Assembly (NCBI GenBank): GCA_963718235.1
Contig: CAVQYR010000001.1
Span: forward strand, 832,001 to 896,000
Source: an uncultured Actinomycetota bacterium
Lineage (GTDB): Bacteria; Actinomycetota; Actinomycetes; JAHEKZ01
Direction: 5' to 3'
DNA: 64,000 nt
Below, piece after piece: positions 1 to 64,000 of this stretch. Both the position numbers and the translations under genes were made by a program. The notes under the pieces were generated by a model. That model saw only the letters and a list, made by a program, of their open reading frames with translations, was not told where the DNA came from and did no database searches. Positions within the stretch are counted from its first letter, which is position 1, and each line of letters opens with the position of its first letter.

Positions 1-992
1 GGCGCGAGCGGGGGGTGGTCACCGGCCTCGTGGTCAGCGACCTGAACGGGCTGAAGAAGGTCAACGACGCCGACGGGCACGACGCCGGTGACCGCCTGCT
101 CGTCGCCTTCGCCCGCCAGCTGGAGGGCGTGGCCGAGCAGTTCGGCGCCTCGCTCGTGGCCCGCCTGGGTGGCGACGAGTTCGCCCTGGGCTTCACGGGA
201 GTCGACGCGGACAGCATCGTGGTCGCCGCTGAGCTGCTCTGCGAGCGCGGCTGGGACACCCTGCCCGAGGGCGTGGCGTGCGGTGTCGCGGTGACCGGGG
301 GTGGCTCCGGACCGGTGGAGACCGCCTCGCGGCTCTTCCGGCTGGCCGACGCGAGCCAGTACCGGGCCAAGCGCACGAGCTCTCGCCGTCCGGTTGTGGC
401 CGGACGCGCCCTGCCGCCGGACGCGGTGGTCCCCCTGCACGTCGGCGACGAGCTCGGGCGGGACCGCCGGCTGGTGCGGACCGGGGGCCGTCGGGACGCC
501 GCGCACCTCATCGAGTCGGCGCTGCGGGCGCTGGACCAGGTCCGTGACGAGCCGGTCTGCTCGCGACTGACCCTGGTCGGGGACGTGGTCGCGCAGTCCG
601 TCGACGCCGTGGGGTGGTGGCTGTCGATCCAGGCGAGGAAGCGGTCCTCGATCCAGACCGTGGAGTTCGCCCTGTACCGACAGCTTCCCGGGCTCACCGA
701 GGAGGAGCTGCGGGCCGAGATCGGGGCCGTCTTCCCCGTGGAGAGCTACCCCCTGTCCGCGGTGGCCCTGGGCGGGCAGTCCTTCCTGGTCCGGGCGACC
801 GACCCCACCGCCGACGCCGGTGAGCTGGCCGTGCTCGACGGGCTGTGTGCCTCGGCCGTGGTGGGTGCGGGCGGTCCGGACGACGACGGCGACCGGTGGC
901 TCCTCGAGGTCTACACCGACGAGCTCAGCGGTTCGGTCCGCGACCTGCCGTCCCTGATGCGAGTGCTCGTGCTCGCGGCGCTGCACCCGTGA
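1..992 (+). CDS. Diguanylate cyclase (GGDEF) with C-terminal GAF-like domain; 5'-truncated by the window edge
   Basis: DLNGLKKVND..GHDAGD and ARLGGDEF motifs; frame is open back to nt 3; C-terminal region is homologous to those of the ORFs at 1061 and 5692. Confidence 0.9.
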   Translation, partial: RERGVVTGLVVSDLNGLKKVNDADGHDAGDRLLVAFARQLEGVAEQFGASLVARLGGDEFALGFTGVDADSIVVAAELLCERGWDTLPEGVACGVAVTGGGSGPVETASRLFRLADASQYRAKRTSSRRPVVAGRALPPDAVVPLHVGDELGRDRRLVRTGGRRDAAHLIESALRALDQVRDEPVCSRLTLVGDVVAQSVDAVGWWLSIQARKRSSIQTVEFALYRQLPGLTEEELRAEIGAVFPVESYPLSAVALGGQSFLVRATDPTADAGELAVLDGLCASAVVGAGGPDDDGDRWLLEVYTDELSGSVRDLPSLMRVLVLAALHP

Positions 993-1024
993 GCCCGGCC
1001 GCCGCGGCTCGGGCCGCCCTACAC

Positions 1025-1054
1025 CTCAAGCCGTCGGCCCGAACGCGCCGATAA
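1025..1054 (+). promoter_or_regulatory. Putative sigma-28 (FliA/WhiG-type) promoter
   Basis: CTCAAG-N16-GCCGATAA ending 6 nt before ATG 1061; the -10 element equals the sigma-28 consensus GCCGATAA. Confidence 0.7.
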
Positions 1055-1060
1055 GCGACC

Positions 1061-2725
1061 ATGGGGACCGGAGGGCGCACGTCGACGTCGAGCGACCAGC
1101 GCCCCGACGCGGCGCGTCGGGACGTGATGGCTGCCCGCTTCCGTGCCCTCGCCGCCGTCGCCCGGGTGTCCACGACCGCGACCGGCTCCACGCTGCTTCG
1201 GGAGGTGGCCCAGGCGGCGCGTGAGGCGTTGGACGGCGCCTCGGTGTCGCTGTCGCGCTGGGAGCCGGAGAGCGGGCTGTTGCGCTGCCTGATCAACGAG
1301 GGAGACCTCGGGCCGACCGAGGTCCCCGAACCCGTCGACGAGACCTACTCGATGCTCGACTACCGGAACATGGCGGTCCTGATCGAGGACCAGGCCGCGC
1401 TCGTCGCCTCGGTCGACCAGGACGACGGCGACGGTGGGTACGTCCGCATGCTCACCGAGCTGCACAAGGGCAGCTGCGCCGCCGCCCCGATCCCGCTCGA
1501 CGGTCGGGTCTGGGGTGAGCTGTTCGTGACCCGCACGCTGGACCAGGCGCCGTTCACCGACTCCGACGGGGACCTCGCGGTCGCTGTGGCCGCCCAGGTC
1601 GGCGCCGCCATCGCCACGGCCGAGCACCTCGTGCGGGTGGAGCGGCTGGCCAGGACCGACCCGCTGACCGGGCTGGCCAACCGGCGGGCCGTCGACGACC
1701 GGCTCGACGAGGCCTTCGTGGCCTGGGCGGTGGACCAGGCGCCGGTCAGCCTGATCGTGTGCGACCTCAACGGGCTGAAGCGGCTCAACGACGACCAGGG
1801 CCACGAGGCCGGGGACCGGGCGCTGGTCCGCTTCGCCGGGCTGCTCAGCGAGACCGCCGCGTCACTGCCCGGTGCTCTTGCGGCGCGGCTGGGCGGTGAC
1901 GAGTTCTGCATCGTCGTGGGCGGGCTGTCGGCCGACGAGGTCGTCGCGGCCGCGGACCACTTGTGCCGAGCCGTCCAGCGCTCGCCGTTGGAGGGCGTCT
2001 CGTGCGGTGTCGCGTCCACCGGTGACGACGTCGGCGAGGTGACCGAGCGAGGTCGGCTGTTCCGCCTGGCCGACGCTGCGCAGTACCGCGCCAAGCGCAG
2101 CCGCTCGTCGCGGCCGGTCGTCGCCGGGCGCACCCTTCCCCCCGAGGCGGCGGTCGGTCTGGCCGAGCACCCGCTGCACGAGCGGCGCAGCTACCGCGGC
2201 CGCTCGTCACTCGACGGCAGCCGGCTGCTCGACCTGGGCCTGTCGTCCATGGACGACATGAAGGACCAGTTGGTCCGCACCCGTCTGGCCGCGCTCGGGG
2301 ACCTCGTCGGCCACCAGGTCGACGCGCTCGGCTGGTGGCTCTCGGTCAGCCCCGAGGGAGCCGACTACGTCGAGACGGTGCAGTTCGCGCTGTACCGGGT
2401 GCAGACGCCGGTAGCGGTCGGTTCCGGCGACCTCGGGGCGGTGGGGGCCCGGTTCCCGCTGACCGACTACCCGTTGACCCGCGAGCTGCTGCGAGGGGGC
2501 GGCGCGTGCGTCCACATCAGTGACCCGGGGGCCGACCCCTGCGAGGTCACCGTGCTGGACGGGATGGGGGCGGTGGCGATGGCCATCGTGGGAGCGACCG
2601 ACAGCGGGGGGACCTCATGGTTGCTGGAGGTGTTCGCCGACGAGATGAGCAGCTCGCTGTCCGACGTCCTGGCGGCGGTGCGGGCCTTGGCGGTCGTGGC
2701 GGTCACCGAGGCGAGTGGCGACTGA
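1061..2725 (+). CDS. GAF-GGDEF-(GAF-like) diguanylate cyclase
   Basis: N-terminal GAF (AAPIPLDGRVWGELFVTR), TDPLTGLANRR, ARLGGDEF, followed by a C-terminal GAF-like domain of about 170 aa. Confidence 0.92.
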   Translation: MGTGGRTSTSSDQRPDAARRDVMAARFRALAAVARVSTTATGSTLLREVAQAAREALDGASVSLSRWEPESGLLRCLINEGDLGPTEVPEPVDETYSMLDYRNMAVLIEDQAALVASVDQDDGDGGYVRMLTELHKGSCAAAPIPLDGRVWGELFVTRTLDQAPFTDSDGDLAVAVAAQVGAAIATAEHLVRVERLARTDPLTGLANRRAVDDRLDEAFVAWAVDQAPVSLIVCDLNGLKRLNDDQGHEAGDRALVRFAGLLSETAASLPGALAARLGGDEFCIVVGGLSADEVVAAADHLCRAVQRSPLEGVSCGVASTGDDVGEVTERGRLFRLADAAQYRAKRSRSSRPVVAGRTLPPEAAVGLAEHPLHERRSYRGRSSLDGSRLLDLGLSSMDDMKDQLVRTRLAALGDLVGHQVDALGWWLSVSPEGADYVETVQFALYRVQTPVAVGSGDLGAVGARFPLTDYPLTRELLRGGGACVHISDPGADPCEVTVLDGMGAVAMAIVGATDSGGTSWLLEVFADEMSSSLSDVLAAVRALAVVAVTEASGD

Positions 2726-2759
2726 GCCACCACGCGGTCGGTCCGACTAGCGTGCCCCC

Positions 2760-4226
2760 ATGGGCGGTGACGAGACCGTGATGCACCCACGGCTGACGGT
2801 GCGCGAGCGGCTGGCCCTGCTCGTCGATGCCGACACCTTCGTCGAGGACGGTGAGCTGGCCCACGCCCTCGAGCCGGGCTACCCGGCCGACGGTGTGGTC
2901 ACCGGGCGCGGGCTCGTCGACGGGCGTCCCGCCGTGGTCATCGCCAACGACCCGGCAGTGAAGGCGGGATCCTGGGGGGCCCGCACGGTGGAGAAGATGG
3001 TCCGGGCGACCGAGGGTGCGCTGCGTGACGAGCTCCCGGTGTTCTGGCTGATCGACTCCGCGGGGGCCCGGATCACCGACCAGGTCGCTATGTTCCCGGG
3101 ACGTCGGGGTGCCGGACGCATCTTCCACAACCAGGTGGCCCTGTCGGGCAAGGTGCCCCAGCTGTGCTGCCTCTTCGGTCCCAGCGCTGCGGGTGGTGCC
3201 TACATCCCCAGCTTCTGCGACTTCGTCGTCATGGTCGAGGACCGTGCCTCGATGTACCTGGGGAGTCCGCGGATGGCCGAGATGGTGATCGGAGAGACGG
3301 TCACCCTCCAGGAGATGGGCGGAGCCCGGATGCACGCCACGGTCAGCGGCTGCGGGGACAACCTCGCGGTCGACGACGAGGACGCGATCGAGCAGGCCCG
3401 ACTGGTGTTCTCCTACCTGCCGACGTGCTGGCGGGAGGACCCGCCGGACGCGCGGCCCGACCCGGCCGCGCGGGCGTTCGACGCGTCGATCGTCCCCCAC
3501 CGCGAGTCCCAGCCGTTCGACGTCCACGACGCCGTCGACGCGCTGGTCGACGCCGACAGCTTCTTCGAGGTCAAGCCGTTGTTCGCCGCCGAGCTCGTGA
3601 CCGGGTTCGCCCGGATCGAGGGCCAGGTGGTCGGGCTCGTGGCCAACAACAGCGCACAGAAGGGGGGCGTGCTGTTCGTCGACAGTGCCGACAAGGCCAC
3701 GCGGTTCATCACCTGGTGCGACGCCCTCAACGTGCCGTTGGTCTACCTGGCCGACGTTCCGGGATTCATGATCGGTCAGGAGGTCGAGCGGCAGGGCATC
3801 ATCCGGCACGGCGCCAAGATGGTCAGCGCCGTGGCCGAGGCGACGGTGCCGCAGGTCTGTGTGGTGCTCCGTAAGGCCTACGGCGCCGGTCTGTACGCGA
3901 TGGGTGGGCCCGGCTTCGGGCCGGACGCGACCCTCGCCCTGCCGACGGCTGTGATCGCCGTGATGGGGCCTGACGCCGCCGTCAACGCCGTCTACGCGAA
4001 GCGGATCGCGGCGATCGACGACGACGCGGAGCGGCAGGAGTTCATCGCGCAGCGGCGCACCGAGTACGTCGCTGACGTCGACCTGCTCCGGCTGGCCTCC
4101 GACCTGGTCGTCGACGCCGTCGTGCAGCCGGAGGCGCTGCGCCGTGAGGTGTCCCTGCGACTGGCCTACGCAGCCGGTCGATCCAGGCACTTCGCCGACA
4201 AGCGGCACGGGGTGCCGCCGGTATGA
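2760..4226 (+). CDS. Acyl-CoA carboxylase carboxyltransferase (beta) subunit
   Basis: DSAGARI, SAAGGAY, DVPGFMIG, RKAYGAG motifs; TAGCGT -10 hexamer 6 nt before the ATG supports a leaderless start at 2760. Confidence 0.93.
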   Translation: MGGDETVMHPRLTVRERLALLVDADTFVEDGELAHALEPGYPADGVVTGRGLVDGRPAVVIANDPAVKAGSWGARTVEKMVRATEGALRDELPVFWLIDSAGARITDQVAMFPGRRGAGRIFHNQVALSGKVPQLCCLFGPSAAGGAYIPSFCDFVVMVEDRASMYLGSPRMAEMVIGETVTLQEMGGARMHATVSGCGDNLAVDDEDAIEQARLVFSYLPTCWREDPPDARPDPAARAFDASIVPHRESQPFDVHDAVDALVDADSFFEVKPLFAAELVTGFARIEGQVVGLVANNSAQKGGVLFVDSADKATRFITWCDALNVPLVYLADVPGFMIGQEVERQGIIRHGAKMVSAVAEATVPQVCVVLRKAYGAGLYAMGGPGFGPDATLALPTAVIAVMGPDAAVNAVYAKRIAAIDDDAERQEFIAQRRTEYVADVDLLRLASDLVVDAVVQPEALRREVSLRLAYAAGRSRHFADKRHGVPPV

Positions 4227-4405
4227 CCGGGCCACGAGCGCTCGAGGTGGTGCGCGGCCAGGCCTCGGCCGACGACGTCAGCGCCTTGCACTCGGTGCTG
4301 CTCGCGACAGCGCCCTCGACCGACCCGTTGACCGCGTGGCGGGCTCGGCGTCGCGCCGCGCTGCGGGCCCACCCCGAGGCGCCGCCGGACCCGGGTCGCC
4401 GGTGA
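4223..4405 (+). CDS. Acyl-CoA carboxylase epsilon subunit (AccE/PccE-like)
   Basis: 60-aa ORF with VVRGxASADDVSAL..L and W..RRR, ATGA-coupled to the beta subunit, which is the usual position. Confidence 0.75.
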   Translation: MTGPRALEVVRGQASADDVSALHSVLLATAPSTDPLTAWRARRRAALRAHPEAPPDPGRR

Positions 4406-5163
4406 CCGACCAGGGGCTCGTAGGCGCCTCGTCGATGTGGACCTGTGTCGAGGAGGTGCCGACGACCGGCTCGACCAACGCCGACGTGAGGGCCCGGGCG
4501 GTGGACGGGGCCGACGAGGGCCTGGTCGTGTCCGCGGAGGAGCAGACCGCGGGTCGTGGACGCCTGGGGCGCCGCTGGACGGCGCCGGCCCGCAGCGGGC
4601 TGGCCGTCTCGGTGCTGCTGCGCCCCACCACCCGGCCGGCCGCGGAGTGGGGCTGGGTCCCCCTGCTGGTCGGGCTGGCGGCGGCCGACGCCGTGGCGTC
4701 GGTCTCGGGTCTCACGGTCGGGCTGAAGTGGCCCAACGACGTGTTGGTCGGCGAGCGCAAGGCCGGCGGAGTCCTGGTCGAGCGGGTCGAGACGGGCCGC
4801 GGCCCGGCCGCGGTCGCCGGCTTCGGGCTCAACGTCACGCTGCCGGAGTCGCAGCTGCCTGTGCCGACGGCCACCTCCTTGCTCGCCGAGGGGGCGACGG
4901 TCGACCGGCGCTCGCTGCTGCGCTCCTACCTCGCCGCGCTGGAGCTGCGCTACCGGGACTGGAGTGCTGGTGGCTCGGCTCGGGAGGAGTACCGACGTCA
5001 CTGCGTCACGCTCGGACGCAAGGTCCTGGTGCTGCTCCCGGGCGCCGCGGCGGACGTGGCCGGTGTGGCCGAGGACGTAGACGCGTCGGGTCGGCTGGTG
5101 GTCGCAGCGGCCACCGGAGCGCGGGTGGCGCTGTCGTCCGGCGAGGTGCAGCACGTCCGCTGA
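4402..5163 (+). CDS. birA: Biotin--[acetyl-CoA-carboxylase] ligase
   Basis: GSTN, QTAGRGRLGRRW, LKWPND, RKAGGVL motifs; GTG overlaps the upstream TGA. Confidence 0.93.
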   Translation: MTDQGLVGASSMWTCVEEVPTTGSTNADVRARAVDGADEGLVVSAEEQTAGRGRLGRRWTAPARSGLAVSVLLRPTTRPAAEWGWVPLLVGLAAADAVASVSGLTVGLKWPNDVLVGERKAGGVLVERVETGRGPAAVAGFGLNVTLPESQLPVPTATSLLAEGATVDRRSLLRSYLAALELRYRDWSAGGSAREEYRRHCVTLGRKVLVLLPGAAADVAGVAEDVDASGRLVVAAATGARVALSSGEVQHVR

Positions 5164-5185
5164 CACCGCATGGAACGATGCAGCC

Positions 5186-5701
5186 GTGCCCTACCCGCAG
5201 AAGCTGCTCACCGAAGGTGAGCGGATCGAACGCGAGATGAGACCGCACTGGCGGATCCTGGTGATCCCGGTGACCGTGCTGTTCGTGGTGGTCTTCGTCA
5301 GCATGTACTCGATCTCCCGCTGGGCCGATGGAAAGCCGTGGCTGGGCTGGGCGATCGTCGCGGTCTCGCTCACCGTCCTCGTGGCCTGGGTCGTCGCCCC
5401 GGTCCTTCGCTGGGCGACCGCGCAGTACGTCCTGACCAACCGACGGATCATCGTGCGCAACGGGATCGTCGCGCGCCAGGGACGGGACATGCCCCTGGCG
5501 CGCGTCAATGACGTGCACTTCCGCTACACGGTGCTGGAGCGGATGCTCGGGTGCGGCACGCTGGTCGTGGAGTCGGCGGGTGAGAGCGGCCAGCTGGTGA
5601 TCGCTGCCGTCCCGCACGTCGAGCTGGTGCAGCGGGAGGTCTTCCGGCTGCACGAGCGCGACGACGAGCGGCGTCGCCGTGACGGGCGGACGTGGGAGTG
5701 A
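5186..5701 (+). CDS. Membrane protein with bacterial PH domain (bPH_2-like)
   Basis: Two TM segments followed by YVLTNRRI..RxG, PLARVNDV, ERMLGCGTL; typical neighbour of birA in Actinomycetota. Confidence 0.82.
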   Translation: MPYPQKLLTEGERIEREMRPHWRILVIPVTVLFVVVFVSMYSISRWADGKPWLGWAIVAVSLTVLVAWVVAPVLRWATAQYVLTNRRIIVRNGIVARQGRDMPLARVNDVHFRYTVLERMLGCGTLVVESAGESGQLVIAAVPHVELVQREVFRLHERDDERRRRDGRTWE

Positions 5702-7386
5702 CGGGCTCCCGGCAACAAGAGAGGCAACAAGGGGGGCAACAAGGGGGGCAACCCGGGGGGCAACAAGGGGGGCAACCCGGGGGGCACGACGAAGCAGTCG
5801 CGCGACTGGCCGCCCTGACCGACACGATCCGCGCGGTGGCCGACGCCCGTGGCAGCGACGACGTCCTGCTGGCGGCGGCGAGGGCGGCCCGGCTCGCCCT
5901 CGGCGGCGCCTCCGTGTCGGTCTCGCGGTGGGAGCGCGACCATGGACACGTCCGGACCGTCGTGAACGAGGGCGAGCGGGCGGAGTGGGAGCAGGAGCGC
6001 CCCGCCGATGAGGTGTACTCGGTGCGCAACGACCCCTCGATCGAGCGCCTGGTCACCGAGGGCGTCGGGTACCTGGCCCACGTGGGCACCGGCCGGGCCC
6101 CGCAGGTCGAGGCGCTGCTTGCCGGGTCCGGCAAGGCGAGCGCCGTGGACGTCCCCCTCTGGGTCGACGGCTCGGTGTGGGGGGACCTGTGGATCACCCG
6201 GACTGAGGAGCAGCCGCCGTTCACCCACTCAGACCTGGACTTCGCCCAGCTCCTGGCTGGGCAGATGGCCGCGGCCATCGCGGCGAGCCGCCGCTTCGCG
6301 CAGGTCGCCCAGCTCGCCTACACCGACGCGCTGACGGGCCTGGCGAACCGGCGCGCCGTGGACGAGCGGCTCGACGAGGTCGTCGCCGGACATCTGGACG
6401 ACGACCGGGTGGCGAGCCTCGTCGTGTGCGACGTCAACGGGCTCAAGCGGACCAACGACGAGCACGGGCACGACGCGGGGGATCGACTCCTCGTCCGGTT
6501 CGCCGGGCTGGTGAGCGCCGCTGCGGCGCTCGTCCCCGGAAGCCTTGCCGGTCGCCTCGGCGGCGACGAGTTCTGCATCGTGCTCGGCGGTGGCGACGCC
6601 GACGACGCGGTGGCCGTGGCGACCGACCTGTGTCGCAAGGCCGACCATGTCGTCCCCGACGGGATCGCCTGCGGCGTGGCGTCGACCCGCGACGACGTGG
6701 GGCCGGTCGACTCGGTCGGGAGGCTCTTCCGGCTGGCCGACGCCGCCCAGTACCGCGCCAAGCGCAGCGGGTCCCGCCGTCCGGTCGTCGCCGGGCGGAC
6801 GCTGCCGGTCGAGGCGACCCTGCGGGCCAGGTCCAGGTCCGGCCCGACCGACCGCCGCCGGGTCCGGGGCCGCGGGGCCACGGACCCGGCCCGGCTGCTC
6901 GGCGCGGGCGTCTCGGCCCTGGACGAGGCGACCGGGCGCCCGGCCCGGCAGCGGGTGGAGGTCGTGGCCGAGGCCGTGGCGCTGCAGGTCGAGGCGGCCG
7001 GCTGGTGGGTGTCCCGCAGCGACCCGGCGACCCGGGTGGTGCGAACCGTCAGCTACGCCCAGTACCGGTCGACGCTCCCCGAGGCGTCGCCGTTCGGCGC
7101 GGCCGGTGAGCTCGATGTCGAGTTCTCCCGCGACGACTATCCGCTGACCGACGCCGCCCTCTCCGGTGGCGCGTTCCTGGTCGAGGTCGACGACCCGTAC
7201 GCCGACCCGGCCGAGGTCGCCCTGGTCGACGGGTTCGGCTGCACCGCCCTGCTGTTCGCCGGAGGGGTCGACCCGGAGGGGACCGGCTGGCTCGTGGAGA
7301 TCTACGGCGACGAGCTGAGCCAGCCGATGCGCGACCAGTCACTCGTCCTGCGCGCGCTCGTCGCGCTCGCGCTCGCACCCCGGTGA
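5692..7386 (+). CDS. GAF-GGDEF-(GAF-like) diguanylate cyclase with N-terminal QQGG repeats
   Basis: GAF, YTDALTGLANRR, GRLGGDEF; full-length paralogue of the 1061 ORF; exact start (5692 or 5698) uncertain. Confidence 0.9.
   Translation: MGVTGSRQQERQQGGQQGGQPGGQQGGQPGGHDEAVARLAALTDTIRAVADARGSDDVLLAAARAARLALGGASVSVSRWERDHGHVRTVVNEGERAEWEQERPADEVYSVRNDPSIERLVTEGVGYLAHVGTGRAPQVEALLAGSGKASAVDVPLWVDGSVWGDLWITRTEEQPPFTHSDLDFAQLLAGQMAAAIAASRRFAQVAQLAYTDALTGLANRRAVDERLDEVVAGHLDDDRVASLVVCDVNGLKRTNDEHGHDAGDRLLVRFAGLVSAAAALVPGSLAGRLGGDEFCIVLGGGDADDAVAVATDLCRKADHVVPDGIACGVASTRDDVGPVDSVGRLFRLADAAQYRAKRSGSRRPVVAGRTLPVEATLRARSRSGPTDRRRVRGRGATDPARLLGAGVSALDEATGRPARQRVEVVAEAVALQVEAAGWWVSRSDPATRVVRTVSYAQYRSTLPEASPFGAAGELDVEFSRDDYPLTDAALSGGAFLVEVDDPYADPAEVALVDGFGCTALLFAGGVDPEGTGWLVEIYGDELSQPMRDQSLVLRALVALALAPR
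5711..5782 (+). repeat. 12-bp tandem repeat (GGCAACAAGGGG / GGCAACCCGGGG variants) x6
   Basis: Six in-frame units read directly; they encode QQER-QQGG-QQGG-QPGG-QQGG-QPGG. Confidence 0.95.
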
Positions 7387-7409
7387 GCGCCGCGTCCTAC
7401 CATCGAGCC

Positions 7410-8084
7410 GTGCCCCAGGTACTGCTCGTCGAGGACGACGCCGCGATCGCCGAACCGCTGGCTCGGGCGCTGCGCCGCGAGGGCTACGACGTCGAAGTCG
7501 CCGGTACCGGACCGGTGGCCCTCGAGTGCGCGTCGACCGGGCAGACGGACCTGATGGTGCTCGACCTCGGGCTCCCCGAGATGGACGGGCTCGAGGTCTG
7601 TCGGCGGCTGCGGGCGCTGGGGAGCGACCTGCCGGTCCTGGTCCTGACGGCACGCACCGAGGAGCTGGACGCAGTGGTGGGGCTGGACGCGGGTGCCGAC
7701 GACTACGTCACCAAGCCGTTTCGGCTCAGCGAGCTGCTCGCCCGGGTCCGGGCCCTGCTGCGCCGCGGACTCGCCCCGGCCGACCACCTCGCGGTCCAGG
7801 ACGTCAGGATCGAGCGGTCGGCGCGACGCGCGTGGGTCGGGCAGGACGAGCTTGCGCTCACGAACAAGGAGTTCGACGTGCTCGCCGCCCTCGCCAGTCG
7901 GGCCGGTTCGGTCCTGACGCGTGAGGCACTGATGTGCGAGGTGTGGCAGACCGGCTGGGTGGGATCGACGAAGACGCTGGACATGCACGTCTCCTCGCTG
8001 CGCCGCAAGCTCGGGGACGACGTCACGGCTCCGCACTACATCAGCACGGTCCGCGGCGTCGGCTACCGGTTCGAGCAGGACTGA
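7410..8084 (+). CDS. OmpR-family response regulator (DraR-like position next to purK)
   Basis: LLVEDD, VLDLGLP, GADDYVTKPF, TVRGVGYRF; TACCAT 6 nt before GTG 7410. Confidence 0.93.
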   Translation: MPQVLLVEDDAAIAEPLARALRREGYDVEVAGTGPVALECASTGQTDLMVLDLGLPEMDGLEVCRRLRALGSDLPVLVLTARTEELDAVVGLDAGADDYVTKPFRLSELLARVRALLRRGLAPADHLAVQDVRIERSARRAWVGQDELALTNKEFDVLAALASRAGSVLTREALMCEVWQTGWVGSTKTLDMHVSSLRRKLGDDVTAPHYISTVRGVGYRFEQD

Positions 8085-8085
8085 C

Positions 8086-9333
8086 GTGCGGCGGCGCTAC
8101 CTGCGCTCCACCCTGCTGATCGTGCTGGTGGGCATGTCGTTGCTCGCCGTGGTGATGGCGGTGGCGAGCAGCCGGGGGATCCGCGGTGAGGCCGAGGACC
8201 GGCTCGCCGCCGAGGCCGACCGGATCGCGACGACGGTCGGCACCCGGGTGGCCGCCGGGCTGCCGGTCGACCCCGACTTCGTCGACGAGCTGGTTCCTGC
8301 CGACCGATGGGTGCGTGTCACACTGACCGCCGGCCAGATGGTCGAAGCCGGTGAGCCGGTCGGTGCCGACGCGTTGTCGGCACGGGCGGCGGTGTCTCCG
8401 GCCGGTACCGGCTGGGTGTCCGTGCTGGAGAGCCCGGACCGGGTGCGCCAGAGCCAGCTGGTCTCGGCCCTGTCGATCCTGGCGATCGTGCTGGGCGTCG
8501 GTCTGCTGGCCACCGTCCTGGCGGTTCGCGAGTCGCGCCGACTGACCCGTCCGCTGGCCGACCTGGCCGACCGGGCCGCGCGGCTGGGGTCGGGGGACCT
8601 GCGGCCCAGCGGCCAGCGGTTCGGGGTGCCCGAGCTCGACCGGGTGGCCGAGGCGCTGGACGACAGTGCCGTCGAGCTGGGCGTCGCCGCCGAGGAGTCG
8701 CGCGCCCGGGTCGTCGACGCCTCCCACCAGCTGCGCACCCCGTTGACCGCGCTGTCGATCCGGCTGGAGGAGATCGGCCAGGCGCGTGACCTCGCTGCGA
8801 TCCAGGTCGAGGCGGGCGCGGCCCTCGAGCAGGTCGAGCGCCTGACCGGGGTCGTCGACGCGATGCTCGTCGCGTCCGGAGGCTCCGGCCGGGCCCGGCC
8901 GGAGACCGCCCTGGCGACCGTCCTGCGTCAGCAGGTGGGCGAGTGGTCGCCGTCCTACGCCGCGGTCGGTCGGGTACTGACCGCCGAGGGCCGCAGCGGT
9001 CTGGTCGTCCAGGGGTCACCCGGGGCGGTGAGCCAGATCCTGGCGACCCTGGTGGAGAACTCGCTGCTGCACGGGGCCGGGACCACGCGTCTCGTCGTGC
9101 GGCAGGCCGAGGGCGCGGTGGTGGTCGAGGTCGGTGACCAGGGGGACGGTGTGTCCGCCGCGTTGGCGCCGCACGTCTTCGAGCGATCGATCAGTGGTGG
9201 CGGCGGTAGCGGGGTGGGGCTGGCCGTCGCGCGGGCCATGGCGGAGTCGGTCGGAGGCCGGTTGGAGCTGACGACGCGCTCACCCGCCACGTTCTCGTTG
9301 TTCCTCCGACCGGTCAGCGGTTCCGTCCGCTGA
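8086..9333 (+). CDS. Membrane sensor histidine kinase (HAMP, HisKA, HATPase)
   Basis: Two TMs, SHQLRTPL H-box, LVENSLLHG N-box, DQGDG, GSGVGLA. Confidence 0.9.
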   Translation: MRRRYLRSTLLIVLVGMSLLAVVMAVASSRGIRGEAEDRLAAEADRIATTVGTRVAAGLPVDPDFVDELVPADRWVRVTLTAGQMVEAGEPVGADALSARAAVSPAGTGWVSVLESPDRVRQSQLVSALSILAIVLGVGLLATVLAVRESRRLTRPLADLADRAARLGSGDLRPSGQRFGVPELDRVAEALDDSAVELGVAAEESRARVVDASHQLRTPLTALSIRLEEIGQARDLAAIQVEAGAALEQVERLTGVVDAMLVASGGSGRARPETALATVLRQQVGEWSPSYAAVGRVLTAEGRSGLVVQGSPGAVSQILATLVENSLLHGAGTTRLVVRQAEGAVVVEVGDQGDGVSAALAPHVFERSISGGGGSGVGLAVARAMAESVGGRLELTTRSPATFSLFLRPVSGSVR

Positions 9334-9786
9334 CCGCTCGGGGTGGGGAAACACCCAGGTGCGGTACGCGACGAACCGGAACAGGGTGCCCAGGGCCACC
9401 CCCACGAGGTTCGCTGAGATGTTGTCCGCCAGCGGCCCCCGCAGGTCCAGGACGTAGCGGGACACCGCCAGCGGGAGCAAGGTGATGCCGAGCGCCACCG
9501 CGTTGACCCCGAGGAACATCGCGTACTCCCTGAACACACCGCGACGGTCCCGGTCCCGGAAGGTCCACTGCCGGTTGCCGCCGTAGGCCACGACGGTGGC
9601 CAGCACCCCCGCGATCGTCTTCGCGGTCAGCGGCTTGTCGTGCAGCGGCCCCTCGCCGCCGCCGAAGACCAGCAGGTTGTAGGTGCCGACGTCGACGACG
9701 TAGGCGATGATGCCGACGGTGCCGAACTTCGCCAGCTCTGCGGTCAACCGACGCAGCGGGGTCGTCGAACCGGGGGGCAGGCTCAC
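9280..9786 (-). CDS. GtrA-family membrane protein
   Basis: ELAKFGTVG, YGGNRQWTF, FRFVAYRTWVF; four TMs; divergent from purK. Confidence 0.88.
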   Translation of the reverse strand: MSLPPGSTTPLRRLTAELAKFGTVGIIAYVVDVGTYNLLVFGGGEGPLHDKPLTAKTIAGVLATVVAYGGNRQWTFRDRDRRGVFREYAMFLGVNAVALGITLLPLAVSRYVLDLRGPLADNISANLVGVALGTLFRFVAYRTWVFPHPERSADGTADRSEEQRERGG

Positions 9787-9880
9787 GAACGGTGAGCGGA
9801 CGGCGACGACATGGGCTCAGGCTATCGGGCGCCAAGGCTCGGTCGACCGCCGCTTTGGACGGCCCGGGTAGTCTGCGCCG

Positions 9881-11021
9881 GTGACGTTCCCCACGGTCGG
9901 TGTGGTCGGTGGCGGTCAGCTGGCGCGGATGATGCAGCCGGCGGCCGTGGCGTTGGGGGTCCGGCTCGTCGTGCTGGCCGACGTGGCCGACGACAGTGCG
10001 GCGCAGGTGGTCCCCGACGTCGTCGTCGGTGACTACCGCGACCGCTCGACCCTGGAGTCGTTCGCCTCGGGCTGTGACGTCGTGACCTTCGACCACGAGC
10101 ACGTCCCGGCCGAGCACCTGCGCGCGCTCGTGGCTGCGGGGTTCACCGTGCGCCCCGGGCCGGCGGCGCTGGCCCACGCCCAGGACAAGTCGGTGATGCG
10201 CGAGCGGCTCGGCGCGATGGGCGCCCCGGTCCCACGGTGGCGGACCGTCAAGGACGTGGCCGACGTCGTCGCGTTCGCCGAGGGCTCGAGCTGGCCGCTG
10301 GTGCTCAAGGCCACCCGGGGCGGCTACGACGGCAAGGGGGTGTGGGTCGTGGCCGACGCCGACGAGGCCGACTGGGTGCTCTCCCACGACCAGGTCCCCG
10401 GCTTCCTCGTCGAGGAGCGGGTGCCCTTCACCCGTGAGCTGGCCGCTTTGGTGGCCCGTAGTCCCAGCGGGCAGGCGGTGGCCTACCCCGTGGTCGAGAC
10501 CGTGCAGGTCGACGGCATCTGTCGGGAGGTCTACGCGCCCGCCCCCGGCCTCGACCCCGACCATGCCGTGGCGGCGCAGGAGGTCGCGCTGAGGATCGCT
10601 GGTGAGCTCGACGTGGTCGGTGTCCTCGCCGTCGAGCTGTTCGACACCCCGGCGGGGGTGCTCGTCAACGAGCTGGCGATGCGGCCGCACAACTCCGGGC
10701 ACTGGACGATCGACGGTTCGGTCACCAGCCAGTTCGAGAACCACCTGCGAGCCGTCCTCGACCTCCCGCTCGGTGACCCGTCGGTCACTCGCCCCGGTGA
10801 CGGTGATGGTGAACGTCCTCGGTGGCGACCTCCCGGACCTCTACCCCGCCTACCTGCACTGCATGGCCCGCGACCCCGGACTCAAGGTGCACATGTACGG
10901 CAAGGCGGTTCGCCCCGGTCGCAAGGTGGGGCACGTCACGGTGACCGGAGAACACGTCGACGCGTGCAAGGAGCGGGCCAGACATGCGGCGTCCTACCTG
11001 AGAGGCGACATCGATGAGTAG
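9881..11021 (+). CDS. purK: N5-carboxyaminoimidazole ribonucleotide synthase; frameshift near 10785-10795 (probable sequence error)
   Basis: [29 protein letters not shown] in frame 9881; conserved C-terminus ([22 protein letters not shown]) in frame 10602-11021. Confidence 0.92.
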
Positions 11022-11547
11022 CTCACCCGACCCGGCGTCGGTCGGCATCGTGATGGGCAGTGACTCCGACTGGCCGGTCATGGAGGCGGCGGCGCAGGTG
11101 CTCGACGAGTTCGACGTGGGCTACGACGTGGGGGTCGTGTCGGCGCACCGGATGCCGGTGGAGATGCTCGCGTACGGCGCCGAGGCGGTCGACCGGGGCC
11201 TGCGCGTGATCATCGCCGGGGCGGGCGGCGCGGCGCACCTCCCCGGGATGCTGGCCGCAGTCACGCCGCTGCCGGTCATCGGCGTCCCGGTGCCGCTCAA
11301 GAACCTCGACGGACTCGACTCGCTGCTGTCCATCGTGCAGATGCCGGCCGGTGTCCCGGTGGCCACCGTGGCGATCGGCAACGCGCGCAACGCTGGGCTG
11401 TTGGCGGTGCGGATGCTCGGCCTGGTCGACCAGACCCTTCAGGTGCGGATGCGGGAGTTCCAGGCCGCACTCAAGAACACCGCGGTCGAGAAGGGCGAGG
11501 CGCTGCAGCGTCGCCGCACCTCATCGACCGGTTTCACCGCTGGCTGA
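11014..11547 (+). CDS. purE: N5-CAIR mutase
   Basis: [42 protein letters not shown]. Confidence 0.97.
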
Positions 11548-11560
11548 CGCCGACCGCGTC

Positions 11561-12880
11561 TCAGGGGCGTCCCGGCGCGACGAACGTCCAGCCGGCCGCC
11601 CGCCACCGGTCGCGGTCCAGGCACAGCCGACCGTCGACCACGACCTGGCGCCGGACCACCTGGGCCACGAGTCGCGGGTCGAGGTCGCGGAACTCCCGCC
11701 ACTCGGTCAGGACGAGGACCGCGTCGACCTGCTCGAGGGCGGCCTGCGCTGAGTCCACGTAGACCAGGCTCGGGAACAGCGCCGAGGCGTTGGCGTTGGC
11801 CTGCGGGTCGTACACGCGGACGTCGGCTCCCTGCAGCTGCAGCCCCGCGGCGACGTTGAGGGCAGGGGAGTCGCGCACGTCGTCGCTCTCGGGTTTGAAG
11901 GCCGCACCGAGAACGGCGATCCGCTTGCCGAGCAGCGAGCCGTCGAGCGCCGCCTTGGTGAGCTCGACCATCCGCCCGCGGCGGCGCATGTTGATCTCGT
12001 CGACCTCCCGCAGGAAGGTGAGCGCCTGGTCGACGCCGAGCTCTCCGGCCCGCGCCATGAACGCCCGGATGTCCTTGGGCAGGCAGCCTCCCCCGAAGCC
12101 GAGGCCGGCGCGCAGGAACTGGCCACCGATCCGTGGGTCCAGGGCGAGCGCGTCGGACAGCTGGACGACGTCGGCCCCGGTCGCCTCGCACAGCTCGGCC
12201 ATGGCGTTGATGAACGAGATCTTGGTCGCCAGGAACGCGTTGGCCGAGACCTTGACCAGCTGGGCGGTCGCGAGGTCGGTGACGACGAGCGGAACGCCTT
12301 TCTCCAGCAGCGGTGCGTAGACGTCACGCAGCACCTGCTCGGCCTGCGCGCTGCCCACCCCGACGACGAGCCGGTCCGGGCGCAGCGTGTCGTCGACGGC
12401 GTGGCTCTCGCGCAGGAACTCCGGGTTCCAGGCGACCTCGGCGGTCGGTCCCGCGGGGGCGTGTGCGCTGACGTAGTCGGACAGCCGCTCGGCGGTCCCG
12501 ACCGGCACGGTCGACTTGCCGACCACGAGGCAGGGCCTGGTCAGTCGGGGTGCGAGGTGCTCGACCACGGAGTCGACGTACCGCATGTCCGCCGCGTACG
12601 ACCCGGGCTGCTGCGGGGTGCCGACGCACAGGAAGTGCACGTCGCCGAAATCGGCCACGTCGTCGTAGGACGTCGTGAACCGCAATCGCCCGGTGTCGAG
12701 GTTGCGCCGCAGGACGTCGGCCAGGCCCGGCTCGAAGAACGGCACCTCGCCGCGCTGCAGCGTCTCGATCTTGACCGGGTCGACGTCCATCCCCAGGACG
12801 TCGAACCCCAGCTCGGCCATGCATGCAGCGTGGGTCGCCCCCAGGTACCCGGTGCCGAGCACGGTCAGGCGCGGTGCCAC
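11561..12880 (-). CDS. ugd: UDP-glucose/GDP-mannose 6-dehydrogenase
   Basis: GTGYLG, KSTVPVG, NPEFLRE, GFGGGCLPKD, FKPESDDVRDSP. Confidence 0.93.
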   Translation of the reverse strand: MAPRLTVLGTGYLGATHAACMAELGFDVLGMDVDPVKIETLQRGEVPFFEPGLADVLRRNLDTGRLRFTTSYDDVADFGDVHFLCVGTPQQPGSYAADMRYVDSVVEHLAPRLTRPCLVVGKSTVPVGTAERLSDYVSAHAPAGPTAEVAWNPEFLRESHAVDDTLRPDRLVVGVGSAQAEQVLRDVYAPLLEKGVPLVVTDLATAQLVKVSANAFLATKISFINAMAELCEATGADVVQLSDALALDPRIGGQFLRAGLGFGGGCLPKDIRAFMARAGELGVDQALTFLREVDEINMRRRGRMVELTKAALDGSLLGKRIAVLGAAFKPESDDVRDSPALNVAAGLQLQGADVRVYDPQANANASALFPSLVYVDSAQAALEQVDAVLVLTEWREFRDLDPRLVAQVVRRQVVVDGRLCLDRDRWRAAGWTFVAPGRP

Positions 12881-12993
12881 GGGTCCTCCGGAGGTCGATG
12901 TCGTCGGCGCGATCAGGTTAGCCGAGCGGGCGTGCGCCTAGGCTGGCGCCGACATGTGCTGTCCCGGCGAGTCCGCGAGGAGTTCGACCTGTC

Positions 12994-13494
12994 GTGAGCC
13001 CAGAACCGGTTGCGTCATCGGCCGCACGCACGACGCTGAGTCGCATCATGACGTCGTTGGACGTCAACCTGCTCGGTACCGTGCACGGCGGTGTCGTGAT
13101 GAAGCTGGTCGACGACGTGGCAGGAGCCGCGGCCGCCCGGCACTCGCACGGAAGCGCAGTGACCGTGGCCATGGACGAGATGGTGTTCTTGCGCCCGGTC
13201 CGGATCGGTGACCTGATCCACGCGCACGCGCAGGTCAACTGGGCCGGTCGCACGTCGATGGAGGTCGGCGTCCGGGTCACCGCTGAACGATGGAACGAGA
13301 CCCAGCCGGCTGAGCACGTGGCGTCGGCCTACCTGGTGTTCGTCGCGGTCGACGAGGAGAACACTCCGCGCGAGGTGCCGCCGGTGGCACCGGAGACCGA
13401 CGTCGACCGCAACCGTTTCACCGAGGCCGAGATCCGCCGGGCGAACCGGCTCGCGCGGCGCGAGGAGATCAAGGCGCTGCGCAGCTCCCGCTGA
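12994..13494 (+). CDS. Acyl-CoA thioesterase (hotdog fold)
   Basis: NLLGTVHGG..MKLVD, GRTSMEVGV, YLVFVAVD. Confidence 0.9.
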   Translation: MSPEPVASSAARTTLSRIMTSLDVNLLGTVHGGVVMKLVDDVAGAAAARHSHGSAVTVAMDEMVFLRPVRIGDLIHAHAQVNWAGRTSMEVGVRVTAERWNETQPAEHVASAYLVFVAVDEENTPREVPPVAPETDVDRNRFTEAEIRRANRLARREEIKALRSSR

Positions 13495-13506
13495 GCCAAC
13501 GCACGG

Positions 13507-14929
13507 TCAGCCGCACACCTTGTCGGCCGCCGTCGTGGTGTCCACCTGGCTTTCCTGGGGGGCTGAGGTCTTGACCTGCTGGGGGGCGGCGTACTCGGTC
13601 CCGACGACGATCACGAAGGTGCCGCCCATTCCCGGAACCTCCTCGACCTCTGCGTCGGGGAACGCCGCCTGCACGGTCTTGAGGGACTCGCTCCACTCCG
13701 GGTCGTACCGGATGACCGTCGAGGTCACGTCGGTGGTCGTCCGCGTTGTCAGGGGAGGCCCCGATGGTGAACCCCACCGCCGCGAGGTCGCTGCTGGCCT
13801 GGCCGGCGAGCCCGGACACGGTGCTGCCGTTGAGCGCCTGGACGCTGATGTCGGACGGGGAGACGGTCGGTCGCCCGGCCCGCTTCTCCTTGACGACGGG
13901 AGCATCGGACTCCAGGGCGTCGAACACCGCGCTCGCCTTCGCCTTGTCCCAGCGGACCGCCGAGCCGGACGACGTGGAGTAGTCGACGTCGGAGAGCGGC
14001 ACCGTGAGGAAGCGGATGTCCTTGGGCTTGAGGCTCTGCAGGTCCGAGGCCAGGCCCATCAGCAGGTCGCGGTTCATGCCCTCGTCAGTGGTGACCGACG
14101 AGAGCATCGCCTTGAGGAACCGGTCGAGCTTCAGCGGGTTGAGCAGCACCCCGGCGCTGGTGGCCTGGTTGAACATCGCCCCGAGGAACTGCTGCTGACG
14201 CTGCATCCGGCCCAGGTCGGCGGTGGGGTCGATGTAGCGGGCGCGGACGAACGACAGCCCCATCTGCCCGTCGACGTGCGACCGACCGGCCGGGAGGACC
14301 AGGCCGCTTCGGCGGTCGTCGACGGCGTCGGGCAGGCACACGTCGACTCCGCCGAGGGCGTCGACCATGCGGATGACCCCGGCGAACCCGACCTCGACGT
14401 AGTGGTCGACGTCGACGCCCGTGGCGCCCTGCACGGTGCGGATCAGCAGCTCGGCGCCCCCGTAGGAGTACGCGGCGTTCAGCTTGTTCATCTGGGCCGG
14501 GTGCTTCTTGCCGGCGTCGTCGGTCCAGGCCGGGATGCGCACCCAGGAGTCACGGGGCAGGCTCACGACCGTCACGTCGCTGCGGTCGGCCGACAGGTGG
14601 ACCAGCATCATCGTGTCGGAACGCCGGCCGCCGAGGTGGCCGGTGTGCAGCATGCGCTGCTCTTCCTTGGTCAGCCCGTCACGGGAGTCAGAACCGGCCA
14701 CGAGCACCGTCAGCGGACCATCGGCGTCGCCGCCGCCGGCCAGGATGCCGCCGAGCCCGGGGATCCGGCCGATCTGTCCGTCGTAGTAGGTGGCGACGGC
14801 CCAGCCACCGATCGAGGTGAGGAAGATCACGCTCGCGGCGATGGTCGCCAGGGCGCGCAGGACCCGAGGACGAGCAGAAGTCTCACCGGTGGCTCGGGGG
14901 GAGAGCTCCGGGGGAAGGACGGTGCTCAT
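13507..14929 (-). CDS. LCP (LytR-CpsA-Psr) glycopolymer transferase with LytR_C domain; frameshift near 13740
   Basis: GSDSR, RSDTMML, SLPRD, KLNAAY, DLGRMQRQQ; C-terminus (VIRYDP...TAADKVCG) continues in frame 13507 and matches the paralogue at 25194. Confidence 0.9.
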
Positions 14930-15137
14930 GCGGGGTGGTTCTCCTGACGTGGGCGTACGGCCGGCGGACCGGGGCGTGGACGTTCAATCAGACGCAGCAG
15001 CCACGGCTTCGGTGCCGCTCCCGAGGGTAGATCGAGCCGGCGCCGATCACAGAATCGGCGCGCCGGGCGGCTCGTCGCCCGGGAGCGTGGCGGACCGGCG
15101 CGGTCGCCGGCCCGGTGGTGCTGCCCGCGGGAGCGGG

Positions 15138-16193
15138 CTAGCCGGAGCGCTTCTGGCTGCGGGCCAGCGCGATGATCGCGTCGACCGCGGCGGCGGACAC
15201 GTCGGCCTCGTCGGGAAGTGCCGGCTGTCTCGAGGGCGGGTCTGGTGTGCGAGCAGAAGTGGCCGTCTCCGATCTCAGGTCGTCGAGGTCTCCGACCACG
15301 GTCATGCCGAGCGAGACCAGCGAGGCCAGCGAGGCCACGATCTCCTCCGAGCGGTGGTGGGCCCACGGGAGCGCGGCGTCCGGGAGCACGACCCGGGCCT
15401 CGGACTCCCGACGGCTGGCCAGGATCGACTTGCTCAGCCCGGCGCGCAGGACCCGTCCGTACTCCCGTCGGGGCATCGACTCGTCACCGAGCCGCAGGTT
15501 GACCCGGCGCAGCAGCTCCGCGGAGGCGGCGCCCAACGACTCGTTCGCGGTCTGCACCGGCTCGTAGCGCCCGGCGTCGATGTCGAGGGCGCTCGCGAAG
15601 CGGCGCCACAGCGCCAGCGGGTCAGCCGACCTTCGGGGGAGGGTCACCACCGTGACGTGGTCCACGCCGACGACGTCGGACCACACCTTCAGGATCCGGG
15701 ACGTGTCGTGCTGCTCCCAGAAGCTGCGCCCCAGCGTGCTCTTTCGGGGGTGCTTGCTGGTGACCGAGTCGACGTAGTCGGCAAACGTCCAGGTGTGGCC
15801 GAACTGCAGCGACTCCTGCCACTGCGCCGGCACCACCCGAACCAGGTCGCGCACGGTGAGCACGACCCGGACGGTCCGAGCGCCCAGTGCGGCGACCGCC
15901 CGCGCGGCCTGCTCCGGGCGGGCCCGGACCAGGCTCTCCATCGAGATGACGGCGGCTGGCCCCTCGTAGGCGGCGATCTCGTCGACGAGCGCCTGCCATC
16001 TCCCGGCGAGCCGGCCGCTACCCTCGTCGCGGCGCCCGAGCATCTCCTGCGCCCCTCGCACCTGGTCGATCCGGCGCCCCGGGTGGAGCAACCCGTCGTC
16101 GGCGAGCTGCTTCTGGTGCTGCACCAACATGGCCTGCAGGTAGGTCGTACCCGTCTTGGGCTCCCCGACGTGCAGGTGGACCACTCCGGTCAT
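15138..16193 (-). CDS. Sulfotransferase-fold (P-loop) protein, paralogue 4
   Basis: HLHVGEPKTGTTYLQ, ISMESL, VRDLVRVVPAQWQE, NESLG..SAELLRRVN, VVGDLDDL. Confidence 0.78.
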   Translation of the reverse strand: MTGVVHLHVGEPKTGTTYLQAMLVQHQKQLADDGLLHPGRRIDQVRGAQEMLGRRDEGSGRLAGRWQALVDEIAAYEGPAAVISMESLVRARPEQAARAVAALGARTVRVVLTVRDLVRVVPAQWQESLQFGHTWTFADYVDSVTSKHPRKSTLGRSFWEQHDTSRILKVWSDVVGVDHVTVVTLPRRSADPLALWRRFASALDIDAGRYEPVQTANESLGAASAELLRRVNLRLGDESMPRREYGRVLRAGLSKSILASRRESEARVVLPDAALPWAHHRSEEIVASLASLVSLGMTVVGDLDDLRSETATSARTPDPPSRQPALPDEADVSAAAVDAIIALARSQKRSG

Positions 16194-17245
16194 GAGGTTC
16201 CCCGCGTCGAGCGCACGCGGGACAGATAGGCGCTCAGCGCCATGACCGCAGCATCACGAGCGGCAGCGGTCTCGACCCGGGAGTGCCCCGCCGGTCCGGT
16301 GTCGTCGGTGGACGGCACCAGCTCGTCGAGGTCGCCCACGACCCGGTAGCCACGGTCCCGCACCACCGATGCGACCTCGCGCCCGAGCTCGCCCGCCCAG
16401 TGCAGGGACTTCGAGTCGATCGACAGCGGCTGGGCGCTCTGGCCGGCCAAGACCGTCTCGGCGACGAAGCGCTTGACCTCGCTGCGGTACACCGGCCACT
16501 CGATCCCCAGCGTGGACTCGTGGGTGAGCGCCGCGTTCAGCCGGCGGACGACCTCTGCGGACGTGGCTCCCAACGAGACGTTGGTCTGAAGGACCTCCAG
16601 GTCCGCTCCGACGGGTGGGAGACCGACTGCGGCGGCGAACCGCTCCCACAGGAGCGACGGCGAGGAGCCTTTGCGCGGCACAGTGACCACCGTGATCTGC
16701 GCGGCGGGGACGTGCCGCTGCCAGTCGGCCAGAATGGCCGGGAGGTTCTGCCACCGCCAGAATCCCCGTCGCGTGCCGGGCGCCTCCGCCCAGGCCCGCC
16801 GAGCCCGGCGGAGGTACTGCCGTAGCTCCAGGGTGGATCCGTTCTTGAGGTTCTCCTGCCACACGGCCGGCAGCTGGCGGGCGAGGTCTCGAGCCGTCAC
16901 GACGATCCGCAGGTCGTCCGTCGGCAGGTCGGAGGCGATCGTGGCGATCTGCTCGGGTGTGGCAGCGGTGAAGAGCTCGTGGGAGATGAGGACGTCCGGC
17001 CCGCGCCAGGACTCGACGGCGTGGGCCAGCCGGTTCCAGGAGCCGTCGACCCGTGGGTCGCGGTACTCCTTGAACGCGCCGCAGACGTCTTGTGCCTCCA
17101 GGAAGTGGTCTCCGCGGAAGCCGGGGTACAGGAGACCCTGCTTCCGGAGCCACCGCCGGTTCTTGGCGGCGACCGCCTGCACGTACGTAGTGCCCGTCTT
17201 CGGTGCTCCGATGTGGAGGTGCACTGTGGGTCGGCGGGTGCTCAT
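16190..17245 (-). CDS. Sulfotransferase-fold (P-loop) protein, paralogue 3
   Basis: HLHIGAPKTGTTYVQ, ISHE, ARDLARQLPAVWQE, NVSLG; ATG 17245 overlaps the upstream stop. Confidence 0.8.
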   Translation of the reverse strand: MSTRRPTVHLHIGAPKTGTTYVQAVAAKNRRWLRKQGLLYPGFRGDHFLEAQDVCGAFKEYRDPRVDGSWNRLAHAVESWRGPDVLISHELFTAATPEQIATIASDLPTDDLRIVVTARDLARQLPAVWQENLKNGSTLELRQYLRRARRAWAEAPGTRRGFWRWQNLPAILADWQRHVPAAQITVVTVPRKGSSPSLLWERFAAAVGLPPVGADLEVLQTNVSLGATSAEVVRRLNAALTHESTLGIEWPVYRSEVKRFVAETVLAGQSAQPLSIDSKSLHWAGELGREVASVVRDRGYRVVGDLDELVPSTDDTGPAGHSRVETAAARDAAVMALSAYLSRVRSTRGTS

Positions 17246-18198
17246 CGGCGCGCCTGCCACTGCTGGGGCAGCCAGTGCTGACGGACCGAGTCGATGGTGG
17301 TCTTCAGCCGGGTGGTCATGGCTGAGTCCGCGCGGTGAGGCGACAAAGTGGCGGTGAGCTGCACCAGGGAGCGCAGGGCACCGACCGCGGCGTCCAGCTC
17401 GGCCTCGTCGGTGGCCGGGCCGGGGGCGGTGGGAGCGCCGGGGGTCAGCTCGTCGAGGCTGCCGTGGACGACGTAGCCGCACGCCTCGAGCCGCTCGCGG
17501 CCCTCGGCGCTCCAGTCGGCGACTGCCGGATGGGTCCACAGCGCTGTGTCGTCTGACGTCAGCCCCAGTCCCTCGACGAGTGCCTGGCGCACGGAGGGCT
17601 CGTCGGGGACGAAGCGTCCGTCGGTACCGGCGGCGGTCAAGACGTTCAGCGCCCGCAGCACCTCGGCCGCCGCGGGGCTCATCATCCGGTCGGCCAGCTC
17701 GATCGCAGGGCGTTGACGGGGGGACGCATCAGTGCGCACCTCGTCTTCGCGGTTCCCGGCCGCCTCGGTGAACCTCCGCCACAGCTCGTCCAGCCGTCCG
17801 GGCAGAGGGGCCGTGACGACGTGGACGTGGTCCCCGCCGATCCGCCGGTCCCAGGGTTGCAGGGTCACGACCGGGTCGATCGACCGCCACGGTCCGCTGA
17901 GGCTCTCGTGGTCGGCAGCCAGCCGGTCGACGAACTCCTCGAACGACGCGGTGCCGCCCCGAAGGAGCTCACCCTGCCAGAGCACCGGCAGCTGTCGGTG
18001 CAGGTCCCGGATGACGAGGACCGCGCGCCCCGGTGGCCCGGGGAGGCTGGTCAGGAGCCGCTCGACCTTGGTCTCGTCGCCCGCGAGGTCGGGCGCGGAG
18101 ACGATGCGTCCCGCCGACCCGCCGCTGGCCACCGGGCTCCCGGCGAGGAACGAGGTCTGGGTGTGCGAAGCGCCGACGTGAACGACGACCTCGGGCAC
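17242..18198 (-). CDS. Degenerate sulfotransferase-fold protein, paralogue 2
   Basis: VVHVGASHTQTSFL (P-loop eroded), IRDLHRQLPVLWQ, LWRRF, AEVLRALN, VHGSLDEL. Confidence 0.65.
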   Translation of the reverse strand: MPEVVVHVGASHTQTSFLAGSPVASGGSAGRIVSAPDLAGDETKVERLLTSLPGPPGRAVLVIRDLHRQLPVLWQGELLRGGTASFEEFVDRLAADHESLSGPWRSIDPVVTLQPWDRRIGGDHVHVVTAPLPGRLDELWRRFTEAAGNREDEVRTDASPRQRPAIELADRMMSPAAAEVLRALNVLTAAGTDGRFVPDEPSVRQALVEGLGLTSDDTALWTHPAVADWSAEGRERLEACGYVVHGSLDELTPGAPTAPGPATDEAELDAAVGALRSLVQLTATLSPHRADSAMTTRLKTTIDSVRQHWLPQQWQARR

Positions 18199-18253
18199 GA
18201 GTCCTCCTTGGGGCGAGCCCCGATCCTAGCCAGCGCGCGCCCGTGGCGTCGGG

Positions 18254-19459
18254 TCAGCCACGGCGTCGGTCTCGGACCGCGCGCAGCCGAGCCCCGACGG
18301 CGGCCGCGTACCGGTTGCGGCTCTCGAGGGCGACCAGGTGCGAACGCAGCCGAAGCGACGGCGCCAGAGAGTCCAGCTGGCGTCGCAGGCGCCCTTCCCA
18401 CCGGTGCCGGTCGTCGCGCATCCGGGCCATCTGGACCAGCAGCCCGCTCACTGCCGCAACGGCGGCGTCGAGCACCGCGGCGTCGTCGGGTGCCGGGTCT
18501 CCCGGCAGGGCTTCGTCCGGGACGACCAGGTCGTCGAGGTCACCGACGACGTCGCAGCCGCTGGCCCGGAGTCCGGAGATGGCGCTGCTGGCCCGGGCCA
18601 CGAGCCTGGCGTGCAGCTCGGGCGGCAGTTGAGGGCGCCCGGCGGGTGACCGGGCGCCGAGCACCTTGACGGCCAGGAGGTCGCGGGTCAGACCGGTCTG
18701 GTGCCACCGCGGGAAGTCGTCGGGCAGGGCCAGGTTGACCCGGCGCAGCAGCTCGGTCTCGGGCAGGCCCAGGGAGGTGTTCGCCTCGACCTCGAAGTCG
18801 GTGGCCGACGCGGGGTCGACCCCGATGATCGAGGCGAACCGGTTCCAGAGGTCGTTCTTGTCCGCTGCGGTCGGCGGCATCACCATGACGTGGATGTTCG
18901 CGCGCTCGACGTGGGTCGCCCAACGGTCGACGACGTCGACCGGGTCGTGCACGCTCCAGAACCAACGGCCAGGCCCCTTGGTCGCCGATCCCAGCACCTT
19001 GCGGGCCCACGCCTCGAAGGTCAGCGTCGAACGGTGCTTGACGAACTCCTGCCACTCCGAGGGCATCAGCCCGCCCAGGTTGCGGGTGGCGTAGAGGACG
19101 TGCACCTCGCGGGGAGCCAGCGAGTCGACCGCGCGCCGGACCTGGGCTGGGGTCAGTGAGGCGAGGTGCTCGTCGGAGATCACGACGTTCTCGGCGTCGC
19201 TGGAGGCGGCGATCTTGGCGAGGGTGTCCCAGGCTCCCGTCCAGTCCAGGCCGGGGTCGGCCGGGTCGAAGGGCAGGTCCCGGAGGTCGTGACCGGCCAG
19301 GTAGTGGTCGCGACGTCGGGTGCCGACGACGTGCAGGCCCACCGCCTCCAGGGCCTCCTGGTTGCGCCAGAGGACCCCCTGCAGGTACGTCGTGCCGGTC
19401 TTCGGCGCGCCCACGTGCAGGAAGGCCCGCCTGGTCGGGTCGTCGGCCACCGGACTCAC
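18254..19459 (-). CDS. Sulfotransferase-fold (P-loop) protein, paralogue 1
   Basis: FLHVGAPKTGTTYLQ, ISDEHL, TRNLGGLMPSEWQE, NTSLG..ETELLRRVN, VVGDLDDL; GTG 19459 overlaps the wzt stop. Confidence 0.8.
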   Translation of the reverse strand: MSPVADDPTRRAFLHVGAPKTGTTYLQGVLWRNQEALEAVGLHVVGTRRRDHYLAGHDLRDLPFDPADPGLDWTGAWDTLAKIAASSDAENVVISDEHLASLTPAQVRRAVDSLAPREVHVLYATRNLGGLMPSEWQEFVKHRSTLTFEAWARKVLGSATKGPGRWFWSVHDPVDVVDRWATHVERANIHVMVMPPTAADKNDLWNRFASIIGVDPASATDFEVEANTSLGLPETELLRRVNLALPDDFPRWHQTGLTRDLLAVKVLGARSPAGRPQLPPELHARLVARASSAISGLRASGCDVVGDLDDLVVPDEALPGDPAPDDAAVLDAAVAAVSGLLVQMARMRDDRHRWEGRLRRQLDSLAPSLRLRSHLVALESRNRYAAAVGARLRAVRDRRRG

Positions 19460-20193
19460 TCCTCTGGCTTCATGGGTCGCTGCTTGGTGCGTCGGTACTC
19501 CGCGATCCCCTCGTCGAGCGGCCCGTCGAACACGAGCTGGCCCTCGCGAAGCACCAGAGCTCGTTGGCACAGCCGGCGCAGGCACTTGGTGTTGTTCGTG
19601 GCGACGACGAGCGCATGCGAGTGGTCGGGGTAGCGGGCCATCCGGTCCAGGGCTGCGTCGCGCCTGGCCTGGCTGCCCAGGAGCAGGTCCTCGTCGGCGA
19701 GGAACACCGTCGGGGTGGTGAACAGGGCGATGGCGTAGCCCAGGCGGCGCCGGTCCAGCACCGCAAGGTCGCGCAGCTTGGTGTCGGCCCGGTCGGTCAG
19801 ATCCGCGTACTCGATCACCTCGTCGGCAGCCGCCACGGCGTCGTCCTGCCGCTCTCCGAGCAGGGCCAGGCCGTACACGACGTTGGAGCGCACGCTGAAG
19901 TCGTTGGACAGCCCGGCGCCGGCCGAGACCAAGCCGGTGGCTCGACCGCGCACCCGCACACGACCGTCGTCGGCGCGCAGCACGCCGCTCATCAGATGGA
20001 GCACCGTCGTACGTCCGGATTCCGGCTCGCCGAGGATGCCGACTCCCTCACCGGCTGCGACGGTGAAGGTGAGCCCGCGCACGGCGACGTGCAGCCGTCT
20101 CTGCTTGGCCGGCTTCCGACGCAGGCTGGTGAACCGTGCGGTCTCGAGGTCGGGGTACACCTTGCGGACCCGCTCGAAGGTCACGACTTCCAT
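19456..20193 (-). CDS. Wzt/TagH-like ABC transporter nucleotide-binding protein with degenerate catalytic motifs
   Basis: Wzt-like layout (AVRGLTFTV..GE.VGILG, G.V.VRG, LC.RALVL.EGQLVFDG) but Walker A is GEPESGRTT, no SGG/SSGM signature, H-switch VATNN. Confidence 0.82.
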   Translation of the reverse strand: MEVVTFERVRKVYPDLETARFTSLRRKPAKQRRLHVAVRGLTFTVAAGEGVGILGEPESGRTTVLHLMSGVLRADDGRVRVRGRATGLVSAGAGLSNDFSVRSNVVYGLALLGERQDDAVAAADEVIEYADLTDRADTKLRDLAVLDRRRLGYAIALFTTPTVFLADEDLLLGSQARRDAALDRMARYPDHSHALVVATNNTKCLRRLCQRALVLREGQLVFDGPLDEGIAEYRRTKQRPMKPEE

Positions 20194-21066
20194 GTGCCCC
20201 TCAGTACGAGCCGGTGGGAGTAGCGGTGGACCACGGCCAGGCCGATGAGCAGCGTCACCAGCGAGATCACGATGGACAGTCCGAGTGCGGCGCCGGGGAT
20301 CTCGATGTCGGCCGCCTGGCTGGCTGACACCGTGGGTGCCCAGAAGGTCTCGCGCAGGCCCATCATGGCGATGGTCAGCGGGTTGGCCAGGAAGAGGGTG
20401 TACAGCGGACCGTCGCCCAGGGTCTCGGTGACGAGGTCGAGCGGGTAGAGCACCGGGCTGATCCAGTGGGTCATCGTGGCGACCAGCTCGACCCCGAAGG
20501 CCACGTCGCGGACGTAGGTGTTCCCGACGCTGAGGATCAGACCGAGCCCGACCAGGAAGATGGTGACCAGGAGGATGCCGCCGACGGCGTAGGGGACACC
20601 GACCAGGTGGTTGGGTCGCCAGCCGCTGAAGGCGGCCACCACGAGGAGGACGATGGTGGCCGGGCCGAGCCGCAGGATCTGGGCCAGGACCGCGGTCATC
20701 GGAACGAGCTCGCGGGGGAGGTTGACCCGCCGCAGGAGCGAGGTCGACCGGGCCATCGACTTGGTCCCGCTCTTCATTGCGGCGTTGAAGTACTGCACCA
20801 TGATCACGCCGCAGAAGACATAGATCGCGAAGTTGTCGACGCGTTCGCCTAGCCCGAGGACGACGCCCACGATGACCAGGTACATCAAGAACCTCGTGAC
20901 CGGCCTGGCGAACTCCCAGAAGACCCCGCCGAGCAAGGTCCCCTGGTAGCGCTCCCCGCGCTCGACCCGTACGAGGTGCCACAGCAGTCGGGGTCGACGC
21001 AGGGCGGCGATCAAGCCGCCGGTGCGCCAGGGCTCCCGCCAGGCGGGGGTGTCGACGGAGGCCTGA

Positions 21067-21077
<11 letters not shown>
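20181..21077 (-). CDS. ABC-2 type polysaccharide export permease (Wzm/TagG-like)
   Basis: RYQGTLLG..W...P, LLRRVNLPRE, RDV, SPVLYP, ANPL; six TMs. Confidence 0.88.
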
Positions 21078-24227
<3,150 letters not shown>

Positions 24228-25187
24228 TCAGCGGTCGTGCAGTGCAGAGGTGCCGGTGGGAACCCAGCGCGAACGGCGGATCCGGCGTGACTCCTGCCAG
24301 CCCTTGAGCAGGGCGCCGCTCCCCTTGAGCGTGTGCTCGACGTAGACCAGCCTGACCTCCTCCTTGGCGAAGGTGAGGGCAGTTCCCAGCGCGAAGCCGA
24401 CCGGCCGGTAGTGGCCCAGGTGCTTCAGGTAGTGGGCCATGTAGCCACGGTTGCGCATGACGTGGAACCGGAAGAGGTCCGAGGCATCGTTGAGGTGGCG
24501 CACGGCCAGCGACATCTGCCGTTGCTCGCGCTGCCGCTTCAGCGCGAAGTGGTCGACGTACACGACCTTGGTCACGCGAGAGGCCATCAACGCGTAGACG
24601 GCGTCGTCCCAGGTGATGAAGAAGCGTGGGTCGGGCGGACCGATCTGGCTGACCACGTCACGACTCACGAGCATTCCCTCGAAAACCCCCGAGTTGGTCT
24701 CGAAGACCTCCTCGCCGTCGGCGAACGGGTCCTTCAGGTAGGGCAGTGGGATACCGAGGGTCTCGTTGATCCGGGGCTGCCAGAAGAAGGGGCCTCCGTG
24801 GAAGTCGACCCTTCGACCGTGGATGCACCCCGACTCCCCTGCGTGGCGTAGCAGCCCTTCCAGGCCGTCCGGCAGGGCCGTGACGTCATCATCCATCAGC
24901 CAGAACCAGTCGTGGCCGTCGTTGTACGCCGCCACCACGCCGGCGTTGAACCCGCCGCTGCCACCGGTGTTCTCGGTCAGGTACAGCCGATGGACCCGAT
25001 CGACGTCGCCGTACTCGGCGTCGAGGAACTCCCGGGTGCCGTCGGTGCTGGCGTTGTCGACCACGTAGACCGCATCGAGCGGACGGGTCTGCTCGAGCAG
25101 GGTGGGAAGCAGCTCCTCGAGGTAGTCCTTGCGGTTGTACGTGACGACGACGGCCGCCACGGACCAACGGGAGGTCTCCTCAGCCAC
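24228..25187 (-). CDS. GT2 glycosyltransferase (GlfT1-like)
   Basis: VVVTYNR, VVDNASTDGT, NTGGSGGF, WLMDDD, FFITWDD. Confidence 0.88.
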   Translation of the reverse strand: MAEETSRWSVAAVVVTYNRKDYLEELLPTLLEQTRPLDAVYVVDNASTDGTREFLDAEYGDVDRVHRLYLTENTGGSGGFNAGVVAAYNDGHDWFWLMDDDVTALPDGLEGLLRHAGESGCIHGRRVDFHGGPFFWQPRINETLGIPLPYLKDPFADGEEVFETNSGVFEGMLVSRDVVSQIGPPDPRFFITWDDAVYALMASRVTKVVYVDHFALKRQREQRQMSLAVRHLNDASDLFRFHVMRNRGYMAHYLKHLGHYRPVGFALGTALTFAKEEVRLVYVEHTLKGSGALLKGWQESRRIRRSRWVPTGTSALHDR

Positions 25188-25193
25188 GGCGGG

Positions 25194-26636
25194 TCATCCG
25201 CAGATGTTCTCGTCGGCCGTGCGCACGCCGTCGCCGAGGTCGCGCGGGGTGCGCACGACGACCTCGTCGGCTCCTGGCCAGTCGTCGCCGACGACGACCT
25301 CGACGACCGAACCGAGGCCGGAGGCAGTGACCCGGGTGGCGTAGTCGAGGGCCGCGGAGACGGTGCGGGCGGAGTCCTCGGCGTACGCGGGGTCGTAGCG
25401 CACCACCGTGGTCGTGAACTTCTTGCTCTCGGCGTTGTCGACGCCGACCACGTCGTAGCCCAGGGCGACCAGCTCCTCGGCTGCGGCGCTGGCGGCGCCG
25501 TTCTTGCCTGACCCGTTCAGGACCCGGACCGAGATGGTCGACGGGTCGACCCTCAGCGGCTTGCCGTCGATGACCGTCGGCTTTGCGGTGGGTGGTGGGT
25601 AGGGGTCGTCGTTGCGGATGGCCGACCACAGGGCGTCGGTGCGCTCGGTGTCCCAGACGACGGTGTTCGGGTCGTCGGGGTTCGGGACCCACGGCGTGGT
25701 GACGAAGGTGATGTCCTTGGGGGGGATGCTGCGTACCTGCTCAGCGAGCTTGCGCAGGGCGTTCAGGCTGGCCAGCTGCGGGTCGGTCGTCACCGACTTC
25801 GTCGCGGCGTCCAGGAAGCGAACGAGCTTCACCGGGTTGAGCAGGGTGCCCGAGCTTCGGGCCTTCTCGACGACCGAGCTCATGAAGGCCTGCTGTCGGT
25901 CGATCCGGCTGATGTCACTGCCGTTGCCGATGTAGCGCGCCCGGACGAACGCCAGTGCCTGGTCGCCCCTCACGGTCGAGATGCCGGCCGGCAGGTCGAG
26001 CCTGCTCTTCTTCTCGTAGACGGCCTCGTTGAGGCAGACGTCGATCCCGCCCAGTGCATCGACCATGCCCTGGAACCCGCGGAAGTCGACCACCGCGAAG
26101 TGGTCGATGAAGACGTCGGTGAGGCTCTCGACGGTCTTGATGGTGCACCCCGGCCCACCGATCGAGAACGCAGCGTTGAACCGGGTCGTCTGCGCCGGGG
26201 AGCTCCCGCTCTCCGTCTTGCACTCGGGGATGTCCACCACGGTGTCGCGCGGGATGCTGACCACGGTCGCCGTCTTGCGGTCGGCCGGCAGGTGGACCAG
26301 GAGCGTGGTGTCCGACCGCGCGCCGGTGACCACCGAGCCGAAGTCGTCACCCTGGCCCTCGCGGGTGTCCGAGCCCATCACCAGGATGTTGAGCGGCTCC
26401 TCGGCCCCCTCCGACCGGGCGGCCTGGGTGGGGCGGTCGCTGCCGACGATCTCGGGGGTGAACACGTCGATCTCGCCGATGTTGCCGTCGAGCTTCTTGT
26501 AGATGACGAACGCGGCGATGCCGCCGCCGACGAACAGGAGCACGACGACCACGCCGAGGATCAGCGCGGTCCGGCGCAGGAGCGGGTGCCGCGAGGTGCG
26601 GGCGGCCGGCTCCGGTGCACCTGGTTCGGGCGTCAT
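25194..26636 (-). CDS. LCP family protein with LytR_C domain
   Basis: NILVMGSDTR, RSDT, SIPRD, FNAAF, DISRIDRQQ, VRVLNGSG. Confidence 0.93.
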   Translation of the reverse strand: MTPEPGAPEPAARTSRHPLLRRTALILGVVVVLLFVGGGIAAFVIYKKLDGNIGEIDVFTPEIVGSDRPTQAARSEGAEEPLNILVMGSDTREGQGDDFGSVVTGARSDTTLLVHLPADRKTATVVSIPRDTVVDIPECKTESGSSPAQTTRFNAAFSIGGPGCTIKTVESLTDVFIDHFAVVDFRGFQGMVDALGGIDVCLNEAVYEKKSRLDLPAGISTVRGDQALAFVRARYIGNGSDISRIDRQQAFMSSVVEKARSSGTLLNPVKLVRFLDAATKSVTTDPQLASLNALRKLAEQVRSIPPKDITFVTTPWVPNPDDPNTVVWDTERTDALWSAIRNDDPYPPPTAKPTVIDGKPLRVDPSTISVRVLNGSGKNGAASAAAEELVALGYDVVGVDNAESKKFTTTVVRYDPAYAEDSARTVSAALDYATRVTASGLGSVVEVVVGDDWPGADEVVVRTPRDLGDGVRTADENICG

Positions 26637-26643
26637 GGGGCTC

Positions 26644-27489
26644 CTACGAGGGCCGGTCGGGACGGCTGAAGGATACGGACCCCGGCGTGAGGACCCGAAT
26701 CCCCGGGGCCGGCGGCCGGCCGGGACGGGTGTCGAGGACGGCCGACACCTGTTCGGACGCCAAGCGTTGGACGAAGACGCTGGGTGAGGGGTTCCGGACC
26801 CAGACCACCGAGGCGTCGGCGGCCAGCGGGGCCCACAGCTCCGGTGCGGGGGGACCGGCCGGGCCCACGCTCTCGAGGTCGCCCACCCATGCGCCCTGGG
26901 CCAGCACCCGGTCGGCGCTGGACAGCGACCATCCGGCGGCGAGGGCGAGGCCCCGCTCGGCGGCCCCTACGCCTCCGGCCTCTTCGGCTCCCTCGGCACT
27001 GATGGTGGCGCCGACCGCGCCGAAGGGGTAGTGGTCGGGCTGTCCCCGGGCGGCGGCGAAGAAGTCGTGGACGAGGGGAGGCAGCGGGTCGGCGAACGGG
27101 GCGCCCATCGGCCGCATCGACACCGCCACGACCTCCTCCGCCGGCGGGAGGTGGTCCAGCCGCTCGGGACCGATCACCGCGACCGTTGCCTCCTGCCCGG
27201 GCTGGGCCAGTCGGGCGCCCACCGCGTCGACGGCGAGCCACCAGACGGCGGCGGTCCAGTGCCTGGGCAGGTCGACCAGGACGAGGGAGCCCGGTCCTGC
27301 GCCGAGGTCGTCGGCCAGGAGGTGGGAGCACTTGGCGACCCAGGTGCTCAGCGTCGAGCCGGACAGCTCGACCCGCTCACCGGTCGCGTCGTCGTACCAC
27401 GTGACCCGCGGCCGGGCGCCGTCGCGCCTCGTCGCCTCGACGAACAGACCCACCGGCGTCGTCGGTCGTGGGCTCCCGGGAGTGGGCAT
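26644..27489 (-). CDS. TIGR03089-family protein (truncated acyl-CoA synthetase-like)
   Basis: PRVTWYDDATGERVELS..TL..WVAK..HLL, LPRHW; usual neighbour of LCP/manC; TACCCT 6 nt before ATG 27489. Confidence 0.82.
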   Translation of the reverse strand: MPTPGSPRPTTPVGLFVEATRRDGARPRVTWYDDATGERVELSGSTLSTWVAKCSHLLADDLGAGPGSLVLVDLPRHWTAAVWWLAVDAVGARLAQPGQEATVAVIGPERLDHLPPAEEVVAVSMRPMGAPFADPLPPLVHDFFAAARGQPDHYPFGAVGATISAEGAEEAGGVGAAERGLALAAGWSLSSADRVLAQGAWVGDLESVGPAGPPAPELWAPLAADASVVWVRNPSPSVFVQRLASEQVSAVLDTRPGRPPAPGIRVLTPGSVSFSRPDRPS

Positions 27490-27671
27490 GGCGCAAGGGT
27501 AGGTTGGCCAGGGTTGGTCCACGGGGGTGGTCTACGGGTCGGTCCACGGGTTCAGGACCCGGGCGGCCCGGCCGATGCTCCAAGGGTCGTTCGTCGGGCT
27601 AGGCGTTCGACACGGTCCGGCTCCTCGCTCCTTTCCTCGCTGCTCCTGCTCGGTCCTCCCCTCGCAGAAAG

Positions 27672-30305
27672 GTGCACCCGGTGCGTCTGCGCCTTCCCCT
27701 CGGCGCCCTGTTCGCCTCCATGCTCGTCGTGCCCACGGTCGTCGTGGTCGCGCCGACGGTCACCGCGGTGCGCTCCGAGCCACGCCCGGTTGCTCCGTCG
27801 CTGACGACGCTGCCGCTGGCCGGGGTCGACGCCTCGGCGCTGCGCACGGCGACCGTGCCGACGCAGGTGACGCGCACCGCCGCCGCCCGTCGGGCCCCTG
27901 CGGTGCTGACCGCACCGCTGCCCACCGACGACTACCAGATGGCCGCGGTCACCTGGGACCCCGTGCGGCGACCGGCCGACGTGCTGGTCTCGCTGCGCTA
28001 CCGCACCGACGCCGGGTGGAGTGACTGGGTCGACCTGGGCGGTTCCGACCCCGACGCCCAGGCCTCCGGACCGGAGGCGAAGGGTGTGCTGCGCCAGGGC
28101 AGCGTCCCGTACTTCACCGGACCGGCCGACGGCGTCCAGGTCCGGGTCGACCAGGCTGACCCGAGCTCCCCGCTGCCGGACGGCCTGCGGATCGACCTGA
28201 TCGACCCGGGCACCTCGGCCGCGGACGCCCAGGTGGCCGCCGCCGACCCGGCGTCCTCCGCCGTGGCCGGGTCGCGCAACCCCGACATCATCACCCGGGC
28301 CGAGTGGGGGGCCGACGAGTCGCTGCGCGCGAAGAACCTCGACATGAGCAGGACGGTGAAGGTGGCCTTCGTCCACCACACCGTCGGCACCAGCAACTAC
28401 TCGCCGTCGCAAGGCCCGGCCCAGGTCCGCTCCCTGTACGCGTACTACGTGAACAGCCTCGGCTACTCCGACATGGGCTACAACTTCCTCGTCGACAAGT
28501 ACGGGCGGATCTACGAGGGTCGCGCGGGAAGCATCACCACCTCGGTGCGCCAGGCGGCGACCGGAGGCTTCAACCCCGACACCATGGCCGTGGCCGCCAT
28601 GGGCAACTTCATGGAGATCCCGGCGTCGGACGCGATGGTGACCTCGATCGGTCGGCTGCTCGGGTTCCGGCTGGCGAGCTACCACCGCAACCCGGTCGGC
28701 AAGCGAACCCTGGTCGCCGAGGACGGGTCGTCGCGCTACTCGGCGGGGGACAAGGCCGTCTTCAACGTCATCTCCGGGCACCGAGACGCCGGGTTCACCG
28801 CCTGCCCGGGCAACCATCTGTACCTGCGGATCCCGCGGATCCGGAAGGTCGCCAAGCACTGGATGGGCGCCAACCTGGTCGAGCCCCGGGTCAGCGGCGC
28901 GGTCGTGTCCTACGGGCGGAACGCATCCGTACGGGTCCGTTCCGCCGTGCTGGAGCAGCAACGCTGGGAGCTGACCATCACCCAGGGCTGCACCCAGCGG
29001 GTCGTCCGCCGGTACTCGGGCACGGCCGCCCCGGGTGACCCGATCGCCGTCCGCTGGCGCGGTACCGATGCCGACGGCCGAGCCGTGCCCGCCGGTCAGT
29101 ACGTGCTGCGGCTCACCAGCGAGAACGACAACTCCCGCTCGGTCCCGTGGGTGAGTCGTGCCTACCTCCAGGTGGGTGCGCCCGCGGCCCGGGCCACGGG
29201 TCGGGGAACCGGCCGGGCAGCCGCGCCGGCCGGACAGTTCGTCCCCCTGGCCCCGACCCGACTGGCGAACAGCGCCACGGGCGCTGGACTCGCGGCCCCG
29301 CTGATGCTGGGGCGTGGTGACCGGGTCGACATCCCGGTCCTCGGCCGGGGCGGTGTGCCCGACACGGGGGTCACCGCCGTGGCTTTGTCCGTCCAGGCGT
29401 CGTGCGTGAGCCGGTCGACGGCCCTGTCGGTCCTCCCGGCCGGGTCCGGTGGGTCCGGCGGCGCTGTCGTGCAGGTCGCGCCGGGGCAGGTACGCAGGGG
29501 CACCGCCGTCGTCGGCGTCGGCGCCGGTGGTGCCGTCTCGGTGACCAACCGGCTCGGCGCCGCCTCGTTCTCGGTCGACGTGACCGGCTACTGGACGACG
29601 ACCGGCGGCACCCAGTACGCCCCCGTCCCTCCCCGCTCGGTGCTAGGGGCGGGTGGCGGAGTGGTCCTCGACCCGGGCGGAACCACGTTCACCGTCACTG
29701 GGCGGGCGGGCGTTCCCGCGGACGCCCGGGCCGTGGTGCTGAACGTCCGGCAACGGGCGGACACCCAGGCCACAGCGCTGTCGCTGCGTGGCGCCGGTGC
29801 CAGCGCCCGACGCTCGGTCCCGGTCACCGCGGTGCCTGGGCGCGCGAACGCGTCGCGGGTCGTGGTGCCGGTCGGTGCTGGGGGAGCGGTCCGGATCGGC
29901 GGGAACGGGTCGGCCCGGGTCTCGGTCGACGTCGCCGGCTACTTCGGCCCGGCCGCCGGTGCGGAGTACCACGCGGTGGCGCCCCGTCGGCTCACGCCCG
30001 ACCGACAGCGGCTGGGCCGTGACGACGTCGTCTCGGTCACCATCGGTGGTCGGGCCGGTGTCCCGTCCACGGGGGTCGACGCGGTCGTGCTGCAGGTGAC
30101 GGGCAGCCGGGCCAGCGCGGGCACCGCGGTCACCGTCACTCCGTCAGGGGTGCCGCGGTACGCGGTCGCCGACCTCCTCGTGCCCCGGAGGACCTCGCGC
30201 ACGAACCTCGTGGTGGTGCCGGTCGGCCGAAAGGACGCCGTGCGGGTCTACAACGCCAAAGGGCGGCTGGGGGTCCAGGTGGACGTCGTCGGCTGGTTCG
30301 GCTGA
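27672..30305 (+). CDS. Secreted N-acetylmuramoyl-L-alanine amidase (Amidase_2/PGRP) with FlgD-Ig-like domain and three C-terminal repeat domains
   Basis: Signal peptide; TRAEWGADE, FVHHT, DMGYNFLVD..G.IYEGR, SGHRD..TACPG; W.GTD..G..VP.G.Y; three 'P.R...GVP...AV.L.V...DV.GY/W' repeats. Confidence 0.88.
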   Translation: MHPVRLRLPLGALFASMLVVPTVVVVAPTVTAVRSEPRPVAPSLTTLPLAGVDASALRTATVPTQVTRTAAARRAPAVLTAPLPTDDYQMAAVTWDPVRRPADVLVSLRYRTDAGWSDWVDLGGSDPDAQASGPEAKGVLRQGSVPYFTGPADGVQVRVDQADPSSPLPDGLRIDLIDPGTSAADAQVAAADPASSAVAGSRNPDIITRAEWGADESLRAKNLDMSRTVKVAFVHHTVGTSNYSPSQGPAQVRSLYAYYVNSLGYSDMGYNFLVDKYGRIYEGRAGSITTSVRQAATGGFNPDTMAVAAMGNFMEIPASDAMVTSIGRLLGFRLASYHRNPVGKRTLVAEDGSSRYSAGDKAVFNVISGHRDAGFTACPGNHLYLRIPRIRKVAKHWMGANLVEPRVSGAVVSYGRNASVRVRSAVLEQQRWELTITQGCTQRVVRRYSGTAAPGDPIAVRWRGTDADGRAVPAGQYVLRLTSENDNSRSVPWVSRAYLQVGAPAARATGRGTGRAAAPAGQFVPLAPTRLANSATGAGLAAPLMLGRGDRVDIPVLGRGGVPDTGVTAVALSVQASCVSRSTALSVLPAGSGGSGGAVVQVAPGQVRRGTAVVGVGAGGAVSVTNRLGAASFSVDVTGYWTTTGGTQYAPVPPRSVLGAGGGVVLDPGGTTFTVTGRAGVPADARAVVLNVRQRADTQATALSLRGAGASARRSVPVTAVPGRANASRVVVPVGAGGAVRIGGNGSARVSVDVAGYFGPAAGAEYHAVAPRRLTPDRQRLGRDDVVSVTIGGRAGVPSTGVDAVVLQVTGSRASAGTAVTVTPSGVPRYAVADLLVPRRTSRTNLVVVPVGRKDAVRVYNAKGRLGVQVDVVGWFG

Positions 30306-30395
30306 GCCGGCTGCGGCCCCCGGGGGGCGGAACGTCTGGGACTGGTGGCACGCCTGTGACTCAGGTGACGGGAGGAACCTGCCGACGGGGTAGGA

Positions 30396-31709
30396 ATGAC
30401 CCCTCGTCCCCGGCCGCTGCGCGCCCAGCTGTCGGCCCAGTCGTCGGCCCAGCTGTCGGCTGGACGATGCCTCACCGTCATGGCTGCGGTGACGCTCATG
30501 GCCGCCACCGTTCTGGTCGGCGGCGCGAGCGCCCAGGCAAGTGCACCCGCGAAGGAGCACTACCCGGTGCCCAAGAGCGGGGTCTTCACCCTCGCCGGCC
30601 GCGGCTTCGGCCACGGCATCGGCATGTCGCAGTTCGGGGCCGAGGGCATGGGCCGCCTCGGCAAGGGCTACCGGCAGATCCTGCGCTTCTACTACCCCGG
30701 GACGACGCTGCGGACCGGGCCGACCGATCGCACGATCGTGGTCGAGCTGTCCGCCGCCGACCGGGTGGCCGGGGGCCGGCCGACGGTGGTCCTGCGCGCG
30801 GTGGACGGTCTCCGGCTGGCTACGACGAGCGGAACGCTGACCCCTCCGGCACAGGTCGGCGGGGCCGTGGTCAGGACCGTTCAGGTCACTTCGGTCGGGC
30901 ATCGCCTCACGGTGCGGGCGAGCTCGGCGGCCGGGAAGACCACGCTCGCCGCCCACCTGCGCGGCACGGTACGTGCGCACACCGGCGCAGTCCGCACGCG
31001 TAGCGCGGTTGGCGTCGTCGCCGGGCGCGGGGACACGACCCGCTACCGAGGCTTCGTCACCGTGCGCCGGGCCGGCGGAGGGTTGCAGGTCCTCAACGAC
31101 GTGCTGCTGGAGGACTACCTTCGAGCCGTCGTCAGCGCGGAGGTTCCTGGGGGCTGGACCATGGCGGCCTACCGCGCCCAGGCAGTCGCCGCCCGTTCCT
31201 ACGCGCTGCTCAGCCAGCGGACCGCACGGTCGAGCGGTCGCGCGTACGACATCTGTGACACCACGTGGTGCCAGGCCTACGGCGGGACCCGTTGGGAGAC
31301 GAGCGAGGAGGCCCAGGCGGTGCGTGACACCGCGGGCCAGTACCTGGAGAGCGGTGGTGCGCCCGCGTTCACCCAGTTCTCGTCGTCCAACGGCGGGTAC
31401 AGCGTGGCCGGCACCCAGGACTACCTGGTCGCCCGGCCCGACCCCTACGACGGCGTCGTCAAGGGTGCGGCCAACTGGGGGCACTCCTGGTCGACCACGG
31501 TCAGTGCGAGCCGGATCGAGAGTGCCTGGTCGCAGATCGGGAGCCTGCGCACGCTGCGCGTGGTCGAGCGAGACGGGCACGGCCGGTTCGGTGGACGGGT
31601 CCAGGTCGTCGCGCTCGTCGGGTCCGCGGGAAAGGTGCGGGTCTCCGGCGACACCTTCCGGTCGGTCCTGGGGCTCAAGAGCACGTGGTGGACGGTCACC
31701 AGGGCCTGA
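30396..31709 (+). CDS. SpoIID/LytB-family lytic transglycosylase
   Basis: GRGFGHGIGMSQFGA..M...G..Y.QIL.FYYPG, LEDYL..VV.AE, AQAVAARSY, DICDTTWCQAY. Confidence 0.9.
   Translation: MTPRPRPLRAQLSAQSSAQLSAGRCLTVMAAVTLMAATVLVGGASAQASAPAKEHYPVPKSGVFTLAGRGFGHGIGMSQFGAEGMGRLGKGYRQILRFYYPGTTLRTGPTDRTIVVELSAADRVAGGRPTVVLRAVDGLRLATTSGTLTPPAQVGGAVVRTVQVTSVGHRLTVRASSAAGKTTLAAHLRGTVRAHTGAVRTRSAVGVVAGRGDTTRYRGFVTVRRAGGGLQVLNDVLLEDYLRAVVSAEVPGGWTMAAYRAQAVAARSYALLSQRTARSSGRAYDICDTTWCQAYGGTRWETSEEAQAVRDTAGQYLESGGAPAFTQFSSSNGGYSVAGTQDYLVARPDPYDGVVKGAANWGHSWSTTVSASRIESAWSQIGSLRTLRVVERDGHGRFGGRVQVVALVGSAGKVRVSGDTFRSVLGLKSTWWTVTRA
30423..30458 (+). repeat. 12-bp tandem repeat x3 (GCCCAGCTGTCG / GCCCAGTCGTCG)
   Basis: Read directly; encodes AQLS-AQSS-AQLS in the N-terminal signal region. 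Confidence 0.8.
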
Positions 31710-31761
31710 CCCGCTCCCTGCGCGTCCGGCGCCGATCCTGCGACGTCGTAGGGTTCCCGGC

Positions 31762-32838
31762 ATGTCCGCCGAGGCCGTCCTGCTCGTGGGCGGCCAGGGC
31801 ACCCGCCTGAGGCCGCTCACGCTCACCACCCCAAAGCAGATGCTGCCCGTCGCCGGGCTCCCCCTGCTGACCCATCAGATCGTCAAGCTGCGCAACGCCG
31901 GAGTGGCTCACGTCGTGCTGGCGACGTCGTACCGGTCCGAGGTGTTCAGCGAGCACTTCGGGTCCGGAGAGGCGCTGGGTGTCCGGATCACCTACGTCGT
32001 CGAGGACGAGCCGCTGGGTACGGGTGGCGCGATCGGCAACGTGTCCGACCGGTTGGAGTCGCTGCCGGACGACCCGGTCGTCATCCTCAACGGAGACAAC
32101 CTCTCCGGGCACGACCTCGCAGCGCAGCTCACCCGGCACCGCGACGCCGACGCCGACGTCACGCTGCACCTCGTCGAGGTGGAGGACGCTCGAGCCTTCG
32201 GCTGTGTGCCGTGCGACGACGAGGGCCGGGTTCTTGCGTTCCTGGAGAAGATGCCCGAACCGGTGACCCGCTGGGTCAATGCCGGCTGCTACGTGTTCCG
32301 CCGCTCGGTGGTCGACGCGATCCCTTCGGGGCGACCCGTCTCCGTCGAGCGTGAGACGTTTCCCGGGCTCCTGCAGTCGGGGGGCCGGGTCTTCGCTTGG
32401 CAGGAGACGGCGTACTGGAGCGACGTCGGTACGCCGGCCGCCTATGTGCAGGCCTCGGCCGACCTGGTGCGCGGCGTCACCCCCTCGGCTGTGGCGGAGG
32501 GCCGCACCGGCGAGTCGGTGGTCGACCCCCGTGCGCTTGTGGCCGCAGGCGCCGTCGTCGACGACGGCAGCGCGATCGGTCCCGGTGCGGTAGTCGACGG
32601 GGACGCGGTGGTCCGCGGATCGGTGGTGATGGCCGGGGCCCGGATCGGAACCGCCGCGCACGTGGAGCGGTCGGCGGTGGGCGTCGGCGCCGAGGTGGGC
32701 CCGGGAGTCGTGCTCGTGGACACGGTCGTGGGGGACCGCGCCCGAGTCGGAGTGGGCAACGAGCTTCGGGCCGGTGCCCGGGTGTGGCCGGGCGTGGAGC
32801 TGGCCCCTACGTCGGTGCGGTTCTCCACCGACGTGTGA
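31762..32838 (+). CDS. manC: Mannose-1-phosphate guanylyltransferase (NDP-sugar synthase)
   Basis: LVGGQGTRLRPLT..PK.MLP, EPLGTGG, FLEK, SVERETFP, C-terminal left-handed beta-helix; TAGGGT 7 nt before the ATG. Confidence 0.9.
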   Translation: MSAEAVLLVGGQGTRLRPLTLTTPKQMLPVAGLPLLTHQIVKLRNAGVAHVVLATSYRSEVFSEHFGSGEALGVRITYVVEDEPLGTGGAIGNVSDRLESLPDDPVVILNGDNLSGHDLAAQLTRHRDADADVTLHLVEVEDARAFGCVPCDDEGRVLAFLEKMPEPVTRWVNAGCYVFRRSVVDAIPSGRPVSVERETFPGLLQSGGRVFAWQETAYWSDVGTPAAYVQASADLVRGVTPSAVAEGRTGESVVDPRALVAAGAVVDDGSAIGPGAVVDGDAVVRGSVVMAGARIGTAAHVERSAVGVGAEVGPGVVLVDTVVGDRARVGVGNELRAGARVWPGVELAPTSVRFSTDV

Positions 32839-33779
32839 GTACCGAGCGGGCGGGTTCCGACCCCGGTCGGCGGCGGGTGTGGCGACCCGGTCGCCCGGTC
32901 GATGTCGCCGCGACCCTCGGCGTCCTGCGTCACGGCTCTTCGGACCCCGCCTATCGGGTCGTCGGTGCGGCGACGTGGTGGGCCACCAGAACCTCGGGAG
33001 AGCCCACGACGCTGAGCCTGCGGGTCGACGCGGTGGGCGCCGAGGTCGTCGCCGAGGCCTGGGGTGACACCGCGGAGGTCCTGCTCGACGAGCTGCCGTC
33101 GCTGCTGGGTGCCGACGACGACCCGAGCGGTTTCGTCGCGCACCACCCGGTCGTTCAGCGCGCATGCAGATCCCATCCGGGCTGGCGGCCGCCGACCACC
33201 GGCCGGGTCTTCGAGGCGCTGGCGCCGGCGGTGCTCGAGCAGAAGGTCACCGGCCGCGAGGCCAGTCGCTCCTGGCGTGCGCTGCTCACGACGTACGGGG
33301 ACCCGGCCCCTGGGCCCACACCGACGCCCATGCGCGTGCCGCCCACTCCGTCGAGCTGGGCAGCGATCCCCGAGTGGGAGTGGTACCGGGCTGGGGTCAC
33401 CCCACATCGCGCCCGTGCGCTGCGCCGGGCGGCGAACGTCGGAACCGCGATCGAGGCCACCCGTAGCGGTCCACCGGCGCAGGCCGAGGTGGTGCTGCGC
33501 AGCGTGCCCGGCGTCGGGGTGTGGACGTCGGCGGAGGTTCGCCAGCGGGCTTTCGGGGACCCGGACACGGTCAGCGTCGGTGACTTCCACCTCGCTCGTC
33601 AGGTGTGCTTCGCCCTGACTGGCGACCCCGGCGCACGCGGTGACGACGCGCGGATGCTCGAGCTGCTCGAGCCCTACCGTGGCCATCGTTACCGCGTGCA
33701 GCGGTTGCTGGAGCTGGCCGGCGTCAACGCCCCTCGTCGCGGCCCGCGGTACGCCCCGCCGGCTCATCGCCCGCACTGA
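32835..33779 (+). CDS. HhH-GPD DNA glycosylase (AlkA/3-methyladenine glycosylase II-like)
   Basis: AVLEQKVTG.EA..SW, VPGVGVWTSAE, GDPD.VSVGDFH, LEPYRGHR; GTG overlaps the manC stop. Confidence 0.85.
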   Translation: MSTERAGSDPGRRRVWRPGRPVDVAATLGVLRHGSSDPAYRVVGAATWWATRTSGEPTTLSLRVDAVGAEVVAEAWGDTAEVLLDELPSLLGADDDPSGFVAHHPVVQRACRSHPGWRPPTTGRVFEALAPAVLEQKVTGREASRSWRALLTTYGDPAPGPTPTPMRVPPTPSSWAAIPEWEWYRAGVTPHRARALRRAANVGTAIEATRSGPPAQAEVVLRSVPGVGVWTSAEVRQRAFGDPDTVSVGDFHLARQVCFALTGDPGARGDDARMLELLEPYRGHRYRVQRLLELAGVNAPRRGPRYAPPAHRPH

Positions 33780-33804
33780 GCGGGTCGGCCGGACGTCACC
33801 GCCT

Positions 33805-35094
33805 TCACGGTGGCTCGTGCGCCCGTGGGTACACCTCGGGGGTGTGCGGGGGACTGCTGGGTCGCCGCTGGCCGCGGGGCCCGACGAAGTCGACCCGACC
33901 GTGGCTTCCGTGGGTGGGGTCGGCCGCTACGGCGCGCCAGCCGTGCTCGTGCACCACGCGGTGGTGGCGACCGCACAGGAGGATCCCGTTGGCGAGGTCG
34001 CTTCGCCCACCGTCGGTCCAGGCCCGCAGGTGGTGGGCCTCCGCCCAGGGTGCGGCGCACCCGGGAAACCGGCAGCCGCGGTCGCGGACCCACAGGGCCT
34101 GGCGCTGCGCAGAGGTGAACAGACGTTGGCTGCGCCCGAGGTCGAGGAGTCGGCCATCGGGGCCGAACACGACTCTGGTCACCGCTGCGTCGCAGGCCAG
34201 CCGGGCCAACGTCGGGGGCGGCACCGGCCCCCCGTCGAACCAGGTGGCCGGCCGCGCATCTGGGACGTCGGCCAGCGCCTCGGGGGTGCAGGTGACCACG
34301 ACCTGCGGTCGCACGCCGCCTGACACCGGGGTGCGTGCGTGTTCTAGGACGGTGCGCATGATGGCCAGGACTGCGTCGTACCGGCGCTGGGTGGCCGTGC
34401 GCGGGTCGTCGGCACTGTGCGGCTCCAGGTACGCGGACAGGGCGGCGTCGAGGACCGCGCCACCCTCGGGGTCGGCCAGCAGGTCGAGGCGGTACATGCC
34501 GTCGAGCGTCGACGCGAAGCTCGCCCGGCGGGCCTCGTGCTGACGCTCGTGGCTGCGCCGGCCGCGCTCGGGGTCGACGACGTCGCGCAGGTACGCAGCG
34601 GCAGCGCGCACCTTCCCGGCGTCGGCTGTTGCTGACAGGTCGACGAGGAGCGAAGCGGCCGTGCGCGCCGGGTCCGGGTCGAGGTCGCCCACACCGTGGC
34701 CGATCGCTCGGAACTGGCCAAAGGTGAGCCGACCCCCGGCCAGGGCAGCGGCCGCCGGAGCCAGGACGGCCTCGCCGTGGTGGGCCTGCCGGGCGAGTCG
34801 GACCCGCTCGGTGGCGTCACCACCCGCGAGACCGAGCCGGCTGCGCAGCCAGGAGCCGGTCGACCGGGCGCCGTCCAGCAGCTCCGCGTCCCCGGCTGTG
34901 TCGAAGTGGGCGACGGTCGCGGTGAACTGCGCCTCGAGCGCATCGATGGCACCACGCAGGTGCCGCAGGTGGTCGGCCCGCTGGTGAGCGGTCATACCAC
35001 GCACATCGGCCGCACCGAGCCGCCCGATGGCGACGCGCAGCTGTGCGATGTCATCGGGGACACTCTTCACGGCGAGTGCGGGAACCACCGACAC
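33805..35094 (-). CDS. DUF222-HNH endonuclease domain protein (REP13E12-like)
   Basis: DPRTATQRRYDA, RLACDA, LDLGRSQRLFT..QR.AL.VRD.GCRFPGC, EAHH...W.DGG.SDL.N..LLCGRHH..VH; start position uncertain. Confidence 0.88.
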   Translation of the reverse strand: MSVVPALAVKSVPDDIAQLRVAIGRLGAADVRGMTAHQRADHLRHLRGAIDALEAQFTATVAHFDTAGDAELLDGARSTGSWLRSRLGLAGGDATERVRLARQAHHGEAVLAPAAAALAGGRLTFGQFRAIGHGVGDLDPDPARTAASLLVDLSATADAGKVRAAAAYLRDVVDPERGRRSHERQHEARRASFASTLDGMYRLDLLADPEGGAVLDAALSAYLEPHSADDPRTATQRRYDAVLAIMRTVLEHARTPVSGGVRPQVVVTCTPEALADVPDARPATWFDGGPVPPPTLARLACDAAVTRVVFGPDGRLLDLGRSQRLFTSAQRQALWVRDRGCRFPGCAAPWAEAHHLRAWTDGGRSDLANGILLCGRHHRVVHEHGWRAVAADPTHGSHGRVDFVGPRGQRRPSSPPHTPEVYPRAHEPP

Positions 35095-35294
35095 AGGACC
35101 TCCGGTTGGCGACGAGTTCGTGCAGAGGAGGTTGATCGCCCTCATCGCGTCGCACCCCCGGCGCGGTTCTGACCGCCGGTTCGCGTCGCACCCTTCGCGC
35201 CGGCAGATCCGGACGCCGCTTCTCGTTGGCCTGGCGCCCACCAGTTCAGCTGTCTGAACCAGTGGCTCGCCGGCCCCTCTCGATCAACACCGTC

Positions 35295-35316
35295 ACTCTA
35301 GGACGGGGGTCCGACA
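35295..35316 (-). promoter_or_regulatory. PafBC / RecA-NDp-type DNA-damage promoter
   Basis: Minus strand reads TGTCGG-ACCCCCGTCC-TAGAGT, i.e. TGTCGG-N10-TA-N3-T, upstream of the DUF222-HNH gene. Confidence 0.75.
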
Positions 35317-35871
35317 GTTTCGTCCGGTCCGTGCCCGAGCACCCGACGGATCTCGTCGACGAGCGCTCCGACCTCCACCGGAACGGTGGTGTCGACGTCG
35401 ACCACGGGTCCGAGACCCAGTGGCTCGGCGGAGCTGAAGCCACTGCTTCCACATCTGCTGCATAAGGCGGTCGAAGTGACCGGCATGTCGGAGCGGCGAC
35501 CGCTCGGCGTACCGCCTGCGCATCACCTCGTCGGGTGCCCGGCACCACAGCTCGACCATCCGTTCGCACCGCGCATCCCGAAGTCCGCGACTCACCACGG
35601 GACGCAGGTCAGTGGCCATCCAGCTGTCGATGACCGCGCCCTGCGGACAGTCGGCCAGGATCCGCCAGATGACCTCACCGGCGGCCCGACCCAGGCGGCG
35701 GGACTCGTCCTGGTCGGTGAAGCCCAACTCGTCGAGCAGTGTCTCCTTGACCGCATCCTTGGCCAGGAGGGGAAGTGCGAGCGCCGAGGCGAGCTGACCG
35801 GCCAGCGTCGACTTCCCACTTCCGGGGAGCCCGTTGACGAGGACGACGCAGCGGGCTGGGGTCAGCGCCAC
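35298..35871 (-). CDS. Small P-loop kinase (AAA_33-like); frameshift near 35435
   Basis: [24 protein letters not shown]...RHAGHFD; C-terminus [13 protein letters not shown] continues in frame 35298. Confidence 0.75.
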
Positions 35872-37184
35872 AGCATGAACTCGTCGGCCACGCGGGACGG
35901 TCGGTCGGCCGCTGGTGCTGCCGGACGTCCGATAGCGACGGCCCCCATCGGCTGCCAGTCCCTGGGCAAGTCGAGCACCTCGCGCACGACGTCGGGGCAG
36001 AACAGGGTGGACGACACCCACGCCGAGCCGAGGCCCCGGGTGGCCAGCGACACCAGGAAGTTCTGCACCCCCGCCCCCATCGCGACGAGGAACATCGCCT
36101 GCTCGGCGTCGACCGTCGGTCGTCGGGGTAGGAGTGGGCCCCCTCCGCCACCAGGCAGGGCACGACGAGACAGGGGGCGTGCCGCAGCACGTCACCACGG
36201 GCCAGCCGACGGGTCGATCGACTCGCTCGGTGAATCCGTCGCTGCGTCAGGTCGGCCCGCCACTGCTCGGCCATGGCGTCGAGCAGGCGCGAACGGCGCG
36301 TCGGTGTCGTCGAGGACGACGAAGCGCCAAGGTGTGGTGTGGTGCGGGGCCGGTGCGGTGACGGCGTCGGCGACCGCTGCGACGATCGCCTCGCGCGTCG
36401 ACGGGCTCGTCGGTGAAAGTCCGTACGGTCCGTCGCGACCGGAGCACGTCGAACGTGCCGATCGGGAAGAGGTCCTCGTCGTGGGGTCGGACCAGTGCAG
36501 ATGCCCCGTCGGAAGCCCTGTCGGCGACGCCGTGGGTTTCGTTGGCGACGACGGTGCTCGCAGCCCGCGCACGACCGCGACCGGCAGCCCACGGGTCTTG
36601 CCCATGACGAGCTCCGCGGCGGCGGCGATCTCGTCGGCGACGGCGATCTCCGTGACCTCGAGGGTGTTGCCGTGTGTGTCGACGGTGCCCCGCAGGTCGT
36701 CGACGACCCGGACGCCGGCCGCACCGATCGCCACGTCGGTCTGCCCTGTCCGCCAGGGTCGGCCCATCGTGTCGGACACCAGAACGCCCACGGTGACGCC
36801 GAGCCGGTCGAACACCGCTGCGCGGATGCGCCGGGCTGACGCGTCGGGGTCCAGGGGCAGCAGCACGAGCGTGCCCGGCTCGGTGTTGCTCGCGTCGACG
36901 CCGGCTGCGGCCAGCACGAGACCGTGCCGGGTCGACACGATGCGCAGCGGACCCCGCCGGGCGACCAACCGCTCGCTCTCCGAGTCGATCACGGCGTCGC
37001 GGTCGGCGTCGTCGACGATGCCACGCACGACCCGGCCCTCGGCCTTGCTCACCACCTTGCTCGTGACGACCACGATGTCGCCGTCACGCAGGCCCGGGTA
37101 GCACAGGGCGATCCGAGCGGCCAGGTCGTCGCCCTCGCGGACCTCGCCGATCGCCTCGATCGCCACGACGTGGAACGACGTCAC
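35862..37184 (-). CDS. fbiB: Coenzyme F420-0:L-glutamate ligase with nitroreductase domain; several frameshifts between about 36100 and 36560
   Basis: [42 protein letters not shown]; nitroreductase parts ([37 protein letters not shown]) alternate between frames. Confidence 0.88.
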
Positions 37185-38185
37185 GGTCGTTGCACCAGTG
37201 GTGCGGCGCGCAGCTCGAGGGCCAGGTCGACCGCGGCGCCGGCCAGCGCCGACGCTGCCGCCTCGTCGGTCATCAGCAGAGGGCGCCCGCGTTGAGCGAC
37301 ACCAGGAGGGGCGGGGACGGCGGCGTCGTCGTCGGAGACGAGCCAGCCGTCGAGCAGACCGTCGGCCGCGCGGGCGCCGTAGTGGACGGCGACCGCCGCG
37401 GCACTGGTCTCCACGCCGATCGCCCGCAGGCACGCATCGGCCATGCCGCGGACGGGTGCTCCGCCGATGATGGGTGACACCCCGACGACCGGCGCGCCGG
37501 TCCGTCGCAGTGCATCCCTGATCCCGGGCACGGCCATCAGCGGACCGATGCTCACGACCGGGTTGGACGGGGCGACCAGCACCATGTCGGCGGAGTCGAG
37601 GGCCTCGACCACCCCGGGGGCCGGGCGTGACTCCGCCGCCCCGAGGAACACGAACTCTCTCGCTTCGGGCTCGGCATGCAGCCGCACCCACCACTCCTGG
37701 AAGTGCACCGCGCGACGTCCACCCTCTTGGTCGTCGACGACCACGTGCGTCTCGATCGGGTCGTCGCTCATCGGCAGGAGGTGCACACCCGGCTCCCACC
37801 GTCGGCACAGAGCGGCGGTGATGTCGGAGAGCGGCCAGCCGGTGCGCAGGAGCTGGGTGCGCACGATGTGGGTGGCGAAGTCACGGTCTCCGAGGGTGAA
37901 CCAGTCGGGCGGGACGTCGTACGCCCGCAGCTCGTCGCGAAGGGTGAACGACTCGTCGGCCCGGCCCCACCCCTGTTCCTCGTGGATGCCTCCGCCGAGG
38001 GTGTACATGACCGTGTCGAGGTCGGGGCAGACCCGAAGCCCGAACAAGGTGATGTCGTCCGCGGTGTTCCCGATCACGGTGACGTCGGCACCCGCGGCCT
38101 CGTCGTGACGGGTCGAGAGATCGGCCAGCAGCCCGCGGAGGAACCGGGCCGCACCGATGCCGCCGGCGAGGACTGTGATCTGCAT
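37181..38185 (-). CDS. fbiA: 2-phospho-L-lactate transferase (CofD)
   Basis: [47 protein letters not shown]. Confidence 0.95.
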
Positions 38186-38208
38186 GGCTGCATCCTCCCA
38201 GCCGCCGG

Positions 38209-39226
38209 TCAGCGACTGCCCGCGGCCAGGGGCAGGCGCACCTCGAAGCAGCACCCCCCCGGCACGTTGGCCACCTCGACCGTTCCTTCATGGGCCGCGA
38301 CGATCCCCCGCGCGATGGACAGACCGAGCCCGGCACCGTCGTCGGGGGCCGGTGTCCGCGCTGTGCTGCCGCGCCATCCGACGTCGAACAGTCGGCTCAG
38401 GTCGTCGTCGTCGATCCCTCCGCATCCGTCCGTGACGCTCAGCACCGCCCATCCGTCGTCGCGACCCGCGGTGACTGCGACCGACCCGTCCTCAGGGGTG
38501 TGTCGGATCGCGTTGGTGACCAGGTTGCTCAGGGCCCGGGTGAGCTCACGGCCGTCGGCCACGACCCCGATCGGGTCCGCGGACGCCGACAGCCGGACCC
38601 CGTGCTCCTGGGCCAGCGGCTCGGTGGCGTCCAGGACGTCGCCGACGACGTCCTGGAGGGCGACGTGGCTCATGGCGAGGACCAGCGAGCCCGACTGAAG
38701 GCGGCTGAGCTCGAAGAGGTCGTCGACCATGCCCGACAGCCGGTCGACCTCTCGTCGCATCTGCCGGTGGTAGCGGGCCGGGTCCGCGGCGACGCCGTCC
38801 TCCAGCGCCTCGGCCATCGCGCGCAGCCCGGCCAGCGGCGTGCGCAGGTCGTGGGACACCCACGTCACGAGCTCGCGCCGGGTGCGCTCGGCCTCGTCGG
38901 CTCGTGCGTGCTGCTCGGCGATGTCGCGCGACTGCTGCTCGATCCCCCTGACCCTGCGCGAGAGCAGGAGCCCGGTCGCGAAGGCCGACGCCACCGGCCA
39001 CGGCGCAGACCACGAGCACGACCCCGAGGTCGTGGGGGGACAAGAACATGGCCTGTGCGGTCGCGACGACGCCGACGACGACGGCGACGACGCCGGTCGT
39101 GCTGGCCACGAGGAGCGCGGCGCTGAGCGAACGCTGCTGTGCGCGGTGCAGCACGGCCACTCCGACCGCCCCGACTGCAGCCGAGGTCACGATCGCCACC
39201 AGGACGACGCTGGCCCAGGCGTTCAC
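38209..39226 (-). CDS. Sensor histidine kinase; frameshift near 38995
   Basis: N-terminal TMs (MFLSPHD) in frame 38546; [33 protein letters not shown] in frame 38209. Confidence 0.87.
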
Positions 39227-39912
39227 GTGGGGTCCCACCGGTAGCCCACGCCCCACACGGTGACCAGTCGCACGGGGTTGGCCGGGTCGGCCTCGATCTT
39301 CTCCCGGAGCCGGCGCACGTGGACGGTCACGGTCGACTGGTCGCCGAAGTCCCAGCCCCACACCTCGTGCATCAGGGTGGCCCGGTCGAAGGCCCGGCCC
39401 GGATGCCGGAGCAGGAACGTGAGCAGGTCGAACTCCCGCGACGTCAGCGTCAGCAGCCGCCCGCCGCGCGACGCGACGTGCCCCACCGGGTCGACGACGA
39501 GGTCCCCGTCGCGCAGCGGCTCCGAGCGTCCCGCCCCTGAGGTCGCAGCCGACTGGGTCCGGCGCAGCACCGACTGGACTCTGAGCACGAGCTCGCGGGG
39601 GCTGAACGGCTTGGTCACGTAGTCGTCGGCGCCCACCTCGAGCCCGAGCACCCGGTCGGCCTCGTCGGCCGACGCGGTCAGCATGATCACCGCCACCTCG
39701 GAGTCCAGGCGCAGGCGGCGGCAGAGCTCGAGGCCGTCGATCCCCGGGAGCATCAGGTCGAGCACCACGAGGTCGGGCGGGTGGCGACTGGCCATGGCGA
39801 GAGCGCTTCGTCCGTCGCCGGTGTGGTCGACTTCCATGCCGGAGCGCCGCAGGTAGGTGACGACCACCTCGGCCACGGTCGGGTCGTCCTCGACGACCAG
39901 CACCCTCGGCAT
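39223..39912 (-). CDS. OmpR-family response regulator
   Basis: VLVVEDD, LDLMLPG, GADDYVTKPFS, STVTVHVRRLREK, TVWGVGYR; TACGCT 6 nt before the ATG. Confidence 0.94.
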   Translation of the reverse strand: MPRVLVVEDDPTVAEVVVTYLRRSGMEVDHTGDGRSALAMASRHPPDLVVLDLMLPGIDGLELCRRLRLDSEVAVIMLTASADEADRVLGLEVGADDYVTKPFSPRELVLRVQSVLRRTQSAATSGAGRSEPLRDGDLVVDPVGHVASRGGRLLTLTSREFDLLTFLLRHPGRAFDRATLMHEVWGWDFGDQSTVTVHVRRLREKIEADPANPVRLVTVWGVGYRWDPT

Positions 39913-40051
39913 GCGAGCAGCGTAGGTGTGCCTCGGCCCGACCGGGCCTACGAAGTCCTTGCGAACTGGTGACGTCCGGCCTGGGCGCGGGCCTCGGTTA
40001 CCGTTGAGCGCGCCTGGCCCGGCCGCAGGGGCATCGACTCGAAAGGCCGTC

Positions 40052-42109
40052 ATGACCGTCGCTGACCGACCGGTCGGGATCGCACCGGCTGACCCGGTCC
40101 GGACGGTCCGGCGCGCGGCGACGCCGCTGCCCTTCGGACACCGCCCGGGACTCGACGGCATGCGGGCGGTGGCCGCCCTGCTCGTCGTGATGTTCCACGC
40201 AGGCGTGCCGTTCCTCAACCATGGCTACACGGGTGTCGACGTCTTCTTCGTCCTGTCCGGCTTCTTGATCACGTCGCTGCTCATCCGTGAGATCGCGGTG
40301 CGCCACCGGGTGGACCTCCTCTTCTTCTACGCGCGCCGCGCGCGCCGACTGCTCCCGGCGGCGCTCCTGGTCCTCGTCGCCACCGCGGTGCTGTACCAGC
40401 TCTTGGCGACGCCGCTCGACGTGGCCGAGAACCGCGGCGGGTTCGTGGCGGCCGCGCTGTACGTGTCGAACTGGTTCTTCCTCGCCCGGTCGCAGGACTA
40501 CTTCGCCGAGGACGCCGCGCCGAGCCCGGTACTGCACTACTGGTCGTTGTCGGTGGAGGAGCAGTTCTACATCGTCTGGCCGGTGCTTCTCCTCGTGCTG
40601 TTCCTCATCACGCGTCAGTTCGGAGTCACCCTGCGTGTGGTCGTCGCCGGGTTGGCCTTGGCCGGTCTGGTCTACGCGGGGGTGCTCGCACAGAGCGAGG
40701 CGATGCAGTCCTACCTCGGCACCCTGGCCCGCGCCTACCAGTTGCTGGTCGGCGCGGTGGTGGCCCTGTGGGTCTTCCGTCGTCAGCGTCGGGGCCACGC
40801 GCCGCCGCCCGGGGCCCCCGGGACCTTCGACCGGCCGTGGGGCCAGATGCTCGCGGGAGTCGGCCTGCTGATGGTGCTCGTGGCGGCCAGCCCGTTGCTG
40901 GGCGACCTGACGGCGTACGGTCGGGGGGTGCTGAGCGCCCTGGGCACCGGCGCGTTGATCCTGGGCATGGAGCTCGCTCCGGCCGGAGGGGTCCCTGCGG
41001 CGCTGTCCTGGTCGCCTGCGCGTCGGCTCGGCGACTACTCGTACCCGATGTATCTGTGGCACTGGCCGGTGATCGTGCTCGGCGACCTGGCCGGGTGGCT
41101 GCCGGTGGCGTGGCTGCCGCGCGTCACCGTCGTCCTCGCGGTCACGATCACGCTGGCCGCGGCCACCTGGTGGTGGGTGGAGGTACCGATCCGACGCTTC
41201 TCCCTGGCCGGTCGTACGAACCGTCGCCGGGCCGCTGCCGCCGCGCCAGTCGCCGCAGCCGCTGCGGCCGGGCTGCTGCTCGTGCTCCTCCCGGTCAGCA
41301 GCACGGCGGCGAGCCTGCTCGCCGCCACCGCCGGCGAGCCGCGCCCCGCGCGTGACGCCACCCTCGTCGAGTCGGGCGGCAGCCCGAACCCCGCTGCGCC
41401 CACCGTCCTTCTGGTCGGGGACTCCCACTCGGGGTTCTGGTTCGAGGCCTTCGCTGCCGCAGCGGAGCAGCAGGGCTGGCGGGTGACCAGCGTGCGTCGG
41501 GACGGCTGTGCCTGGCCCGACGTCGACCAGGTACCCCCGAACGGCGGCGCGTCGCCGTGTCCCGACCTGCGCGAGCGGGCGCTCGAGGTCGCGTCCAGGG
41601 AGCAGCCCGACCTGACCGTCCTGGTGACCCGCGCGTTGTTCGACCATCCGCTGCACACTGACCTCGGTGACGTCCAACCGGGTGAGACAGCGTGGCTGGA
41701 CGAGGTGCGGCGAGGGACCGTCGGCTTCCTCGACCAGCTGCAGCAGTTCACGCCGTATGTCGTCCCGTTCGAACCGATCCCGGAGACGGCCGAGTCGATG
41801 AACCGGTGTCTGTCGACCGGCGCTTCAGCGACCAGCTGCTCGCTGCCGGCCATCGACCCTCCGGGAGCTGCGATGGTCGAGGCGTACTGGAGGAGGCTCG
41901 CGGCCCGGCCGGGGGTGGTCACGGTCGACCTCGACGAGCTGGTCTGCCCCGGGGGCACCTGCTCGGCGATGGTCGACGCCATCCCGACGCACCGGGACAG
42001 CCAGCACTTGACCGGCGCCTTCGCCGGGTCGCTCATGCCGGCGGTCGAGCGGCAGCTCGCCGAGCAGGGGGTCGACCTGGCCCGAGCGACCATGACCGAG
42101 CGACGATGA
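40052..42109 (+). CDS. Acyltransferase-3 fused to SGNH domain (OatA/OafA-like O-acyltransferase)
   Basis: LDGMRAVA..LV..FH, GVDVFFVLSGFLIT, RRARRLLP, HYWSLSVEEQFY, SYPMYLWHWP, GDSH and DSQH. Confidence 0.92.
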   Translation: MTVADRPVGIAPADPVRTVRRAATPLPFGHRPGLDGMRAVAALLVVMFHAGVPFLNHGYTGVDVFFVLSGFLITSLLIREIAVRHRVDLLFFYARRARRLLPAALLVLVATAVLYQLLATPLDVAENRGGFVAAALYVSNWFFLARSQDYFAEDAAPSPVLHYWSLSVEEQFYIVWPVLLLVLFLITRQFGVTLRVVVAGLALAGLVYAGVLAQSEAMQSYLGTLARAYQLLVGAVVALWVFRRQRRGHAPPPGAPGTFDRPWGQMLAGVGLLMVLVAASPLLGDLTAYGRGVLSALGTGALILGMELAPAGGVPAALSWSPARRLGDYSYPMYLWHWPVIVLGDLAGWLPVAWLPRVTVVLAVTITLAAATWWWVEVPIRRFSLAGRTNRRRAAAAAPVAAAAAAGLLLVLLPVSSTAASLLAATAGEPRPARDATLVESGGSPNPAAPTVLLVGDSHSGFWFEAFAAAAEQQGWRVTSVRRDGCAWPDVDQVPPNGGASPCPDLRERALEVASREQPDLTVLVTRALFDHPLHTDLGDVQPGETAWLDEVRRGTVGFLDQLQQFTPYVVPFEPIPETAESMNRCLSTGASATSCSLPAIDPPGAAMVEAYWRRLAARPGVVTVDLDELVCPGGTCSAMVDAIPTHRDSQHLTGAFAGSLMPAVERQLAEQGVDLARATMTERR

Positions 42110-42235
42110 CCGAGCGACGATGACCGAGCGACGATGACCGAGCGACGATGACCGAGCGACGATGACCGAGCGACGATGACCGAGCGACGATGACCGAGCG
42201 ACGATGACCGAGCGACGATGACCGAGCGACGATGA
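42092..42235 (+). repeat. Perfect 14-bp tandem repeat ATGACCGAGCGACG x10 (plus terminal ATGA)
   Basis: Units start at 42092 and every 14 nt through 42218; the next ATGA is at 42232. Confidence 0.97.
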
Positions 42236-42246
42236 AGGAGGCAGCG

Positions 42247-43056
42247 ATGGCAGTCGCAGAGCGCGGCGACCCCCTGCGGCGGTGGAGCGACGCGCTCGCG
42301 GACTGGGCGATTCCCGACGAGATCCTGCGCCAGGCCACGTCGTCGCCGTGGCAGCTGCCGGTGGAGCGGTTCGCCGACCGGGCCGACGAAGCGGTTGCCC
42401 ACCCCCGGGGCTGGTCCTACGAGCGGGCAGCGTCCGCGCTTCCGCACGGAGGGTCGGTCCTGGACGTCGGTGCGGGTGCCGGGGCCGGCTCGCTGCCGCT
42501 GGCGGGTCGGGTCGGTCGGCTCACGGCAGTGGACGCGAGTGCGCCGATGCTGCGCGCCTTCGAGCAGCGGGCCGACGTGCTGGGCGTCGAGGCGGCCACC
42601 GTGCACGGCGAGTGGCCCCAGGTCGCGGCGGAGGTCGATGTCCACGACGTCGTGGTCGTCCACCACGTGCTCTACAACGTGTCCGACCTCGAGCCGTTCA
42701 TCTCCGCGTTGACCGACCACGCCCGCGAGCGCGTCGTGGTCGAGATCCCTCCTCGCCACCCGATGACGTGGTCCAACCCCCTGTGGCAGCAGTTCTGGGG
42801 CCTGCGGCGCCCGACCGGGCCCACCGACGACGACCTCATGGCGGTGGTGCGTGCGCTGGGCGTGCGCGACCTCGTGCGCTACCGGTGGCGACGTCGAGAC
42901 ACCGACGCGACGCCGTTGGCCGAGCGGGTGGCGCTCGTGACCGACCGGCTGTGCCTGCCCCAGGAGCGACGCCCCGAGGTCGAGGCCGCCCTGCGGCTGC
43001 TGCCGCCCGTCCAGGAACGCGCCGTCGTCACCCTCGCCTGGACCGGGTCGGCATGA
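42247..43056 (+). CDS. Class I SAM-dependent methyltransferase
   Basis: [22 protein letters not shown]; AAGGAGG 5 nt before ATG 42247 (alternative in-frame ATG at 42232). Confidence 0.85.
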
Positions 43057-45674
43057 GCGGACCGCGGGCCACCGTGCCGGGTCTGGGTCGGGCCGTGGCC
43101 AGGGCCAGGGCCGGCAAGACGCTCGACGTCGACGAGGTGACGGTGCTGCTGCAGGCCCGCGGTGAGGCGCTGCGGGAGGTGATGGAGGTCGCGTCGCGGC
43201 TCCGTGACCAGGGGCTGTCCGATGCTGGTCGACCTGGCGTCATCACCTACTCGCGCAAGGTGTTCGTGCCCCTCACCCGGCTGTGCCGGGACCGGTGCCA
43301 CTACTGCACGTTCGCGACGGCGCCGGCCAGGCTGCCCGGGCCCTTCCTCACCCCGGACGAGGTGCTCGCGCTCGCCAGGGCGGGGGTCGAGCAGGAGTGC
43401 AAGGAGGCCCTGTTCACCCTCGGCGACCGGCCGGAGGACCGGTGGCCACAGGCCCGGGAGTGGTTGGACGCGCACGGTTACGACTCGACGTTGTCCTACC
43501 TGAGGGCGATGGCCGTGCTGGTCCTGGAGGAGACCGGGCTGCTGCCGCACCTGAACCCCGGGGTGATGGCGTGGGACGACCTCCAGCGGCTGAAGGCGGT
43601 CGCCCCGTCGATGGGGCTGATGCTCGAGACGACCAGCACCCGGCTGATGGAGCCGGGTCAGCCGCACCACGGGTCGCCGGACAAGGACCCGGCCGTGCGG
43701 TTGCGGGTCATCGCCGACGCCGGGCGCCTGTCGATCCCGTTCACCACCGGTGTTCTGGTGGGGATCGGTGAGACGGCCACCGACCGGGCGGAGTCGCTGT
43801 TCGCCCTGCGGACACTGTCCCGCCAGTACGGCCACCTGCAGGAGGTGATCGTGCAGAACTTCCGGGCGAAGGGCGACACGGCCATGCGGGCCGCGCCGGA
43901 CCTGGCGGCCGACGACTACCTGGCCACGGTGGCGGTGGCCCGGGTCGTGCTGGGGTCGTCGGTCCGCCTGCAGGTACCGCCGAACCTCAGTGACCCCCAT
44001 GCCTTCCGGGCTCTGGTCCGCGCCGGGATCGACGACTGGGGTGGGGTGAGCCCGGTCACCCCGGACCACGTCAACCCCGAGCGCCCCTGGCCCACCCTCG
44101 AGGCACTGGGTGCACTCACCGCGGCCGCGGGGTTCACCCTGCGCGAGCGGCTCACCGTCCACCCCTCCTACGTCCGGGCCGGTGAGCCGTGGATCGACCC
44201 GCGGGTGCTGCCTCACGTGCGTGCTCTGGCCGAGCCGGAGACCGGGCTCGGGCGCGAGGGGCAGCGACCCACGGGGCTGCCGTGGCAGGAGCCCGACCCC
44301 GAGTGGGACAGCACAGGGCGCACCCTGCTGAACCAGCAGGTGGACACCGAGGGGCGCTTCGCGGACCGGCGCACCGACTTCGACGAGGTGTACGGCGACT
44401 GGGCTGCTCTGCGCGAGCAGCTGCCTCCCCGCGAGCCGGGTCAGCGCCCCACGGGCAGCGACGACGCCCTGCGTGCCGCGCTGCGCCGGGCCGAGCACGA
44501 CCCGGCGAGCCTGCTGGAGGCCCAGCACGAGGCCTCCGCGCTGGCCCTGTTCGAGGCCGACGGCCAGGCGCTGGCCACGCTGACCTCGATCGCCGACGCA
44601 CTCCGCCGCGACTCCGTCGGCGACACCGTCACCTACGTGGTCAACCGCAACATCAACTTCACCAACGTCTGCTACACCGGGTGCCGCTTCTGTGCCTTCG
44701 CCCAGAGGCGCACCGACGCCGACGCCTTCACGCTGTCCCTCGACGAGGTCGCCGACCGGGCGCAGGAGGCGTGGCGGCTCGGGGCCACCGAGGTGTGCAT
44801 GCAGGGCGGCATCGACCCGCTGCTCCCCGGGACGGCCTACGCCGACCTCGTCCGGGCGGTGAAGTCCCGCGTCCCCCAGCTGCACGTGCACGCCTTCAGC
44901 CCGATGGAGGTCGTCAACGGCGCAGCCCGCACGGGGCTGTCGATCGAGGAGTTCCTGGTCTCGCTGCGCGAGGCCGGCCTGGACACCATTCCCGGCACCG
45001 CAGCGGAGATCCTCGACGACGAGGTGCGTTGGATCCTGACCAAGGGCAAGCTCCCGGCGGCGAGCTGGGTCGAGGTGGTCACGACCGCGCACCGGCTGGG
45101 CCTGCGCAGCAGCGCCACGATGATGTACGGGCACGTCGACCGGCCCAGGCACTGGCTGCAGCACTTCCGGGTGCTCGCGCAGGTGCAGGACGCCGCGGCC
45201 GCGAACGGCGTCGAGGGGTTCACCGAGTTCGTGCCCCTGCCCTTCGTCCACCGCAACGCGCCGGTCTACCTGGCCGGGCTCGCCCGCCCCGGACCGACCC
45301 GCAGGGAGAACCTCGTCGTGCACGCGATGGCCCGGCTGCTGCTCCACGGGCGGGTCCCCCACCTGCAGACGTCGTGGGTGAAGCTGGGCGTGGCCGGGAC
45401 CCAGGCCATGCTGCGGTCCGGCGCCGACGACCTCGGCGGAACGCTGATGGACGAGACCATCTCGCGGATGGCCGGGTCGGAGCACGGGTCGGCCAAGACG
45501 GCGGCCGAGCTGAGGGCGATCGCGGCCGCGCTGGGCCGCCCGACCCGTCAGCGCAGCACCGTCTACGGCCCGGTCCCGGACCGGGTCGCCGCCGCTCTCG
45601 GCCCCGACACGCCGGGGGTACACCGAACAGTTACCAAACTGCGGCTTGACGCGGAGGGACCGACCCGCGTGTAA
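43053..45674 (+). CDS. fbiC: Bifunctional FO synthase (CofG-CofH, two radical SAM domains)
   Basis: CRDRCHYC and [42 protein letters not shown]; ATGA-coupled to the methyltransferase. Confidence 0.96.
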
Positions 45675-45677
45675 TTC
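45646..45677 (+). promoter_or_regulatory. Probable whiB promoter
   Basis: TTGACG at 45646 and TGTAATTC at 45670-45677 upstream of whiB; overlaps the fbiC TAA stop. Confidence 0.55.
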
Positions 45678-45787
45678 CACGCATGTCGTTTGCTGGCCCC
45701 GCGTGGGGCGTGCCAGAAGTGGACCGGTCAGGCGTCGCCGTCCCCGACGCGGTCGGTCACCTGCAGGCAGGGGTCGAGGAGGTAACC

Positions 45788-46048
45788 GTGGGCGAGGTCA
45801 TCTACCCGTTGGCGCTGGGCGAGGACGACGAGCTCGGCTGGCAGGAGCGAGCCCTGTGCGCCCAGACCGACCCGGAGGCCTTCTTCCCGGAGAAGGGGGG
45901 CAGCACCCGCGACGCCAAGAAGGTCTGCCTCACCTGCGAGGTGCGGGTCGACTGCCTGGACTACGCGCTGGCCCACGACGAGCGGTTCGGCATCTGGGGC
46001 GGGCTGTCCGAGCGGGAGCGGCGCCGGCTGAAGAAGCAGGCCGTCTGA
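45788..46048 (+). CDS. whiB: WhiB-family Fe-S transcription factor (WhiB/WhiB2 orthologue)
   Basis: WQERALCAQTDPEAFFPEKGGSTR, C..C....C, GIWGG; GAGGAGG upstream of GTG 45788. Confidence 0.96.
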   Translation: MGEVIYPLALGEDDELGWQERALCAQTDPEAFFPEKGGSTRDAKKVCLTCEVRVDCLDYALAHDERFGIWGGLSERERRRLKKQAV

Positions 46049-46149
46049 GCCAGCGGTCGCCCAGCCCGGCCGGCCGGGCGGTTCGGCGCCGCTTCGACGT
46101 CCCTTAGGGTGGGGCGCTGGCTGGTCGCACGCACCGGCCGCCTTCCTCG

Positions 46150-49100
46150 ATGACCTCACCTGACCTCGCGCCGCCTCCCGGCGCCCCTCCGGCGGACCGG
46201 CCCCTCGTGGTGCTCGCGGTCCTCGTCTGCCACGACGGAATCGCCTGGCTGCCACGCACCCTGGCCGCCCTCGACCAGCTCACGACCGCCCCCGACCTGC
46301 TCGTTGCGGTCGACACCGGGTCGCTCGACGCCACGGCCTCGCTGCTCGCCGGGAGCCCCGTCGTCGACCAGGTCGTGGCGCAGGACCGGTCCCTGGGCTT
46401 CCCGGCCGCCGTCGAAGCCGGGGTACGGGCCGGACGGGCGGCGCTGTCGGCGTCGGGGCGCGATCCGGACTTCCTGTGGATCCTGCACGACGACTGTGCC
46501 CCGGAGCCCGAGGCCCTGGCGGTGCTGGTGGCCGCCGGGGTGGAAAGCCCCTCGATCGGGATCCTCGGGCCGAAGGTGCTGGGCTGGGACGACCCCCGTC
46601 GCCTGCTGGAGGTCGGGGTGACGATCAGCGGCTCCGGGCGCCGTGACGTCGGGCTGGAGCGCCGCGAGCAGGACCAGGGCCAGCACGACGGTCAGCGCGA
46701 CGTGCTCGCCGTCGGCAGCGCCGGGACTTCTGGTCAAGGCACCGGTGTGGGACGCCCTCGGTGGTCTCGACCCGACGCTGCAGTTCTTCCGCGAGGACGT
46801 GGACCTCGGGTGGCGGGCCAACCTGGCCGGGCACCGGGTGAGCGTGGTGACCGATGCGGTCGTCCACCACGCGGAGGCGATGTCACGTGGTCGACGACCA
46901 CTCGCGGTCGACGGTGGCCGGGTTTACCGGGCCGACCGGATCAGCGCGATGACCGTGGTGCTCGCGAACGCCGGCCCGGTCTCCTGGCCGCTGCGCTGGC
47001 TGCGCCTGCTCCTCGGCAGCACCGTGCGGGCCCTGGGCCTGTTGGTGGCGAAGGCTCCCGGTCAGGCGGCCGACGAGCTGCGGGCCCTGGGGCACGTCCT
47101 GCTGCGCCCGGACCGGATCCTGTCCGCGCGCCGGGACCGGCGCGGGCACCGCGAGGTGTCCGGACGCGCCCTGCGCCCGCTGTTCCCCCAGGCCGGTTCG
47201 CAGGTACGACAGACCCTGGAGGTGTTCGGGGGCCTGCTCGCGGCCCGGGCCGGGGCCGACGCCGAGCCGAGCGGCATCCTGGAGAGCGGCCCGGCCGACG
47301 AGGACACCGACTCGATGGCCACCACCTCCCGTGGCGTGCTTCGGGCCACGCTGCGTCGCCCGGGCGTGCTGCTCACCCTCGGCCTGACGGCGGTGGCCCT
47401 GCTCGCGTGGCGGGCCCTGTACAGCGGCGGCTCACTCTTCGGTGGTGCGTTGCTTCCGGCGCCCGTGGGCGCCAGCGACCTGTGGGACACCTACCTGGCC
47501 GGATGGCACCCGGTGGCCACCGGCAGCCCGGTGCCGACCGCACCCTCGCTGGCGCTGCTGTCCGCTGCCGGCGCGCTCGTCCTCGGCCACGCCAGCCTGG
47601 CGGTGGGGATGCTGCTGGCCCTGGCGGTGCCGCTGTGTGGCGCGCTGGCCTACCGGGCCGTCGCCGGGCTGCGGCTGTCCAGCCCGCTGCGGGTGTGGGT
47701 CGCGGCGGCCTACGCGCTGAACCCAGCGCTGCTCGCGGCGATCGCGCAGGGCCGGCTGGGCACCGTCGTGGTCGCCCTCGTGGTGCCTGTCCTGGCCCTG
47801 GCGGTCGTCCGCACGCTGGGCTCGCGCGAGGCTCCGGGGACGTTCTCGGCGGCCGCGGTGGCCGGTCTGCTGCTGGCCGTGGCCACCGCGTTCGCCCCGG
47901 TCGTGTGGGTGATCGCCCTGCCGCTGGTCGTCCTCGCCGGCTGGCGGCTCGCCGACAACCGTCGGGCCCGGGTGCGGCTGGCCATGGCCTGGGCCCTCCC
48001 GGCCCTCCTCCTGCTGCCGTGGAGCGGCTACCTGGTCACCCACCCGGTGCTCCTGCTGCTGGAGGCCGGGGAGCCACTGAGCACGCCGGGGGCCTCGCCC
48101 TGGCAGGTGCTCCTGCTCGTCCCGGGCGGCCCCGGGTCGGCGCCCTGGTGGCTCGGCCTCGGCCTCGTCCTGGCCGGGGCGGTGGCGGTGCTGCGGCTGC
48201 GCGAGCCCCTCGTGCGGGCCGGGCTGGCCGTGGCGGTCGTCGGCCTGCTCGCCGCCCTGGTGCTCGCCGTCGTGGCCGTCACGCCACCCAGCAGCGCGGT
48301 CCCCGTGGCCCCGTGGCCCGGCCCGGCCCTCGTGGTCGCCGCGGCCGGGCTCCTCGTCGCGGTCGCGGTGGCGGCCCGTCGGGTCCGGCGCCGGATCTCC
48401 GGGGAGCAGTTCGGCTGGCGTCAGCCGGCCGTGGTCGGGCTGGCCGTCCTGGCGCTGCTCGCCCCGGTCACGTGGGGGCTGTGGTGGGTGGTGCGGGGCT
48501 CGGCCGACCCGCTGCACCGCGGGGACGCGCAGGTGCTGCCGGCGTTCGTCGCCGCGGCTTCGGACCAGCCTGAGCGGATCCGCACCTTGGTGCTGCAGCT
48601 GCGCGACGAGCGCCTGGAGTACTCGCTGCTGCGCGACCGCGGTCCGCAGCTCGGCGACGCGGAGACCGCACCGGACGCCGACACGATGCGCGAGCTCGAC
48701 GTCGCGGTGAGCGAGGTGGCCAGCGGTCGTGGAGGCACCGCGGTCACCGACCTCACCCGCTACGCCGTGCGCTACGTCTTGCTGGCTGCTCCGGTCGACC
48801 CACAGCTGGAGAGCACCCTGGACTCGGTGCCGGGCCTCGTGCGGGTGGCCAACCCCGGGGACGCCGGGCTGTGGCGGATCGAGCTGCCCGCCGGTCGCCT
48901 GCTGCTGGTCACCCCGCCGTCGGAGCAGGAGGCGGGCGGGTCGGTGACCGTGCTGCCGAGCGGAGCCCTGACCGCGACCCCGACCCTGCCGCCGGGGGTC
49001 GAGGGTCGCACCCTGTGGCTCGCCGAGAACGCCGACCCGGGGTGGCAGGCCTCCCTCACCGCCTCGTCCAGCGAGGACGCCGGGTCCAACGAGCTGCCGC

Positions 49101-49294
49101 GCGGGGTCGGCGGCCAGTGGGCCCAGACCTTCGCCGCCCCCGGCTCCGGGGGGCACGTCGTGCTGGGCTTCGACGAGTCCCCACGCACCTGGTGGCTGCT
49201 GCTCGAGGCCGCAGTGCTGCTCGTCACCGTGGTCGTGGCGGTCCCCGCCCGTCGTCGCGACGACGACCTCGAGGACGCGGGAGCAGCCCGATGA
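46150..49294 (+). CDS. GT2 glycosyltransferase with large multi-TM C-terminal region; frameshift near 46725
   Basis: VDTGS.D, WILHDD, EQDQGQHD in frame 46150; FREDVDLGWR and the TM region in frame 46643; conserved neighbour of whiB. Confidence 0.85.
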
Positions 49295-50808
49295 CCGTTC
49301 CCCGCCCGGCCGTCCTGGTCGCCGCAGTGCTGGCCGTGCTCGTCGTCCTGGGCCTGGTCGCCACCGTCGCGGCCTCCGACGCCCGCACCGTCTCGGCCGG
49401 TGCCGTCGCCGCCGAGCCCGTCGTCGAGACGACGGTGGCCTGCCCCGGGCTGCGGTCCCGGGAGGGGTACACCGAGTCGAGCGTCGCAGCAGCGACCCCG
49501 CCGATGGCCGGCGGCACCGCGGAGGCGACGACCCCGGCACCGACCTCCCGGGCCGCGGTCCGCACGCTCACCAAGGACCCGACCGACGGCAAGAACCTGA
49601 TCGTGCTGCGCGACCCCGGTGAGCGGGGGCTGTACGTCGGTCGCAGTGGTGAGCGCGACTCGGTGGTCGGTCGTGGCGACGGGCTGCTGGCCCCGGGGTT
49701 CTCGGTCACCCAGACCGAGCGCACGGTCGACGGGGCCGGCCGCGGGATCGCGGCGACGTCCTGCCTGCCCACTGGCGCTGACTTCTGGTTCGTCGGCGCT
49801 GCGTCGGGCGTCGGGCAGCGGGCCGTGCTCGTGCTCACCAACCCCGAGGGAGCCACGGCCGCGGTCGACGTCGACGTCTACGGGACTCGGGGGCCGGTCG
49901 ACGCACCGGCCGCGCGCGGGGTCCAAGTGGAGCCGCGCAGTCGCACCGAGCTGCGGCTGGACCAGCTGGCACCGGGGCAGCGGGTGCTGGCCCTGCACGT
50001 CAAGGTGACGAGCGGACGGCTGTCGGCGGCGCTCACCGAGACCGACGTCGACGGGCTCCAGCCCCGGGGCACCGACTGGATCCCGACGGCGCTGGGGCCG
50101 GCGACGCAGGTGACCGTGCCAGGCGTGCCCCCGGTGGCCAAGGGGCGCGAGTCCGACGTCCGCCTGGACGTGGTGGCACCCGGTGACTCCGACGCCGTGG
50201 TCAGGCTCTCCCTGGCCACCAGCGACGGGGTGTTCGCGCCGGTCGGGAGCGACGTGCTCGAGGTCCCCGCGGGTTCGGTCGCCTCGTTCGACCTCACCGA
50301 AGCGCTTCGCGGTCAGGCCGCCTCCCTGCTGCTGGAGTCCGACGTGCCGGTCACGGCCGGGGCCCGGGTCCTGCTGAAGCGACCGGACTACTACGGCGAC
50401 GTGCTGTTCCTGTCGGCCGCCGACGCGTTGTCCGCCGCGGCGGTCGTGCCCGAGAACCAGACCACCGACGACCTCGCCACCCGGCTGGTCCTCACTGCAC
50501 CGGAGTCAGCGGCGAGCGTCGAGGTGAAGGCGTTCAACCAGACCGACTCCGACACCACGACGGTCTCGATCGAGGGGGGGACCACCCAGGTGGTCACGGT
50601 GACCCCGCCCCCCGGGCTGCGTCGCTACGGCCTGGTGATCACGCCGTTACCGGGGTCGGGTCCGGTCGTGGGTGTGCGGTTCATCGACGAGGAGGGTGCT
50701 CGCGGTCCACTGGTCTCGGCGCTGCCGCTGCGCGCGGCGCGGCTGACCGCGGTGGTGCGGGAGGCCGTCCCGGAGCTGACCGCCGGGATGCAGGGCTACC
50801 AGTCGTAG
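49291..50808 (+). CDS. Secreted/anchored protein (DUF5719-like)
   Basis: N-terminal TM, CP, W.FVGA, L.LTNP; ATGA overlap; conserved position after the GT2 gene. Confidence 0.75.
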   Translation: MTVPRPAVLVAAVLAVLVVLGLVATVAASDARTVSAGAVAAEPVVETTVACPGLRSREGYTESSVAAATPPMAGGTAEATTPAPTSRAAVRTLTKDPTDGKNLIVLRDPGERGLYVGRSGERDSVVGRGDGLLAPGFSVTQTERTVDGAGRGIAATSCLPTGADFWFVGAASGVGQRAVLVLTNPEGATAAVDVDVYGTRGPVDAPAARGVQVEPRSRTELRLDQLAPGQRVLALHVKVTSGRLSAALTETDVDGLQPRGTDWIPTALGPATQVTVPGVPPVAKGRESDVRLDVVAPGDSDAVVRLSLATSDGVFAPVGSDVLEVPAGSVASFDLTEALRGQAASLLLESDVPVTAGARVLLKRPDYYGDVLFLSAADALSAAAVVPENQTTDDLATRLVLTAPESAASVEVKAFNQTDSDTTTVSIEGGTTQVVTVTPPPGLRRYGLVITPLPGSGPVVGVRFIDEEGARGPLVSALPLRAARLTAVVREAVPELTAGMQGYQS

Positions 50809-51213
50809 CCGGGGTCGACCTCGGCCGGGGGCAGCCCGAGCAGTGCTGCTGCCTGCTCCACCACGACGGCGTGCACCAGCCCCCTGGGGTCCGGGCCGCC
50901 GCGCAGCTCGATCGGTCGTCGGTACACGACGATCCGCGCGGGATGCTGCGACGTCGCCGGCACGGCGTGGCCCAGGGGCACCGGCCCGCCGGACAGGTCG
51001 ATGACGTCGACCGGAGGGACGGCGTGCACCACGACGTCGACTGCGGACAGCCGGGGCCGCCAGGCCCGCTCCAGCCGCTCCACGCTGTCGAGCACAAGCG
51101 CGTCGAACGCGGCCGACCGGGGCACCCGCAGCGGGACCCCCTCGGGGACCAGGGGGCCGCGCAGGCCCGCGGCCGTGCCGGTCGCGCCGACGCAGTGCGC
51201 GGGTGGGGGCCAT
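50796..51213 (-). CDS. Zincin-like metallopeptidase family protein (DUF1025-like); frameshift near 51165
   Basis: RRRDRHGRG start in one frame, then LRGPL..., FD.LV, RIVVYRRPIE, VVVEQ.A.LLG...EVDP in frame 50796. Confidence 0.78.
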
Positions 51214-51323
51214 CGGCCCATTGTCGCCCGCGGACCGTGCCGACTGCGCAGCCACGCGCGACACGTCCGCCGCGCCGACGACAATGCGGGCCGGCCGGTG
51301 CGCGCGCCGGTAGCGTCCGCGAG

Positions 51324-51686
51324 GTGAGCCCAATGAGGCGGTGCACCCGTACGGCGTGCAACCGGCCGGCTGTTGCGACGTTGACCTACGTCTACGCCGA
51401 CTCCACTGCCGTGCTCGGACCCCTGGCCACGTACGCCGAGCCACACTGCTACGACCTGTGCGAGGTGCACGGGGACCGGCTCACCGCCCCCCGGGGCTGG
51501 GAGATCGTCCGGCTGGCTCCCGACCCCGACGCGCTCGGCCCCAGCAGCGACGACCTCGAGGCCCTGGCGGACGCCGTGCGTGAGGCCGCCCGCCCGGTGC
51601 TCCAGCCGGCCGGTGCCGCGACGTTGCCCCCCGAGCAGGGCCGTCGGGGGCACCTGAGGGTGCTGCCGCCCCCCATCGACGACTGA
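51324..51686 (+). CDS. DUF3499-family Cys-rich protein
   Basis: RRC.R.AC.RPAVATLTYVYADSTAVLGPL...EPH.YDLC..H..RLTAPRGW; TAGCGT 7 nt before the GTG. Confidence 0.88.
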   Translation: MSPMRRCTRTACNRPAVATLTYVYADSTAVLGPLATYAEPHCYDLCEVHGDRLTAPRGWEIVRLAPDPDALGPSSDDLEALADAVREAARPVLQPAGAATLPPEQGRRGHLRVLPPPIDD

Positions 51687-51737
51687 GCGGCGCCGACTGC
51701 TGTCCGGTTTGCCGCTTTTGCGGAGAACCTCCCGGGA

Positions 51738-51767
51738 TTCAAGGAGTCGGACCGGATCGGCCGAAAG
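51738..51767 (+). promoter_or_regulatory. Putative sigma-28 (FliA/WhiG-type) promoter
   Basis: TTCAAG-N16-GCCGAAAG in an intergenic gap, with the same spacing as the site at 1025-1054. Confidence 0.6.
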
Positions 51768-51822
51768 AGTGAGGGCCGCGGCGGACCACCCCTGCTGCGC
51801 ACCCCTCGCGAAAGGCACCTCG

Positions 51823-52068
51823 ATGGCTCGCTCCGCCGCCACCCCGATCGACCTCCCGCTCGGCTCGCTGACCCAGCCCGGTGCCCGTGGCACCCTCGCG
51901 TGCGCGGCGTGCGACAGCGAGCGGGTCACCCACCTGGCGATGACCTTGACCGACGGCACCCCGGTGCAGTTCGTCTCCTGCCACCGGTGCGAGCACCGGA
52001 CCTGGATCGGCGACGGCCGGCCGTTGGACACCGACACCGTGCTCGACAAGACGCGCAAGCCGCGCTGA
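51823..52068 (+). CDS. Small zinc-ribbon protein (81 aa, CxxC...CxxC)
   Basis: CAAC and CHRC pairs; GAAAGG upstream of ATG 51823; fills the intergenic gap; GC3-rich codons. Confidence 0.78.
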   Translation: MARSAATPIDLPLGSLTQPGARGTLACAACDSERVTHLAMTLTDGTPVQFVSCHRCEHRTWIGDGRPLDTDTVLDKTRKPR

Positions 52069-52113
52069 CCGGCCGGGAGCGCGGCGTCGGGCCGCTCGTT
52101 AGGCTCTGCGCCC

Positions 52114-53532
52114 GTGACTGGTGACCTCTCCGCCGACGACGGCGTGCCCCCGGCTTTCTCGACCGCATCGTTCTCGACCGCATCGTTCAAGGCCTACGAC
52201 ATCCGTGGTCTGGTTCCCGACGACATCAACCCGGCGCTGGCCGCTGCCGTGGGCTCGGCCTTCGTCTCGGTCCTCGCGAAGGAGGGCCCGGTTCCCGGTG
52301 TCGTGGTCGGCTACGACATGCGACCGTCCTCGCCTGAGCTGGCGGAGGCGTTCGGCCGCGGTGCCGCGTCGCACGGCGTCGACGTGACGATCATCGGTCT
52401 GGCCAGCACCGACGAGCTGTACTTCGCCTCGGGGCTGCTCGGGCTCCCTGGTGCGATGTTCACCGCCAGCCACAACCCGGCCCAGTACAACGGCATCAAG
52501 CTGTGCCGGGCCGGGGCTGCGCCAGTGGGCCAGGAGTCGGGCCTGGCGGACATCGCCGCCCTGCTGGGAGGGGGCGCCGAGCGCGCGACCGCCGAGCGGG
52601 TGGGCGTGGTCACCCACCGCGACCTCCTTGCCGACTACAGCGCCTACCTGCACAGCCTGGTCGACCTCTCGGGGATCCGACCGCTGCGGGTCGTGGTCGA
52701 CGCGGGCAACGGCATGGCCGGTCTGACCGTCCCGGCCGTGCTGTCCGGCCTGCCGCTCACTGTGGTCCCGCTGTACTTCGAGCTCGACGGGACGTTCCCC
52801 AACCACGAGGCGAACCCGATCGAGCCGGCGAACCTGCGCGACCTGCAGGCCGCGGTGCTGGAGCACGGTGCCGATCTCGGGCTCGCCTTCGACGGCGACG
52901 CCGACCGGTGCTTCGTCGTCGACGAGCGGGGCAGCGTCGTCTCGCCGAGCGTGCTGACCGCGCTGATCGCCGCCCGCGAGCTGGACCGCGTCCCCGGGTC
53001 TGCGGTGATCCACAACCTGATCACCTCCCGCACGGTGGCCGAGGTGGTGCGCGAGCACGGCGGCACCCCCGTCCGAACCAGAGTCGGGCACTCGTTCATC
53101 AAGCAGGTCATGGCCGAGACCGGTGCGGTCTTCGGTGGTGAGCACTCCGGACACTTCTACTTCCGCGAGTTCTGGCGGGCCGACTCCGGCATGCTCGCGG
53201 CGCTGCACGTGCTGGCCGCGCTGGGCGAGCAGCCCGGCACGTTGTCGAGCCTGCTGGCCGCGTACGACCGCTACGCAGCCAGCGGCGAGGTGAACTCGAC
53301 GGTGGCCGACCAGACGGCGTCCATGCAGGCGGTCCGGTCCGCCTACGTGGGGCGTGAGGGGGTCGAGACGGACGAGCTCGACGGGCTCACCGTCTCGGCT
53401 GCCGACTGGTGGTTCAACGTGCGGCCCAGCAACACCGAACCGCTGCTGCGGCTCAACGTCGAGGCCCGCGACGAGGCGCAGATGGCGGCGGTCCGCGACG
53501 AGGTGCTGGCGCTGATCCGAGGGGCTTCCTGA
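52114..53532 (+). CDS. manB: Phosphomannomutase/phosphoglucomutase
   Basis: FKAYDIRG, TASHNP, FDGDADR, GGEHSGH, RPSNTEP. Confidence 0.94.
   Translation: MTGDLSADDGVPPAFSTASFSTASFKAYDIRGLVPDDINPALAAAVGSAFVSVLAKEGPVPGVVVGYDMRPSSPELAEAFGRGAASHGVDVTIIGLASTDELYFASGLLGLPGAMFTASHNPAQYNGIKLCRAGAAPVGQESGLADIAALLGGGAERATAERVGVVTHRDLLADYSAYLHSLVDLSGIRPLRVVVDAGNGMAGLTVPAVLSGLPLTVVPLYFELDGTFPNHEANPIEPANLRDLQAAVLEHGADLGLAFDGDADRCFVVDERGSVVSPSVLTALIAARELDRVPGSAVIHNLITSRTVAEVVREHGGTPVRTRVGHSFIKQVMAETGAVFGGEHSGHFYFREFWRADSGMLAALHVLAALGEQPGTLSSLLAAYDRYAASGEVNSTVADQTASMQAVRSAYVGREGVETDELDGLTVSAADWWFNVRPSNTEPLLRLNVEARDEAQMAAVRDEVLALIRGAS
52156..52188 (+). repeat. 15-bp direct duplication TTCTCGACCGCATCG x2
   Basis: Read directly; encodes FSTAS-FSTAS-F just before the conserved FKAYD motif. 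Confidence 0.85.
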
Positions 53533-53738
53533 TGCCCGGTCTGGACCCGATGCTGCTCGAGGTGCTGGCGTGCCCGGTCTGCATCGCGACGGTGACCCCC
53601 CGGCCGAGCGCCGAGGACGCCACATTCCTCGTCTGCGGCACCTGCGGCCGCCGCTACCCGGTGCGTGACGGTATCCCGGTGATGCTGGTCGACGAGGCAC
53701 AAGGCGGACCCGACCGACCCGACGGGTCGACGCCGTGA
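53532..53738 (+). CDS. Trm112-family protein
   Basis: LDP.LLEVLACPVC...C..CGRRYPVRDGIPVMLVDEA. Confidence 0.92.
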   Translation: MPGLDPMLLEVLACPVCIATVTPRPSAEDATFLVCGTCGRRYPVRDGIPVMLVDEAQGGPDRPDGSTP

Positions 53739-54841
53739 CCCAGGTCGTCGACCAGCCGTTCCTGGACGACCTCGAGGGACTGCGCGCCGGCGACCCCAGC
53801 GACATGCTGGGCGCGGTCGCCAGCGCTGGCGCGCAGGTGCGGCAGGCCCTGGCCACCTGCGACGCCGTCGGGCTCGACGCGGTCCGGGAGTTCGGACGTC
53901 CGCGGGCGGTCGTGGTGGCCGGGATGGGGGGGTCGGGGATCGCCGGCCATGTGCTGCAGGCGGCCGCGGGACCGGAGTGCCCGGTTCCCGTCGAGCGGGT
54001 CCGCGGGTGGACGCTGCCGGCCTGGGTCGGCCCCGACGACCTGGTGATCGCGGTGTCCAGCTCGGGGCGCACCGCCGAGACCGCTGCCTGCACCAGCGAG
54101 GCGTTGACCCGCGGCGCCCGGGTGATCGTGGTCGCCGCCGACGGGTCGCCGCTGGTCGACCAGGCAAGGGCGGCCGGCGTCCCGTGGGTGCCCGTCCCCT
54201 CCGGGCGGCCGCCCAGGGCCAACCTGTGGGCCCTGTCGGTCCCGCTGCTGGTGGCCGCCGACGCCGTCGGGATCGTCGACGCGCCGTGGGAGGAGCTCGC
54301 GGCCGTGGCCGACCTGCTCGACGGCGTGGCGGGTCGTTGTTCCCCCACCGTGTCGCGGACGACGAACCCGGCCAAGCTGCTGGCCGAGGAGCTGTCCGGG
54401 ACGCTGCCGATGATCTGGGGCAGCAGCGACCTCGCCGGGATCGCGGCGTACCGGCTGCTGTGCCAGCTCGCCGAGAACGCGAAGTACCCGTCGGTGAACG
54501 GCGTGCTGCCCGAGGCCCTGCACAACCAGGTCGTCACCTTCGACGGCCGCTGGGTCGGCGCCGACGCGTCCACGCCGTTGCGCCTGGTCCTGCTGCGCGA
54601 CACCGTCGAGCACCCCAACGTGACGACGTCGGCCCTCGCGGCCCAGGAGCTCGCCGTCACCGACGGCGTTCCGGTGAGCACCGTCGTGGCCGTCGGTCGG
54701 CACCCACTGCAGCGGATGGCCAGCCTGGTGGCGGTGGGGGACTTCGCCAGCGTGTACCTGGGGCTCCTGCAGCAGCTCGACCCGACACCGATCGCGCCGA
54801 TCGAGGCTCTCAAGGCCCGGCTGGCGGCGCACCCCGGATGA
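53735..54841 (+). CDS. SIS-domain bifunctional phosphoglucose/phosphomannose isomerase-like protein
   Basis: [36 protein letters not shown]. Confidence 0.85.
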
Positions 54842-55808
54842 GCGCCGAGGGAGGGACCCGGGCGATCATCGCCGCCCTGCTGGCAAACCTCGGGATCGCG
54901 GTCACCAAGTTCGTCGCCTACCTGGTCAGCGGGTCCTCGTCGATGCTCGCCGAGTCGATCCACTCCCTGGCCGACTCGGGCAACCAGGTGCTCCTGCTCG
55001 TCGGTGGTCGACGCGCCCGCCGGGTCGCCACTCCGTTGCACCCGTTCGGCTACGGCCGGGAGCGGTACGTCTACGCGTTCATCGTGTCGATCGTGCTGTT
55101 CAGCGTCGGCGGCCTGTTCTCGGTGTACGAGGGCGTCCACAAGATCCAGCACCCCGAGCCCATCCGCGACGCGTGGCTTCCGCTCACGGTGCTCCTGGTC
55201 GCCATCGTGCTGGAGGGGTTCTCGCTGCGGACGGCGGTCAGGGAGTCCAACCGGGTCCGGCCGGCGGGTCAGGGGTGGGTCCAGTTCGTCCGGCGGGCCA
55301 AGGCCCCCGAGCTGCCGGTCGTGCTGCTGGAGGACACCGCGGCGCTGCTCGGGCTGGCGCTGGCACTGGTCGGCGTCGGTGCGGCTGTGGTCACTGGCGA
55401 CGGCGTGTGGGACGGCGTCGGCACGGTCATGATCGGCGTCCTGCTCGTCGTGGTCGCGGTCGTGCTCGGCATCGAGACGAAGTCGCTCCTGCTCGGCGAG
55501 GGTGCCTCCCCGGCCGATGTCGCGGCGATCGAGACCGCCCTGCCCGGCGACGGCGTCGGCCGGGTCATCCACATGAAGACCCTGTACCTCGGCCCCGACG
55601 AGCTCCTCGTGGCCGCCAAGGTGGCCGTCGACCCGAGGCACTCCGGTGCCGACATCGCCGCCGCGATCGACGCGGCGGAGGCCCGGGTGCGGGCAGCGGT
55701 GCCGCTGGCCCGGGTGATCTACCTCGAGCCGGACCTCGACCAGCTCGGCCAAGGAGCCCGGCCGACCGACGCCGGGTACCCTGGGTTCACCCTCGACCAG
55801 GAGATCCC

Positions 55809-55812
<4 letters not shown>
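54838..55812 (+). CDS. Cation diffusion facilitator family transporter
   Basis: [47 protein letters not shown]. Confidence 0.92.
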
Positions 55813-57278
<1,466 letters not shown>

Positions 57279-57407
57279 CCCGCAAGCGACCGGCGAGCAT
57301 GGGGTGGAGGGTGCTCAATGGGCATTGCGGTGCTCGGAACGGGTCAGGTCGGGGAGGCCCTCGTGACTGCTCTGGTCGTCCCGGCCCGTGACTGAGCTCC
57401 CGTCGCG

Positions 57408-58136
57408 GTGAGTCGATGGGCGCGGGTCGTCGGGCCGCCCCAGGGTCGCTGGGGCCTGGGTGCGGCGGCCTTGGCCCTGCTGCCGATCCTGGTGCTGGCC
57501 GGCTGGGGCGCGTGGCTCACCGCCCAGCCCGGCTCGGCCGACGTCGACCTCGGACCGCTGGGTGCGATCGGCGCCTGGGTCGTGGTCGTCTCGGTCGTGG
57601 TGCCGTGGGTGTGGCTCGCCGGGGTGCCGATGGTCGCCTCGTACCTGCGCGGTCCCGGCTGGACCCGGGCCTACGGACTGGTCGTGTCCCGTCGGGCGCT
57701 GGTCTGGGGGCTCGGCGGAGGTGTGGTCACGTTCGTGGTCATCGCCGCCGCCGTGGTCGTGAGCGAGTGGGTCCGTGACACCGAGATCTCGGCCTCGGCG
57801 GCCGACCTCGCCCTGGACATCGCCGACTACCCGGTGGCCTTCGCGGTCTTCTTGCTGCTGATCGCCTTCGGTGCTCCGTTCGTCGAGGAGCTCGCCTTCC
57901 GTGGGCTGCTCTGGGGGGCCATCGTCAAGCACGGCTGGTCCCCGTGGGTCGCCACGGTGGTCGCCGGTGTCCTGTTCGGTGCCTTCCACGGCGAGCCCAC
58001 CCGGCTCGTCGCCTTGTCGTTGGGGGGCGTCGTGCTGGGGGTCGTGCGCCAGTTCGGCGGCCTCGGGGCGGCGATGACCGCCCACGCGGTCGTCAACCTG
58101 GTCGGTGCGCTGCAGCTGTACGCGACCACCCGCTGA
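57408..58136 (+). CDS. CPBP-family intramembrane metalloprotease (Abi/CAAX)
   Basis: EELAFRG, FGAFH, H...N motifs; multi-TM. Confidence 0.88.
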   Translation: MSRWARVVGPPQGRWGLGAAALALLPILVLAGWGAWLTAQPGSADVDLGPLGAIGAWVVVVSVVVPWVWLAGVPMVASYLRGPGWTRAYGLVVSRRALVWGLGGGVVTFVVIAAAVVVSEWVRDTEISASAADLALDIADYPVAFAVFLLLIAFGAPFVEELAFRGLLWGAIVKHGWSPWVATVVAGVLFGAFHGEPTRLVALSLGGVVLGVVRQFGGLGAAMTAHAVVNLVGALQLYATTR

Positions 58137-58169
58137 CCGGGTCGGCGGCCGGCGCGTTGCGGGCCCGGC

Positions 58170-59038
58170 TCAGCCTGGCGGGGTGAGCCCGGCCGGGGGG
58201 GCGGCGGCGTCGGGTCGACCACCGGCGGCACCGGGTCCCCCGCCGCCGGGTTCACCGGCTGCGGGCCGACGGGAGCGGCCGACAGGGCCCGTCGCCGTCG
58301 CTCGGCGACCACCGTCTGCACGTACAGCTCGGCCGGCAGCCCGGCCGGAGGTGCCGGGGTCACGACGCTTGAGAGTTCGTGGGCGAGACTGCTGGCCAGC
58401 TGATGCCGGGCCTCGGGGGTGAGCTGTCCGGCCCGGCCGAGGTACTGCCGGGCGTTCAGGGCGAGCCCGTCGGGCAGCCGGCTCAGGTCGAGCGTGGCCG
58501 CCCACCCGGCCAGCGTCGGGGGAACCGACGGCAGCACCGCGCCGGACGACGGCGCGCGCTCGCGCACGACCACGGTGCCGGCCAGGTAGTCACCGACCCG
58601 CTTGCCCTCCGCCGAGGTGAGGCTCGTGAGGATCGCGATGAAGCCGAAGAACAGGTACAGCTCGACCAGGCCCATGAGCCCCCTGACCAGCGCGTGGCGG
58701 AACCGCTCAGCCCCACCGTCGTCGCGCACGACCCGTAGGCCCAGGGCGAGCTTGCCCAGGGTCCGGCCGCGGGTCAGCGACTCGCAGGCCACCGGGTAGC
58801 CGAGGAACACGCCCAGGACGCCGACGAAGAACAGCACGTAGCCGAGGGTCGGGTCGACCGAGCCGGCCACCGAGCTGAGCAGGAAGGTGACGGCGACCAG
58901 CAGCAGCAGCTGTACGGCGAGGTCGATGAAGAAGGCGAGGGACCGGCTGGGGAGCTTGGCCAGGCGCAGCTCGACCACCACGGCGTCACCGGTGACCAGG
59001 CCGCCCCCGAAACCGCGAGTGGCGGCGTGGTCGCTCAT
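58170..59038 (-). CDS. RDD-family membrane protein; probable frameshift in the G7 run at 58195-58201
   Basis: LVTGDAV, SR.LA..ID, GRTLGK..LGLRVVRDDG, KRVGD..AGT.V; natural-looking end (PPAGLTPPG*) lies in frame 58170, whereas the uncorrected frame overlaps the CPBP gene. Confidence 0.82.
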
Positions 59039-59081
59039 GGACTCCCCTCGGGCGCTGCTGCGACGGCTAGTCTGCCCGACG

Positions 59082-60083
59082 ATGGATCTGGACGGGTTCG
59101 TGGCGCGCCACCGCGACGAGTGGGACCGGCTCGACGTGCTGGTGCGGCGTCGTCGGCTCACCGGCGCCGAGTGCGACGAGCTGATCACCGGCTACCAGCG
59201 GGTCGCCACCCAGCTGTCGACGGTGCGGGCGTCGGCCCCCGACCCGGCCCTGGTCTCCCGGCTGTCCACGCTGGTCGCGCGGGCCCGCGGGCGGGCGACC
59301 GGTTCGCACAGCCTGGTCACCACCGACGTCGCCCGGTTCTTCCTCGTGACCTTCCCGGTCACCGTCTACCGCGCCCGGTGGTGGGTCCTGGGCGCGGCGG
59401 CCGGATCCGTCCTGGTCGCCGTGGCCCTGGGGGCGTGGGTGGCCACCCACCCGGACATCCAGTCGTCGCTGGCCGCGCCCGCCGACATCAAGGCGCTGGT
59501 CGAGAACGACTTCGAGGACTACTACTCCTCGGCCCCGGCCGGGTCGTTCGCGGCCCGGGTCTGGACCAACAACGCCTGGGTGGCCGCGTTGTCGATCGCC
59601 TTCGGCGGCCTGCTCGGCCTGCCGGTGCTGTGGGTCCTCTGGCAGAACGCCTCGAACGTCGGCGTCACCGGTGGGTTCATGGCGGCCAACGACCGGCTCG
59701 ACCTGTTCTTCGGCCTGATCCTGCCGCACGGTCTGCTGGAGCTGACCGCCGTCTTCGTGGCCGCGGGCCTCGGTCTGCGACTGGGCTGGACGGTGGTCGA
59801 CCCGGGCCGCGACCGGACCCGGGCGGTCGCGTTCGGCCAGGAGGGCCGAGCCGCGATGTCGGCCGCGGTCGGCCTGGTGGTGGTCCTCCTGGTGTCCGGG
59901 GTGATCGAGGCCTTCGTGACCCCGTCCGGCCTGCCCACGGCGGCCCGGGTCGGGATCGGGGTCCTCGCCCTCGTCGGGTTCGTCGCCTACGTCGGGGTCC
60001 TGGGCCACCGCGCGGACGCTGCAGGGGAGACCGGCGACCTCGGCGTGGCCGAGGCCGGCGCGGTCGCCCCGACGTCCGGCTGA
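59082..60083 (+). CDS. SpoIIM/DUF95-family membrane protein
   Basis: MDLD.FV..H..EW.RL, VWTNN, ILPHGLLELTA, SGVIEAFVTP; TAGTCT 8 nt before the ATG. Confidence 0.9.
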   Translation: MDLDGFVARHRDEWDRLDVLVRRRRLTGAECDELITGYQRVATQLSTVRASAPDPALVSRLSTLVARARGRATGSHSLVTTDVARFFLVTFPVTVYRARWWVLGAAAGSVLVAVALGAWVATHPDIQSSLAAPADIKALVENDFEDYYSSAPAGSFAARVWTNNAWVAALSIAFGGLLGLPVLWVLWQNASNVGVTGGFMAANDRLDLFFGLILPHGLLELTAVFVAAGLGLRLGWTVVDPGRDRTRAVAFGQEGRAAMSAAVGLVVVLLVSGVIEAFVTPSGLPTAARVGIGVLALVGFVAYVGVLGHRADAAGETGDLGVAEAGAVAPTSG

Positions 60084-60089
60084 CCGCGC

Positions 60090-61382
60090 TCAGAGCCGGC
60101 CGGCCGCCTTGAGGGCGAGATAGGCGTCGGCCAGCCGTGGGGCCAGCTGGTCCGGACCGGCGTCGACGACCTCGGCGCCGAGCCGGCGCAGCGACTGCTC
60201 CACCCGACGCCGTTCGGCCATGGTCTGCTCGGCCGACGCGGCCGCGTACACCGCCGACGCGTCGGACCGGTCGGCCGCCATCGCCGAGACGACCGGGTCG
60301 GAGACCGACGCCAGGAGGACCAGGTGGCGGGCGGTGAGCCGGCGCAGCACGGGCAGCAGCCCCTCCTCCACCGCGGCTGGCTCGAGCGGGCTCAGCAGCA
60401 CGACGAGCGAGCGCCGTCGCACCCGGCGCAGCACCTCGCCCACGACGCCACGCCAGTCGGTCTCGACCAGGGACGCCTCGACCGGCGCCAGCACCCGGGT
60501 CAGGGTGGGCAGCAGGGTCCCGCCCGTCTCGCCGCGCACGAAGCCCCGGATCCCCCGGTCCCACACGAGCAGCTCGACCCGGTCGCCGGCCCGCGAGGCC
60601 AGCACGGCCAGCAGCAGGGCCGCCTCGATCTGGGCGTCGAGCCGGGGCTCGTCACCGACCCGACCGGCCGAGGTGCGTCCGGCGTCGATGACCAGCACGA
60701 CGTGGCGGTCGCGCTCGGGCCGCCAGGTGCGGACCATGACGTCGTCGGCGCGCGCACTGGCCCGCCAGTCGATCGAGCGGACGTCGTCGCCCACGACGTA
60801 CTCGCGCAGGGAGTCGAACTCCGTGCCCTGGCCACGGACCTGGACCGCTGTGCGGCCGTCGAGGTCGCGCAGCCGGGCCAGCCGGCTGGGCAGGTGGGCG
60901 CGGGAGCGGAAGGGCGGCAGCACGTCCACCGTCCAGGGCGCGGCCAGCGAACGCTGTCGGCCGGCCAGCCCCAGGGGGCCGAGCGCGCGCACGGTGACCC
61001 GGTCGGCCGTCCGCGGGCCGCGCCGGGTCGGTCGCAGGTGGGTGGTGACGAACCGCCGCTGCCCGGGGGGGACGTCGACGGCGTGGCGGGAGTCGGTGAC
61101 CCCGGCCGACGGGGGCCACGCGTCACGCACGGTGCCGACCAGCCGGCGCCGGCCCGGGTTGGTGACCGCGAGCTGCACGGCGGCGGCGTCGTCCAGCCGG
61201 GTCACCCGGTCCCCTGACCGGTCCACCGTCACCACGCGCAGCGACCCGGCCAGGGCCAGGTCGACGCCGACCAGGACCGCGAGCAGCCCGTTCAGCAGCC
61301 AGAACGCCCCCCACGACGTGGCGACCAGGAGCACGCCCGCGCCGAGTGCGGCGACCAGGGCGAGGCGTCCGGTGACCACCAT
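60090..61382 (-). CDS. DUF58 (vWA-like) protein
   Basis: GQGTEFDSLREYV.GDDVRSIDWRASAR, ERDR.V..V.D.GR. Confidence 0.92.
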   Translation of the reverse strand: MVVTGRLALVAALGAGVLLVATSWGAFWLLNGLLAVLVGVDLALAGSLRVVTVDRSGDRVTRLDDAAAVQLAVTNPGRRRLVGTVRDAWPPSAGVTDSRHAVDVPPGQRRFVTTHLRPTRRGPRTADRVTVRALGPLGLAGRQRSLAAPWTVDVLPPFRSRAHLPSRLARLRDLDGRTAVQVRGQGTEFDSLREYVVGDDVRSIDWRASARADDVMVRTWRPERDRHVVLVIDAGRTSAGRVGDEPRLDAQIEAALLLAVLASRAGDRVELLVWDRGIRGFVRGETGGTLLPTLTRVLAPVEASLVETDWRGVVGEVLRRVRRRSLVVLLSPLEPAAVEEGLLPVLRRLTARHLVLLASVSDPVVSAMAADRSDASAVYAAASAEQTMAERRRVEQSLRRLGAEVVDAGPDQLAPRLADAYLALKAAGRL

Positions 61383-61396
61383 GGAGCGCGTCGCCG

Positions 61397-62382
<986 letters not shown>

Positions 62383-62386
<4 letters not shown>

Positions 62387-63549
62387 CGGGGTCCAACCTC
62401 CTGCTCGAGTGCGTCGAGGGCACGGGCCAGGCCGACGAGCTCGGTGTCGTCCCCTGGAGTCGGACCGTACAACAGGTGTCGCACCGACTCCGCCGGCCGA
62501 CCCGTCGCGCGCGCCACGGCCGAGACCACCCCCTGCGGGGCACTGGAAGCGGGCAGGTGGAGGGGACCCAGCAGGCGGGCCACGGTGGCCTCGCGCAGGT
62601 GGACCGACGCGACGTCCCTGGCCCGGTTGCGCTGGTAGAGCCGGGCCCGGCCCTCGGTCGTCTCGGCGGCCCGGACGACGACCGGCAGCGGCTCGACGAC
62701 GACCCGGCCGAGCCGGCGCCCCCGCCACCAGGCCAGGAGCGCCACGACCACGGCCGCCTGGGCCAGGAGCAGCCAGGTGACGTGGGGCAGGAGCGAGGTC
62801 AGCGACTGGGTGCCGTCGAGCTGCGGAGTGGGCAGCCACCACACCACGCTCGGCTGGGAGCCGATCAGGTCCAGGGCCAGGGCGGCGTTTCCGTCGTCGG
62901 CGAGCCGGTCGTTGGTGACGAAGCTGCTGCTGCCGACCACGGTGACCGCCCGGGTGGCGTCGCGCACCTGAGCGAGGGCGGCGGCGTCGCCCTCGGGGTA
63001 GCAGAGGTCACCGTCCTGGTCGGGGCCGGTCGACAGGTCGAAGCCCGTCCCGCCCAGCTCGACCTGGCCGGCCCGGAGGGCGGCCGGGAGCGCGCACACC
63101 GGCTGCCGGGGTCGCACGTCGACCTCGTCGACCACGGTGATCCCGACGAACGGCCCGGTGGCCTGCCACGGCGCTCCGAGCAGCACGACGTCGGCCGCCG
63201 CCCGGCTCAACGTGTCGAGCTGGTCGGGGGTGAGCAGCTCGGGGTAGGCCACGACCAGGGTCGACCCGGCTCCGGTCCGCAGCGCCTGGGCGGAGTCGGT
63301 TACCCGCGACACCGCGATGCCCTGGCCGCGCAGCACCTGCGCGACCGCCCGGGCGCCCCCGGGTGACGGTGAGTCGGGGTCGAGCCGGCCCTCGGCCCGG
63401 GGGGTCGCGACCCAGGCGGCCAGGAGCACGAACACCAGTGTTGCGACGCCGACCGCCAGGATGCGCAGCCGGGTCCGCCGCCCCCGTGCACCCTGGACCT
63501 CGACCGCCGAGGGGCCGGTGGGTGGCGCGGTGGTGGTGCCGGCGGTCAT
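62383..63549 (-). CDS. DUF4350-family membrane-anchored protein
   Basis: LDP....P.G.RA.AQVL, N..L...GNAALAL, W.RGRRLG.VV.EPLPVVVRA.ET..G.ARLY. Confidence 0.85.
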
Positions 63550-64000
63550 ACCAGCACCGCCTCGTCGAGCTGGACGAGCGCCTCGTAGACCTCGCGGTGT
63601 CCGGGGCGGCCGCCGTAGGCGACCTCGTCGAAGGCAGCCGCGCCCCGGCGCAGCCCGGACGCCAGCTCGGGGCGCAGGATCCCGGTCTCCGCTGCGGCCT
63701 CGTCGGCGGTGCGCCCGGGCCGCTCGTCGATGACGCCACGCTGTTCGAGGGTGCGCACGATCGCCCGGAACCGGTCGAGCACGGCGCCGTGGTAGTCACC
63801 AGCCGCAGCGGAGCGGGCCGAGGCCGCCCGGTAGTCGGCGGCGTCACGGACGCGTCCGACGAAGACCGGTGCGTCGCCCCCGCGGGCCCGACGCACCGAC
63901 CCCGTGCGGCGCAGAGCCACGAAGAGGACCAGGGCGAGCAGACCGACCAGGACCACCACCCAGCCGCCGTCGGCCACGCCGCTGACCAGGGTCGACAAGA
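63546..64000 (-). CDS. DUF4129-family membrane protein; 5'-truncated by the window edge
   Basis: RFRAIVR.LE.RG...PGRTADE, F.EV.YG motifs; position in the MoxR cluster. Confidence 0.85.
   Translation of the reverse strand, partial: LSTLVSGVADGGWVVVLVGLLALVLFVALRRTGSVRRARGGDAPVFVGRVRDAADYRAASARSAAAGDYHGAVLDRFRAIVRTLEQRGVIDERPGRTADEAAAETGILRPELASGLRRGAAAFDEVAYGGRPGHREVYEALVQLDEAVLV

Follow-up and report, generated by a model that had tools for sequence, protein, structure and literature searches.

The window analyzed here is a stretch of 64,000 nucleotides from an uncultured Actinomycetota bacterium. On its minus strand, at positions 15138-19459, four paralogous genes (P1-P4) lie head to tail, placed after an LCP-GT2-glf-glfT2-wzm-wzt gene run and before a second LCP gene (Table 1). 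The sequence-only reading had described four consecutive open reading frames with mostly 4-nt overlaps, and this is borne out. The GTG start of P1 overlaps the wzt stop codon by 4 nt (GTGA), ATGA overlaps occur at both the P2/P3 and the P3/P4 junctions, and the exception is the P1-P2 pair, separated by a 55-nt spacer. AAGGAGGA is located 6 nt upstream of the P2 GTG. Third-position GC is of the coding type across P1-P4 (GC3 of 0.88-0.91 where measured). The GlfT2-like gene is the sole PF19320 match in the genome, and the Wzm-like gene is the only such permease detected there. Homologs of the GT2 gene were found in 30 of 72 related loci. In the same-genus genome G181 an ortholog of the first LCP gene occupies the equivalent position, and the position of the second LCP gene is likewise occupied.

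Table 1. Genes of the cluster in transcriptional order, with the evidence for their assignment
Feature	Position	Strand	Evidence
LCP (LytR-CpsA-Psr) ligase joining glycopolymers to peptidoglycan; opens the cluster	25194..26636	-	Pfam LytR_cpsA_psr 1.6e-48, LytR_C 9.7e-17
GT2 glycosyltransferase, possibly a primer or GlfT1-like enzyme	24228..25187	-	Pfam Glycos_transf_2 2e-25
UDP-galactopyranose mutase Glf	23007..24179	-	Pfam GLF 1.2e-80
GlfT2-like galactofuranosyltransferase (polymerase)	21067..23010	-	Pfam GlfT2_domain3 1e-45, Glft2_N 6.8e-35
Wzm-like ABC-2 permease	20181..21077	-	Pfam ABC2_membrane 4.7e-8; NCBIfam galactan_ABC_perm 1.7e-7, far under cut-off
Wzt-like nucleotide-binding protein, degenerate ATPase motifs	19456..20202	-	Pfam ABC_tran, 46.6 bits only
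P1, sulfotransferase-fold paralog, complete motifs and basic C-terminal tail	18254..19459	-	Alignment, family profile
P2, degenerate paralog (pseudo-enzyme)	17242..18198	-	Alignment, model
P3, sulfotransferase-fold paralog, Ala at 3'-PB Ser position	16190..17245	-	Model, hhalign
P4, sulfotransferase-fold paralog	15138..16193	-	Pfam Sulfotransfer_3 1.3e-4, 22.7 bits, under cut-off 27
Second LCP ligase; closes the cluster	13469..14929	-	Pfam LytR_cpsA_psr 3.5e-48

The four proteins are true paralogs (26-35% identity to P1, 34 invariant alignment columns), and the family profile matches each of them in the genome (E-values from 4e-55 to 2e-138). The motifs initially proposed to be common to all four are carried in full by P1, P3 and P4; in P2 each of them is degenerate or altered. 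P1, P3 and P4 all carry HxGxPKTGTTY (the P-loop region of P4 reads GEPKTGTT), its P2 counterpart being HVGASHTQTSF. The IS.E motif is ISDE in P1, ISHE in P3 and ISME in P4, with VSAPD in P2, while R[DN]L....P..WQE can be followed through P1-P4 with the final E replaced by G in P2. P2 has degenerate versions of N.SLG..E..RR.N and VVGDLD.L, motifs that are intact in the other three paralogs. P1 has the complete set: PKTGTT, ISDEHL and RNL..MPSEWQE, the last including the 3'-PB Ser. The corresponding P3 motif, RDLARQLPAVWQE, has Ala where this Ser is expected, and P4 has RDLVRVVPAQWQE alongside GEPKTGTT and ISME. The 3'-PB Arg is found in all four paralogs, but position +8 is Ser in P1, Ala in P3 and P4 and Val in P2, in agreement with the earlier observation that only P1 keeps the Ser of the R-x7-S motif.

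P1, P3 and P4 thus retain the PKTGTT Lys, the 3'-PB Arg and the S-x-E Glu. Across the family, 71 of the 73 aligned members listed retain both the P-loop Lys and the S-x-E Glu; the two departures are L122_5467, which has no Lys, and P2. The N-terminal motifs of P2 fell outside the profile alignment and were read from the paralog alignment. Ala at the 3'-PB Ser position is the rule in the P3-centered alignment A2 (at least 90% of sequences). The P3 model places the S-x-E Glu where strand 84-88 ends, and we infer that it is the equivalent of the Glu of heparan-sulfate enzymes. Clades of the P1, P3 and P4 types span genera, P4-type orthologs are found in relatives, and the dN/dS of P1 versus its L131 counterpart is 0.155. 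As judged from these sequences, the distribution suggests that the P1, P3 and P4 types are ancient specialized paralogs.

P1-P4 are members of a large actinobacterial family for which neither Pfam nor NCBIfam has a model. None of the four passed the curated models of either collection: P1-P3 had no Pfam match, and NCBIfam gave nothing relevant for P1-P4. The sulfotransferase fold proposed from the motifs is nevertheless supported by Foldseek searches and structural alignments of the P3 and P2 models. The top Foldseek matches of the P3 model (pLDDT 93.7) are sulfotransferases, namely 3rnl (3.2e-5), NDST1 and 3-OST. In VIA-align comparisons P3 superimposes on 1nst with a Z-score of 16.1 (rmsd 3.9 Å, 232 residues), on 1t8t with 16.0 and on 3rnl with 15.6, versus about 10-12 for cytosolic SULTs. 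All 50 entries shown for the P3 structural comparison are sulfotransferases, with no kinase among them, in keeping with the single alpha/beta domain and central parallel sheet that characterize PAPS-dependent sulfotransferases. The predicted fold of the family therefore appears closest to that of heparan-sulfate sulfotransferases (Z 16). With hhalign, P3 aligned at E 2e-4 (probability 46.8%) with a sulfotransferase that Pfam recognizes in this genome. The register places the Lys of the strand-loop-helix HxGxPKTGTT, which follows strand 1, together with the RD and the Ser/Ala column of the strand-helix R-D...WQE, on the Lys, RD and Ser of the canonical enzyme. For the P1-type profile only the P-loop aligned with the canonical sulfotransferase (probability 0.8%), and a profile search of PDB sequences returned 3rnl at E 1.1 only.

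A P-loop kinase of the NMP kinase or zeta-toxin type was also considered and rejected, as the loop reads G-A-P-K-T-G-T-T and not Walker A GxxxxGK[ST]. P2 aligns to adenylate kinases with Z-scores of at most 7.9 over about 130 residues. Phosphorylation, which the sequence-only reading had offered beside sulfation, thus loses ground: Walker A is absent and kinases score far under sulfotransferases in the fold searches.

P2 had been described as a paralog that lost the PKTGTT loop and was internally shortened. Indeed, it has ASHTQTSF at the loop, no P-loop Lys, no S-x-E Glu, and about 60 residues are missing between the P-loop and the second strand. Its model (pLDDT 80.4) still matches the sulfotransferase fold, with Z-scores up to 12.9. 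The dead form recurs in the metagenomic relatives P0122 (69% identity) and L131 (61%), and the dN/dS of P2 is 0.50. These features support P2 as a catalytically dead, conserved copy. The complex prediction for P1 and P2 scored 0.81, versus 0.39 for the best control; the mark applied to this score was attained by 116 of 157 solved complexes and by 2 of 215 mismatched pairs. The runs agreed in at least 61% of contacts, and partner pLDDT was at least 74. An extra C-terminal helix, which lies beyond the structural alignments (their model range ends near residue 312), forms the predicted dimer surface. The modeled P1-P2 complex may merely mirror a generic homodimer-like surface common to all paralogs. 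Among the top 150 library representatives (public proteins), 16 contain two family domains, and 7 of these 16 join one intact and one degenerate P-loop domain; such fusions support an enzyme/pseudo-enzyme pairing. Both the predicted complex and the fusions speak for the initial idea of non-catalytic partner subunits.

It had been noted that the window contains no genes for PAPS synthesis. This holds, as the sole APS_kinase signal, the open reading frame at 35293-36198, is a generic AAA_33 kinase. The missing genes reside elsewhere in the same genome, where cysC, cysN, cysD and cysQ are clustered (C1:1.907-1.912 Mb). In this 95%-complete genome the sole PF01507 match is cysD, and neither cysH nor a sulfite reductase (NIR_SIR) was found; therefore, activated sulfate is seemingly made for sulfation and not for assimilation. 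The genome also encodes one or more canonical sulfotransferases in a different glycan locus, which could explain why the PAPS pathway is there. Co-occurrence with cysDNC, suggested earlier as a check, takes the form of direct adjacency in six loci (L045, L049, L052, L108, L109 and L125), where family genes lie beside cysD-cysN(C) or cysC. APS kinase is present in 70 of 75 family-positive and 159 of 226 family-negative genomes, being widespread regardless (229/301). No APS kinase match was found in the remaining five family-positive genomes, including G076 (97% complete, 60 contigs).

These data bear on whether the proteins use PAPS at all. They might have the sulfotransferase fold and yet not transfer sulfate from PAPS, relying instead on another donor or chemistry or acting as glycan-binding or chaperone subunits of an assembly-export machine. 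The lack of an APS kinase match in the fairly complete, family-positive G076 would fit such a role, as would the unpassed curated sulfotransferase models and the tolerance and conservation of degenerate copies. So would the replacement of the 3'-PB Ser by Ala in most members: according to the accessible part of the Stam10 report, the equivalent S117A change abolishes activity of that enzyme (PMC13291958), and therefore P3 and P4 may bind PAPS poorly or not at all. However, the Lys, Arg and Glu are retained in nearly all members, the Ala-type ones included, which is hard to explain without catalysis, and P1-type proteins keep the Ser. In addition, cysDN(C) or cysC is located in the same operon or divergently adjacent in the six loci, Walker A is absent, and kinases reach Z-scores of about 8 at most versus 13-16 for sulfotransferases. 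We therefore regard a role without PAPS-dependent sulfate transfer as decidedly unlikely.

The genetic coupling of the array to the glf-glfT2-wzm-wzt module recurs in many genomes. In 72 loci, chosen as best matches to P3-like patterns, genes found within 10 kb of family members include GlfT2 (31 loci), Glf (22), Wzt (20) and Wzm (18), and 15 of 20 loci picked by hand from relatives contain GlfT2; both samples are biased, they overlap in at least two loci, and their source genomes are related. The gene order is identical in the same-genus genome. In every listed relatives' locus having GlfT2 the P1-type ortholog immediately adjoins glfT2 or wzt, and the wzt/P1 junction of L131 is the same as here. 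Among the genomes sampled, the family is present in 30 of 53 GlfT2-positive and 45 of 248 GlfT2-negative ones. In 41 of the 72 loci, on the other hand, GlfT2 does not occur within 10 kb, and three of the nine family copies of the genome (C2:173314, C2:732298 and C1:382995) have no galactan genes nearby. One of the three adjoins genes for an EamA transporter and a fasciclin-domain protein, another lies between 2-hydroxyacid dehydrogenase and methyltransferase (Methyltransf_4) genes, and yet another adjoins carboxylesterase and ion channel genes. A tandem family pair (C2:327818-329980) is located next to GT4 and FkbM genes, not glfT2. The family therefore has other acceptors too.

It might be argued that P1-P4 themselves are real PAPS-dependent sulfotransferases acting on something other than galactofuranan, such as the linkage unit or a different glycan, a glycolipid, a precursor of peptidoglycan or a small molecule; adjacency to glfT2 would then reflect only co-regulation of envelope genes. 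The non-glycan contexts, the GT4/FkbM pair, the loci lacking GlfT2 and the GlfT2-negative genomes just described all fit this explanation. What makes it unlikely is the position of the P1-type ortholog beside glfT2 or wzt in all the listed GlfT2-bearing loci of relatives, the 4-nt wzt/P1 overlap with its counterpart in L131, and the structural proximity to polysaccharide sulfotransferases (Z 16, versus about 10 for small-molecule enzymes).

The exporter genes have peculiarities of their own. Walker A of Wzt has Arg for Lys (GEPESGRTT), LAVLD stands in place of the signature YSSGM, and the H-loop has Asn for His, while Walker B (FLADE) is retained. This degenerate state occurs in 3 of 22 aligned homologs, the remaining 19 being canonical. 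The protein is 248 residues long, with ABC_tran confined to residues 42-171 (Pfam), and has no C-terminal carbohydrate-binding domain. The NCBIfam cut-offs for galactan exporters (NF050108/NF050109) were missed by a wide margin (78.9 bits versus 400 and 31 versus 380). A terminator system of the O9a type (WbdD cap plus cap-reading Wzt) was rejected, as Wzt has no C-terminal carbohydrate-binding module.

Glycan pathways of the ABC-transporter type often employ terminal caps. The array follows such a pathway and is translationally coupled to wzt, so that sulfation could form a non-reducing-end cap that halts GlfT2 and licenses export, like the phospho-methyl cap made by WbdD for E. coli O9a. We consider this capping role, favored in the sequence-only reading, very improbable. 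Wzt is a bare nucleotide-binding domain, and arrays hold 2-8 paralogs per locus of several ancient types, which exceeds the needs of a single cap and suits decoration along the chain better. Furthermore, no wzm/wzt was found around the glfT2-array junction (in the stretch retrieved) in most same-family genomes, and neither a kinase nor a methyltransferase nor a coiled-coil ruler was seen.

Overall, we think it probable, with some reservation, that P1-P4 carry out PAPS-dependent sulfation of a lipid-linked galactofuranan in the cytoplasm before export. According to this proposal, P1-P4 would be cytoplasmic, carbohydrate-type PAPS-dependent sulfotransferases, co-transcribed and partly translationally coupled with glf, GT2, GlfT2, Wzm/Wzt and two LCP genes. 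Glf would make UDP-Galf, GT2 and GlfT2 would polymerize the lipid-linked galactofuranan, and CysDN with CysC would produce PAPS, CysQ clearing PAP. The intact paralogs (P1 certainly, P3 and P4 probably, if the proposal is right) would O-sulfate the lipid-linked chain at the cytoplasmic face with PAPS as donor, on Galf residues or on side sugars, either while the chain grows or once it is finished. Each of the ancient paralog types would probably act at a position or in a sequence context of its own, amounting to a regiospecific division of labor. The proteins may dimerize by way of the 'E..RR.N' helix and the C-terminal helix, which together would make up a family-specific surface, with P2 serving as the conserved, catalytically dead member of a heterodimer whose other subunit is active. 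Wzm/Wzt would then move the sulfated polymer out, and the LCP proteins would ligate it to peptidoglycan of the wall.

The array beside galactan genes thus suggests that this bacterial group makes a sulfated wall sugar polymer, so far undescribed. A point against the proposal is that literature searches turned up no sulfated actinobacterial wall galactan. A bolder version, which we find conceivable but doubtful, is that such arrays produce a densely and position-specifically sulfated, peptidoglycan-linked galactofuranan, a phosphate-free anionic polymer replacing teichoic acids in many non-mycolate Actinomycetes; no TagF-like gene was found in the genome. Enzyme and pseudo-enzyme would then form obligate dimers, here docked on a Wzm/Wzt with a hydrolysis-dead nucleotide-binding domain, export being driven or gated otherwise.

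Among known systems, the mycobacterial galactan pathway (Glf, GlfT1, GlfT2, Wzm/Wzt and Lcp1) has the same gene set and order logic. However, the Wzt motifs are degenerate here, and both Wzm and Wzt score far under the equivalog cut-offs. The sulfotransferase-like family is present in only one of the 12 sampled genomes whose GlfT2 matches are strongest (E-values of about 1e-83 to 1e-90; all from one taxonomic family). The wps-1 cluster of Actinoplanes missouriensis, predicted to make a sulfated exopolysaccharide (product unverified), is likewise an actinomycete glycan cluster with sulfotransferases, two being predicted (WpsB and WpsH) and one annotated as the heparan-sulfate type (PMC13390465). 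As far as the accessible description goes, it differs in having a Wzx/Wzy-dependent exopolysaccharide pathway and InterPro-recognized enzymes, without paralog arrays or dead copies (PMC13390465). Sam10/Stam10, the actinomycete fucose 2-O-sulfotransferase of saccharomicin biosynthesis, is described as PAPS-dependent, acts on an assembled oligosaccharide and has a cysC homolog within its cluster (PMC13291958). By the same partial account, it has other 5'-PSB residues (R13, S16 and S17), acts on a natural product and depends on its 3'-PB Ser (PMC13291958). In the present family this Ser is mostly replaced by Ala.

Bacterial Sulfotransfer_3/Sulfotransfer_1 proteins resemble the family in structure and, in part, in sequence: 3rnl (Alicyclobacillus) is the best Foldseek match, and the Pfam-positive protein of this genome (G000, C2:187938-188729) aligns by hhalign. 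The family is set apart from them by its length (about 350-400 versus 250-260 residues), by failing the Pfam/NCBIfam thresholds, and by its own motifs N.SLG..E..RR.N and VVGDLD.L. The best structural neighbors are the heparan-sulfate N- and 3-O-sulfotransferases (NDST1, 1nst; 3-OST-1/3/5, 1zrh, 1t8t and 3bd9), which have polysaccharide acceptors and a Glu-type base. They align with P3 at Z-scores of 15.5-16.1 over 226-234 residues and with P2 at 12.3-12.9. The Lys of the 'PKxGTT' P-loop is common to both, as apparently is the R-D...(S)x(Y/W)xQ 3'-PB helix. In contrast to these enzymes, with which it shares 10-14% identity, the family is cytoplasmic with no membrane anchor, mostly has Ala for the 3'-PB Ser, carries an extra C-terminal helix and occurs in arrays with dead copies.

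The four paralogous genes P1–P4 lie on the minus strand, at the positions given for them in the sequence-only reading, within a cluster bounded by two LCP ligase genes (see the table). The G+C content of the window is ~72%, and the third-position G+C of the cluster genes is of the coding type. The stop codon of wzt and the start codon of P1 overlap as GTGA, ATGA overlaps join P2 to P3 and P3 to P4, and P1 and P2 are separated by a 55-nt gap with a strong AAGGAGGA site inside. The cluster is flanked by genes for a GtrA-family membrane protein (9280-9786, -), PurK/PurE (+), a 4HBT thioesterase (12994-13494, +) and a UDP-glucose dehydrogenase (11561-12880, -), which could be a source of uronic acid for the same or another polymer. 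Divergently upstream (27603-31709, +) are two peptidoglycan-remodelling genes, encoding a 900-aa protein with Amidase_2 and FlgD_ig-like domains and then a SpoIID-domain protein.

Genes of the galactan cluster and their positions in the window
Feature	Position	Strand
LCP ligase	25194-26636	-
GT2	24228-25187	-
UDP-galactopyranose mutase	23007-24179	-
GlfT2-like galactofuranosyltransferase	21067-23010	-
Wzm, ABC-2 permease	20181-21077	-
Wzt-like nucleotide-binding protein	19456-20202	-
P1	18254-19459	-
P2	17242-18198	-
P3	16190-17245	-
P4	15138-16193	-
Second LCP ligase	13469-14929	-

P2–P4 are 26–35% identical to P1, with 34 invariant columns, and their alignment contains every motif that had been read from the sequence. 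Neither Pfam nor NCBIfam gave a match above threshold for any of the four (NCBIfam returned nothing relevant), the sole Pfam contact being that of P4 with Sulfotransfer_3 (22.7 bits against a cut-off of 27). A word-indexed search with P3, in which 8000 candidates were scored, detected 1937 proteins at E ≤ 1e-3. Among the 120 matches listed none had a Pfam domain, and the named entries were all 'hypothetical protein' except for one UniRef 'Sulfotransferase fam...'. Searching 1.84 billion cluster representatives with a profile gave 20008 matches at E ≤ 1e-3, 6498 at E ≤ 1e-10 and 2437 at E ≤ 1e-30, the last number representing clusters at 50% identity. In ESM-Atlas the closest clusters are unnamed and come from Actinomycetota, while the closest named one is a sulfotransferase cluster (score 0.93).

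The AlphaFold model of P3, based on a 54-sequence alignment, has a pLDDT of 93.7, and all six of its Foldseek matches at E ≤ 1e-3 are sulfotransferases (3rnl, NDST1, an olefin-synthase sulfotransferase domain and 3-OST-3 among them). VIA-align placed the heparan-sulfate N-sulfotransferase domain (1nst) first (Z 16.1, rmsd 3.9 Å over 232 residues), followed by 3-O-sulfotransferases (Z 15.5–16.0) and 3rnl (Z 15.6); cytosolic and antibiotic sulfotransferases reached only Z ~10–12. Since sulfotransferases top both comparisons and the Z scores rank in this order, the fold proposed from the motifs is borne out at the level of the model, and the assignment to the polysaccharide-type branch is well supported. 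HxGxPKTGTT links strand 7-11 to helix 19-28 of the model, and T-A-R-D ends strand 111-118 and runs into helix 121-134; these are the places that the 5'-PSB and 3'-PB elements occupy in the superfamily.

The family profile aligned by hhalign with a Pfam-positive sulfotransferase of the same genome (C2:187938-188729; E 2e-4, probability 46.8%), placing Lys on Lys, R-D on R-D and the family Ala127 on the Ser of that enzyme. A P1-type profile aligned with the canonical sulfotransferase of the genome over 30 columns only (probability 0.8%). Against PDB sequences the family profile found 3rnl only at E 1.1, behind spurious 4D2 designed repeat proteins matched through the RDLARQ..WQE helix, and P4 alone gave chance matches only. 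Among 73 aligned family members, taken from the source genome and the loci of 20 relatives, the P-loop Lys and the S-x-E Glu are retained in 71. One exception is P2, for which the N-terminal motifs could not be aligned to the profile and were taken from the paralogue alignment; the other is a protein without the Lys. From its position in the model and from known motifs, the S-x-E Glu is the putative counterpart of the catalytic Glu in heparan-sulfate sulfotransferases. In the same alignment, P1-type members and certain stand-alone copies have Ser at Arg+8, and this position is Ala in the P3, P4 and 'AMK/AFK' types.

The neighborhood of family genes points to galactan synthesis and export. In 72 loci, fetched as one-genome-per-species contigs by P3-like peptide patterns, the region within 10 kb of a family gene encodes GlfT2 (31 loci), Glf (22), Wzt (20), Wzm (18) and GT2 (30), and GlfT2 is present in 15 of the 20 relatives' loci, hand-picked from the best genome matches; the two sets of counts are not independent, because at least two loci are shared and the organisms are related. 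The lineages among the 72 loci include Actinomadura, Spirillospora, Thermomonospora, Nocardioidaceae, Jatrophihabitans and Haloechinothrix. Two to five family genes come straight after glfT2 in the taxonomic family to which the window belongs, and a genome of the same genus (G181) has the identical order LCP-GT2-glf-glfT2-wzm-wzt-four family genes-LCP. Of 301 genomes sampled from the class, 53 contain the GlfT2 domain PF19320; the family occurs in 30 of these versus 45 of the 248 without GlfT2. Among the matches listed, the distance between glfT2 and a family gene is no more than 10 kb in at least 19 of the 30 double-positive genomes, including the unpublished G014. The 12 top-scoring genomes for GlfT2 belong to a single taxonomic family, and just one of them carries genes of the P1–P4 family. 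These tallies and those for APS kinase include unpublished genomes (G014, G006, G042, G031, G262, G029 and G035), and no conclusion depends on them alone. Overall, the coupling to galactan and exporter genes holds well beyond the window: the family is large and, judging by gene order, tied to galactan synthesis in many lineages of actinomycetes. The source genome also contains a tandem pair of family genes (C2:327818-329980; L006:8818-10980) beside a GT4 glycosyltransferase and an FkbM-type methyltransferase, and single copies in non-glycan contexts (C2:173314, C2:732298 and C1:382995).

The window has no genes for PAPS synthesis, as had been noticed; they are located elsewhere in the source genome, on contig C1 at 1.907-1.912 Mb (L004, C1:1905282-1911731). 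This locus encodes CysC (APS_kinase, 1e-56), CysN (TIGR02034, 9.5e-171), CysD (7.7e-143) and a CysQ-like phosphatase. The cysQ-cysD-cysN genes are convergent with cysC, which has a long N-terminal extension, and a gene for a WbaP-type initiating sugar transferase adjoins. Within the window, the ORF at 35293-36198 (-) was considered as cysC and rejected, its best Pfam match being the AAA_33 P-loop kinase, with APS_kinase matching weakly (25.9 bits). Since the only PF01507 match in the ~95% complete source genome is CysD, leaving no cysH, and no NIR_SIR sulfite reductase was found, activated sulfate appears to serve sulfation and not assimilation, although absence from a 95%-complete assembly is not proof. 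The genome has at least one canonical sulfotransferase as well, in a second, Wzx-type glycan locus (C2:187000-197000, L136). That locus has lower third-position G+C and encodes a GT2, a Wzx-like flippase, CBM96 and Laminin_G_3 proteins and a Pfam-positive Sulfotransfer_3/1 protein (L136:4938-5729); the locus could be a sulfated-EPS cluster that was acquired separately.

Of the 301 genomes, 75 have the family and 229 have APS kinase. The latter is present in 70 of the 75 family-positive and in 159 of the 226 family-negative genomes, a co-occurrence that lends only modest support because kin are not independent. The five family-positive genomes without APS kinase are mostly fragmented; one is 97% complete, in 60 contigs. 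Direct adjacency is more telling: cysD-cysN(C) immediately precedes a co-oriented family gene in three loci (L045, L049 and L052), cysC divergently adjoins one in two (L108 and L109), and cysD-cysN does so in another (L125).

The Wzt-like protein itself is degenerate (Walker A K-to-R, no ABC signature, H-loop H-to-N). This state is common to the same-genus orthologue and one distant lineage (two aligned rows); in this alignment of 22 homologues beside glfT2, the remaining 19 have canonical motifs. Besides the window, the degenerate form is seen at L111:11104-12438, L042/L120 and L131:1-460. The degenerate wzt is an open, conserved gene (dN/dS ~0.4 versus L131), and a search of the source genome found no other Wzm-like permease and no canonical Wzt.

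P2 is the one pseudo-enzyme of the array, as had been suspected. Here HVGASHTQTSF replaces HxGxPKTGTT, VSAPD replaces IS.E, and ~60 residues are missing. The P2 model (pLDDT 80.4, weak at residues 10-30) can still be superposed on 3-OST-5, NST and 3-OST-3, with Z 12.8–12.9. An intact reading frame alone is weak evidence of function, because open frames come cheap at high G+C. The closest sampled relatives are ~33% identical, with two exceptions, the metagenomic protein P0122 (69% identity) and contig L131 (61%), which have the identical dead loop and the same deletions. A metagenome scan with P2 alone gave no match, and one with the P2+P0122 alignment gave a single 2.7-kb contig. The gene order in L131 is degenerate wzt-P1-P2, as in the source genome. 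Nei-Gojobori dN/dS values versus L131 are 0.155 for P1, 0.50 for P2 and 0.415 for the Wzt fragment. The recurrence of the exact dead N-terminus and deletions, together with dN/dS of 0.5, led us to reject the view of P2 as a decaying pseudogene; on these values, the evolution of P2 is relaxed but not neutral.

The suggestion that such copies act as non-catalytic subunits found support. Complex predictions for P1+P2 (15-row and 2-row alignments, respectively) scored 0.81, 0.83 and 0.81, compared with 0.39 for the best control. This mark is attained by 116 of 157 solved complexes and 2 of 215 mismatched pairs, counts that are only a rough guide because custom alignments were used here. Contact agreement between runs was at least 61% and partner pLDDT at least 74. 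The predicted interface is quasi-symmetric, formed from each chain by the 'E..RR.N' helix and the C-terminal helix (P1 237-262 and 325-348; P2 180-207 and 263-286). Both helices are conserved across the whole family, and the C-terminal one falls outside the region alignable to solved sulfotransferases. The predictions thus support dimerisation through this surface. Two family domains in one chain were found in 16 of the 150 top library representatives (including P0129-P0138, P0150, P0171, P0187, P0194 and P0220; ~700-850 aa). In seven of the 16 (P0133-P0137, P0150 and P0220) one domain has intact Lys and R-D, both of which are missing from the other domain, and a P2-like internal deletion occurs in three of these proteins. 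As 'Rosetta-stone' evidence, these fusions independently support the pairing of paralogues. The identity of P2's partner is not settled by the P1+P2 score, since close cousins of a true partner also pass.

Taken together, we lean towards a role in which dimeric family members would carry out PAPS-dependent O-sulfation of lipid-linked galactofuranan at the cytoplasmic face; the sulfated polymer would then be exported and joined to the wall by the LCP ligases. Several observations speak against this role: the thresholds of curated models are missed, family copies also occur in non-glycan contexts, the canonical sulfotransferase of the source genome is a second PAPS consumer, and the 3'-PB Ser is Ala in most members. 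In Stam10, an actinomycete sugar sulfotransferase, the equivalent Ser-to-Ala mutation abolished activity, according to the excerpted account (PMC13291958). The capping or terminator role initially proposed found no positive evidence and is disfavored, because Wzt lacks a cap-binding domain and a single cap would not need so many types of paralogue.

Sulfated polysaccharides are held to be rare among bacteria. A 2026 Actinoplanes paper, as far as its excerpted text goes, describes them as known from cyanobacteria only and their existence in actinomycetes as still unproven (PMC13390465); literature listings have sulfated capsules on record for marine Vibrio and Cobetia. Our search of the literature outside subscription journals found nothing on the P1–P4 family or a sulfated actinobacterial galactan. 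No TagF-type glycerophosphotransferase (PF04464) was found in the 95%-complete source genome, which thus seems to lack classical teichoic acid polymerases. The size of the P1–P4 family and its apparent tie to the galactan pathway would imply an entire class of sulfated wall polymers that has escaped notice. If real, they would affect wall charge, phage and antibiotic binding and chemotaxonomy, and the family would be a source of new polysaccharide sulfotransferases and a natural enzyme/pseudo-enzyme model.

We defined paralogue types from motif signatures and a midpoint-rooted FastTree tree, in which clade membership is indicative only, as it was read without support values or a proper root. 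The P1 type (ISDEHL, RNL..L.PSEWQEYVKHR and a long basic C-terminal tail) always adjoins glfT2 or wzt. The P3 type is marked by ISHE and PAVWQE.LKNG, the P4 type by GEPKTGTT and ISME, two further types by M or F replacing the P-loop Pro, and another divergently adjoins GT2. The make-up varies between genomes, from P1, P2, P3 and P4 in the source genome to P1, two AMK types and P4 in G181. Recent tandem duplication was rejected as the origin of the arrays, the types predating genera. Since genomes mix the types differently, the arrays are, on their signatures, sets of ancient, specialised paralogues. By analogy, this would fit distinct sulfation positions or contexts, like those of the heparan-sulfate enzymes.
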